32,000 nucleotides of DNA from Massilicoli timonensis (GTDB lineage Bacteria; Bacillota_I; Bacilli_A; Erysipelotrichales; Erysipelotrichaceae): positions 363,272 through 395,271 of the forward strand of contig NZ_LT963434.1 of assembly GCF_900199515.1 (NCBI RefSeq), written 5' to 3'. Of this stretch, positions 1-32,000 are shown one piece after another. The position numbers and the translations under genes are program-made. Below the pieces are notes generated by a model. That model made no database searches. It saw only the letters and a program-made list of their open reading frames with translations, and was not told where the DNA came from. How positions within the stretch are numbered: position 1 is the first letter of the stretch; each line of letters opens with the position of its first letter.

Positions 1-125
1 GCGGAAAAAAGGCCGCATGGCAAAACGGTCGCTTCAATGCCTGCCTGTGTAAATACCGGAAGCTGTGCCGTAATGCCGACATGCGAATGAGCGACCATGC
101 TGTTGATGACCAATACTCGTTTCAT
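1..125 (-). CDS. 5' end of a pyridoxal/pyridoxamine-kinase-like gene (continues off the left edge)
   Basis: Not in the ORF track because it is truncated. The reverse strand from ATG at 125 reads MKRVLVINSMVAHSHVGITAQLPVFTQAGIEATVLPCGLFS, which resembles PdxK/PdxY-type kinase N-termini. An AGGTGA RBS lies upstream. The ATG overlaps the rlmA stop as ATGA. Confidence 0.45.
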   Translation of the reverse strand, partial: MKRVLVINSMVAHSHVGITAQLPVFTQAGIEATVLPCGLFS

Positions 126-916
126 TTTTTCACCTGCTTTCGATAACAGACGATATGAAAGGAAGCGCGCACCTGCAGCACGCTCTGCGCTTGTAAACGC
201 GATCGGCTTTCTTTCGGTGATTTCCAATAGTAAGGCGTCATTTGAAACAGCGCCTGCAAATGCTGTGGATCATGGATCTCCATCGGATAAGTCAGCGTTT
301 CTGCTTTTACAACATCAAATGATCGGCTATGAACAGTCGGCTCATGCAGCTGTACGCGCTCATATAAGATCTGTTTTAATTCATATAAATGATATGGTCC
401 CGGCTGCACCTGAATGAGCAGACCATCTGCTTTCAGCACCCGCTGAAACTCCGCTTCATCAAAAGGGGCAAATACGCTGAGCAAGACATCGACGCTTTCA
501 TCCGCCAAAGGCAAATGCGCCAATGAAGCGATCGCATAATGCGTTTTCGCATCGTTTGCGGCAGCGAGCTTCAAAGCAGCCTTGGATAAATCAAATCCAT
601 ACGCTTCCCTCGCATGCTGCGCACATACCTTGGTATAATAGCCTTCACCACATCCCGCGTCCACCAGTACCTGCGGTTTTCGGGAAGCGATCAAATTGCT
701 TACATGATCGCGCAGCGGGGCATAAAAGCCTTCTTCCAAAAACAAGTGCCGGCTTTTGACCATATCCCGATCATCTCCACTGCTCTTTTTTCCATTGATC
801 ATTAAATTGACATAGCCTTGCCTTGCCAGATCAAAACTGTGCCCGTTTTCACATTTCATTTGTTTCTCTGTTCTTCTCAGCTCTGTTTGACAGATCGGAC
901 ATAGCAGCATCTTCAT
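122..916 (-). CDS. rlmA: 23S rRNA (guanine-N1)-methyltransferase, RlmA family
   Basis: 264 aa. N-terminal Cys4 zinc motif (CPIC...C..GH) followed by the SAM motif VLVDAGCGEGYYT. Collinear by eye with E. coli RlmA (FDLA..GYVNL, MTPYYW). Confidence 0.85.
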   Translation of the reverse strand: MKMLLCPICQTELRRTEKQMKCENGHSFDLARQGYVNLMINGKKSSGDDRDMVKSRHLFLEEGFYAPLRDHVSNLIASRKPQVLVDAGCGEGYYTKVCAQHAREAYGFDLSKAALKLAAANDAKTHYAIASLAHLPLADESVDVLLSVFAPFDEAEFQRVLKADGLLIQVQPGPYHLYELKQILYERVQLHEPTVHSRSFDVVKAETLTYPMEIHDPQHLQALFQMTPYYWKSPKESRSRLQAQSVLQVRASFHIVCYRKQVKK

Positions 917-965
917 CGCCTCCCTGCTCTTTGCCTATCTTATCATAGATTTCTTTGCATTGACA

Positions 966-995
966 GAAAAAAAGCTTCTTCCGCCGGATAAAAGC
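966..995 (-). terminator. Possible intrinsic terminator after the small ORF
   Basis: The minus strand reads GCTTTT..AAGAAGC followed by TTTTTTT. The stem is imperfect, about 6 bp with one G-U pair. Confidence 0.35.
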
Positions 996-1048
996 AAATA
1001 ATCTGCCCTTATGCGTCCAAAGCCTTTTCTCATAGCTGCTTCACTAGG

Positions 1049-1240
1049 TTACTGGTTCGGCTTATGATGATCGATCTGTCGCCGTTTTTCTTCATAGATC
1101 TTGCGATGCTTGATCTTATCCGCTTCCAGATCCGCCCCCAATTCAATGCCCATCTCATACTGAAACAGGTTTTCCTGAATCTGTTTTTCCTGATAGAGCG
1201 GATTATGTGTTTGCCGGTTTTGTCCATTTGTTTTTTTCAT
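1049..1240 (-). CDS. Small hypothetical protein (63 aa)
   Basis: I trimmed the track ORF 1049..1303 to the internal ATG at 1240 (MKKTNGQNRQ...), which has an AGAGGTGA RBS 6-7 nt upstream. The protein is charged and Gln/Lys-rich. I recognise no family. Confidence 0.5.
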   Translation of the reverse strand: MKKTNGQNRQTHNPLYQEKQIQENLFQYEMGIELGADLEADKIKHRKIYEEKRRQIDHHKPNQ

Positions 1241-1287
1241 CTGTTTATCACCTCTGCTCTTAATATGAGCAGAAAGCATCTTCTTAT

Positions 1288-1313
1288 ACAAAAGAAAAGG
1301 CACAAAGGTGCCT
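1288..1313 (-). terminator. Intrinsic terminator downstream of thiI
   Basis: The minus strand reads AGGCAC-CTTT-GTGCCT followed by TTTCTTTT, starting 3 nt after the thiI stop. Confidence 0.6.
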
Positions 1314-1315
1314 CA

Positions 1316-2527
1316 CTAAAATAAATCCGCTTCTTCCAGCTGTTTAGCCGGATAGATCTGTACGACTTTGGTGTTTTCGACACACGCATCGACCAGTTTT
1401 TCCCAATCGAAACGGCTTTCCAGCTTTTCACATTTAACGGCGGTCGGCTTCGTTACCGGATTTTTCGGCGTAAAGATCGTACAGCAGTCCTCAAAAGGCT
1501 GGATACTTGTTTCATAGGTATCGATCTGCTTTGCGATCTCAATGATCTCTAATTTATCCAGTGCCGCTACCGGACGGATCACCGGCATCGTTACCACGGA
1601 ATTGATCACATTCATGCTCTCTAACGTCTGCGAAGCGACCTGCCCGATGCTTTCCCCATTGACGATTGCCAAAGCGTGCTGCTTTTGCGCAAGCTTAGCA
1701 GCGATACGATACATCATGCGCCGCATCAGCGTGATCGCATAGCTTTCATCACCGTGCTCATAAATCGCCAATTGCAGATCGGTAAATGGAACGATATGCA
1801 AGGTGATATGTCCCTGATAATGCGCAAGCAGTCTTGCCAGTTCTTCCACCTTTTCCTGTGCCCTTTGAGAGGTATAAGGCGGTGAAGCATAGTGAATGCA
1901 CTCGATCGCAATGCCTCTTTTCATCGTCAGATAGGCTGCGACCGGTGAATCGATGCCGCCGCTGAGCATGACCATCGCTTTCCCACCGATCCCAACCGGA
2001 TAGCCGCCTGCTCCAAGCATCACATCGGTCATGATGCAGGCAAAGCCTTGATGCACTTCGATCGTGATTTTCAGCTGTGGATTTTTGACATCGACCTTCC
2101 AGCGATCGGTTTTTAAGATATCGCCTGCCACGATGCGGTTGATCTCATCGGAAATATAAGAAAACTGCTTATCGCTGCGCCGCGCCGCTACTTTGAAGGT
2201 TTCCTTGTCGCTGGCATTGGCGATCTGCAGGCATGCGGCACGAATATCCTCAATCGTACTCGGCACCTTCATTGCCAACGAAAAGGAACGGATACCGAAA
2301 ACATGGCGGATCCGCTCACATACCGCCTCATGATCACTTTCATGCAGATGGATATACAAACGATCATGTGTTTTCTCATATTCCAGCCGATCAAACTCCC
2401 ACAGTGCATTGCGCATATTGTGCACGAGCCGATTGATAAAATCCTTGCGGTTTTTGCCTTTGGTCGTCAATTCTCCATAACGAACCAAGATATGGTCATA
2501 AACCGGTTTATTAAGTTCTGTATTCAT
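1316..2527 (-). CDS. thiI: tRNA uracil 4-sulfurtransferase ThiI (no rhodanese domain)
   Basis: 403 aa. N-terminal ferredoxin-like/THUMP region (YGELTTKGKNR) and the PP-loop motif LSGGIDSPVA. It lies next to a cysteine desulfurase, as in the Bacillus nifZ-thiI pair. Confidence 0.9.
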   Translation of the reverse strand: MNTELNKPVYDHILVRYGELTTKGKNRKDFINRLVHNMRNALWEFDRLEYEKTHDRLYIHLHESDHEAVCERIRHVFGIRSFSLAMKVPSTIEDIRAACLQIANASDKETFKVAARRSDKQFSYISDEINRIVAGDILKTDRWKVDVKNPQLKITIEVHQGFACIMTDVMLGAGGYPVGIGGKAMVMLSGGIDSPVAAYLTMKRGIAIECIHYASPPYTSQRAQEKVEELARLLAHYQGHITLHIVPFTDLQLAIYEHGDESYAITLMRRMMYRIAAKLAQKQHALAIVNGESIGQVASQTLESMNVINSVVTMPVIRPVAALDKLEIIEIAKQIDTYETSIQPFEDCCTIFTPKNPVTKPTAVKCEKLESRFDWEKLVDACVENTKVVQIYPAKQLEEADLF

Positions 2528-3638
2528 GATAGATCTCCTTTATCACTTGCAAAAACTGTTCGATTTCCGCTATTGTCGTCAAATGCGACAGCGAGATGCG
2601 GATCGCATGGGTTGCACGCAGCTCGCCAAGTCCCATCGCCGCCAGCACATAAGAATGCGGCTTCCCTTTTGAGGCACAGGTGCTTTGCGCCGATACCGCA
2701 AAGCCGCGCGCATTGAGCGCATTCAACATGATCTCACTGCCGATCTGTTCACAGGATACATTTAAGATATAAACTGATCCGTTTTGCGGTGAGTTGATGA
2801 CAAAGCCCTCCATATTTGAAAATGCCTCATAAAGCATCTCATGCAGCGTTTTCACATAGGCGAAATGCTCCCGCTGATGATCCAGCGCCAAACGAATCGT
2901 CTTGGCCCACATCGTATAAGCCGGTGCATTGCTGGTACCGCCGCGCAAATGCTGTTCCTGCTGCCCGGCGCTGATCAAAGCGATGATCGGCAGATGCTCA
3001 CGTTTATAAAGCAGGCCGCACCCTTTTAATCCGTAAATCTTATGGGCGGACATCGTCGCCATATCGACATCCTGCAACGGCAACTCATATTTTCCCAATG
3101 CCTGCACACAATCACAATGAAACACCGCCTTCGTATGCGTATGAACGTAGGCAGCCAGTTCCTTGATCGGATTGATCGCACCGGTTTCATTGTTGATATA
3201 CATGCAGGAAACCAGTATCGTATCTTCCCTTACCGCCGCTGCTAAATCACTTAACCGTACCACTCCATCCTCGCTGACCGGCAGATAAGTGATCGAAAAT
3301 CCAAACACTTCTTCCAGCTGTTTCATCGTTTCCAGTACGCTGGAATGCTCCACCGCCGTCGTGATCAAATGTTTTCCTTTATGTGCATTGGCAAACGCAT
3401 AGCCTTTGATCGCCATATTATTCGATTCACTGGCACACGAAGTAAAAAAGATCTCGGTTTCCTTTACACATAAAGAAGAAGCCACTTGCATGCGGCTTTG
3501 CTTCATTAACCGATCGGCTTTTCTGCCGATCTCATGCAGGGAATCGCTGTTCCCATAATACTGCTTCAAAACTTTGTAATAACCCTCTAACACTTCTTCA
3601 TGCAGAGGCGTTGTTGCAGCATAATCCAGATAAATCAT
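2511..3638 (-). CDS. Cysteine desulfurase (class V aminotransferase, NifZ/IscS-like)
   Basis: 375 aa. Starts MIYLDYAATTP, has the PLP-lysine context SAHKIYG, and ends in a typical C-terminal region. It overlaps thiI by 17 nt. Confidence 0.9.
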   Translation of the reverse strand: MIYLDYAATTPLHEEVLEGYYKVLKQYYGNSDSLHEIGRKADRLMKQSRMQVASSLCVKETEIFFTSCASESNNMAIKGYAFANAHKGKHLITTAVEHSSVLETMKQLEEVFGFSITYLPVSEDGVVRLSDLAAAVREDTILVSCMYINNETGAINPIKELAAYVHTHTKAVFHCDCVQALGKYELPLQDVDMATMSAHKIYGLKGCGLLYKREHLPIIALISAGQQEQHLRGGTSNAPAYTMWAKTIRLALDHQREHFAYVKTLHEMLYEAFSNMEGFVINSPQNGSVYILNVSCEQIGSEIMLNALNARGFAVSAQSTCASKGKPHSYVLAAMGLGELRATHAIRISLSHLTTIAEIEQFLQVIKEIYHEYRT

Positions 3639-3653
3639 CTTTCATCACCTTTT

Positions 3654-5408
3654 CTATTCCTCTAATGTGACTGGCGTTTCACTTTGACGGTTTATCAGTT
3701 TTTCATAAGCACCCGGATGGATCTTTTCGATCGCCTGAATGCTGATTTTCAATGCTTTCGTATATTCGCCGTTTCTAAAGCATAATTCCGCTCTGGTTAA
3801 TTCCGAGTCGATCTCCGGATACGTAGAACGATATTTATTGCCGAAAACGATTGCATTTTCCACCATCTTCGCCATCCCTACCAGTTTATTCACACTGTTG
3901 TAAAGGGTATAGACGAAATCAATGGTCGAACGCAGCTGCACGTTAAGATTTTTCACATCAAGCGGGATAGAATCCAAAATACAGCGTACATCGTTCATCA
4001 TTCGCTTTGCCTTCGCCAGATTCTGATCAAACTGTGCATCCACGACCGGTAAGCGGTGCCGCGTCATCTTGACTTGGATCTCATTCAGGATCAACTGCAT
4101 CTTGATCAGCTGTTTCTTCGCCCGTTCTTCATCGCTGCACGCATTCTCCAGCTTTCCTTTTAAGGAAGCGACCTCTTCATGAAAAGCGTGTACGCTCGTA
4201 TCTAATTCCTGTAATGAGAGCAGGATCGTCGTATAAGGAACGCCCGCTTCTTCCAGCACTTCCTCCAGTTTTCCTCTGGTACGATTGATCTCCGTCAGTT
4301 TCTCCTTGATTTCTTCTAAACGCTGCGCCCAGTTCTCAAAGCCAAAGCGCGAAGATACCCGCTCATACAGCTGATCGATCGTTTCGATATCGCGATTGAC
4401 CTCACGAATTTCCTCGAATAACATCTGTTTGTCGCTTTGCACCTGCCGATACGCATTTGCTTCTTTGGTGATCTGCTCTTGGATCTGCACCAGCCGCCGC
4501 TGGCTTTCATTCAGATGCTCCTGTACGCTTTCTAAATTGCCGCAGCGAAGCTGATTCAGATCATCCTTCAGCATATCGGTAACGATCTCCAGGTTTTTCT
4601 TCACTTCCAAATGTTCCAGATAAACGCCCTGATTTTTTGCTTGGGCATAATTATAGTTTACTTCATCGATCGCTCTTGGCAATACGCCCTTAGCGATTTC
4701 ATAGAGCTTCGGCAGCTGATTCTTCAGCGCTTCCAAGTGCGCGATGGATTTTGCGATCTCTTCCTGCTGCTCGCCTGCTTTGGTAAATTCAGAAGCGAAC
4801 ATCCATTCCTCAAACAAAGAGAACATCTTTTCGATCGACAGCACTTCATTTTCCATGTACTCGCTGCTTTGATGGAAAGCGCCGTGGTTTTCCGTAATGA
4901 CCTTTTTCAGATTGCGAAACTGCTCCTTCAGCACATTGATCTGTTCACGCTGCGCATTTTCCTGCTCCAAGACGCCGTCCAGCAATTCATTGACCCGCTG
5001 CACATTGATTTCACAGCCATCTAACAGCGCGCTCAACTCTTCCATGCGTCTGCTTGCCGCCTTGATCTTGCGCACGTATAAAAAGTCATCGCTTTCCGCT
5101 AGAGCGATCGAACACTGCTTTAACTGCTCCTGTACTTCGTCAAAATCATTCTTACAGGCGTCCACCCGTTCCGCCATCATCGTATTCACTCTTGACAAAG
5201 CCACCGCTTTATTCACCTTAAAAGCCAACGGCACGCCTTTTAACGTATGATAACGCTGTTCCAGTTCTTCCAGCTGCCGCTTCGCTTTTTTGCTGCGAAT
5301 CATCATCATGATCAAAGTAATGACAATGATCGCTGCCAAACCGATCCCGATATATAAAAACGCATCTGCTGATACCAGCTGCTTTACTTTCCCGATAAAA
5401 CTGTTCAT
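3654..5408 (-). CDS. ezrA: Septation ring formation regulator EzrA
   Basis: 584 aa. A single N-terminal TM helix is followed by long coiled-coil repeats. Length and layout match EzrA, and the thiI/desulfurase/rpsD neighbourhood is typical of Bacilli-type genomes. Confidence 0.85.
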   Translation of the reverse strand: MNSFIGKVKQLVSADAFLYIGIGLAAIIVITLIMMMIRSKKAKRQLEELEQRYHTLKGVPLAFKVNKAVALSRVNTMMAERVDACKNDFDEVQEQLKQCSIALAESDDFLYVRKIKAASRRMEELSALLDGCEINVQRVNELLDGVLEQENAQREQINVLKEQFRNLKKVITENHGAFHQSSEYMENEVLSIEKMFSLFEEWMFASEFTKAGEQQEEIAKSIAHLEALKNQLPKLYEIAKGVLPRAIDEVNYNYAQAKNQGVYLEHLEVKKNLEIVTDMLKDDLNQLRCGNLESVQEHLNESQRRLVQIQEQITKEANAYRQVQSDKQMLFEEIREVNRDIETIDQLYERVSSRFGFENWAQRLEEIKEKLTEINRTRGKLEEVLEEAGVPYTTILLSLQELDTSVHAFHEEVASLKGKLENACSDEERAKKQLIKMQLILNEIQVKMTRHRLPVVDAQFDQNLAKAKRMMNDVRCILDSIPLDVKNLNVQLRSTIDFVYTLYNSVNKLVGMAKMVENAIVFGNKYRSTYPEIDSELTRAELCFRNGEYTKALKISIQAIEKIHPGAYEKLINRQSETPVTLEE

Positions 5409-5428
5409 AACGACACCTCACTGTTCTA

Positions 5429-5437
5429 ATTGTACCA
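5429..5437 (-). promoter_or_regulatory. Candidate extended -10 promoter element for ezrA
   Basis: The minus strand reads TGGTACAAT (TGn + TACAAT) about 20 nt upstream of the ezrA RBS GAGGTG. There is no good -35 element. Confidence 0.3.
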
Positions 5438-5474
5438 TAAAAACGGCGCCTGCACTACTACTCATCGCCGTTTT
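5438..5474 (-). terminator. Intrinsic terminator after the 5458..5847 ORF
   Basis: Perfect 9-bp inverted repeat AAAACGGCG / CGCCGTTTT (5440..5448 and 5466..5474). The minus-strand stem is followed by a T-run. The loop is long (17 nt), and one arm lies in the last codons of the ORF. Confidence 0.5.
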
Positions 5475-5847
5475 CCGTTAATTTTTTCAGCGTGGCAACC
5501 ACCTGTTTCAAAAAAGCGTCATATTCGATAAACTGATAGCCGTCTTTTTCCGCTACTGCCACATAATAGCGATCCTTGCTGTCATAGATGACCTGGTATT
5601 CCTCATCCTTCAGCAAAATACAGGCAATGCCGATCTTAACGCTTGTCAAATTGCCCTGCACCATGACGTGATGATAGCCGTATTCCGTACTCACATAGAT
5701 CGTATCATCGTACAGATCGCTTTTATAAGCGCCGCTTTCCACTCCATGCAAATATAGATCGCTTTTGACATAGACCGGCACCTGATCAGGAAACTGCTGC
5801 CGGGCACTGATCAAAACTGCCTCTTCCTCAAATTCACCGATTTTCAC
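5458..5847 (-). CDS. Hypothetical protein (129 aa)
   Basis: I trimmed the track ORF 5458..5904 to the GTG at 5847 (V/MKIGEFEEE...), which is preceded by GAGGAAG with 7-nt spacing. I recognise no family. Confidence 0.55.
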   Translation of the reverse strand: MKIGEFEEEAVLISARQQFPDQVPVYVKSDLYLHGVESGAYKSDLYDDTIYVSTEYGYHHVMVQGNLTSVKIGIACILLKDEEYQVIYDSKDRYYVAVAEKDGYQFIEYDAFLKQVVATLKKLTENGDE

Positions 5848-6022
5848 TTCATCACTTCCTCGTCTTTTGTTACTGATTATACCACAGGAAAGACGACAAT
5901 GCACGGCGTTCTTTCCAGAATGCTTTACGCCTGCACTGTCAAAAGGACTACATTTTTCTCAAAACGATCCAAAGATGCGCTGTCTTTGCCTGTTTTTTTC
6001 TGCATTTCATCGATATTTTATT

Positions 6023-6051
6023 TGACTTTCCGTCAGGCATTTGTTAAGATA
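6023..6051 (+). promoter_or_regulatory. Sigma-A-type promoter for rpsD
   Basis: TTGACT (6023..6028), a 17-nt spacer ending in TGT (extended -10), then TAAGAT (6046..6051). Confidence 0.5.
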
Positions 6052-6233
6052 ATGAAGCGTCAAATGATAGCAGCATGTAAAGTCGTGCAGTTTCGCGTTG
6101 TTCACACAGTGATTTGTGGGGCATCGGGTAACTTTGCTGTAAGAGCGAGGATGTCGTATGGAGCAACACCCTGCATGGATGATTTACACCTGTTATTGTT
6201 TATCGTCAAAATAAACAATAAGGAGGACACATT
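6052..6233 (+). promoter_or_regulatory. rpsD 5' leader with an SD-proximal hairpin (candidate S4 autoregulatory element)
   Basis: The untranslated leader is about 180 nt. A perfect 11-bp stem, TTATTGTTTAT (6193..6203) / ATAAACAATAA (6211..6221), runs into the AAGGAGG Shine-Dalgarno sequence. Confidence 0.45.
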
Positions 6234-6836
6234 ATGTCAAGAATGAACGGACCTGTCTGGAAAGTTTCTCGCCGTCTGGGATTCTCGATCTTGGAAACCG
6301 GTGAAGAACTGCAAAGACGCCAGTACGCACCAGGTCAGCACGGACCTACAAAACGTGTAAAATTAACAAACTATGGTTTACAGTTACGTGAAAAACAGAG
6401 AATCCGCAACATGTACCAGGTAAATGAACGCCAGTTCTACAACACTTTCAAGAAAGCATCTAAAAAGGAAGGTGTTACCGGCCACAATTTCTTATTCATG
6501 CTGGAATCTCGTTTGGATAACTTAGTTTACCGCATGGGATTTGCCCGCACACGCCGCGCTGCTCGTCAGCTGGTCAATCACGGACATATTCTGGTAAACG
6601 GCAAGAAGGTGGACATCCCTTCCGCACAGATCAAATTAGGTTCTGTGATCGAAGTGAAAGAAAAGTCAAAGAACATGACCGCCATCAATGAAGCATTAGA
6701 AGCAACATTGAATACACCGGCTTTCGTAACCGTTGATAAGGATGCGAAAAAAGGTACTTATGTACGTCTGCCGGAACGCAGCGAGCTGAATCAGGAAATC
6801 AACGAGCTGCTGGTAGTAGAATTTTACAACCGCTAG
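6234..6836 (+). CDS. rpsD: 30S ribosomal protein S4
   Basis: 200 aa with canonical S4 sequence (YGLQLREKQ, the S4 RNA-binding domain [21 protein letters not shown]). A strong AAGGAGG RBS is present. Confidence 0.95.
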
Positions 6837-6850
6837 TAAACCGAAGAAAA

Positions 6851-6874
6851 ATCGCATAATTATGCGGTTTTTTT
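6851..6874 (+). terminator. rpsD intrinsic terminator
   Basis: ATCGCAT-AATT-ATGCGGT stem-loop followed by T7. Confidence 0.75.
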
Positions 6875-6971
6875 ATAGTTTCATTCTCCTTATATGTGAG
6901 ATATGTGTGAGATATAAGCAAAAAAAATGCTATTTTTAGTCATGATTGATATAAACATTTTCTCACACACA

Positions 6972-7006
6972 ATAAAAAATCCCCCACTCCTTTATTGGAA
7001 TGGGGG
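6972..7006 (-). terminator. Intrinsic terminator after the endolysin gene (end of the late operon)
   Basis: CCCCCACTCC-TTTATT-GGAATGGGGG hairpin (6981..7006). On the minus strand it is followed by ATTTTTTATT. Confidence 0.65.
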
Positions 7007-7012
7007 TATTTC

Positions 7013-8071
7013 TTAATATGTTAAGTTATTGATATTGAATGCAGTGTTTAGACCATCGCCTAATACGATACGATTGCCTTTTACTTCAATTACCGTATAT
7101 GATTTTGATGTAACGCTGGAAAGCAGACTTACTCCATCATATGATACTGCCTTAATCGGTTTTGCTTTCATTCCTACTTTAAGTGTTTTTGTTTCAGTAA
7201 CAAGCATTAAGTCTGAAACATGGAAAGCTGTATTCAAGCCATTACCTAAAACTGCTCTATCGCCTTTTAATTCAATAACAGGATAGTTGTTTTTAGTAAC
7301 GCTCGCCAATAGGCTCACACCGTCATAAGACACTGCTTTAGTCGGACGGACGCTCGAACCGACTGCAATTTTGTTTTCAGTAGGTTTATTTTCTACTGAA
7401 TCTTGCGCTGTTCCGTACACATAATCTTTACTCCATGTTTGTAACCAGCCTTGATCTGTACTCGCATCAAGTCCTTCTGACGGAATGCCTTGAATACCTT
7501 TCAATGCGCCATTTTTAGCAAGAGATGTAAACTGGTGCAACAGCACATTTCCAAATGGATTATACTGCAACTTACCGCCCCAGTTATCTTGACCGTTATT
7601 GCTTCCATAATTTGCAAGCCACAAGGTCCATGCCTTGAAACCGTCTGCTGTTAATTTAGTACGGAACCAGTTTTCATTCGCATAGATTCCGACTGGAATG
7701 CCTGCTGCTTCAATCTCATCACAGAACGCTTTAGCAATCTCATATGCCTTTTCAGCGGTTAAATTGCCCTGAAAAGCACTGTATTCCATATCATAATATA
7801 ATACTCGCACTTTGTATCCTTTGATTGCAGATAAAGCCATTCGCGCCTCTGCTTTTGCTTCAGCTGCGTTTCGTGCATATGCGAAATGGTATGCACCTAA
7901 TGGAATGCCTAATTCATTTGCCTGTTTCGCATTGTTCGTCCATTGCTTATCAATCTGCTTTGTGTTATCCCATCCGTAAGAGCAACGAGCAATTACACCT
8001 GCAATGCTCTTTTTTGCTGCCGATAAATCTACTTTACCCTGATGCTCTGAAATATCAATAATAATACTCAT
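7013..8071 (-). CDS. Endolysin: N-terminal GH25 muramidase plus two C-terminal wall-binding repeats
   Basis: 352 aa. The N-terminus (IIDISEHQG..., GAYHFAYA) is GH25-like. Residues 235-291 and 297-352 are an approximately 55-aa tandem repeat (KAVSYDGVSLL.SVT...Y.VIE.KG.R.VLG.GLNTAF). AGGAGG RBS. Confidence 0.9.
   Translation of the reverse strand: MSIIIDISEHQGKVDLSAAKKSIAGVIARCSYGWDNTKQIDKQWTNNAKQANELGIPLGAYHFAYARNAAEAKAEARMALSAIKGYKVRVLYYDMEYSAFQGNLTAEKAYEIAKAFCDEIEAAGIPVGIYANENWFRTKLTADGFKAWTLWLANYGSNNGQDNWGGKLQYNPFGNVLLHQFTSLAKNGALKGIQGIPSEGLDASTDQGWLQTWSKDYVYGTAQDSVENKPTENKIAVGSSVRPTKAVSYDGVSLLASVTKNNYPVIELKGDRAVLGNGLNTAFHVSDLMLVTETKTLKVGMKAKPIKAVSYDGVSLLSSVTSKSYTVIEVKGNRIVLGDGLNTAFNINNLTY
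7016..7369 (-). repeat. Tandem duplication encoding the two endolysin wall-binding modules
   Basis: 7016..7183 and 7199..7369 encode near-identical peptide repeats. The similarity is also visible at the DNA level. Confidence 0.8.
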
Positions 8072-8084
8072 TATGAATTACCTC

Positions 8085-8384
8085 CTAGTGTTTTTCATTT
8101 ATTGGCAATGATCTAATCACCTTATCCATTCCTTCAATCATGCCATTTCCGTTCAATCCCTTGTACGCTTTGTACATCTCATCCCAATTTGTTAAAACGT
8201 AAGATGGAATGTAGCCTAATCTAATATACTTATCATGATATTCAATAAGTTTAACTCTTAAAAGACATTTTGTTCCTTCGCTATTTGCATCTCTAGTTTT
8301 CTTTTGCTCTTTCAAAAGCCATACTATATATCCTAATAATACCGGCAATGACACAGTATATGTAGTTTGCACAAACCATTCCAC
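8085..8384 (-). CDS. Lysis-cassette membrane protein (single N-terminal TM; function unproven)
   Basis: 99 aa with a GTG start at 8384 preceded by AGGAGA. One hydrophobic helix (VSLPVLLGYIVWLL). It sits between the holin and the endolysin. Confidence 0.55.
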   Translation of the reverse strand: MEWFVQTTYTVSLPVLLGYIVWLLKEQKKTRDANSEGTKCLLRVKLIEYHDKYIRLGYIPSYVLTNWDEMYKAYKGLNGNGMIEGMDKVIRSLPINEKH

Positions 8385-8387
8385 GAT

Positions 8388-8669
8388 TTATTCTCCTACA
8401 TGATTACAGTTTTTTGCTGGTTCAGTATAATTAAGTGCTCGTTCACTATCTGCCACACCCTCTGTATTTGGATCAACCACAATACCTAAGATTGCCAATA
8501 CAGCGAATAAAGCATTTACAACTGCTAATAACTTATTTCCTAAATCGCCAAGATCAAGTGTATAGCCAAATACCGCTGCTACAACCTGAACTAACAATAA
8601 AGTAGCAGGAATTAAGGCTACCCAAAATGCTTTGTTTTTAATACGTGTTTCCCAGTTAATGTTTTTCAT
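8388..8669 (-). CDS. Holin (phiLC3/LL-H-like)
   Basis: 93 aa with two or three TM segments (FWVALIPATLLLVQVVAAVFG; LLAVVNALFAVLAILGIVV) and a charged C-terminus. It lies immediately upstream of the endolysin region. Confidence 0.75.
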   Translation of the reverse strand: MKNINWETRIKNKAFWVALIPATLLLVQVVAAVFGYTLDLGDLGNKLLAVVNALFAVLAILGIVVDPNTEGVADSERALNYTEPAKNCNHVGE

Positions 8670-8695
8670 AATTTTTCCTCTTTTCTAGTTAAGTT

Positions 8696-9334
8696 TTATG
8701 CCATTCTAGGGCTTACTACGAAATATCTAGGTAGATCCTTACAACTTGCATATAGCGGCTGTCCGCTATCTTCCAGACATAGATAGATGATTCCATCTTC
8801 TAGGTAGTATTTATCCTTAAACACTTCCATTGTGTTTGCATATGGGATAGGATCTTCAAGCGTTCCTGCATGCTCAACGTCAATACGATCATACAGTGCA
8901 GCAGTATCAATAGATGGGAATTGATTTTCTAACACTGTCGGGATTTCTTGACGTGTTTTCCATAGTGCGCCATCATACTCAACCTGCACATCTTTTTCCA
9001 ATTTGTAGCCGATATATGATTGCCAACTTGGATAACAATATGGAATAGTTGCCGCTTTCGCATCAGGAAGTGCCAAAAGAAAAGTCGTTCTAGCCGATTC
9101 TGCCATCATTTCTTTCAATATGCTTTCTTGTTTTTCTGCCATTGAAATAGGGTAAAATTCCTCTTTCTCTTCGTTAGTCAATCTAACTAAAGCACCTTCT
9201 GAAACTTTGTAGTCGAAAATACTTATATCATCAAAATCATCCTCAACTGATATTTCCGTCAATGTGTCTGCTTTTTCATAAAATAAAGCAGTGATTTTTC
9301 CTTTTTCTTCAACTCTTAAATATACTTGTCTCAT
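8696..9334 (-). CDS. Hypothetical tail-fibre-associated protein
   Basis: I trimmed the track ORF 8696..9358 to the ATG at 9334 (MRQVYLRV...), which is preceded by GGGGGTGA. It sits between the fibre and the holin. I recognise no family. Confidence 0.5.
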   Translation of the reverse strand: MRQVYLRVEEKGKITALFYEKADTLTEISVEDDFDDISIFDYKVSEGALVRLTNEEKEEFYPISMAEKQESILKEMMAESARTTFLLALPDAKAATIPYCYPSWQSYIGYKLEKDVQVEYDGALWKTRQEIPTVLENQFPSIDTAALYDRIDVEHAGTLEDPIPYANTMEVFKDKYYLEDGIIYLCLEDSGQPLYASCKDLPRYFVVSPRMA

Positions 9335-9341
9335 AATTTCA

Positions 9342-10592
9342 TCACCCCCAATACACAATTAACATATTAACCCTAAAAGAACCGCTTGTACTGGATATAA
9401 GCGATACATTCCACGCCCCATTGGCATAATAAGCATTAGCAGTTTTTACATTTTGTGAGACTCCATCGCCATTAGAAACAAATATTGCAGTATTCGTATT
9501 ATTACTATTACTTACACCTAGGTAACTATTGACTTGTGCATTGGTAAGTAATTGAAACCACGTAGCATTATTGACAGTAAAAACAGCGCTCATCGCATAC
9601 ATTTTTTTAACATTACCCGGAACAATACCAGCTGGTCCTTGCGGTCCTTGTGGACCTGTTGCGCCCGTCGGTCCTTGTGGTCCTTGAGGTCCAGTAGCAC
9701 CTGTTGCACCTGTTGCGCCTTGTGGACCAGTTGCACCAGTATCGCCTTTATCACCTTTGTCGCCTTTGTCCCCTTTGGGTAAGACGAGATTTAGAACTTG
9801 ATTTGGCGCATCTCCGGTTATTGTCGCTGATGCTGTTTCGCCCTTTTCAACTGTACCTATCTGTATAGTATTTGCAGGGCCGGCAGGGCCTTGAGGACCA
9901 GTAGCCCCTGTTTCTCCTTGAATGCCTTGTGGACCTTGTGCTCCCACTTTTCCCTCTGGAATGGTAAAAGATAATACCGGACTTTCTTTAGTGCCGGTCA
10001 TTTCCACATTTGCATTAGTTCCGGGATCTCCAGTTATTGTCTCTCCAACACTTATAGTTGGCGTAAAATCACCATTTTCTAACTTATTATTGATATCAGA
10101 AACTAATTCGTTTACATTTTTCTGCTGAGTTTCTGCTGTATCAATGAGTGATTTTATATCCTGCTCAATATTGCTATCTTTTATCCATTGATCCATAAAC
10201 GCCATTACTACTTGCTGCCAAACATCATCGCTAGGCGGTAGAATATCTAATTTTCCTACACTAGCATGAACTTTGAATGCGATCGGCAGTAATACGATAT
10301 TTTCACTATCTTTGGTAAGCGTGATACTCAATACTAAATATCCATCTTGAGCCATAACATTATTAGCAAGAGCAATAATACCATCAGATATTACAAGCGG
10401 AGTGCAATAATAAATGTCAGCGCACTCGATTATAGATGAGTCAAATACTCCAGCTTGTACCGTTGGCGTCCATCCTTCATAATTTTCATCTTGAACAAAT
10501 TTAAGTTGAATATTATTAGAGTATTGCGCCGGTATATCGTAGGTGTCAGCTGACAAAAGCAATCCTTTCTGAGTTATTGTCGCAAAAATCAT
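9342..10592 (-). CDS. Collagen-like tail fibre / receptor-binding protein
   Basis: 416 aa. Two Gly-X-Y blocks (aa 217-239 and 274-322) are followed by a C-terminal globular domain of about 95 aa. The ATG overlaps the Tal stop as ATGA. Confidence 0.8.
   Translation of the reverse strand: MIFATITQKGLLLSADTYDIPAQYSNNIQLKFVQDENYEGWTPTVQAGVFDSSIIECADIYYCTPLVISDGIIALANNVMAQDGYLVLSITLTKDSENIVLLPIAFKVHASVGKLDILPPSDDVWQQVVMAFMDQWIKDSNIEQDIKSLIDTAETQQKNVNELVSDINNKLENGDFTPTISVGETITGDPGTNANVEMTGTKESPVLSFTIPEGKVGAQGPQGIQGETGATGPQGPAGPANTIQIGTVEKGETASATITGDAPNQVLNLVLPKGDKGDKGDKGDTGATGPQGATGATGATGPQGPQGPTGATGPQGPQGPAGIVPGNVKKMYAMSAVFTVNNATWFQLLTNAQVNSYLGVSNSNNTNTAIFVSNGDGVSQNVKTANAYYANGAWNVSLISSTSGSFRVNMLIVYWG
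9627..9773 (-). repeat. Gly-X-Y triplet repeat DNA (16 triplets)
   Basis: Encodes GDKGDKGDKGDTGATGPQGATGATGATGPQGPQGPTGATGPQGPQGPAG. Confidence 0.9.
9876..9944 (-). repeat. Gly-X-Y triplet repeat DNA (7-8 triplets)
   Basis: Encodes GAQGPQGIQGETGATGPQGPAGP. Confidence 0.9.
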
Positions 10593-12673
10593 TCTTGCAC
10601 CTCCATTCTTGTGTTTTCATATCCTCTTTGACGCGCCACAATTCGCCAATCAAAGACAGTATTGGGTGTACCAATTACCGAAAACGCAGTTTTACCTTTG
10701 TACGATATATTTATTCTTGCTGACAAATCATCACTGAGTGGCGTTAAAAAACACTGATATGGATAATCAGTGTTCACAGTTTCTAAAAAGATAGGATCTA
10801 ATTCAATGCTGCAATAACCTTTTTCATCAGTAATTGCAGTTCCGAAATCTTCAAACACGGCATATGTAGACTCAATCGCATTCATTAAGCGATTACCGTA
10901 ATTCTGCGTTTTAACTAGACGGTTTTTTGTTCCCAATACATTTAGATTTTTCAGACATGTTAAATCAGTATCAAATATTATACCTGATGTTGAAAATTGT
11001 ATATTCAGCGTGCCTTTACTATCTTTCAAATTAAAAACAATAATAGAATATTCTCCTGCTATTGTTGATAAATTTGCATAGTTTGCTCCACTTGAAGAAA
11101 TCATTTCAACAGAATTTCCATCAGTTTGCTTAGTAAACCTTATCCTCCCAGTATTCGACATATATATCTGCTTAGTAGCAGTTTCATTTTGAGCATTCAT
11201 ATAGATATTATTGCCAACAGTCAAATCTTGATCAGTTGTAATGGCAGAACCTCTTATGAAACCACCCTCAATAGTAGTACCTTTGATGAGAATACCTGTT
11301 AAAGTACCAGCAGATATAAAGTCCGCATTAAATTTTCCATCAATGGTCCATGCGCTTGTATATGGTCCATTGATTCCACTATTTGAAAAACCTATACCGT
11401 TTTTATTCATTCTAATAATATTAACGGCATCATTTACAGTAGGTTTATCTAAAATATAGATTTCCTCTGGCTGGTTTTGCTCGTTCATTCCAAATACGAC
11501 ATACCCGCCCTTACCACCTAATATTAACTGAGTCTGATAATCAATCATCTGCTGAATCTGACCTGGGATAGTTACATTTACGGCTTCCTGCAGTGTCTTA
11601 TCAGTTGATGATACCTTATCAGTATTTCGTTCAATGACCGTATCTAGTGTAATACTTGAATTTTCCGGATTCATATACTTTTTCTCACGCTTTTTCACAA
11701 TAAAGTATTTATCTAGATCATGAGGCGTAGATATTACTTTCACAGAATCACCTAGATATATCTTATCAATATCAGCATCTACCAGCGACATATCGAATGC
11801 TGTAATAGAAATACTAACTGAATTTTCGATGTTTGCCTGCAATGCCGCTTGCCCTTTTGTGAGAAGATTTTGCGGAAGTGTTACATCGTCCCATGTCTGT
11901 GTGCCATAGATCCATCCAAATAAATTTACTGCTGTTTGATCGAATATATAGTCCTTACCGCCATTTACCGATTCAATCGTCAACGGCAATTCAGTGGTGT
12001 CATCTTTAGCCCCTAAAGGGATAAGCGCTGTAATGACATTTTCTGATGAGATGTGATTTGATAGATCTAGTATATTTTTTTGAAACTCAATAGTCTGATT
12101 AGATAGAGAATCATAACTTTCTAGATAATCAAGATAACGCACTCCGTTCAGCATGCGCACTCTTAGATACCCGCCCAAACGATTAACAAGTTTATCTTGA
12201 ATCACACTTAATGTATTCGAATAGTCATTGTCTATTTGATAGACGTTATCAGTAGAATTTGAAACTGTGACTGTACCAAGCTGGAAGCGTTTAGATTCTT
12301 CTACTTGTAAATTGTGTTGGTCTATGAGATTTGATAAATACTCACTGATCGTTGTGTCCTGCGTTGTATTCGGGCGAACGATGCTGTCCAGCAAATATGC
12401 TAATGAACCCTCGCATGTGAAAGTACGATTCCCAATGATATCATCATCAGTATAAAGGACTCGACCCTCAAACACTAATACATCATCTTCATATAAGGCA
12501 ATACCGGGAATCAATTCTTGCGGTATATCTTTATTAGGATTAAGCGTTGGTAAAACAAATACTAGTGTGTTTGTCGTATTTACCTGTTCAGTCAAATTTA
12601 TCTCCGTCGCCTTATATTCATCTGTTTCTGAATCAAATAATGTGGTATCACCATATTTCAAAAGTAATTTCAT
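10589..12673 (-). CDS. Tail-associated lysin-position protein (Tal; prophage tail endopeptidase-like minor structural protein)
   Basis: 694 aa, directly downstream of Dit and upstream of the fibre, with ATGA coupling at both ends. Size and position are typical for a siphovirus Tal. Confidence 0.65.
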   Translation of the reverse strand: MKLLLKYGDTTLFDSETDEYKATEINLTEQVNTTNTLVFVLPTLNPNKDIPQELIPGIALYEDDVLVFEGRVLYTDDDIIGNRTFTCEGSLAYLLDSIVRPNTTQDTTISEYLSNLIDQHNLQVEESKRFQLGTVTVSNSTDNVYQIDNDYSNTLSVIQDKLVNRLGGYLRVRMLNGVRYLDYLESYDSLSNQTIEFQKNILDLSNHISSENVITALIPLGAKDDTTELPLTIESVNGGKDYIFDQTAVNLFGWIYGTQTWDDVTLPQNLLTKGQAALQANIENSVSISITAFDMSLVDADIDKIYLGDSVKVISTPHDLDKYFIVKKREKKYMNPENSSITLDTVIERNTDKVSSTDKTLQEAVNVTIPGQIQQMIDYQTQLILGGKGGYVVFGMNEQNQPEEIYILDKPTVNDAVNIIRMNKNGIGFSNSGINGPYTSAWTIDGKFNADFISAGTLTGILIKGTTIEGGFIRGSAITTDQDLTVGNNIYMNAQNETATKQIYMSNTGRIRFTKQTDGNSVEMISSSGANYANLSTIAGEYSIIVFNLKDSKGTLNIQFSTSGIIFDTDLTCLKNLNVLGTKNRLVKTQNYGNRLMNAIESTYAVFEDFGTAITDEKGYCSIELDPIFLETVNTDYPYQCFLTPLSDDLSARINISYKGKTAFSVIGTPNTVFDWRIVARQRGYENTRMEVQE

Positions 12674-13101
12674 AATCGTTTCTCGCCTTTCTTATTCATT
12701 TTCATCGGTAGTGCATTGAAAGATAATATAACTTGGGCGTTGTTATAGTCGTTTTTATCAGTACTGTTAACTGAACATCTGCCTTCATAATACCAATCCG
12801 AAGCACTTACAAAACGAAGCCGCACCAACCTACCATGATATGTATTGGCTAGTTCATCAATCACTTTTTGCCAACATGGCAAAGGTTTTACAAAGCCAAA
12901 CGAAAGAGTAATTGGGCGCCTATTATATGCAACTTCCCCAAAATATTCCGTCAAATCATATGATACATTTGAATACGGGATATCAATAAATGAAGTTTTG
13001 GCTGTCGGTGGTGAAATATTGAATCCTGTCAGACCTAATCCATAGTCACGCATCATTAGTTTTGATGTGTCATTCACTATTAGCATTACATCTTCTTTCA
13101 T
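12670..13101 (-). CDS. Distal tail protein (Dit), short form
   Basis: 143 aa, immediately after the tape measure with an ATGA overlap. The call rests on position. Confidence 0.55.
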   Translation of the reverse strand: MKEDVMLIVNDTSKLMMRDYGLGLTGFNISPPTAKTSFIDIPYSNVSYDLTEYFGEVAYNRRPITLSFGFVKPLPCWQKVIDELANTYHGRLVRLRFVSASDWYYEGRCSVNSTDKNDYNNAQVILSFNALPMKMNKKGEKRL

Positions 13102-15341
13102 ACTCCAAACCGCCCCTTTCGATTAGTGATTAACCCCATATTCTGATCGACGCCATTTGTCGTCATATATCCAACTTGTTTACCGTCCATAAAAATACCA
13201 ACGTTCGCCATTGCCGCTGCTAAACGATCATAATCAATAGCAAGAGTTTGATTCATGAACGCATTACCGTGAAATAGATTTTCTATTCCCTGAATACCAC
13301 CTAATGATCGCAATTTTGCATTCTCTTCCCGTGTTAATACCGCCTCTCCATAATCCAAATACGCTGGAAAATAGTCATTTGGTACAAAATCCATACCTAC
13401 TTTTAATCGTGGAATCTGCGGAACCGGAAGAGGATTTTTCGACCATAATCCCAAGAATGGTTGCCCGATGATTGGAATATCAATTGATCTAATTTTGTTC
13501 AAAAGACCATTGATAGCATCGAACGGAAGTCGAATCACTTTATTGACACCATCTAAAATGCAATTCACGATGTTTTTGAAGACATTGGCGATGCCGTCAA
13601 CAACCCCACTGAATATCTTTCCTCCATTAGAAAATAAACTCAGTATCGTATCCCATACACCAGCAACAATACTTGATAAAGTATTCCACACGCCACTAAA
13701 TATTTCTTTTATTCCTTCCCATGCTTTTTCCCAATCGCCTGAAAAGACTCCTATTAAAAAATCAATGATACCGCTGAATAATTGCAAAATCGCATCAAAG
13801 ATATTTTTTATGTTTTCAAAAAAAGTTTGAAAGATTGAAAAAATATTATTAACAGCCCCACTAAATTTATCAGACAGAAAATTTACAATATACTCGACGA
13901 TTGTTGTAATGAAAGAAGAAATACTATTCCATACACTCTCAAACAGAGAAAAAGCAGCACTCCACATATCTCCCCACCATGATGATAATGCATCCCAAAT
14001 TCCTTTGATAGATGCTATAACTGAATCGGTATCACCGAGCCAACCAAATAAAGCAGCGCTTACTTCCGCAAATACATTGATAATACCAGATAATACGCTA
14101 ATTATCGTATTCAATACTGGGATAAGCAAGTTTCCTAATGGCACCAATAGTTTTTCCACATTGCGTTTTAATTTTTCAAATTGAGCAGACAATCCTCCAC
14201 TCATAGTATTCTTCACATCATTCATTGTACCGCCGACATCTTCAAATCCTTCTCCTACTGATGTTAATGATTCAACAAACTTTGCATTTGCATCTTCTCC
14301 CATTGTTCCGAATGCAGTAGCTGCCATTGTCAGTTTTTCTTGTTCGTTTGTACAACTTCGAATATCGTTCACAATGGAATCAATGACTTCTTTTTGAGTT
14401 GCTTCCCCATTCTGCCATGCCTTAAAAACATTTTGAGTGTCTGAACTGAACTTAGTCAATGAATCCTCTATTGTTCCATCAGCAAGTCGTGTCGTTACTT
14501 CATTGATAGCATCGTTAATCTTATCAAGATTATATGCGCCACCCTGCGTGCCGTTTTTCAGCAACTGAAAATATTCATCAGCGCTGTATCCGGCTTGAGC
14601 GAATTTGCCGGCATACTCAGCGACATTATCTCCTAATTCATCAGTGTAATTTAACCCTTGTTGGGCGCCTGATGCCATTAAATCCATTGCTTGTTCAGCA
14701 GTTAGACCAAATTGTGTCATCAACTGATCTGTACCTCGCAATGTTTCATTCAGATCCATATCAAACGCATCACGCAATGTTAATGCGTTTTCAGTAAGAC
14801 TTTGCAAGCCTTTTGCATCAATATCATCGAACTGCTGCTTCACACGTGCTGCCGCATCTGCTACATCATCGATTGATTCCCCGTAATTGTTGGCATAGAT
14901 GTCTTTTAATACGTTTTCAAAATCACTGATTTCTTCTTTTGCTATCCCTGTTTGCGTTGCAAATTTATTGATTGCTGTTTCATAATTTGCAGCCATTCCT
15001 ACACTGGCTGTACCGACCGCAGCAATTCCACCAATAATGCCTGCTTTCGCGAGCGTATCAGCCGACAATCCGATATTGCTTGCTATCTCATCAAATGATC
15101 CGGTAACAATATCTTTCAAACTTCCAGAATTGGACTTGATCTTATCAAATGCGCTTGAAAATGCAGTTGATATTTTCCCACTACTACTTTTTGCATCTGC
15201 AGTTACTTCTTTATTGTCCTGTATCTGTGCATTTGCCGCATCTTGTGATGATTTTTTTATTTTTTCTTCGGTTTTCTTAATCCCTGTTATCGCCTTGGAA
15301 TCATCTGTTTCAACCTCATATACAACTTTACCATCTGGCAT
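13098..15341 (-). CDS. Tape measure protein
   Basis: About 747 aa. I prefer the ATG at 15341 (GAGGTG RBS) over the track's TTG at 15344. It has a long helical region, a hydrophobic core and a periodic W/F-rich segment. It is the largest tail-module gene. Confidence 0.85.
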   Translation of the reverse strand: MPDGKVVYEVETDDSKAITGIKKTEEKIKKSSQDAANAQIQDNKEVTADAKSSSGKISTAFSSAFDKIKSNSGSLKDIVTGSFDEIASNIGLSADTLAKAGIIGGIAAVGTASVGMAANYETAINKFATQTGIAKEEISDFENVLKDIYANNYGESIDDVADAAARVKQQFDDIDAKGLQSLTENALTLRDAFDMDLNETLRGTDQLMTQFGLTAEQAMDLMASGAQQGLNYTDELGDNVAEYAGKFAQAGYSADEYFQLLKNGTQGGAYNLDKINDAINEVTTRLADGTIEDSLTKFSSDTQNVFKAWQNGEATQKEVIDSIVNDIRSCTNEQEKLTMAATAFGTMGEDANAKFVESLTSVGEGFEDVGGTMNDVKNTMSGGLSAQFEKLKRNVEKLLVPLGNLLIPVLNTIISVLSGIINVFAEVSAALFGWLGDTDSVIASIKGIWDALSSWWGDMWSAAFSLFESVWNSISSFITTIVEYIVNFLSDKFSGAVNNIFSIFQTFFENIKNIFDAILQLFSGIIDFLIGVFSGDWEKAWEGIKEIFSGVWNTLSSIVAGVWDTILSLFSNGGKIFSGVVDGIANVFKNIVNCILDGVNKVIRLPFDAINGLLNKIRSIDIPIIGQPFLGLWSKNPLPVPQIPRLKVGMDFVPNDYFPAYLDYGEAVLTREENAKLRSLGGIQGIENLFHGNAFMNQTLAIDYDRLAAAMANVGIFMDGKQVGYMTTNGVDQNMGLITNRKGRFGV

Positions 15342-15345
15342 CAAA

Positions 15346-15951
15346 TCACCTCTTTTCTGCCATGTTTTTTAATGTTTCAAACAGATCGAACAGATTATCT
15401 GCAAATTGTTCCTCTCGCTCTTCCTGCGTCATTTCAAGTTGGTATTCTGTTTTCAGGCGAATCAATGCAGCACGTTCTTCTGCATTGTATTTCGTCGGTG
15501 CAGGAATCGGTCTCTGTCTAATATCAATAATCTGCATGATTCTTGTATCAGCACTCAAACCGTTAAAAAGCGCTATGAATTTCCACCAGTGCAAACGTTT
15601 GCACGAAAAAAGGTCTATGCCATAACACTGCATAAACCCTGCATAAATTTCTTTTGCATCCTGCTTGAAGTCGAATGCCTTTTGTTTTTTAGATTTTTTC
15701 TGTTCATCTTGTAAAGTTTCAAAGACAAGTCGGATCATTTTAACTTTGAAGCCTACATCTTTTTTCCATGTTCTGATTTTTGACAAAAATGTGAAGAGAA
15801 TATTGTACATAATTTCAAACTTTTCAATATCCTCTAAATCTTTATTTTGCAAAATATCTTGGCACATCAAAATCGTTTCAAAAGATGTACGAAAGGTATA
15901 TTTTTTTCCTGCTATTTCTATTGCAGTTGGAAATTCTTCATAAAATTTCAT
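15346..15951 (-). CDS. Tail assembly chaperone-position protein (Gp15-like)
   Basis: 201 aa, directly upstream of the tape measure. Its ATG overlaps the upstream stop as ATGA, and it lies in the -1 frame relative to the upstream ORF. Confidence 0.6.
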   Translation of the reverse strand: MKFYEEFPTAIEIAGKKYTFRTSFETILMCQDILQNKDLEDIEKFEIMYNILFTFLSKIRTWKKDVGFKVKMIRLVFETLQDEQKKSKKQKAFDFKQDAKEIYAGFMQCYGIDLFSCKRLHWWKFIALFNGLSADTRIMQIIDIRQRPIPAPTKYNAEERAALIRLKTEYQLEMTQEEREEQFADNLFDLFETLKNMAEKR

Positions 15952-16346
15952 CTGAATATTTTTCTTCGTTTTGCATTTTTCTTAAATTGCTTTATTTTAG
16001 ATGATTTGTAATCATTGAACATAGGCGTTACAACATCATTGAAAAAAGGCATAACATCTAATAACATTGATACATAATCATCATCATAGAAATCTACAAT
16101 ATCCTTCGTACCAGCTTCGCCAAAAGTTAAGATGAATAGTGCGGTAATTGCTTCTCCTAATTTTTTAGGATCATCTAATGTCCCTTTTCTTGATTCTTCT
16201 ATCAATAGGTTAACACTCCTAGATGCTTTCTTGTATTCCTGCATTTTTTTCGCAACGTTCATCTCACATTTTACTTCTAGAAACTTACCGTGATACTCAA
16301 TCTGTAATGTTTCACTCAATACTTCACTTCGCTTTATTTGATACAT
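15948..16346 (-). CDS. Tail assembly chaperone-position protein (G-like)
   Basis: 132 aa and acidic, lying between the major tail protein and the tape measure. GGAGG RBS. Confidence 0.55.
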   Translation of the reverse strand: MYQIKRSEVLSETLQIEYHGKFLEVKCEMNVAKKMQEYKKASRSVNLLIEESRKGTLDDPKKLGEAITALFILTFGEAGTKDIVDFYDDDYVSMLLDVMPFFNDVVTPMFNDYKSSKIKQFKKNAKRRKIFR

Positions 16347-16367
16347 TGTTCTACCTCCATTTTGAAA

Positions 16368-16385
16368 GGGAAGCGTGTGCTTCCC
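16368..16385 (-). terminator. Stem-loop immediately after the major tail protein stop (partial terminator or stability element)
   Basis: GGGAAGC-ACAC-GCTTCCC (7-bp stem, 5 of the pairs G-C) starts right after the TAA stop. The T-tract that follows is weak (TTTCAAAA). Confidence 0.4.
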
Positions 16386-16856
16386 TTATTCTTCCGATAC
16401 TGTTCCGCTCGTTAACTTTGGCTCGCCATTAAAGGCAAATTCAACACTGATAGCTGCACCGTCAGTAGTACCTCCGCTATACTCTTGAATGTTCTGCATC
16501 GTAACAGGAACGGTAACAATTGACGTTGTTTTATCATCGTTATTCGCTCGAGTAATCTGCAACTGTGTTTCTCTATTTTTCAGCAATTTGTATTTATTGC
16601 CAAAAATGAACTCTTGTGCAGCATCTCCGAGAATACGAACACCTGTTAATGTGACAACCGGCGCCATGCCTGTAACATAGTTATTGGCAAACCCTTTTTG
16701 GCAAAGAAAGAAATACTGCTGAAGCACTTCGTTTAATGCTTCTGTGATGTTGTTAAATCCGGCACAAAGCGGTGTCCATGTCGGTGCTTCTTCCACAGGA
16801 GTTGTATTGATTTCTAAAGAAATACCATATGTAACTAGTAAATTCGGTTGATTCAT
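16386..16856 (-). CDS. Major tail protein
   Basis: 156 aa, in the position between the head-tail completion genes and the chaperones. It is followed by a hairpin, as expected for an abundantly expressed structural gene. Confidence 0.7.
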   Translation of the reverse strand: MNQPNLLVTYGISLEINTTPVEEAPTWTPLCAGFNNITEALNEVLQQYFFLCQKGFANNYVTGMAPVVTLTGVRILGDAAQEFIFGNKYKLLKNRETQLQITRANNDDKTTSIVTVPVTMQNIQEYSGGTTDGAAISVEFAFNGEPKLTSGTVSEE

Positions 16857-16858
16857 TT

Positions 16859-17251
16859 TTAATCTCCTCTCATATAAAATTTAATTCGCAGCGAACTGCC
16901 ATATATCCATTGATCGTTTCCCTCACGTCCAATTAACCGCGGACTTCCGATCGTGTCTATGTCATAGATTTGAAAATTTATTGATGATGGATATTTCTTT
17001 CGCCTAGTTAATGATAGATGAATCATATTTAATGTTTCAAACACGATCATCTGATTTTCATTTTTTCCATTCAAAGCGATAATCCATTCAACAACTGCAT
17101 TTTTGTCAAGGAATGCATTTGGAGACGCAGGATTGGGCAAAACGCTTATCCCATTTCTAGGAACATCTGATCCGACATAGATAGTCGAATACGGTTTAGA
17201 TTCGTTCATTAAACCGATTACTGCTTTCAAAACGTCATTATAAACCGTCAT
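16859..17251 (-). CDS. Tail completion/terminator-position protein (minor capsid protein family-like)
   Basis: 130 aa with ATGA coupling to the upstream gene. The call rests on position. Confidence 0.5.
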   Translation of the reverse strand: MTVYNDVLKAVIGLMNESKPYSTIYVGSDVPRNGISVLPNPASPNAFLDKNAVVEWIIALNGKNENQMIVFETLNMIHLSLTRRKKYPSSINFQIYDIDTIGSPRLIGREGNDQWIYGSSLRIKFYMRGD

Positions 17252-17598
17252 TTCATTCCCTCCTTAAATGCTTTCTGCGCTGTTGCGTCAATTTCTTTTT
17301 TATGATTTTGAACACCCACTTCTGCCCATCCAGCTTGTGCGTTTGGGTTTCTATCCTTTGAGAAATGCAGATCAATACCATAATAAGCTTTTGCTGCATA
17401 TTCTTTATCCCAAATTGCTTTCCCCTCTTGAGGTTTCGATGCGCTGATTGCACTTCTTTTTAGATCGCCTGTATCTTCCGGGCAATACACATTACCGTAT
17501 GCGATAACTGCTTCTGTAACCTGCTCTTTTAAGGCTTGCCCACCCCTTTTGATACGTTTCGTAATAGCTGAATAATTAGTAGTTATTTTTACACTCAT
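17248..17598 (-). CDS. Head-tail joining protein (HK97 gp10 / minor capsid protein 1-like)
   Basis: 116 aa with the motif P.DTGDLKRS...W...YA...YYG, typical of this family. Confidence 0.55.
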   Translation of the reverse strand: MSVKITTNYSAITKRIKRGGQALKEQVTEAVIAYGNVYCPEDTGDLKRSAISASKPQEGKAIWDKEYAAKAYYGIDLHFSKDRNPNAQAGWAEVGVQNHKKEIDATAQKAFKEGMK

Positions 17599-17963
17599 TA
17601 AACCATTCCCAATTCATAATGATGAGGATTACCGCAATCATCAGGAACGAGATCAACTGATTCAACGGTGTAAGTATCTCCTGCATATTCAACTTTCATC
17701 GAAGCGCTTACCTTGTTTGCATCTCTTTCAAGCGACCAGATATCTAATCCGATTGGACTAGACAGGCGACAGTCGAAAAACAGGACAGCACGCAATACGA
17801 CCTCTGTATTTTCAGTATTTTTGATAACTTGATTAGTATTTTGTACATGAATGTCATTCAAAGCATAGGTTTCGTACATTGGCTTTTGATATATATCGAT
17901 AGATGTCGGTATTTTCAAAATGGCATTGTCGGAAAGAATCCGCCGTGGAATGGGTCTGAGCAT
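17598..17963 (-). CDS. Head closure/adaptor-position protein
   Basis: 121 aa. The call rests on position. The start is uncertain because the ORF overlaps the upstream gene by 49 nt. Confidence 0.5.
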   Translation of the reverse strand: MLRPIPRRILSDNAILKIPTSIDIYQKPMYETYALNDIHVQNTNQVIKNTENTEVVLRAVLFFDCRLSSPIGLDIWSLERDANKVSASMKVEYAGDTYTVESVDLVPDDCGNPHHYELGMV

Positions 17964-18343
17964 ACCGCTATACCTCTATACAAAAGTCCTGTTTGCTCTA
18001 ACAAGCCATAAACAGCAGGACAAACGGCATTTGCATAACGCCTGCCTTCTGCTCTTTGCGCATCCCCGACAGATACCTTACCAACAGTAAACCCTTGACC
18101 TGCTGCTCCAGTGTACGATATATCCAAACCATACAGTCCGATATATGCGCACTGCATTGCACATGCTTTTTTGAATAACATTTGGATCCATACAGGGTAT
18201 GAATCCAACCCATTACGAGCCACTTCATACCCTGTTACGGAATCAACAATATCGCATGAGGGGGCTACGACATTGTCAAATGTTTTTTTATCAATTTCAT
18301 TTCCTAAATAATCGGTAAAAAAAGCATAGTCTATATAGCCCAT
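17915..18343 (-). CDS. Head-tail connector-position protein (gp6-like)
   Basis: 142 aa, the first gene after the major capsid protein. GGAGGTGA RBS. Confidence 0.55.
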   Translation of the reverse strand: MGYIDYAFFTDYLGNEIDKKTFDNVVAPSCDIVDSVTGYEVARNGLDSYPVWIQMLFKKACAMQCAYIGLYGLDISYTGAAGQGFTVGKVSVGDAQRAEGRRYANAVCPAVYGLLEQTGLLYRGIAVCSDPFHGGFFPTMPF

Positions 18344-18358
18344 GCCATCACCTCCAAA

Positions 18359-19546
18359 TTACGATCCTTTAACGATCGTTGCATTACCTGCTGCTACTGC
18401 AAATGCACCTTTTGTCGTATTGATAAGCGCTACTGTTGCGTTTGTTTGACTATCAACAGTTACCGTGCCGTTTGCTGGCAGATCTTTCCAACTGGATAAA
18501 TCCTGACCGTATGTTACAGATGGATCTGCACTGTTCAATTGATATACCAGTTTTTGACCTAAGAACGGTTTAACATCTACTGATAATACAGTTTCATTTG
18601 CAGTCCCTGCGACTGATGTAACATTTAATGTACCCAAAACAGGCTCACTGATATTTGCTAAAACACCGCAACGACGTTTATTCAATGCAAATACATCGTA
18701 ATAATAACGTTCATAGTACAGCCATTTACCTTTGGTTTGTGCAGTAGGAGCGCTGATCATTGACGTTTCATACACGATTGGAGCAATAATCGCCATCGGA
18801 TCAACTAACAGCAGATTGATCTGCTTAGCAGACGTATCAACATTCCATCCATTTGTGAAATCATAAATCGTTTTCATCATGTCGGACGGCACTTCTTTAA
18901 TGACAACACCGTCTAATTTTCCGACATTGCGATCAACATTGCGAATACCTGTTCCAGCGTCAATGAAACGAGTGATGCCAGCTGCTTCCTTCAATAATTT
19001 ATAGATATCAGGTGTCATGTACGCAACCAGACGATCTCGATTGATTCGCTGATTTACCATATATGCCAAATAACCGTCCCAAGTTGATAAGATATTATCT
19101 TTATCAAGTACAGTAGCATCAGCAGTACCAAAAGTTTGCGCAAAATTCGCCAAATGAGATGCAACATAGACATCCATCTCCGGTACTTTTTCAAATTCAT
19201 TGAAAGTCTTCGTGATATTTGCGATAGTAACAACTTGATTGGATTCTTGAATATCCATTGGATCAACAAGTGTATCCCACTCACGATCCATTTCCATCGT
19301 AACAGGCTGATATTCGTTATTAAAATTGCGATTGAAAGTACCATCAATGCTATCACGGTTAACAACACGTGCTCCGCTGGTCGTCATTGACGGAATCATA
19401 ACTGTCTTGCCGTTTACCGGTTTATATTTCTGACTATTAGGACCAGCCCAAATCTCACTAAAATAACTCAAATACGGATAAGCGTTTGCAAGTTCTCTTG
19501 CATAGTCAACTGCATAATTAAGTGGTGTTTGATTAAAGTTTTGCAT
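18359..19546 (-). CDS. Major capsid protein with a C-terminal Ig-like extension
   Basis: 395 aa, immediately after the scaffold gene. GAGGAG RBS. The last approximately 95 aa are Thr/Val/Asn-rich and look like beta-strand sequence. Confidence 0.8.
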   Translation of the reverse strand: MQNFNQTPLNYAVDYARELANAYPYLSYFSEIWAGPNSQKYKPVNGKTVMIPSMTTSGARVVNRDSIDGTFNRNFNNEYQPVTMEMDREWDTLVDPMDIQESNQVVTIANITKTFNEFEKVPEMDVYVASHLANFAQTFGTADATVLDKDNILSTWDGYLAYMVNQRINRDRLVAYMTPDIYKLLKEAAGITRFIDAGTGIRNVDRNVGKLDGVVIKEVPSDMMKTIYDFTNGWNVDTSAKQINLLLVDPMAIIAPIVYETSMISAPTAQTKGKWLYYERYYYDVFALNKRRCGVLANISEPVLGTLNVTSVAGTANETVLSVDVKPFLGQKLVYQLNSADPSVTYGQDLSSWKDLPANGTVTVDSQTNATVALINTTKGAFAVAAGNATIVKGS

Positions 19547-19560
19547 TTTATTTCACTCCT

Positions 19561-20049
19561 CTACTTTTTCGGTACAAAGCCCCAAATTTCACCAAAAGAC
19601 TGTTTTTCATTGCCTTGTGGCATCGATCCTTTTGTTCCACTTCCAAACTGCGGCTTTGTTTCTTCTTCGACGTTAAACATATCTGCATATTCTTCTTTGA
19701 AAGATGAAAGTTGCTCATCAATATCTTTTTCTGAATCTAATTTTCCGATGAGCATTTCTGCATACTTCTCATTTTTAACGCCTCTGTCCGTCAGATTACG
19801 AATCTGTTCCTTGCGCTCATATTCTGCGATTTTAGACTCCATGTCTTTCCATTCTTGCGATTCTTTGTAATCATTCGGTTTTCCTTTCATCGCCTCATCA
19901 ATTGCATCTTTTTTTATCTGCTCAATATCGCTTTTTGAAACGTAATCATTAAATGATGCACCGTATAAAGCCATGATCTGTTCGAGTTTATCGTCTAACT
20001 CGCCGTCTTTTTGTAAGATGTTTCTTACTGTTTTTCTTGTTAATGCCAT
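19561..20049 (-). CDS. Scaffolding protein
   Basis: 162 aa, highly charged and helical (KE-rich), upstream of the capsid gene. AAGGAGA RBS. Confidence 0.7.
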   Translation of the reverse strand: MALTRKTVRNILQKDGELDDKLEQIMALYGASFNDYVSKSDIEQIKKDAIDEAMKGKPNDYKESQEWKDMESKIAEYERKEQIRNLTDRGVKNEKYAEMLIGKLDSEKDIDEQLSSFKEEYADMFNVEEETKPQFGSGTKGSMPQGNEKQSFGEIWGFVPKK

Positions 20050-20107
20050 AATCGAAATCTCCTTTTCATTGGTCTGCCTTGTTTTTACGCTTCAAGACGT
20101 CAGCGCA

Positions 20108-20132
20108 TATAAAAAGCATGATTTCTCATGCT
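20108..20132 (-). terminator. Intrinsic terminator after the Dps-like gene
   Basis: The minus strand reads AGCATGA-GAAA-TCATGCT followed by TTTTAT, 12 nt after the stop. Confidence 0.6.
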
Positions 20133-20143
20133 AATTACCTATT

Positions 20144-20596
20144 TCAATCATCTTCTTCAATGATGTTTGGTCTAGCAGCAGACTCTCCTAGATAATGCTG
20201 CATTTTGTAATCTGCTTCTTTGCGCAGATAAAAAATATATTCATCAAGTTTATTTTGAATATCGACTGGCGTATCTTCTTTTACCACTGTCGCTTTTTCA
20301 ACTACCATAATAAAATCGTCATAAGCAAGTTTTATACTTTCATTACATTCTCTAACTTCTACCGGAAGAAGATTGTTTGAATATAATAAAATAGCATCTT
20401 TGATAGAAGGCTCAGAATGTCCCAAAGGTATGCCACGTTCAATTAAGTCGTCGAGCATATCTCCGATATATTTATACCACTCTTCTAATTGCGGATGAAT
20501 CGTAAAAAAACCATGCCCTACAACGTTATGATGCAACACTCCTAGGTTTTGATAAACAACTTTCAAAAATGCAGTTAACTCTTCATAATGATTCAT
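20144..20596 (-). CDS. Dps-like ferritin-fold protein
   Basis: 150 aa. LHHNVVGHGFFTIHPQLEEWY....LDDLIER..PLG aligns by eye with the Dps/MrgA core ([20 protein letters not shown]....VDTIAERLLAIG). The C-terminal ..YLG motif is also present. Confidence 0.7.
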   Translation of the reverse strand: MNHYEELTAFLKVVYQNLGVLHHNVVGHGFFTIHPQLEEWYKYIGDMLDDLIERGIPLGHSEPSIKDAILLYSNNLLPVEVRECNESIKLAYDDFIMVVEKATVVKEDTPVDIQNKLDEYIFYLRKEADYKMQHYLGESAARPNIIEEDD

Positions 20597-20742
20597 TTTG
20601 ATCCCTCCTTTCTAGATTTATCTTGCTTTTCTTTATTTTTACTTTTCATGATTTTCACATATTCATCTTGTGTCAAATGAAAACCACATAATAGACATGT
20701 TACTCCATCTGCATGTCCTTGAAACTGATGTTTACATTTCAT
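20593..20742 (-). CDS. Small zinc-ribbon-like basic protein (49 aa)
   Basis: I trimmed the track ORF to the ATG at 20742 (MKCKHQFQGHADGVTCLLCG...), which is preceded by AAAGGAGA. It has a CxH-x9-CxxC pattern and a Lys-rich tail. Its stop overlaps the Dps-like start (ATGA). Confidence 0.5.
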   Translation of the reverse strand: MKCKHQFQGHADGVTCLLCGFHLTQDEYVKIMKSKNKEKQDKSRKEGSK

Positions 20743-20756
20743 TATTGTTCTCCTTT

Positions 20757-20782
20757 CAAAATAAAAAGCGCCAAACAGCGCT
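20757..20782 (-). terminator. Weak terminator-like hairpin between the 68-aa ORF and the Zn-ribbon/Dps cassette
   Basis: The minus strand reads AGCGC-TGTTTG-GCGCT followed by TTTTTATTTT. The stem is only 5 bp, and it starts within the TAG stop of the upstream ORF. Confidence 0.35.
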
Positions 20783-20987
20783 AATTGTTCCAATAAATCT
20801 CATCATATATTTTCTGATACTTTCTACCGGTATCGTTAAATTCCCATCCCGGATCATATCCTTCCTCAAGAATCAGATCATTAAGAGGATCTAAAATATC
20901 ATTAACATCATCAGAATAAATCATCTCCTCAGCGTTTTCAAATTTCTCTCTCAAAAATGCTTTTTGTTCGTCTGTTAACTTTATCAT
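20781..20987 (-). CDS. Very acidic 68-aa protein (candidate immunity/antidote partner of the MuF C-terminal module)
   Basis: 18 D/E against 7 K/R. Its ATG overlaps the MuF stop (ATGA). The functional assignment is inference only. Confidence 0.5.
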   Translation of the reverse strand: MIKLTDEQKAFLREKFENAEEMIYSDDVNDILDPLNDLILEEGYDPGWEFNDTGRKYQKIYDEIYWNN

Positions 20988-22618
20988 TTATTTCTACCTC
21001 CACGCGGATTTGCTTGAATCAAATTACCTGTATCTGGATTGACAGTCACATTACAAAGATTAGAAACATAATTGTGGCTTCTATAACCATTTGATTCTTT
21101 TTCAGTAATTTTATCCGGATTCTCTAATGTTGCGAGCACATCACCAATCGGCACTCCTTTTCTCATACCCTTGATTGGCTCATTACTGCTTTCATACTGC
21201 CCGATTACTCGATCAATAAAATGTGTCTTATATCCTGTTATCATTATACCATCTTTTGTGGTCTTTCCAACAAGATCTTTTTCAACTTTTGTTGCTACTT
21301 GTTTATATATGTCAAGCGTAACAAAACTTGATATATCGCCTTTTTTAACCGCATAATCATATCCTTTTTTTAACGTATAATTTTTTGCAGCCTGATTAGA
21401 TTCACTAAATATATCCTTGTTAAAAGAAATTACACGTTCTCTATCTGTCCTTCTAGTTCTTCCTGTTTCTGCGATAAATAATTTCATTTTTTCCTGCTTG
21501 CGTTTTATTTTAGCAGATGCCTTTGCAAAATCATCGCTGTCTTCCAGTCCGGCTTTTTTTAATGCAACAACTTCTGTTTTTGCTTTTCGGATTTCTCTTT
21601 CAATTGCTCGTTGCCGCTGCGATTCTTGGTAAACTTCATCATTTTCTTCTATTTCTGCTTTTGTTAATGGCTTATTTACTAATGTTGATATCCCGGGAAT
21701 AAACGGTATCGGATTATGCCCGCAGTTGATTCCGAATAACCCCGCAGGCTCGCCGTAACTAGTCGATGATAACGGTTTGAAACGATGCTTTTTCCCAAGT
21801 GCGTCTTTAACCGTTCCACTTCTGCCTGATGTTGAAAATATCTTTCCTTGATATGGCGCACACAAAGGGCGAGCACCAGCATGTTTATCGACTTGAATCA
21901 AATCGTTTCCATAGTCCTCATTCCGCTTTTGAACAACATCGATTGACATATTATGAACATTAGTACGACAGTACATATTTGCATATGCTTCTGCACTCCA
22001 TTTCCTGCCCGCTCGATCAATATATCCAGACACATTTTCATCAATCATCTGTCGTATTGCCTCTGCAACAGCACTTTGTCTTGCTTTTCCTTCATATGTT
22101 TTTCTAACGGCTTCATCAAGTATTGAGTAACGTGGATCATTCATCTTATTTCGGAAGTTCCTAATGACATTTGAAATTGCACGGCTAAACGATTGAACGA
22201 CATCTTCTTTCATAACTGCATTCATCGTCGAAAATGTTTGCTTAAATTCCTGCGATTTCATCTTTTTTAATAGAGATATAGCCTTGCTTCCAGCATAAGC
22301 CTCAGTAGCAATCAATACACCATTTTCAGCAGCTTTTTTTAATTTTGGCTCTACCTCTTCTAATGATTCATCTACAGTATCATTTAGCGCTTTTCGGATC
22401 GTTGCTGAATATGGATATTCAGACTGAATGCTTTTCACATCTTTCAATAATCTTGAAATTAGTTGCACCATTTCTTTCTGCCACACATCAATAGGTTTAT
22501 CGATATCTTTTCCGATGTATTCCGCCATTTGTATCATAATCTGATTTGCCATGCTTCCATACATCGCTTCAAATGGCTCTGCTATTTCTAATATATCATT
22601 TCTAGTGATAACTGCCAC
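20984..22618 (-). CDS. MuF / SPP1 gp7-like head morphogenesis protein with an extra C-terminal module
   Basis: 544 aa. GTG start with a GGTGAGGA RBS, overlapping the portal stop by 1 nt. The MuF core is at about aa 185-305 (RAGRKWS..Y......T, PLCAPYQGKIFS, NCGH). A coiled-coil region follows, then about 150 further residues ending in THFIDRVIG...GVPIGDVLATLENPDKI...VTVNPDTGNLIQANP. Confidence 0.85.
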   Translation of the reverse strand: MAVITRNDILEIAEPFEAMYGSMANQIMIQMAEYIGKDIDKPIDVWQKEMVQLISRLLKDVKSIQSEYPYSATIRKALNDTVDESLEEVEPKLKKAAENGVLIATEAYAGSKAISLLKKMKSQEFKQTFSTMNAVMKEDVVQSFSRAISNVIRNFRNKMNDPRYSILDEAVRKTYEGKARQSAVAEAIRQMIDENVSGYIDRAGRKWSAEAYANMYCRTNVHNMSIDVVQKRNEDYGNDLIQVDKHAGARPLCAPYQGKIFSTSGRSGTVKDALGKKHRFKPLSSTSYGEPAGLFGINCGHNPIPFIPGISTLVNKPLTKAEIEENDEVYQESQRQRAIEREIRKAKTEVVALKKAGLEDSDDFAKASAKIKRKQEKMKLFIAETGRTRRTDRERVISFNKDIFSESNQAAKNYTLKKGYDYAVKKGDISSFVTLDIYKQVATKVEKDLVGKTTKDGIMITGYKTHFIDRVIGQYESSNEPIKGMRKGVPIGDVLATLENPDKITEKESNGYRSHNYVSNLCNVTVNPDTGNLIQANPRGGRNK

Positions 22619-24237
22619 TATTCCTCACCGCCAAGCAAAAACTCATCTACTGCATCAGCATTCACTCCGCTTTCTTCTTTAATTCGGTTAAGTTCTTGAT
22701 TTGCTTCTTCATCTGTCATTCCTAACTTTTTCGTCATGAATGTTCGCTTTGACATAACGCCATTTGACATTAACATAATACCTTCGTTAATGTCTGTTTG
22801 ACGGTCTTGCAGAATAGAATCATCAAACACCACTTTCACACTGTAATTTTTAGCAATGCTGGAAATCGGAACACCGTTCCATTTAACATCATAGAGGGCT
22901 GCCACATTGATGATCCCGTGAACGATCTGTTCAATCGCGTTTTTCACTTGCATCTGATTAGCACGTACAGTCTTATATGTTTTTGAATTTTCACTAATGA
23001 TTTCAGTAGCAGTTTTCAATCCATGCGACTGATCGAATGTGAATGTTCCTGCACTGAATCCTAATTGCAGACACAGCATATTCAGAAAAGCATTGATCGC
23101 GCTGATATGTTCATCAATACGCAGTTCAATAGAGTTATCTTGAATTTTGAGTTGCTCTGTATCGTCTGTCGATAACGCAACATAAGCTTCGTCATTCGCG
23201 TCAAAATATCTAACTGTTCTTTTCGTAATTGGATCATGCACTGTTCGTAATGCACTTGTTGGCACAATAATCCTCTTTTTGCCCAACACAAATTCACGAA
23301 TAAATGAATCATAGCAAATATCTAGTGCATGTAATGTAGCAAACGCATTTGCATAAACAGATACACCTAGCGGCGAGTTATCGTCAATGTTATTTGCGAT
23401 AGCGGTTCTATAATAAGCAAAAAGGCTTTCTGTGATTCCATTGATTTCAGTACTTGGATTCAAAAACGGATAAATTTCTGCAAGCGGATATCGAAATCCC
23501 AAAATATCCTGCGGCTCCATTAAACCGTCATTGCCGATGACATCTCGCTTTTCGGCTCTAAATGCTTCATTTTCAATATAATAGGTCAGTCCATTCCATC
23601 GATGCCATTCTAATCGAGTATAATAATAGCCATCCTTCGCTTGTCTGCTGATGAACACTCCTTCTGTTACCTTTGCGTTATCCCAAGCAGTAGGGACAAA
23701 CTGATCTGCCATACAATATCCAATCATAATTTGCCCAGCACCGGGAATCACGTTTCCATTACCGTCGCGCCTTTCTTCATACCAGACTTTTAGAGCGCCA
23801 CCACCTAAAGCCATGCTTTGCTCGATATGTTCTTGCATTTTTGTCCAAAACGCATTTTTAGAAAGAACATCTTGAACGAAGTCATCCAGCGGATCTGTCT
23901 TTCCATCGTTTAACTCTTTCTCTGACGAAACGTGCACTTCGCACTGTTCGTTCCAAATAAGCCCCGCTAATTCAGCACAAACCGCTTTTTCAATGTTAAG
24001 CGGCTCTACTTTCCTCATATTGTTCGGATTGTCAACTGTCGGTGCCTTTACATAATGCCACGGTTTATAGAATCCCCTATATAGATACTTCCAAATAAAT
24101 ATCCCAAAATAATAGAATTGATTAAACGAAGGTACTCCGTTTATTTCGAATATATCTTTGAATTGTTTTGCAATCCCTAAATCTGCACCAGTTCTCTGCA
24201 TGAAATTTCTCACCGTCCTTTTAATTTTTTCAAACAC
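22618..24237 (-). CDS. Portal protein (SPP1 gp6-like)
   Basis: 539 aa with a GTG start preceded by AAGGAGGTG. It lies between terL and the MuF gene, the canonical position. Confidence 0.8.
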   Translation of the reverse strand: MFEKIKRTVRNFMQRTGADLGIAKQFKDIFEINGVPSFNQFYYFGIFIWKYLYRGFYKPWHYVKAPTVDNPNNMRKVEPLNIEKAVCAELAGLIWNEQCEVHVSSEKELNDGKTDPLDDFVQDVLSKNAFWTKMQEHIEQSMALGGGALKVWYEERRDGNGNVIPGAGQIMIGYCMADQFVPTAWDNAKVTEGVFISRQAKDGYYYTRLEWHRWNGLTYYIENEAFRAEKRDVIGNDGLMEPQDILGFRYPLAEIYPFLNPSTEINGITESLFAYYRTAIANNIDDNSPLGVSVYANAFATLHALDICYDSFIREFVLGKKRIIVPTSALRTVHDPITKRTVRYFDANDEAYVALSTDDTEQLKIQDNSIELRIDEHISAINAFLNMLCLQLGFSAGTFTFDQSHGLKTATEIISENSKTYKTVRANQMQVKNAIEQIVHGIINVAALYDVKWNGVPISSIAKNYSVKVVFDDSILQDRQTDINEGIMLMSNGVMSKRTFMTKKLGMTDEEANQELNRIKEESGVNADAVDEFLLGGEE

Positions 24238-24249
24238 GATTGCACCTCC

Positions 24250-25509
24250 TTAAAGCACGTATCTTTTGTAAAAATAGTTATTTGCATAACGCGCTTCATC
24301 CATTGCATGATTATACGCATCTATCGGTCTACCGTTATCGTCGACACAATACATACCGATTTCTCTTAAAAAGTCATCACACCCAAAACGATCGTCATTC
24401 ACAACAAAAAAGCGCCCATCAGATATAGCGCTCTGTAAATATTCAATTCCAACCTCAATTCCCTTGCGATTTCCTTTAACGTCCTTACCGTTGTTATCGG
24501 CTTTATCTGTCTCAATTCCCAGCAATCGCAATTCCATTCGTAAGGCTTTACACGCTGGATCGATCTTCCAGCATGACTCCAACATCTTAAATTTATGTCT
24601 ACAATAAGGAACGAAATCACGTACTATTTCTTTGGCTTGGGTGCTCATTGCTTTGTTTGATCCATCATAATACCAGTTAGCAGCACGAATCACTATATAT
24701 TTACTCTCTACCATTCCAATAAGATTACAGCTGATTGATGTCGCATCCGTCAACCCTCCATCTCCTGAAAAAAACATTTCAAATGGTACAAAGTCAAAAG
24801 GTAATTTATCTAATATATGGATTTGTTCATCAAACATCGAATAAATAACTCCTTGTGGAATTGTTCTTTCTCCTAGCCAATCACGTTTATATAGGTACGG
24901 ATTCTTGATAAGTGTATCATGAAGTTCCTGTTTTCTTTCGGTGCTTAAAATCGGGTTATCATCAACGGTCCAGTGTGTCCAGTTTGTGTTTTGAACATTA
25001 AAGACATCGCTAATGACTGGATGAAGCGGAGCTGGTGGGTTGAGATCAGCAATATGCCATCTAATGTCTGCTGCGTACGTTCGGCGAAAACATTCTTGTA
25101 TCATATTCATGTGTAGAATATCTATTTCACAAAAGTACGCACTTCCTAATGACAGACCTCTGATGCTCTTATCAGAATCAGCCTTGGCTCCACCCTTGTA
25201 ATATACTTTCTTCATGCCTTTTGCGGTTTGGCATTCCAAATGGTCGCCATGATCATCATGTTTAATAACCGCTTTATTACCGAATAAATGAAGCAGTCCA
25301 TTCCCATCACAGTCAATGACTAATCTAAACGCCTGCTGTTGTGATGCTCCTACTACTAAATGATTTACATCATTTGATATATTCAAAAATAGAAAATATC
25401 TTGCAATACATGCTGTGGTCTTTCCACTTCGTGGCGTTCCTTCCGCTACATCTAAAGTGTGATTGAATTTCATTGTAATAAACCTCTGCTGCTTATCCGA
25501 TAACTTCAT
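24250..25509 (-). CDS. Terminase large subunit
   Basis: 419 aa with the Walker A motif GTPRSGKT near the N-terminus and acidic nuclease residues towards the C-terminus. ATGA coupling to terS. Confidence 0.9.
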   Translation of the reverse strand: MKLSDKQQRFITMKFNHTLDVAEGTPRSGKTTACIARYFLFLNISNDVNHLVVGASQQQAFRLVIDCDGNGLLHLFGNKAVIKHDDHGDHLECQTAKGMKKVYYKGGAKADSDKSIRGLSLGSAYFCEIDILHMNMIQECFRRTYAADIRWHIADLNPPAPLHPVISDVFNVQNTNWTHWTVDDNPILSTERKQELHDTLIKNPYLYKRDWLGERTIPQGVIYSMFDEQIHILDKLPFDFVPFEMFFSGDGGLTDATSISCNLIGMVESKYIVIRAANWYYDGSNKAMSTQAKEIVRDFVPYCRHKFKMLESCWKIDPACKALRMELRLLGIETDKADNNGKDVKGNRKGIEVGIEYLQSAISDGRFFVVNDDRFGCDDFLREIGMYCVDDNGRPIDAYNHAMDEARYANNYFYKRYVL

Positions 25510-25910
25510 TTATTTTCCTCCATCGCTTTTGCGATTGCTTCTATCATCGGATGTATTTCTGTCTTTGGCTGAATTTGGGCAGTAAATTTATCAATGACGA
25601 TTCCCAAAGATGTAGCTAATGCTTGTAACCCTGTTCTTTTAATTTTTTCTGGATTTTTCATTTCCTCTAAAACTAAATCAATCAATTCACATACATCAGA
25701 TCGCTTTTCTTCTAAATGTTCCAAGATATTTCTAGTGTTATCCTCTTTTTTCTGCCGTACTTTTTTTGCAGTTTCATGATTACTTTTACATATCCGTCTA
25801 ATCGTATTAGGTGCTACTTTATATTTTCTGGCAACTGCTGAGTAATTTTCACATTCAATGTAATCTGCAATTATTTTTTTCTTCTGTTTATCTGTCAAAT
25901 GTTTTGCCAT
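25506..25910 (-). CDS. Terminase small subunit (HTH)
   Basis: 134 aa with an N-terminal helix-turn-helix (YSAVARKYKVAPNTIRRI). It is directly upstream of, and coupled to, terL. Confidence 0.7.
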   Translation of the reverse strand: MAKHLTDKQKKKIIADYIECENYSAVARKYKVAPNTIRRICKSNHETAKKVRQKKEDNTRNILEHLEEKRSDVCELIDLVLEEMKNPEKIKRTGLQALATSLGIVIDKFTAQIQPKTEIHPMIEAIAKAMEENK

Positions 25911-25977
25911 TATTTATAACACCTCCTTTTTGGGTAAAAGAAAAACACCGCTATAGATGCTACTTCCTTTCTTAATA

Positions 25978-26193
25978 TTAGTGTTTCTTAAAAATACTGT
26001 CTAATTCTCGTTTTAGTTTTTGCTCAAATTCATAATCAGGATCTCCTAAATTATCCAATTTAATCATCAATCTTGAATAAGTTTCATCTAAGCCAAAATT
26101 TTCTAATTGATCCTTCATATCATATTGAAATGCCAATTTACCTAATACAAATGCACATAATTTATGAACGTCTTTTTCACTGTATTGCTTCAT
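25978..26193 (-). CDS. Hypothetical protein (71 aa)
   Basis: Clean ORF with an AAAGGAGG RBS, the first gene after the 227-nt gap. I recognise no family. Confidence 0.5.
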   Translation of the reverse strand: MKQYSEKDVHKLCAFVLGKLAFQYDMKDQLENFGLDETYSRLMIKLDNLGDPDYEFEQKLKRELDSIFKKH

Positions 26194-26420
26194 AATAGCC
26201 TCCTTTCAATAAAAGACTATCAAATTCTTTTTCAAAAAGGAAGTGGAAAAGTGTAAAAAAAGAGCATTCAAATACAGACGCTCTTTCCCTTTCACACGGA
26301 TAATGTGCGATAGCTTTACTCATAGTTTTTGTTACGTGGATATTACGTCAGCACCATATGAGTTGCCGGATATTTCTACACTACCATAATACCACAGATT
26401 TTTGGTTACAATGTATCCTC
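26194..26420 (-). promoter_or_regulatory. Non-coding gap between the late activator and the packaging genes (candidate early-operon terminator plus late promoter, possibly a pac region)
   Basis: This is the longest intergenic region in the prophage. The minus strand has AAAGAGC..(12 nt)..GCTCTTT followed by TTTT, then an AT-rich stretch with TTGAAA before the RBS. Confidence 0.3.
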
Positions 26421-26858
26421 TTATACAATTTTTTCAATAACTTTGTTGATATGCTTATATAAAGCCATTCGATTTGCATAATGATATTTATCTGCAATAG
26501 ATTCATGATTTCGTTTCATAATATATAAATCCATCACCATCTGACGATCAACCGGATCAAGTATTTTCATCAGCATACGATTGACATTATTGATTCTGCT
26601 TATGTAATCTTCACGCTCTTTTAATACCTTCTCTTCTTGATAGAGCCAGTATAGTTTATTGTCTTTATATGAATCATTTGCATTCTCACATATAACGTCC
26701 TTAACTGCAGGAGAACTAATCCCCTGCAGTTTGACAGCAATTTCTTCTAAGCGTTCATTACAGTCAAGCACCATTTTGGTATAGTAGTCGTTACTTTTAC
26801 AATCACGCTTAAACTGTTCTACTTTGTCCTTTATCGTTACCATTATGTATTTTTTCAC
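26421..26858 (-). CDS. Late-gene transcriptional activator (sigma-70 region 4-like; RinA/ArpU-type position)
   Basis: 145 aa. The C-terminal DRQMVMDLYIMKRNHESIADKYHYANRMALYKHINKVIEKI looks like a sigma region-4 HTH. It is the last gene before the packaging module. Confidence 0.6.
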   Translation of the reverse strand: MKKYIMVTIKDKVEQFKRDCKSNDYYTKMVLDCNERLEEIAVKLQGISSPAVKDVICENANDSYKDNKLYWLYQEEKVLKEREDYISRINNVNRMLMKILDPVDRQMVMDLYIMKRNHESIADKYHYANRMALYKHINKVIEKIV

Positions 26859-27346
26859 TCCTTCACACCAAAATAATATTTCTTGAAATCTTCCTCGCCC
26901 ACTGCTTCGATGGCTTTTTCAATGTCTGCTTCTGATTGGAAATAAAGTCCGCTATGACGAGTATGCCTATTAAACCATTTGTTAATAGAATAATCGTTGT
27001 ATTTATAATATGGATAGTATTTTTCAATATTACTATCATACCATTCTTCATCGCTAAACTCATGCGCATATCGCTTAACCTGTGCATATACTTCTCTGCG
27101 TTTCTTTTCAAATTGGACTTCTTTTAGTGTTGGGAATGTATTGCCGATACATCTTCTTAAGTTATCAGTGGCATCATTTTGCCATGTTTCTGAATTGATA
27201 TAACCTTCAGTATCAATATAGAAATACTTATCCCCGATTTCTAAATCCCAAACAGAAATAGAAACAGGTTTTTCCAAAAAATCCATAAAACCATCTTTTA
27301 CAACATAATCTCCATATTCGTTTACAATTTCATTTAATGTTTTCAT
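26855..27346 (-). CDS. Hypothetical early protein (163 aa)
   Basis: ATGA coupling upstream. Rich in Tyr/Glu. I recognise no family. Confidence 0.55.
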   Translation of the reverse strand: MKTLNEIVNEYGDYVVKDGFMDFLEKPVSISVWDLEIGDKYFYIDTEGYINSETWQNDATDNLRRCIGNTFPTLKEVQFEKKRREVYAQVKRYAHEFSDEEWYDSNIEKYYPYYKYNDYSINKWFNRHTRHSGLYFQSEADIEKAIEAVGEEDFKKYYFGVKE

Positions 27347-27744
27347 AATCCCTTATCCTTTCCTTTTTCGATTTCTAATATATCATCAGCACTAACTCCA
27401 AAAAGAGTTTGTATTGCTTTTTCTACTCTAAAATAGTAATCATTGACTTTTGTTAATTCATCATTTAATTCATCGCATTTTTGAACATACCAAATAACTC
27501 TATCATGCCATTCGTCAAGTTCTTCAATAGATAAATTATTCAAACCCCATTTTTCTATTAAATCAACAAGTTCAAAGTGTTCTTTGATTAACTGTTTGAA
27601 TACTCTTACTTTATCGCAATCTGTATTATCAAAGGCGCGAAACGCACACGCTAATCCCTTATATCCATATAACACCTCATGCTTTTCTTTGCACAATTCG
27701 CATATTTCTTCTACTGCTTTTTCACATTCTTTTTTATTCATCAT
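27343..27744 (-). CDS. Hypothetical early protein (133 aa) with the shared N-terminal module
   Basis: Has KKECEKA... and ...FKQLIKEHFE. It shares a 20-nt identical DNA core with the next gene. Confidence 0.55.
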   Translation of the reverse strand: MMNKKECEKAVEEICELCKEKHEVLYGYKGLACAFRAFDNTDCDKVRVFKQLIKEHFELVDLIEKWGLNNLSIEELDEWHDRVIWYVQKCDELNDELTKVNDYYFRVEKAIQTLFGVSADDILEIEKGKDKGL

Positions 27745-28115
27745 TCATCTTCCTTTCCTTGATATTGCAATGCTTTTGTAAGAGGATAGAACCGGTTTTC
27801 TTCAAATTCATCATATTCTTCATGAAATTTATCATAATCTTCTCCATCGTTATACCAATATGACATATAAGTTACGCATTGTGCCATGTCTGTACTTATC
27901 ATAGGATTGCACTGAAAACATACTTTTTCTTTATCATCCCAAACCCACATTTCTTTATTTAGTTCTCTAAATGTGTATGGTTGCGGGTCAAAGTGTTCTT
28001 TGATTAATTGATAAATCGTTTTGTAATATTTACCTTCTCTATTGATATTGAATGTAAAATTTGCCAAATCGTCTAAAGCGTTTAACGCTTCTAAGCATTC
28101 TTCTTTAGTCAACAT
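27741..28115 (-). CDS. Hypothetical acidic early protein (124 aa) with the shared N-terminal module
   Basis: Has TKEECLEA... and ...IYQLIKEHFD, with a strongly acidic C-terminal half. Confidence 0.55.
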   Translation of the reverse strand: MLTKEECLEALNALDDLANFTFNINREGKYYKTIYQLIKEHFDPQPYTFRELNKEMWVWDDKEKVCFQCNPMISTDMAQCVTYMSYWYNDGEDYDKFHEEYDEFEENRFYPLTKALQYQGKEDE

Positions 28116-28314
28116 CTAACCACCCCAATTCCTTGCACTGCTTATTGATTGCTTTCAATGTTGACATATCAATCCCTAAATTTTCGACATAGTATTCTTC
28201 ATATTCTTTATCAAATTCTAATATTTCATTGTAGTTTGGATTATAATAAATAATTTTCAAACCATTTTGTTTTAATTGCCATCCTAACTGCTCAAACATT
28301 TCTTGCGCTGTCAC
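28105..28314 (-). CDS. Hypothetical early protein (about 69 aa)
   Basis: I trimmed the track ORF 28105..28362 to the GTG at 28314, which is preceded by GAGAGGAAGGGA with 7-nt spacing. The product starts (M)TAQEMFEQLGW. Confidence 0.5.
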   Translation of the reverse strand: MTAQEMFEQLGWQLKQNGLKIIYYNPNYNEILEFDKEYEEYYVENLGIDMSTLKAINKQCKELGWLDVD

Positions 28315-28444
28315 TACAATATCCCTTCCTCTCTTGCTACTTTTAGCAATAAACAAATACATTGAATTAGATCTTTTTTACTTCCATAGAAATTCAAATA
28401 TAATTTTTTAATATTAGAAGAACATTTTGTAACTGTTAAAACCA

Positions 28445-28789
28445 CTATTCCTCACTCCAATCAATAGCCTGTCCACATTCATGACAGCATTTGTAATAAT
28501 TACCATATTCAGAAACACATATTGCGTTCTTCCCACAGTTTGGACAAACACATACAACGGGATTTATAAATCCATCTTCATCATAGATGGATGTTGTTTC
28601 TTCATCTCTCCAATCTTCATTAAAAGCGGGTTTCTTAGGTGTTGCCTTATCGACTAATTCTTGCAGAACATCAATCCAATCCTTTGCAATTCTATTGCAA
28701 TAGCCTTTCATGTCGCATTCATTACAACTTGTTCTTTGTGGACACGAATGTTTAACTAATCTGTCTAATGCCTCTTGATATTTATTCAT
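28445..28789 (-). CDS. Cys-rich protein with a C-terminal zinc ribbon (114 aa)
   Basis: An N-terminal Cys cluster (C16, C22, C25, C31) and a C-terminal CVCPNCG...CCHECG. Confidence 0.55.
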   Translation of the reverse strand: MNKYQEALDRLVKHSCPQRTSCNECDMKGYCNRIAKDWIDVLQELVDKATPKKPAFNEDWRDEETTSIYDEDGFINPVVCVCPNCGKNAICVSEYGNYYKCCHECGQAIDWSEE

Positions 28790-28790
28790 C

Positions 28791-29165
28791 TCAATTTCCC
28801 AACCTTTCCAACACTCTTTTCAAGTGTTCTATTTCCTTGTTTTTCTTGCTTATTTCTTCTCTCACTTTGTCATAGGCTAATGACATTCGATCATAGCGTT
28901 TCTTCAAATTCGTGTATTCTCTCTGCCACTTCTCTGCTCTAGCATGGGCTTTATCATAGTCCTTTTCAGTTGCTTCAACGGGTAAAACAGGTTTTCTTTC
29001 TTGTTCAACTGCTCTGCCTAAGACGATCGCGCATTTTTCAACGATTCCGATCTTATCAAAAATCCGATTGATGGCAGGTGCAGAGAGGTTTAACTGAATT
29101 AAGTAATCTTCAAGTCCGCTCTCTGTACCTATCATCATCTGTTTTATTTCTTCACGATTCATCAA
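28791..29165 (-). CDS. Hypothetical DNA-binding-like protein (N-terminal helix-hairpin-helix-like segment plus coiled coil)
   Basis: 124 aa. LIQLNLSAPAINRIFDKIGIV resembles an HhH/alpha-CTD-type motif. The C-terminal half is a charged heptad-like helix. Confidence 0.5.
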   Translation of the reverse strand: MMNREEIKQMMIGTESGLEDYLIQLNLSAPAINRIFDKIGIVEKCAIVLGRAVEQERKPVLPVEATEKDYDKAHARAEKWQREYTNLKKRYDRMSLAYDKVREEISKKNKEIEHLKRVLERLGN

Positions 29166-29617
29166 AATGGAAGGTCATCACTGGAAATATCAACTGTATC
29201 CTTTTGATAATTCCCCATATCCTGATAGCCATTTGGTTCGTTGAAATTAGATTGCATGGTATGATTATACCTTTGAGCGTTTTCATTACTATGCTGCGCT
29301 GATTTAGGCTCTAGAAATTGTTGTTGTTCTACAACTACTTCTGTCAAATACACTGTTCTTCCGCTTTTATCCTGATAATTTCTTGTTTGGATTCTTCCAT
29401 CAATACCAATCAAAGATCCTTTATGCAGATATTGCACCATCAACTCCGCAACCTTATTCCATGCAATGCAGTTGATAAAGTCTACATTTTGTTCTCCGTC
29501 TTTGCTTACATTCCGGTTGCAGGCAAGCGTGAATTGCACTACTGACTTATCGTTCAGCGTCTTGCGTAATACTGGATCTTTAGTAAGTCTTCCTATCAAT
29601 ACAACTCTGTTAATCAT
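29162..29617 (-). CDS. ssb: Single-stranded DNA-binding protein
   Basis: I trimmed the ORF to the ATG at 29617 (MINRVVLIGRLTKDP), which is preceded by AGGAGG. It has an OB-fold core and the acidic tail DDLPF. Confidence 0.9.
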   Translation of the reverse strand: MINRVVLIGRLTKDPVLRKTLNDKSVVQFTLACNRNVSKDGEQNVDFINCIAWNKVAELMVQYLHKGSLIGIDGRIQTRNYQDKSGRTVYLTEVVVEQQQFLEPKSAQHSNENAQRYNHTMQSNFNEPNGYQDMGNYQKDTVDISSDDLPF

Positions 29618-29641
29618 GTTCTTCCTCCTATCCAGGGCCAT

Positions 29642-31027
29642 CTAAAAAGGTAACCATTTTGGTATTTCCATTTCATTTTGTGGTAAATACTCAGTTTTCT
29701 TTTTTGTAATTCCCTTAATTTCATCGATTGCTGATTGACTCATGATTTTAATCATTTCATCACTCATACGCATATGCTCAGCTTGTTTTCGTTTAATATT
29801 TTCCAATACTTTCATTTCTTTTTCAGAAATAATGACATATACATCTACTGCATTTTGCTGTCCAAATCGATAACATCTTCTGATTGCCTGATAAAATTGC
29901 TCATAAGAATCTGATAATCCACAAAAGATCATTTGATTACAATTCTGCCAGTTCATTCCAAATCCACAAATAGAAGGCTTTGAAATCAGTGTTTTTATCT
30001 TTCCTGCCGCAAATCCAATCATGGCATTCTTTTTATGTTCGGGATCATCTGATCCTTTTACTTCGACCGATCCATGAATGGCTTTATACAACATTTCACT
30101 CTCATAATTGTAATCACACCACACCAAACATTGATTTGATTTCTTGGCAATTTTATTAGCAATCCGTACACGTTCTTCTACACTCTGCTTTCTTGCTTCA
30201 CGTCTTTCTGTCAATGTTTCAGCGTACTCAACAAATAAACTTGTTTCTTCAGGCGTACTTTCCACTACAATTTCATGAATGTTTAATTCAGGTAGATCAA
30301 ATCTGCTTCCGTCAAAGCCTAAGTCCTTCGGATTCTTAATCATCATTGCCCAGGTTGAAATCCATTTGAAAAACTCCTTTTCCGCATGCCCTTTCAATCT
30401 CCAGCCAATCCGCTCTTGTTTTCCTTTTCTTTTAATACAGTCATTGATGAAAAATGTTGATAACATTTCACTTCTCGGCATGATCCCTAGAAATTCTGCT
30501 GTTGTACCGATTTCCGTATAGTCATTTGGCGAAGGCGTTGCTGTACAACATAGTTTGTATGGTGTATGTGCAAAACGCTCTAATAATTCATTAGTGGTCT
30601 TTCCGGAATAAGACTTTATGATGGATGATTCATCTAATACAATTCCACTAAACACATCCGTATCAAATTTATGTAATTTATCATAGTTTGTGATATTAAC
30701 ACCATTTACCACATCTTCTTGTGAACTGCATAATTCACAATGGATACCAAATTTATGCGCCTCTTGTTTCGTTTGTTCTGCTACTGCAAGTGGTGCTAGT
30801 ATCAACACAGGTTCATTTGTATGCTTATGAACTGATTCTGCCCATGATAATTGCTGAATTGTTTTTCCTAATCCGGTATCTTCAAATAATGCTGCTCTTC
30901 CTTTTCGCAATGCCCACTTAACAATTGCTTCTTGGTAATCAAATAAATTCTCATTAAGATATTTTGCATCAAATCCACTTTCGATTGACTGATATTCTTT
31001 GGATTTTAGAAATTCGTCATAAGTCAT
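29642..31027 (-). CDS. SNF2-family helicase
   Basis: 461 aa with motif I GLGKT, motif II VLDESS, and a C-terminal helicase domain containing QAIRRCYRFGQ. Confidence 0.85.
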   Translation of the reverse strand: MTYDEFLKSKEYQSIESGFDAKYLNENLFDYQEAIVKWALRKGRAALFEDTGLGKTIQQLSWAESVHKHTNEPVLILAPLAVAEQTKQEAHKFGIHCELCSSQEDVVNGVNITNYDKLHKFDTDVFSGIVLDESSIIKSYSGKTTNELLERFAHTPYKLCCTATPSPNDYTEIGTTAEFLGIMPRSEMLSTFFINDCIKRKGKQERIGWRLKGHAEKEFFKWISTWAMMIKNPKDLGFDGSRFDLPELNIHEIVVESTPEETSLFVEYAETLTERREARKQSVEERVRIANKIAKKSNQCLVWCDYNYESEMLYKAIHGSVEVKGSDDPEHKKNAMIGFAAGKIKTLISKPSICGFGMNWQNCNQMIFCGLSDSYEQFYQAIRRCYRFGQQNAVDVYVIISEKEMKVLENIKRKQAEHMRMSDEMIKIMSQSAIDEIKGITKKKTEYLPQNEMEIPKWLPF

Positions 31028-31914
31028 AGCTCTAATCCCTCAAATAGATCGATCTGTTCTTCTGATGTTTCTGCCTTTTGACAATTTTTCACTGCCTGCT
31101 TGAAATATGATGGCTTTAATTCAATTCCGATACCTTTACGGTGCATTTTGATTGCTTGATATACCTCTGATCCAATACCAAGAAACGGTGTAAATACTAT
31201 TTCTTCTTCTGCACTCCATAATTCAATACATCTTTCAATTACATCCAGTTGTAAAGGACAGATATGCTTTTCATCACGTTCTTCTCTTACAGAAGTACGA
31301 TTCAGTGTATTTGATTGTTTAATATCCATCCATACCGGACTTGCATACTGCTGCCATTTTTCTACCGGAAACGTCTCATTAGTATGTGCAATCAAGTTTT
31401 GATTATCTCCCGGTTTTCTCATGGTAATGATATAATCGGCAATCCCTTGTCTACACATGGAACTATCTTTTTTAATTTGCTTATGTAGAAGCCCAAGTGC
31501 TTTGGTACGTTGCATTGCAACAACCGGATCTTTCCAAATCGTTACACGCGAATGATAATAAAATCCGCACTCCTGAAATAGTTTGATCAAGATTCCCGGA
31601 AAGTCTTTCAATCCGATAAAACCGTCATTATTTTTTGTAGTTGGAAGATCCATACAGTGAATGCTGACTAACCGACCTGGCTTCATAATACGATACAATT
31701 CTTTAACGATGAATGTGAACTGCTGATAAAATTCCTCTGTGCTCCTGCAATTTCCTAAATCTCTAGGGCTATCGCTATACGTATATAAATCCTCAAATGG
31801 TGGACTAAAAATTGAATAATCCATGCTATTATCTTGCAAAAACTGCATTACTTCTGCACTATCGCCATTGTAGAGTGCATATTTTTTTGAAATTGCTTGA
31901 TCAATTACTTTCAA
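31024..31914 (-). CDS. Beta-class N4-C/N6-A DNA methyltransferase (orphan)
   Basis: Catalytic motif SPPF near the N-terminus (DYSIFSPPF) and the SAM motif FTPFLGIGSE near the C-terminus. I prefer the TTG start at 31914 (AAGGAGGA RBS, TTGA overlap with the upstream stop) over the ATG at 31932. Confidence 0.8.
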   Translation of the reverse strand: MKVIDQAISKKYALYNGDSAEVMQFLQDNSMDYSIFSPPFEDLYTYSDSPRDLGNCRSTEEFYQQFTFIVKELYRIMKPGRLVSIHCMDLPTTKNNDGFIGLKDFPGILIKLFQECGFYYHSRVTIWKDPVVAMQRTKALGLLHKQIKKDSSMCRQGIADYIITMRKPGDNQNLIAHTNETFPVEKWQQYASPVWMDIKQSNTLNRTSVREERDEKHICPLQLDVIERCIELWSAEEEIVFTPFLGIGSEVYQAIKMHRKGIGIELKPSYFKQAVKNCQKAETSEEQIDLFEGLEL

Positions 31915-32000
31915 TTTGATTCCTCCTTGCATGCTATCTCGGATAATAATTTCTTTATTTCCTCATCACTCACTACTTCGCTTGTTTCTTCCCCTTGATC
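31911..32000 (-). CDS. 3' end of an upstream early gene (truncated by the window edge)
   Basis: Open frame from the window edge, ...DQGEETSEVVSDEEIKKLLSEIACKEESN*. Its stop overlaps the methyltransferase TTG start. Confidence 0.45.
   Translation of the reverse strand, partial: DQGEETSEVVSDEEIKKLLSEIACKEESN

Follow-up and report, generated by a model that had tools for sequence, protein, structure and literature searches.

The prophage analysed here encodes, among its head-assembly genes, a 150-residue protein that is well supported, by sequence comparison and by a predicted model, as a member of the Dps family belonging to a divergent branch of phage lineage, and whose gene overlaps that of a 49-residue putative zinc-ribbon protein. 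Judging from related loci, the pair appears to be long fixed among the head-assembly genes and not a recently inserted cassette of benefit to the host. The explanation that we tentatively prefer, at somewhat less than even confidence, is that of a late-expressed phage mini-ferritin which would limit the harm done by iron and peroxide while DNA is being packaged in an anaerobic host.

The window, that is the whole stretch of 32,000 nucleotides analysed, comprises host genes (positions 1-6836) abutted by the prophage, and the GC content drops from ~0.47 to 0.33-0.41 from the host to the phage part. The minus strand carries all phage genes, which in descending coordinates follow the order replication genes, TerS-like HTH protein, TerL, portal, MuF, a 68-residue open reading frame (orf68), the 49-residue gene (zn), the 150-residue gene, scaffold and major capsid protein. 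The two overlapping genes are present on this strand between the MuF and scaffold genes, as the original prediction had stated, with a terminator-like hairpin on either side. The features are as follows:

1-6836: host genes, namely an rlmA-like methyltransferase, thiI, a class-V aminotransferase (cysteine-desulfurase-like), ezrA and rpsD
7013-8071: GH25 lysin, after the host genes
8388-8669: holin, after the host genes
18359-19546, minus strand: major capsid protein
19561..20049, minus strand: head scaffolding protein gene (PF06810 at 5.4e-12; phrog_194), downstream boundary of the slot
20074..20106, minus strand: conserved hairpin in the scaffold upstream region, with a GCGCU / AGCGU stem and an ACGUCU-containing loop, then AAAA...GGC
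20108..20132, minus strand: intrinsic-terminator-like hairpin and T-run after the Dps gene (consensus scan: AGCATGA-GAAA-TCATGCT and T5 at 20132..20115)
20144..20596, minus strand: gene of the 150-residue divergent Dps-family mini-ferritin
20593..20742, minus strand: zn, gene of the 49-residue putative zinc-ribbon mini-protein, whose stop overlaps the Dps start (ATGA)
20757..20782, minus strand: weak terminator-like hairpin between orf68 and zn (consensus scan: AGCGCT-GTTT-GGCGCT and T-run at 20782..20767)
20781..20987, minus strand: orf68, 68 residues, overlapping the MuF stop
20984..22618, minus strand: MuF-type minor head protein (Phage_min_cap2 over residues 9-382 of 544, then an unassigned C-terminal extension)
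22618-24237, minus strand: SPP1-type portal
24250-25509, minus strand: TerL

The 150-residue protein and the Dps family

The resemblance of the 150-residue protein to Dps is far beyond chance, as a phmmer comparison with PDB sequences returned 46 matches, of which about 45 are Dps/NAP chains, the best being H. pylori NAP (E=3e-7). Searches against ferritin and Dps profiles, which the original prediction had put forward as a check of its assignment, gave a divided answer: PHROG 3636 ('DNA binding protein') matches at 1.5e-8, whereas Pfam PF00210 (Ferritin-like) scores 18.6 bits (E=0.0019), under its gathering score of 24.5 bits. PF00210 is matched by 26 of 71 family representatives and the overlapping DUF5856 by 32 of the same 71. 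An exhaustive profile search gathered 575 representatives of this Dps branch at E<=1e-3 (about 575 at 50% identity), and the same family profile reaches cellular Dps, for example that of Leptotrichia with an E of about 1e-21.

The ferroxidase ligands of the protein are H22, H34, (E38), D49 and E53, and in the phmmer alignment these five residues are in register with Listeria Dps at identical spacing, with a constant offset of 9. In L. innocua Dps (1QGH) we take the inter-subunit ferroxidase site to consist of H31, H43, D58 and E62, with D47 as auxiliary residue. An alignment of 71 diverse representatives of the family has no conserved stretch, and H22, H34, D49 and E53 are its only invariant columns. 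The fold is predicted with moderate confidence in a single-chain AF2 model (pLDDT 63.6, pTM 0.64), with helices at residues 3-24, 35-53, 65-71, 84-106 and 111-135, corresponding to four long helices and a short BC helix, and the best 50 PDB matches of this model are all Dps, with TM values of 0.6-0.75 over about 145 columns. Family membership and retention of the ferroxidase ligands had both been anticipated from inspection of the sequence, and are borne out by these comparisons. The gene is under purifying selection, as indicated by an omega of 0.08-0.2 where dS is unsaturated.

With the bacterial proteins (L. innocua Dps/Fri, H. pylori NAP, B. subtilis MrgA and S. suis Dpr) the phage protein shares a length of about 150 residues, the four-helix bundle with the BC helix, and the His, His, Asp and Glu ligands with unchanged spacing. 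It differs from them in that the identity over the full length is 18-25% and the score falls below the Pfam gathering value, as well as in several sequence traits of its branch: the Trp beside the first His of canonical Dps is replaced by His in the present protein and by His, Tyr or Arg, mostly Arg, across the family; the motif EYxYxLRKEAxYK is found in helix D; and the C-terminal tail is acidic (...IIEEDD, with ...[IV][DE][DE]DD as the family tail), being conserved beyond a variable, flexible linker and disordered in the AF2 model. It is also set apart by being phage-encoded, within a head module, and by the overlap of its gene with a zinc-ribbon gene.

Listeria Dps is an acidic protein that is not known to bind DNA. 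The phage protein has a pI of 4.70 (K+R 13 versus D+E 28), its relatives lie at pI 4.5-5.0, and in this acidity it is like Dps proteins of the kind that does not bind DNA, such as the A. tumefaciens entry so titled among the PDB matches. Since the protein is acidic, DNA binding is not supported, and a DNA-binding Dps of the E. coli kind was rejected on account of the pI and of the absence of a basic tail; in this respect the original prediction, which spoke of a DNA-binding shell protein, has to be amended.

The putative zinc-ribbon gene and the MuF-to-scaffold slot

The small open reading frame starts MKCKHQFQGHADGVTCLLCG and has AGGAG 8 nt ahead of its ATG, a good ribosome-binding site. A 66-residue version with a TTG start appears in the mechanical list of open reading frames and in one database entry (P0267), but the homologues all begin M-x-C-K-H, and 49 residues is therefore the correct length. 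The product is a Cys3His mini-protein, as predicted, although the spacing in its motif is of ten residues and not of nine, thus CxH-x10-CxxC(G), with C3, H5, C16, C19 and G20 invariant or nearly so in the homologues. The latter form 36 clusters, all small and unannotated, and family (HMM) searches with the protein gave no significant match, rubredoxin families included. The predicted model comprises three short strands, then a helix and then a disordered charged tail (pLDDT 80-90 over residues 1-30); its Foldseek search returned no significant match, the best local ones being zinc ribbons at E>1. On motif and model, zinc ribbon is a reasonable label, metal binding being putative. An omega of 0.26-0.44 where dS is unsaturated indicates purifying selection on this protein too. 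The pI of the zn proteins spans 5.2 to 9.9, and a role of a basic tail as DNA-binding adaptor for Dps was rejected, as the charge of the tail varies among homologues and either gene may occur without the other. The overlap between the zn stop and the Dps start, ATGA in the window, occurs in every pair examined, an arrangement that would allow translational coupling.

For the comparison of gene order, 31 loci were taken from contigs encoding close homologues and from scans of viral and genome collections. In 27 of these (L001-L027, about seven sequence types) the order is portal, MuF, zero to one small open reading frame, zn, Dps, zero to two further frames, scaffold and major capsid protein, and altogether the pair occupies this slot in more than 30 related phage loci, the genome-collection matches being to Traorella and Merdibacter, gut Erysipelotrichaceae. 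Both genes are kept in L050 and L054, whose portal is 58-60% and MuF 31-35% identical to those of the window, and in L064; in these three loci the MuF or the Dps is 31-45% identical to its counterpart in the window. The genes may also be found apart, as the distant locus L029 has Dps without zn between MuF and scaffold, L065 has zn without Dps in that position, and in L066 zn comes after the capsid gene. Among the 27 close loci there is no presence/absence polymorphism of zn and Dps at the site. From these comparisons, zn and Dps are apparently old residents of the slot, usually linked and able to occur apart, and the zn protein, a companion that occurs in head modules, is separable from Dps. 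The original prediction had supposed that related phages go straight from MuF to scaffold, that the pair is an inserted cargo unit, and that a survey of related prophages would be informative as to its presence or absence: the first premise fails for the phage group of the window, and the pair, being in all 27 close loci and in the same slot in L050, L054 and L064, does not behave as an insertion.

The family extends beyond this arrangement, to contigs of 214-288 kb and to contigs that encode a portal of T4 type or a prohead protease of the T4 gp21 type. In unrelated lineages a Dps-like gene follows the MuF/head-morphogenesis gene of another family (L056, L057), and in L052 it follows a virion structural protein gene. 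In the protein P0114 a Dps-like domain that carries an acidic tail is joined to a prohead protease of the T4 gp21 type, and three further 'Prohead protease' entries in BFVD have a Dps-like fold. Nothing could be learnt from the gene neighbourhoods of the large fusion proteins P0058, P0119 and P0046. Other members are placed in non-structural contexts (L058, L059, L067 and LP65 orf120). A metagenome scan with a sub-alignment yielded only 3 loci. By blastn and tblastn, the locus and three members of the branch (the window protein, P0042 and P0009) found no match in 50,697 cultured phage genomes, so that there is no annotated close relative to lean on.

The two hairpins of the original prediction were recovered by the consensus scan, with folding z-scores of -1.8 for the weak upstream one and -2.2 for the downstream one, but their interpretation as brackets of the pair is contradicted by the related loci. 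Equivalents of the downstream hairpin with different stem sequences exist in L001-L009 and L029, the stems covarying and staying complementary, and this terminator is always directly before the scaffold gene, whether Dps, Sequestin (L001-L003) or another open reading frame precedes it. Because it is constant ahead of the scaffold whatever gene comes before, it marks the boundary of the packaging genes with the scaffold-capsid genes and does not delimit an insertion. The weak upstream hairpin is found among the relatives only in L008, beside a long MuF and orf68, and in L001, L006, L007 and L009 the zn gene follows its upstream gene without any hairpin. The proposal that the terminators delimit a mobile cassette was thus rejected, the comparative data placing the downstream one in the scaffold upstream region. 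In the same region, the relatives carry one to three tandem hairpins, variable in the stem, conserved in the ACGUCU-type loop and followed by a UAAA...GGC trailer; for 13 such units, 80% of the cells are paired, a share that does not exceed 51% once the partners are slid, and 10 double-change cells are observed versus 3.5 expected, a value that 0 of 500 shuffles reach. Rfam has no family for the window or for four related loci.

Ahead of the zn-Dps pair the consensus scan found no sigma-70-like site, in agreement with the original prediction, and promoter-like matches in the region are under the chance level (13 found versus 18.8 expected). A promoter-like site internal to zn (TTGACA-17-AATCAT, 20676..20648) was considered and rejected, as it is built from non-conserved codons.

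What does vary at the site, as the comparison of loci shows for the sequences at hand, is the C-terminal extension of MuF together with orf68. The extension, of about 160 residues, orf68 and the weak hairpin are found only in the window and in L008, whose orf68 homologue, the only one, is 82% identical; neither the extension nor orf68 has a Pfam, NCBIfam, PHROG or PDB family match. A long MuF followed by a small open reading frame is the architecture described for MuF polymorphic toxins (PMC5576092), and only because of this likeness do we mention orf68 as a possible immunity gene for a toxin extension of MuF. In L001-L004 the slot holds a 93-residue open reading frame, a MazG-like one and Sequestin (PF21825), the latter being experimentally shown to act as an anti-Thoeris 3'cADPR sponge (bioRxiv 10.1101/2025.07.12.664507). 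The GC content at 20-21 kb is slightly lower than around it (0.333 versus about 0.37).

Possible roles of the phage mini-ferritin

In the explanation that we prefer, the 150-residue gene encodes a divergent Dps that probably assembles into a mini-ferritin of 12 subunits, in which the inter-subunit ferroxidase centre would be complete. Together with zn it is an old resident of the accessory slot that closes, at the 3' end, the string of terminase, portal and MuF genes, and the two proteins would be made late in the lytic cycle along with the packaging and head proteins. The absence of a promoter of their own is what suggests this late expression, the other pointers to it being the strand shared with the neighbouring late genes, the stop/start overlap, and the lack of a hairpin before zn in L001, L006, L007 and L009. 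That relatives are carried by 214-288 kb contigs and by contigs with a T4-type portal or prohead protease speaks for a role in the lytic cycle. The Dps shell would oxidise Fe2+ with H2O2 or O2 and store Fe3+, and the physiological benefit of this storage would be a lower Fenton damage to phage DNA during replication and packaging in a strictly anaerobic gut host (Erysipelotrichaceae). Given the acidity of the protein, it would act on iron and peroxide rather than by DNA coating, and its presumed expression alongside the packaging machinery points to replicating and packaging DNA as the object of protection. For DPS enzymes of gut phages, Benler et al. 2021 (PMC8008677) have proposed that they render anaerobic hosts more tolerant of oxidative conditions in the course of infection, and this is the mechanism we adopt as most likely for the 150-residue protein. 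The mini-ferritin model does not explain the conserved acidic tail or the coupled zinc ribbon, and the repeated adjacency to head genes and the prohead-protease fusions suggest a more specific role than that of a cytoplasmic antioxidant.

Such a role would be found if the Dps, possibly with the zinc ribbon, were recruited into the procapsid or virion via MuF, portal or scaffold, to act as internal antioxidant for the packaged genome or as accessory of assembly or ejection, the acidic tail being then a docking peptide; we consider this a serious rival, though somewhat unlikely, and several observations point to it. The place of the gene between MuF, a head-internal protein, and the scaffold is fixed down to 31-35% MuF identity, Dps-like genes come after head or virion structural genes in unrelated lineages as well, Dps-like domains are fused to prohead proteases, and the tail motif, disordered in the model, is conserved after a variable linker. 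Moreover, Dps-domain proteins were detected by mass spectrometry in purified virions of SU10 (6 peptides, 35.8% coverage; PMC4281155) and in purified virions of Privateer (PMC7881722). However, these proteins are of a different branch, three members of the window branch having found no cultured phage by tblastn, and a stable 12-mer could merely co-purify with virions. A 9-nm dodecamer cannot exit via the tail, other family members are located in non-structural contexts, and the slot after MuF also serves as a permissive accessory site, as the Sequestin and MazG-like genes of the relatives indicate. In a broader and more doubtful form, which we judge unlikely, Dps-like mini-ferritins would be recurrent partners of MuF and prohead protease, physically built into heads as a virion-internal iron/peroxide guard or as an assembly factor, with the acidic tail, and in the window lineage the zinc ribbon, as docking devices; they would then be the phage counterpart of encapsulins with ferritin-like cargo.

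Expression of the pair from the repressed prophage, by which the host would gain protection from oxidative or iron stress, is a possible role that we hold to be quite improbable. The terminator-like hairpins on both sides in the window, found also around the Dps-only gene of L029, the slightly lower GC at 20-21 kb and the non-conserved promoter-like site within zn would be consistent with a lysogenic-conversion cassette; against it, there is no promoter ahead and the promoter-like matches do not exceed chance, the upstream hairpin is missing in most relatives, the downstream terminator is part of the region ahead of the scaffold gene, the relatives display no presence/absence polymorphism, and the family is also carried by the 214-288 kb contigs and by those with T4-type head genes. 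Very unlikely, too, is a function in counter-defence or host takeover, in which the oligomer would sequester a metal or a small molecule, or its acidic tails would be decoys for an immune or stress pathway, or the zinc ribbon and the ferritin-like protein would form a two-part peroxidase like rubrerythrin. That the same slot holds the anti-Thoeris Sequestin and a MazG-like frame in L001-L004 would agree with the former, but the invariant positions coincide exactly with the iron ligands, as would be expected of ordinary Dps chemistry, and a literature search on phage Dps found no defence-related work. As to the latter, the overlapping Cys3His mini-protein is reminiscent of rubrerythrin's rubredoxin domain, a likeness that we presume and that is weakened by the fact that zn has no rubredoxin or other family match, that it is Cys3His and not Cys4, and that zn and Dps each occur alone (L029, L065, L066). 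Overall, the sequence favours neither lysogenic conversion nor counter-defence.

Relation to known systems and significance

Phage-borne Dps genes are already known as scattered auxiliary genes, comprising LP65 orf120 and its relatives, those of 'Gratiaviridae' and other gut phages (Benler 2021), and PHROG 3636 and 858, and with these the 150-residue protein shares its phage origin and the protection from oxidative stress proposed for anaerobic or microaerophilic hosts. Unlike it, orf120 of Lactobacillus phage LP65 is a host-like Dps located among accessory genes on the opposite strand, and, unlike the earlier phage Dps, the window branch has no tblastn match in the 50,697 cultured phage genomes and is syntenic with MuF and scaffold. 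The Kuravirus-type C3 podophages (SU10 CDS67 and Privateer) likewise encode a Dps fold, theirs having been detected in purified virion preparations, which sets a precedent for an association with particles; in contrast to the window prophage they are virulent podophages of Gram-negative hosts, their Dps gene lies among middle genes, and the similarity to the 150-residue protein is not detectable at the tblastn level, the structural match having a TM of 0.68 with 18% identity. Encapsulin systems provide an analogy only, in that a ferritin-superfamily iron oxidase is encoded beside an HK97-fold shell gene and assembly factors and carries a conserved flexible C-terminal tail. The tail of the 150-residue protein is acidic, unlike known cargo-loading peptides, and the encapsulin cargos EncFtn and Flp are of other ferritin-like subfamilies.

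What is new is a divergent Dps branch with a fixed place in the head module, an overlapping zinc-ribbon partner, and recurring links to MuF and prohead protease. The comparative analysis removes the tempting but wrong assignment of a 'moron' at the MuF-scaffold slot, and presents this Dps branch as part of the head-morphogenesis module, stable and inherited vertically, in a group of siphophages of gut Erysipelotrichaceae. Should the protein be no more than a late antioxidant, it would be a tidy example of how phages manage the chemistry of iron and peroxide in anaerobes; should it be carried in heads, it would represent a class of proteins inside virions that is new, with the encapsulin-ferritin compartments as a natural parallel.

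Untranslated and flanking elements of the structural operon

20074-20106, minus strand: conserved hairpin motif, between the terminator and the ribosome-binding site of the scaffold gene
L001 about 6745-6830; L006 about 6160-6235; L009 about 5500-5580; L029 about 5500-5575; L064 about 4940-4985: same motif in related phage loci
6836-7013: approximate prophage end, between rpsD (6234-6836, plus strand) and the GH25 endolysin gene (7013-8071, minus strand)
L014, L016, L021 about 7372-8214: shifted capsid-protein match
L054 7084-7467 and 8303-9166: capsid-protein match in two pieces

The motif ahead of the scaffold gene has a stem of variable sequence in which covariation is seen, a loop with (A/C)CGUC(U/G) and then (U)UAAA..GGC; it occurs in one to three tandem copies and is common to phages having just 35-50% protein identity. 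Rfam searches with the window and four related loci returned no match for this motif, which may serve in the 5'-UTR of the scaffold and capsid mRNA, for regulation or for processing. Further along, in several relatives the match to the major capsid gene either comes in pieces or is shifted by about 1.2 kb, as if the gene were interrupted there by an inserted element, for example an intron or a homing endonuclease. Towards the prophage end, GC content falls near 6 kb of the window, from about 0.47 to about 0.40.

MuF extension and the Dps-like allele of the Merdibacter prophage

20781-21450, minus strand: MuF C-terminal extension, orf68 and weak hairpin
L008 5001-5453: Dps-like gene of the Merdibacter prophage

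The minor head protein MuF extends about 160 residues past its Phage_min_cap2 domain (residues 9-382 of 544); orf68 (68 aa), which overlaps the MuF gene, and a weak hairpin come next, a combination which among the compared loci occurs only in the window and in the Merdibacter prophage. Neither the extension nor orf68 matches any family in Pfam, NCBIfam, PHROG or PDB, but their architecture fits the pairing of a polymorphic MuF toxin and an immunity gene. Between these two prophages identity is 78-87% for the portal, MuF, orf68, scaffold and capsid proteins and 70% for the zinc-ribbon protein, but no more than 47% for the Dps-like protein, a drop that suggests allelic replacement affecting the Dps gene alone, through recombination.

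Iron proteins and accessory genes

L061 7001-9036: region of P0058 (acidic, 481 aa, Dps-like domain inside the chain) and the ferredoxin gene
L001 6465-6710; L002 6462-6994; L003 6192-6742; L004 6462-6994: Sequestin / 91-97-aa ORF in the MuF-to-scaffold interval

On the L061 contig, which carries a T4-type portal, the P0058 gene lies upstream of the gene for a 56-aa 4Fe-4S ferredoxin, two genes away from it; the two add another pairing of iron proteins encoded by a phage.

In L064, downstream of the Dps-like gene and ahead of the scaffold terminator region (about 4700-4830), we observed an additional small Cys-rich ORF (..YCCDYCGK..YRCKACKHD..), a putative second zinc-ribbon-like mini-gene within the interval. 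In relatives L001-L004 the interval also carries Sequestin (PF21825), an anti-Thoeris 3'cADPR sponge (bioRxiv 10.1101/2025.07.12.664507), and a 91-97-aa ORF, which in L002 (91 aa) matches MazG-like nucleotide pyrophosphohydrolase PHROGs. The MuF-to-scaffold interval is a hotspot for accessory and counter-defence genes.

Follow-up and report, generated by a model that had tools for sequence, protein, structure and literature searches.

A mobile C-terminal module and its acidic partner on a prophage MuF head protein: a candidate toxin–immunity cassette

Why should a phage head protein continue for about 150 residues beyond its structural core, and why should a small, strongly acidic ORF begin exactly where that protein stops? 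The original prediction answered both questions at once by proposing a virion-delivered toxin and its immunity protein. We examined this proposal for a MuF (minor capsid protein 2 type) gene in a window of 32,000 nucleotides from Massilicoli timonensis (features written as a..b lie on the minus strand of the window). The gene (20984..22618; ORF list, Pfam, PHROG and exact database match) encodes 544 aa, including the C-terminal module, and its product is identical to WP_102266987.1, a 'phage minor capsid protein' of M. timonensis found on 45 contigs. Its conserved carrier part, the MuF core domain, spans aa 9–382 (21473..22594, by the Pfam envelope) and matches Phage_min_cap2 (PF06152) with an E value of 4e-67 and 227 bits against a cut-off of 26.3, and the 544-aa protein matches phrog_581 ('minor head protein') with an E value of 4e-88. 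The portal gene (PF05133, phrog_533) lies directly upstream, the scaffold and major capsid genes lie downstream, and a gene for a Dps-like protein is another neighbour in this head module. Because host genes at 1–6836 adjoin a lysin at 7013–8071, the window contains an integrated prophage. The small ORF (68 aa, 20781..20987) encodes a protein identical to WP_102266985.1, a 'hypothetical protein' of M. timonensis found on 86 contigs. Both ORFs have exact database copies and many diverged homologues, and we therefore regard them as real genes; the family is currently annotated just as 'minor capsid protein' and 'hypothetical protein'.

The closest MuF relative that we found, on the phage contig L040, marks where the extension begins. 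Its MuF core is 68% identical to that of the window, and the two regions are syntenic from the portal to the major capsid protein. The L040 MuF protein is 398 aa long and stops at the equivalent of I397 (...ETGRTRRYDREQVIQLKEEKK, then the stop codon), followed directly by a Zn-ribbon ORF and then by a Dps-like ORF. Synteny with the window, in both DNA and translated comparisons, runs to about 21413–21549 and then jumps from ~21413 to ~20733. Because the end of the L040 MuF gene leads directly into the Zn-ribbon and Dps-like ORFs, the window carries ~664 extra bases, made up of the module, the partner ORF and a hairpin with a T-run, and the junctions of the DNA alignment place this inserted cassette at 20764..21427. 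Its G+C content is 33%, compared with 38% for the MuF core. The core had been predicted to end near residue 395, which was right to within one or two residues: homology to L040 stops at I397, and the V of the ...DRERV sequence is residue 396.

Cassette-like variation at this end of the protein, on which the prediction had staked itself, recurs among other MuF homologues. A 703-aa MuF protein that is 35% identical to that of the window (L036) has a different C terminus, with a HEYGH (zinc-peptidase-like) motif and its own small ORF. Conversely, the MuF N terminus of L001 is only 26% identical to that of the window, yet its module is 66% identical, and the same module occurs on MuF backbones that are 22–40% identical.

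The 68-aa ORF is joined to the module as closely as had been described, its start overlapping the MuF stop codon as ATGA (junction ...AAT AAA TGA / ATG ATA..., with GGAGG 9 nt upstream of the second start). The description of its product as extremely acidic also held, with 18 D/E against 7 K/R and a pI of 4.07; it is the candidate immunity protein. The two genes do travel together: a homologue of the ORF lies immediately downstream of the module in 31 of the 31 informative loci, encoding 66–88 aa with a pI of 4.05–5.25 and placed anywhere from a 40-nt overlap to 58 nt downstream. Partner identity follows module identity (Spearman 0.70) more closely than it follows the identity of the MuF N terminus (0.46), and the partial correlation between partner and module given the MuF N terminus is 0.70, although linkage by itself would lead neighbouring genes to co-vary. 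We also count against a toxin–immunity explanation that the partner family is not hypervariable but fairly conserved. We obtained no Pfam, PHROG or PDB match for the partner and detected no HTH, RHH or other Pfam domain in it, and the profile of the partner family returned just chance-level matches from Pfam and PDB.

A terminator-like hairpin (6-bp stem, GTTT loop) with a T-run closes the cassette at 20757..20782 (20782..20767 in the terminator scan). This hairpin, too, had been noted after the ORF, and we find it as AGCGCT-GTTT-GGCGCT, a weak structure with six pairs, four of them G–C. Because the scan found two such sites in the region when 1.2 were expected, the hairpin is weak evidence on its own. 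It lies inside the segment that is absent from L040, and its placement within a late operon counts against our preferred explanation. Promoter-like sites in the region occur at chance level (10 found, 9.9 expected), and we therefore make no claim of an internal promoter driving the partner.

The module belongs to a large family, comprising 678 clusters at 50% identity (profile matches with E ≤ 1e-3) and ranging over Erysipelotrichaceae, Christensenellales, Oscillospiraceae, Lachnospiraceae and Tissierellia. Among the matches listed, the profile match reaches the C terminus in nearly all of 150 proteins. The carriers include MuF proteins of both the PF06152 and PF04233 types as well as non-MuF proteins of 930–1130 aa, some of which have LPD3 or PBECR3 domains. 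In two Christensenella loci (L003 and L005) the module and its partner head arrays of orphan C-terminal modules. The orphan ORF of L003 repeats the main gene at ~90% identity over its first ~70 residues, then continues into an Ntox50 domain (E 1e-25), with an acidic ORF of 108 aa behind it; in L005 there are two more orphan modules that have repeated handles. The module thus occupies a toxin slot, where an Ntox50 module can take its place. Orphan modules are absent from the window itself. Elsewhere, one module–partner pair is located between two CRISPR-repeat-like sequences. A profile search with the core alignment against a set of 5.8 billion proteins returned unannotated family members only, with no DUF4258-annotated bridge among them.

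Structure prediction divides the module into two parts. Its N-terminal helical sub-domain (aa 401–449, 21272..21418) consists of two long helices (5–30 and 39–53 in the AF2 model) with the motif GY..A..KGDIS..V.F..Y; most family members have it along with the core, most matches starting at profile positions 2–25, although some, such as P0156, have the core only, and it occurs in non-MuF carriers too. The core (aa 452–544, 20987..21265) is a candidate colicin-like BECR RNase domain. Such domains have a pre-alpha helix, an alpha helix and strands beta1–beta4, with the active site on the pre-alpha helix and beta4 (bioRxiv 10.64898/2026.08.28.747851). The AF2 core model (pLDDT 86.7) has helices at 14–21 and 40–48 and strands at 52–58, 61–67, 71–76 and 81–87, which is the same topology, as predicted in both of two AF2 models (pLDDT 85.5 and 86.7).

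The residues conserved among 63 diverse family members fall at the corresponding positions. The codons of H466 to R470 (H-F-I-D-R, 21209..21223) lie in the pre-alpha helix, within the THFIDRVIG motif that the original prediction had pointed out and that starts at residue 465; R470 is invariant and H466 at least 90% conserved, making these the candidate catalytic His and Arg. R486-K-G488 (R-x-G, then V; 21155..21163) supplies a conserved basic residue just before the second helix, with R35, G37 and V38 of the core alignment at least 90% conserved. In the last strand (81–87), encoded in part by the I534-Q535 codons (21014..21019), Q535 (Q84 of the core alignment) is invariant in the long-form family and I534 (I83) at least 90% conserved. 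By sequence position on the AF2 model, H466 and R470 are thus on the pre-alpha helix and I534-Q535 on beta4, and the polar H, R, R and Q are the most conserved positions of the module. Because the invariant Q535 is not kept in short-form relatives of the family, which have T or V instead, the proposed catalytic set is uncertain.

Which toxin family the core resembles was harder to read. Independent searches repeatedly returned the DUF4258/BECR-type assignment that had first been made by eye, though in no case above threshold. For the window module there was no Pfam match even at E ≤ 10, and residues 397–544 returned nothing usable from Pfam (E ≤ 10), NCBIfam or PDB sequences. At the family level, the recurrent best matches, all sub-threshold, were DUF4258, colicin E5, colicin D, RelE and CdiA-CT; DUF4258 was the Pfam family matched by most members, with Colicin_E5 and Colicin_D also appearing below threshold. 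Long-form members reached at most 18.4 bits against DUF4258 (PF14076 / Ntox49). Short-form homologues, from Streptococcus prophages (including those of Streptococcus pyogenes) and the Flavonifractor phage Chenonceau, matched the module-family profile at 46–50 bits and DUF4258 at E values of 2e-4 to 1e-3, the scores of 13.9–21.9 bits lying below the gathering threshold of 25. In Chenonceau and phage 315.4 the match covers the whole DUF4258 model, and R486-K-G488 aligns there with its R-G-[IV] (DUF4258 positions 1–70). The partners of the short-form modules of Javan617 and Chenonceau are likewise small and acidic, and their only detectable similarity to the window partner is a weak N-terminal motif. 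A DUF4258 consensus sequence served just for ranking family members, and searching it in plasmids found no proteins.

Fold comparisons pointed in the same direction. The best PDB matches of the core model in Foldseek were RelE, CdiA-CT NC101 and colicin E5, at non-significant E values of at least 0.13 and TM-scores of 0.44–0.51; these BECR RNases accounted for 5 of the 6 and 6 of the 7 best matches in two PDB searches, and a phage DUF4258 protein was among the viral-model fold matches. PBECR1–5, DUF6883 and DUF4926 were found neither for the window proteins nor among the matches listed for 78 module members and 26 partners, apart from a PBECR2 trace (E 0.096) in one short-form relative, Javan617. 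Alongside the predicted topology and the conserved residues, these matches lead us to read the C-terminal module as a probable RNA-cutting toxin of the BECR RNase type. The suggestion that this combination of domain and partner might be uncharacterised agrees with these results, in that no Pfam or NCBIfam family passes its cut-off, the partner has no PHROG and neither protein has a PDB sequence match.

The comparative evidence favours the original prediction, and we consider the most probable reading of these observations, at roughly 0.7, to be that the last ~147 residues of the MuF protein and the 68-aa ORF form a mobile toxin–immunity cassette grafted onto a head protein, that is, a MuF-type polymorphic toxin. 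Toxins of this type that have an immunity ORF downstream are an established class (PMC5576092; PMC12226406), and packaging and injection have been predicted for MuF–BECR fusions (PMC5512222). In the mechanism that we propose, H466, R470, R486 and Q535 would together make up the active pocket, located between the first helix of the core and its last strand in the model. The acidic partner, translated by coupling to the MuF stop codon, would probably bind and block the module in the virion-building cell. If the fusion behaves like SPP1 gp7 and other MuF proteins, a few copies would be packed at the portal and exit the capsid with the DNA, after which the RNase could act on its target inside the new host cell; expression of the partner would protect lysogens, as well as cells with the partner gene only.

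The same enzymology could serve a different beneficiary. The module may be an injected take-over or anti-defence effector, an RNase that cuts host RNAs (tRNAs, or defence RNAs such as crRNAs) and thereby aids the incoming phage, with the acidic partner merely silencing the enzyme during virion assembly. We regard this as possible but distinctly less probable. Exactly such a role was proposed for MuF–BECR fusions by Iyer et al. (PMC5512222), the module also ends the 930–1130-aa non-MuF proteins whose LPD3 and PBECR3 are polyvalent-protein domains, and translational coupling of the partner to a late gene fits protection during assembly. Arrays of orphan modules that have recombination handles and offer Ntox50 as an alternative, however, typify polymorphic toxin loci, which diversify under competition; the closely related L040 phage lacks the cassette, which is therefore unneeded for infection; and remnants that keep an intact partner suggest that immunity benefits the host cell. 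Such a remnant is found in Merdibacter (L002), inside host genes, where an intact partner ORF stands beside a truncated and frameshifted module. With dN/dS between the window and the remnant at ~0.04 for module and partner alike, selective retention of the partner is unsupported there. An extension of the immunity reading, which cites this remnant and the pair between CRISPR-repeat-like sequences, would make the partner a host-retained antidote: cells and degraded prophages would keep the small acidic ORF and survive the RNase injected by related phages. We think this unlikely; were it true, the cassette would be a toxin-based kin-recognition system or superinfection barrier among gut Firmicute prophages, and the module, instead of cutting RNA in bulk, could target one particular tRNA or a defence RNA.

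Two readings that dispense with a delivered toxin fare worse. A structural or assembly role, in which the module binds capsid, portal or nucleic acid without toxicity and the 68-aa protein is a chaperone or DNA mimic, would account for a gene located in the head module beside a Dps-like protein and for a module that matches no toxin significantly. Small proteins of very acidic composition can act as DNA mimics. The C-terminal BECR-like domain of the phage Mu MuF protein, moreover, is predicted to be catalytically inactive and RNA-binding (PMC5512222). We nevertheless consider this role very unlikely: absence of the cassette from the 68%-identical, fully syntenic head module of L040 shows that it is dispensable for head assembly, and the module moves among unrelated carriers (including non-MuF proteins), is interchangeable with Ntox50 and conserves polar H, R, R and Q above all. 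Equally hard to credit, and if anything still more improbable, is a prophage-stabilising or abortive-infection type II TA pair fused to MuF by chance and acting, undelivered, in the lysogen. DUF4258 is listed among RelE/ParE-type TA toxins (PMC11980606), RelE structures are among the best fold matches, and the window holds an integrated prophage. But type II RelE/ParE systems pair a stand-alone toxin with an adjacent DNA-binding antitoxin, and here the candidate toxin is fused to large carriers and the partner has no detectable DNA-binding domain; the candidate toxin precedes its partner, whereas in DUF4258 TA modules as listed the antitoxin comes first (PMC11980606); the candidate toxin is the C terminus of a late structural protein, coupled to late expression, and in no case has a promoter region to itself; and arrays of orphans are not characteristic of TA systems.

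MuF toxins are a proposed and little-tested way in which temperate phages arm themselves or their lysogens, and the only enzymatic class that we found experimentally characterised in the literature on them is the (p)ppApp synthetase Apk2 (PMC12226406). The window and L040 form a clean natural presence/absence pair, and the compact two-gene unit is directly clonable, making it a tractable system for testing the packaging and delivery of MuF-anchored RNases, for finding what they cut, and for asking whether the antidote alone protects cells. Recognising the family would also improve the annotation of many gut prophages.

Among the closest known systems is the DUF4258 family, which is the top Pfam match for several family members and for the short-form relatives. 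The window family is likewise predicted to fold as pre-alpha, alpha and four strands, and the two have in common an H-x3-R motif in the first helix and an R-G-[IV] ahead of the second, with conserved residues located in the first helix and in the last strand. The window family differs by inserting ~3–21 residues between the H-x3-R helix and R-G-V (13 in the window protein) and by adding the N-terminal two-helix sub-domain and the invariant last-strand Gln, and its partner, unlike that of DUF4258 TA systems, lies downstream and is not a DNA-binding antitoxin. The MuF- and portal-PBECR fusions (PMC5512222) also have a predicted BECR-type RNase at the MuF C terminus, proposed to be packaged and injected, and BECR-Tox3 (DUF6883) with DUF4926 on Phage_Mu_F proteins (bioRxiv 10.64898/2026.08.28.747851) likewise has a conserved small partner downstream; the window module and partner are different sequence families from these. 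L003 and L005 resemble CDI, Rhs and MafB-type loci with orphan toxin–immunity modules: in both, truncated genes that repeat a stretch of the main gene and end in a different C terminus come after the main gene and its partner, and a small acidic ORF follows the orphan in L003 and the first orphan in L005, although the carriers of the module are phage or polyvalent-type proteins rather than secreted CdiA, Rhs or MafB.

The MuF polymorphic toxins are a further close system (Jamet et al. 2017, PMC5576092; Apk2/IapK/Aph1 of Streptococcus pneumoniae prophages, PMC12226406). The window differs from them in that its C-terminal domain passes no Pfam toxin cut-off; its module is also unrelated to the (p)ppApp synthetase of Apk2, and its partner family is unannotated. 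It shares with them the N-terminal MuF domain (here PF06152), a place beside the portal gene among the head-morphogenesis genes of a temperate phage or prophage, a C-terminal extension that varies among related MuF proteins, a small ORF immediately downstream (68 aa, well within 150 aa), short and long MuF forms among close relatives, and Firmicute hosts. The cassette is probably, on this combination of sequence and predicted structure, a MuF polymorphic toxin with a BECR-type RNase domain, and would thus add to a known class of phage-borne toxins a member that had so far gone unannotated.

A mobile two-gene cassette is fused in frame to a head protein of the prophage in the window. Host genes (a gene for an rlmA-like methyltransferase, thiI, a class-V aminotransferase gene, ezrA and rpsD) occupy positions 1-6836, and the integrated prophage spans from a GH25 lysin gene (7013-8071) to the window end, which places the prophage end between rpsD (ending at 6836) and the lysin gene; no tRNA gene was found anywhere in the window. 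The head module lies on the minus strand, in the order terminase, portal (22618..24237), MuF (20984..22618; 544 aa), a 68-aa ORF (20781..20987), a 49-aa ORF with a CxxC...CxxC pattern, a 150-aa Dps/ferritin-like ORF, scaffold and major capsid protein. In the early or replication region of the prophage, a gene for a SNF2-family helicase (461 aa) adjoins one for an N6/N4 DNA methylase (302 aa; both within 29642-31932, minus strand).

The original prediction described a MuF protein with a C-terminal extension, coupled through an ATGA overlap to an acidic ORF with a hairpin after it, and each of these features was borne out. The MuF stop codon and the start codon of the 68-aa ORF, hereafter the partner, share the ATGA, with GGAGG 9 nt upstream of the partner start; the partner contains 18 D/E versus 7 K/R (pI 4.07), and a hairpin of 6 pairs followed by a T-run lies 3′ of the ORF. 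Both proteins exactly match Massilicoli timonensis entries, annotated as 'phage minor capsid protein' and 'hypothetical protein', respectively.

The boundaries of the cassette emerged from comparison with the closest relative that we recovered, an IMG/VR contig (L040) whose MuF core is 68% identical and which remains collinear with the window all the way from the portal gene to that for the major capsid protein. The MuF protein of this phage has only 398 aa, ending in ETGRTRRYDREQVIQLKEEKK at its stop codon, and is followed directly by the homologue of the 49-aa ORF and then by the Dps-like ORF. DNA alignment placed the left junction after codon I397 (21428), just beyond the Pfam PF06152 match (aa 9-382), and the right junction at ~20764, just past the hairpin T-run, so the window has ~664 extra bases relative to L040. 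This segment holds exactly three items, the C-terminal module (aa 398-544, comprising a two-helix sub-domain and a core at aa 452-544), the 68-aa ORF and the hairpin, and has 33% G+C versus 38% for the MuF core. The cassette-like variation of the C terminus that had been named as a test of the idea is therefore present, in that L040 lacks the module, partner and hairpin together. Within the module coding region, at 21243-21270 on the minus strand and ~260 nt upstream of the partner start, TTGGAA is followed 16 nt later by a TATAAT preceded by TG, a promoter-like arrangement; because such sites occur at chance level in this region, we make no promoter claim for it. Such a site would matter if the lysogen expresses the partner.

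The two ORFs beyond the right junction are shared by both phages. The 49-aa ORF (20593-20742, minus strand; MKCKHQ...CLLCGF...), which from its cysteine pattern likely encodes a zinc ribbon, is preceded by a GGAG ribosome-binding site of its own and is kept in L040, there overlapping the stop of the short MuF gene. The 150-aa ORF (20144-20596, minus strand), encoded inside the head module between the MuF and scaffold genes and 59% identical in L040, matched phrog_3636 'DNA binding protein' (E 1.5e-8) and, below the cut-off, Pfam Ferritin (E 0.0019); its product might be packaged and serve in DNA binding or protection.

The module is a mobile domain found widely, at the C terminus of its carriers. 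Searching its profile against 1.84 billion representative proteins returned 678 clusters at E<=1e-3 (463 at E<=1e-10), and in nearly all of the 150 matches listed the match extended to the C terminus. Most carriers are PF06152 MuF proteins; others are PF04233 MuF proteins or non-MuF proteins 930-1130 aa long, some of which contain LPD3 or PBECR3 domains. Matches usually begin at the two-helix sub-domain (motif GY..A..KGDIS..V.F..Y), indicating that sub-domain and core usually travel as a unit, and core-only modules also exist (e.g. P0008 and P0156). In an Amedibacillus locus (L001) the backbone is only 26% identical to that of the window and the module 66% identical, and other MuF backbones bear other C termini, such as that of a protein of 703 aa, which contains an HEYGH motif and is accompanied by a small ORF of its own. 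The module-partner family is thus large, and the window and L040 provide it with a clean natural control.

Module and small ORF form a strict, fixed pair. Scanning one genome per species yielded 33 loci from Erysipelotrichaceae, Christensenellales, Oscillospiraceae, Lachnospiraceae and Tissierellia, and in all 31 with readable downstream DNA an acidic ORF of 66-88 aa (pI 4.05-5.25) followed the module gene, either overlapping it by up to 40 nt or separated from it by as much as 58 nt. Alignment of these ORFs with the window partner shows conserved F11, D52, R55 and D62 and a shared motif, ND.GR.AQ[RK].YD.IY..N; we found no Pfam or PDB relative of the partner family. Across 14 intact MuF loci, Spearman correlations of pairwise identity were 0.70 for partner versus module, 0.46 for partner versus MuF N terminus and 0.35 for module versus N terminus, values that are descriptive only because the pairs are non-independent and adjacent genes co-vary through linkage.

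Confident AF2 models (pLDDT 85.5 for aa 397-544; 86.7 for aa 452-544) predict two long helices followed by a short helix and, past a loop, by a second helix and four strands, a BECR-like topology with conserved His, Arg and Gln. Three residues (R470, G473 and Q535) are invariant among the 63 diverse members compared, and six others (H466, F467, R486, G488, V489 and I534) show conservation of at least 90%; these residues map to the first core helix, to the stretch immediately preceding the second helix and to the final strand. Colicin-like BECR RNases, to which DUF4258/Ntox49 has been assigned, consist of a pre-alpha helix, an alpha helix and strands beta1-4, with an active site formed by the pre-alpha helix and beta4, usually from His and basic residues (bioRxiv 10.64898/2026.08.28.747851). 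Independent searches converge on this fold, none of them significantly. The leading Foldseek matches in the PDB, none significant, were RelE (E 0.13), CdiA-CT NC101 (E 0.35), colicin E5 and RelE2 (TM 0.49/0.51), and matches in BFVD, likewise not significant, included a RelE-like protein and a phage protein of the DUF4258 type (E 0.1). When 78 members were scanned singly, DUF4258 was the commonest family match (four members, best E 0.0028), ahead of Colicin_E5 (two) and Colicin_D (one), again below significance. The by-eye RelE/BECR (DUF4258-like) reading thus recurs in separate searches but reaches significance in none.

Shorter homologues, which lack the insertion after the H-x3-R helix and score 46-50 bits against the family profile, form the C termini of the MuF proteins in Streptococcus prophages (315.4, phiNIH1.1 and the Javan series) and in the Flavonifractor phage Chenonceau. 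Their best non-MuF Pfam match is DUF4258 (E 2e-4 to 1e-3; up to 21.9 bits versus a cut-off of 25), covering the whole model in Chenonceau and 315.4, and the small acidic ORFs behind them differ from our partner family. In the S. pyogenes prophages 315.4 and phiNIH1.1 and in the other Streptococcus prophages, of the Javan series, the short module is hidden under 'minor capsid protein'; in Javan284 (MK448898.1) it lies at 601-846, outside the CDS so annotated, which ends at position 617, and this phage thus has no annotation for it, owing to a frameshift or to a separate ORF. Our module probably represents a diverged relative of DUF4258/Ntox49 with an insertion, although it is not a member of the Pfam DUF4258 family as defined, and is distinct from PBECR1-5 and DUF6883/BECR-Tox3.

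MuF polymorphic toxins (PMC5576092) and MuF proteins fused to BECR RNases (PMC5512222) are known kinds. Neither Pfam, NCBIfam nor the source databases that we queried assign a function to this particular module-partner family. By analogy, the core would be an RNase, most likely a tRNase, which the coupled acidic partner would bind and block in the producer cell. The MuF part would carry the fusion into the capsid, and the fusion would exit with the DNA, as suggested by SPP1 gp7 and the MuF literature (PMC5576092, PMC12226406, PMC5512222); partner-expressing cells would be immune. The same chemistry might instead serve another beneficiary, with the module acting as an injected take-over or anti-defence effector, which we consider possible if somewhat unlikely. 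A structural or assembly role of the module seems improbable, and an intracellular toxin-antitoxin module a shade more so.

Degenerate and duplicated loci also carry the pair. A ~0.8-kb prophage remnant among host transporter and oxidoreductase genes of Merdibacter sp. Marseille-QA0792 (OZ221971.1, 3908-4747) has an N-terminally truncated and frameshifted module and a degraded zinc-ribbon ORF, with one Cys replaced by Tyr, next to an intact 71-aa partner that is 82% identical to that of the window. The partner is also intact in a second remnant (Logan SRR8925773_11697, 2936-4818), in which a cas operon (Cas5, Cas6e-type, Cas1 and Cas2-DnaQ) is followed immediately downstream by a block comprising a core-only module of 85 aa, an ORF of the partner family (66 aa) and the remnant of a DUF4355 scaffold gene. 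Flanked by two copies of a CRISPR-repeat-like sequence (GTACCCGCATACGCGGGGGTGATC at 2936-2959, and 4795-4818 with 3 mismatches; 0 expected by chance), this block may represent phage DNA that became lodged within a CRISPR array or next to one. Analysis of dN/dS did not discriminate between module and partner. In Lachnospiraceae bacterium KA00044 (3812-6636) the unit occurs twice at ~97% identity, once as a 195-aa orphan ORF with its partner and once as the C terminus of a 498-aa MuF-family protein (matched by the MuF profile that we built) with its partner; upstream, the opposite strand carries a gene for an M48 peptidase.

Orphan arrays place the pair in the position that toxin and immunity genes hold in polymorphic toxin loci. 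In Christensenella sp. Marseille-P2438, a 1130-aa protein ending in the module and then the partner are followed by a 201-aa ORF whose first ~70 residues are ~90% identical to the pre-module region of the main gene, after which it switches to Ntox50 (PF15542, E 1e-25), and this ORF is in turn followed by an acidic 108-aa ORF. A second locus in the same genome contains two more truncated genes with repeated pre-module stretches and different ends. The module is thus exchangeable with a recognised toxin domain, in the same orphan-module arrangement as that of CDI, Rhs and MafB systems.
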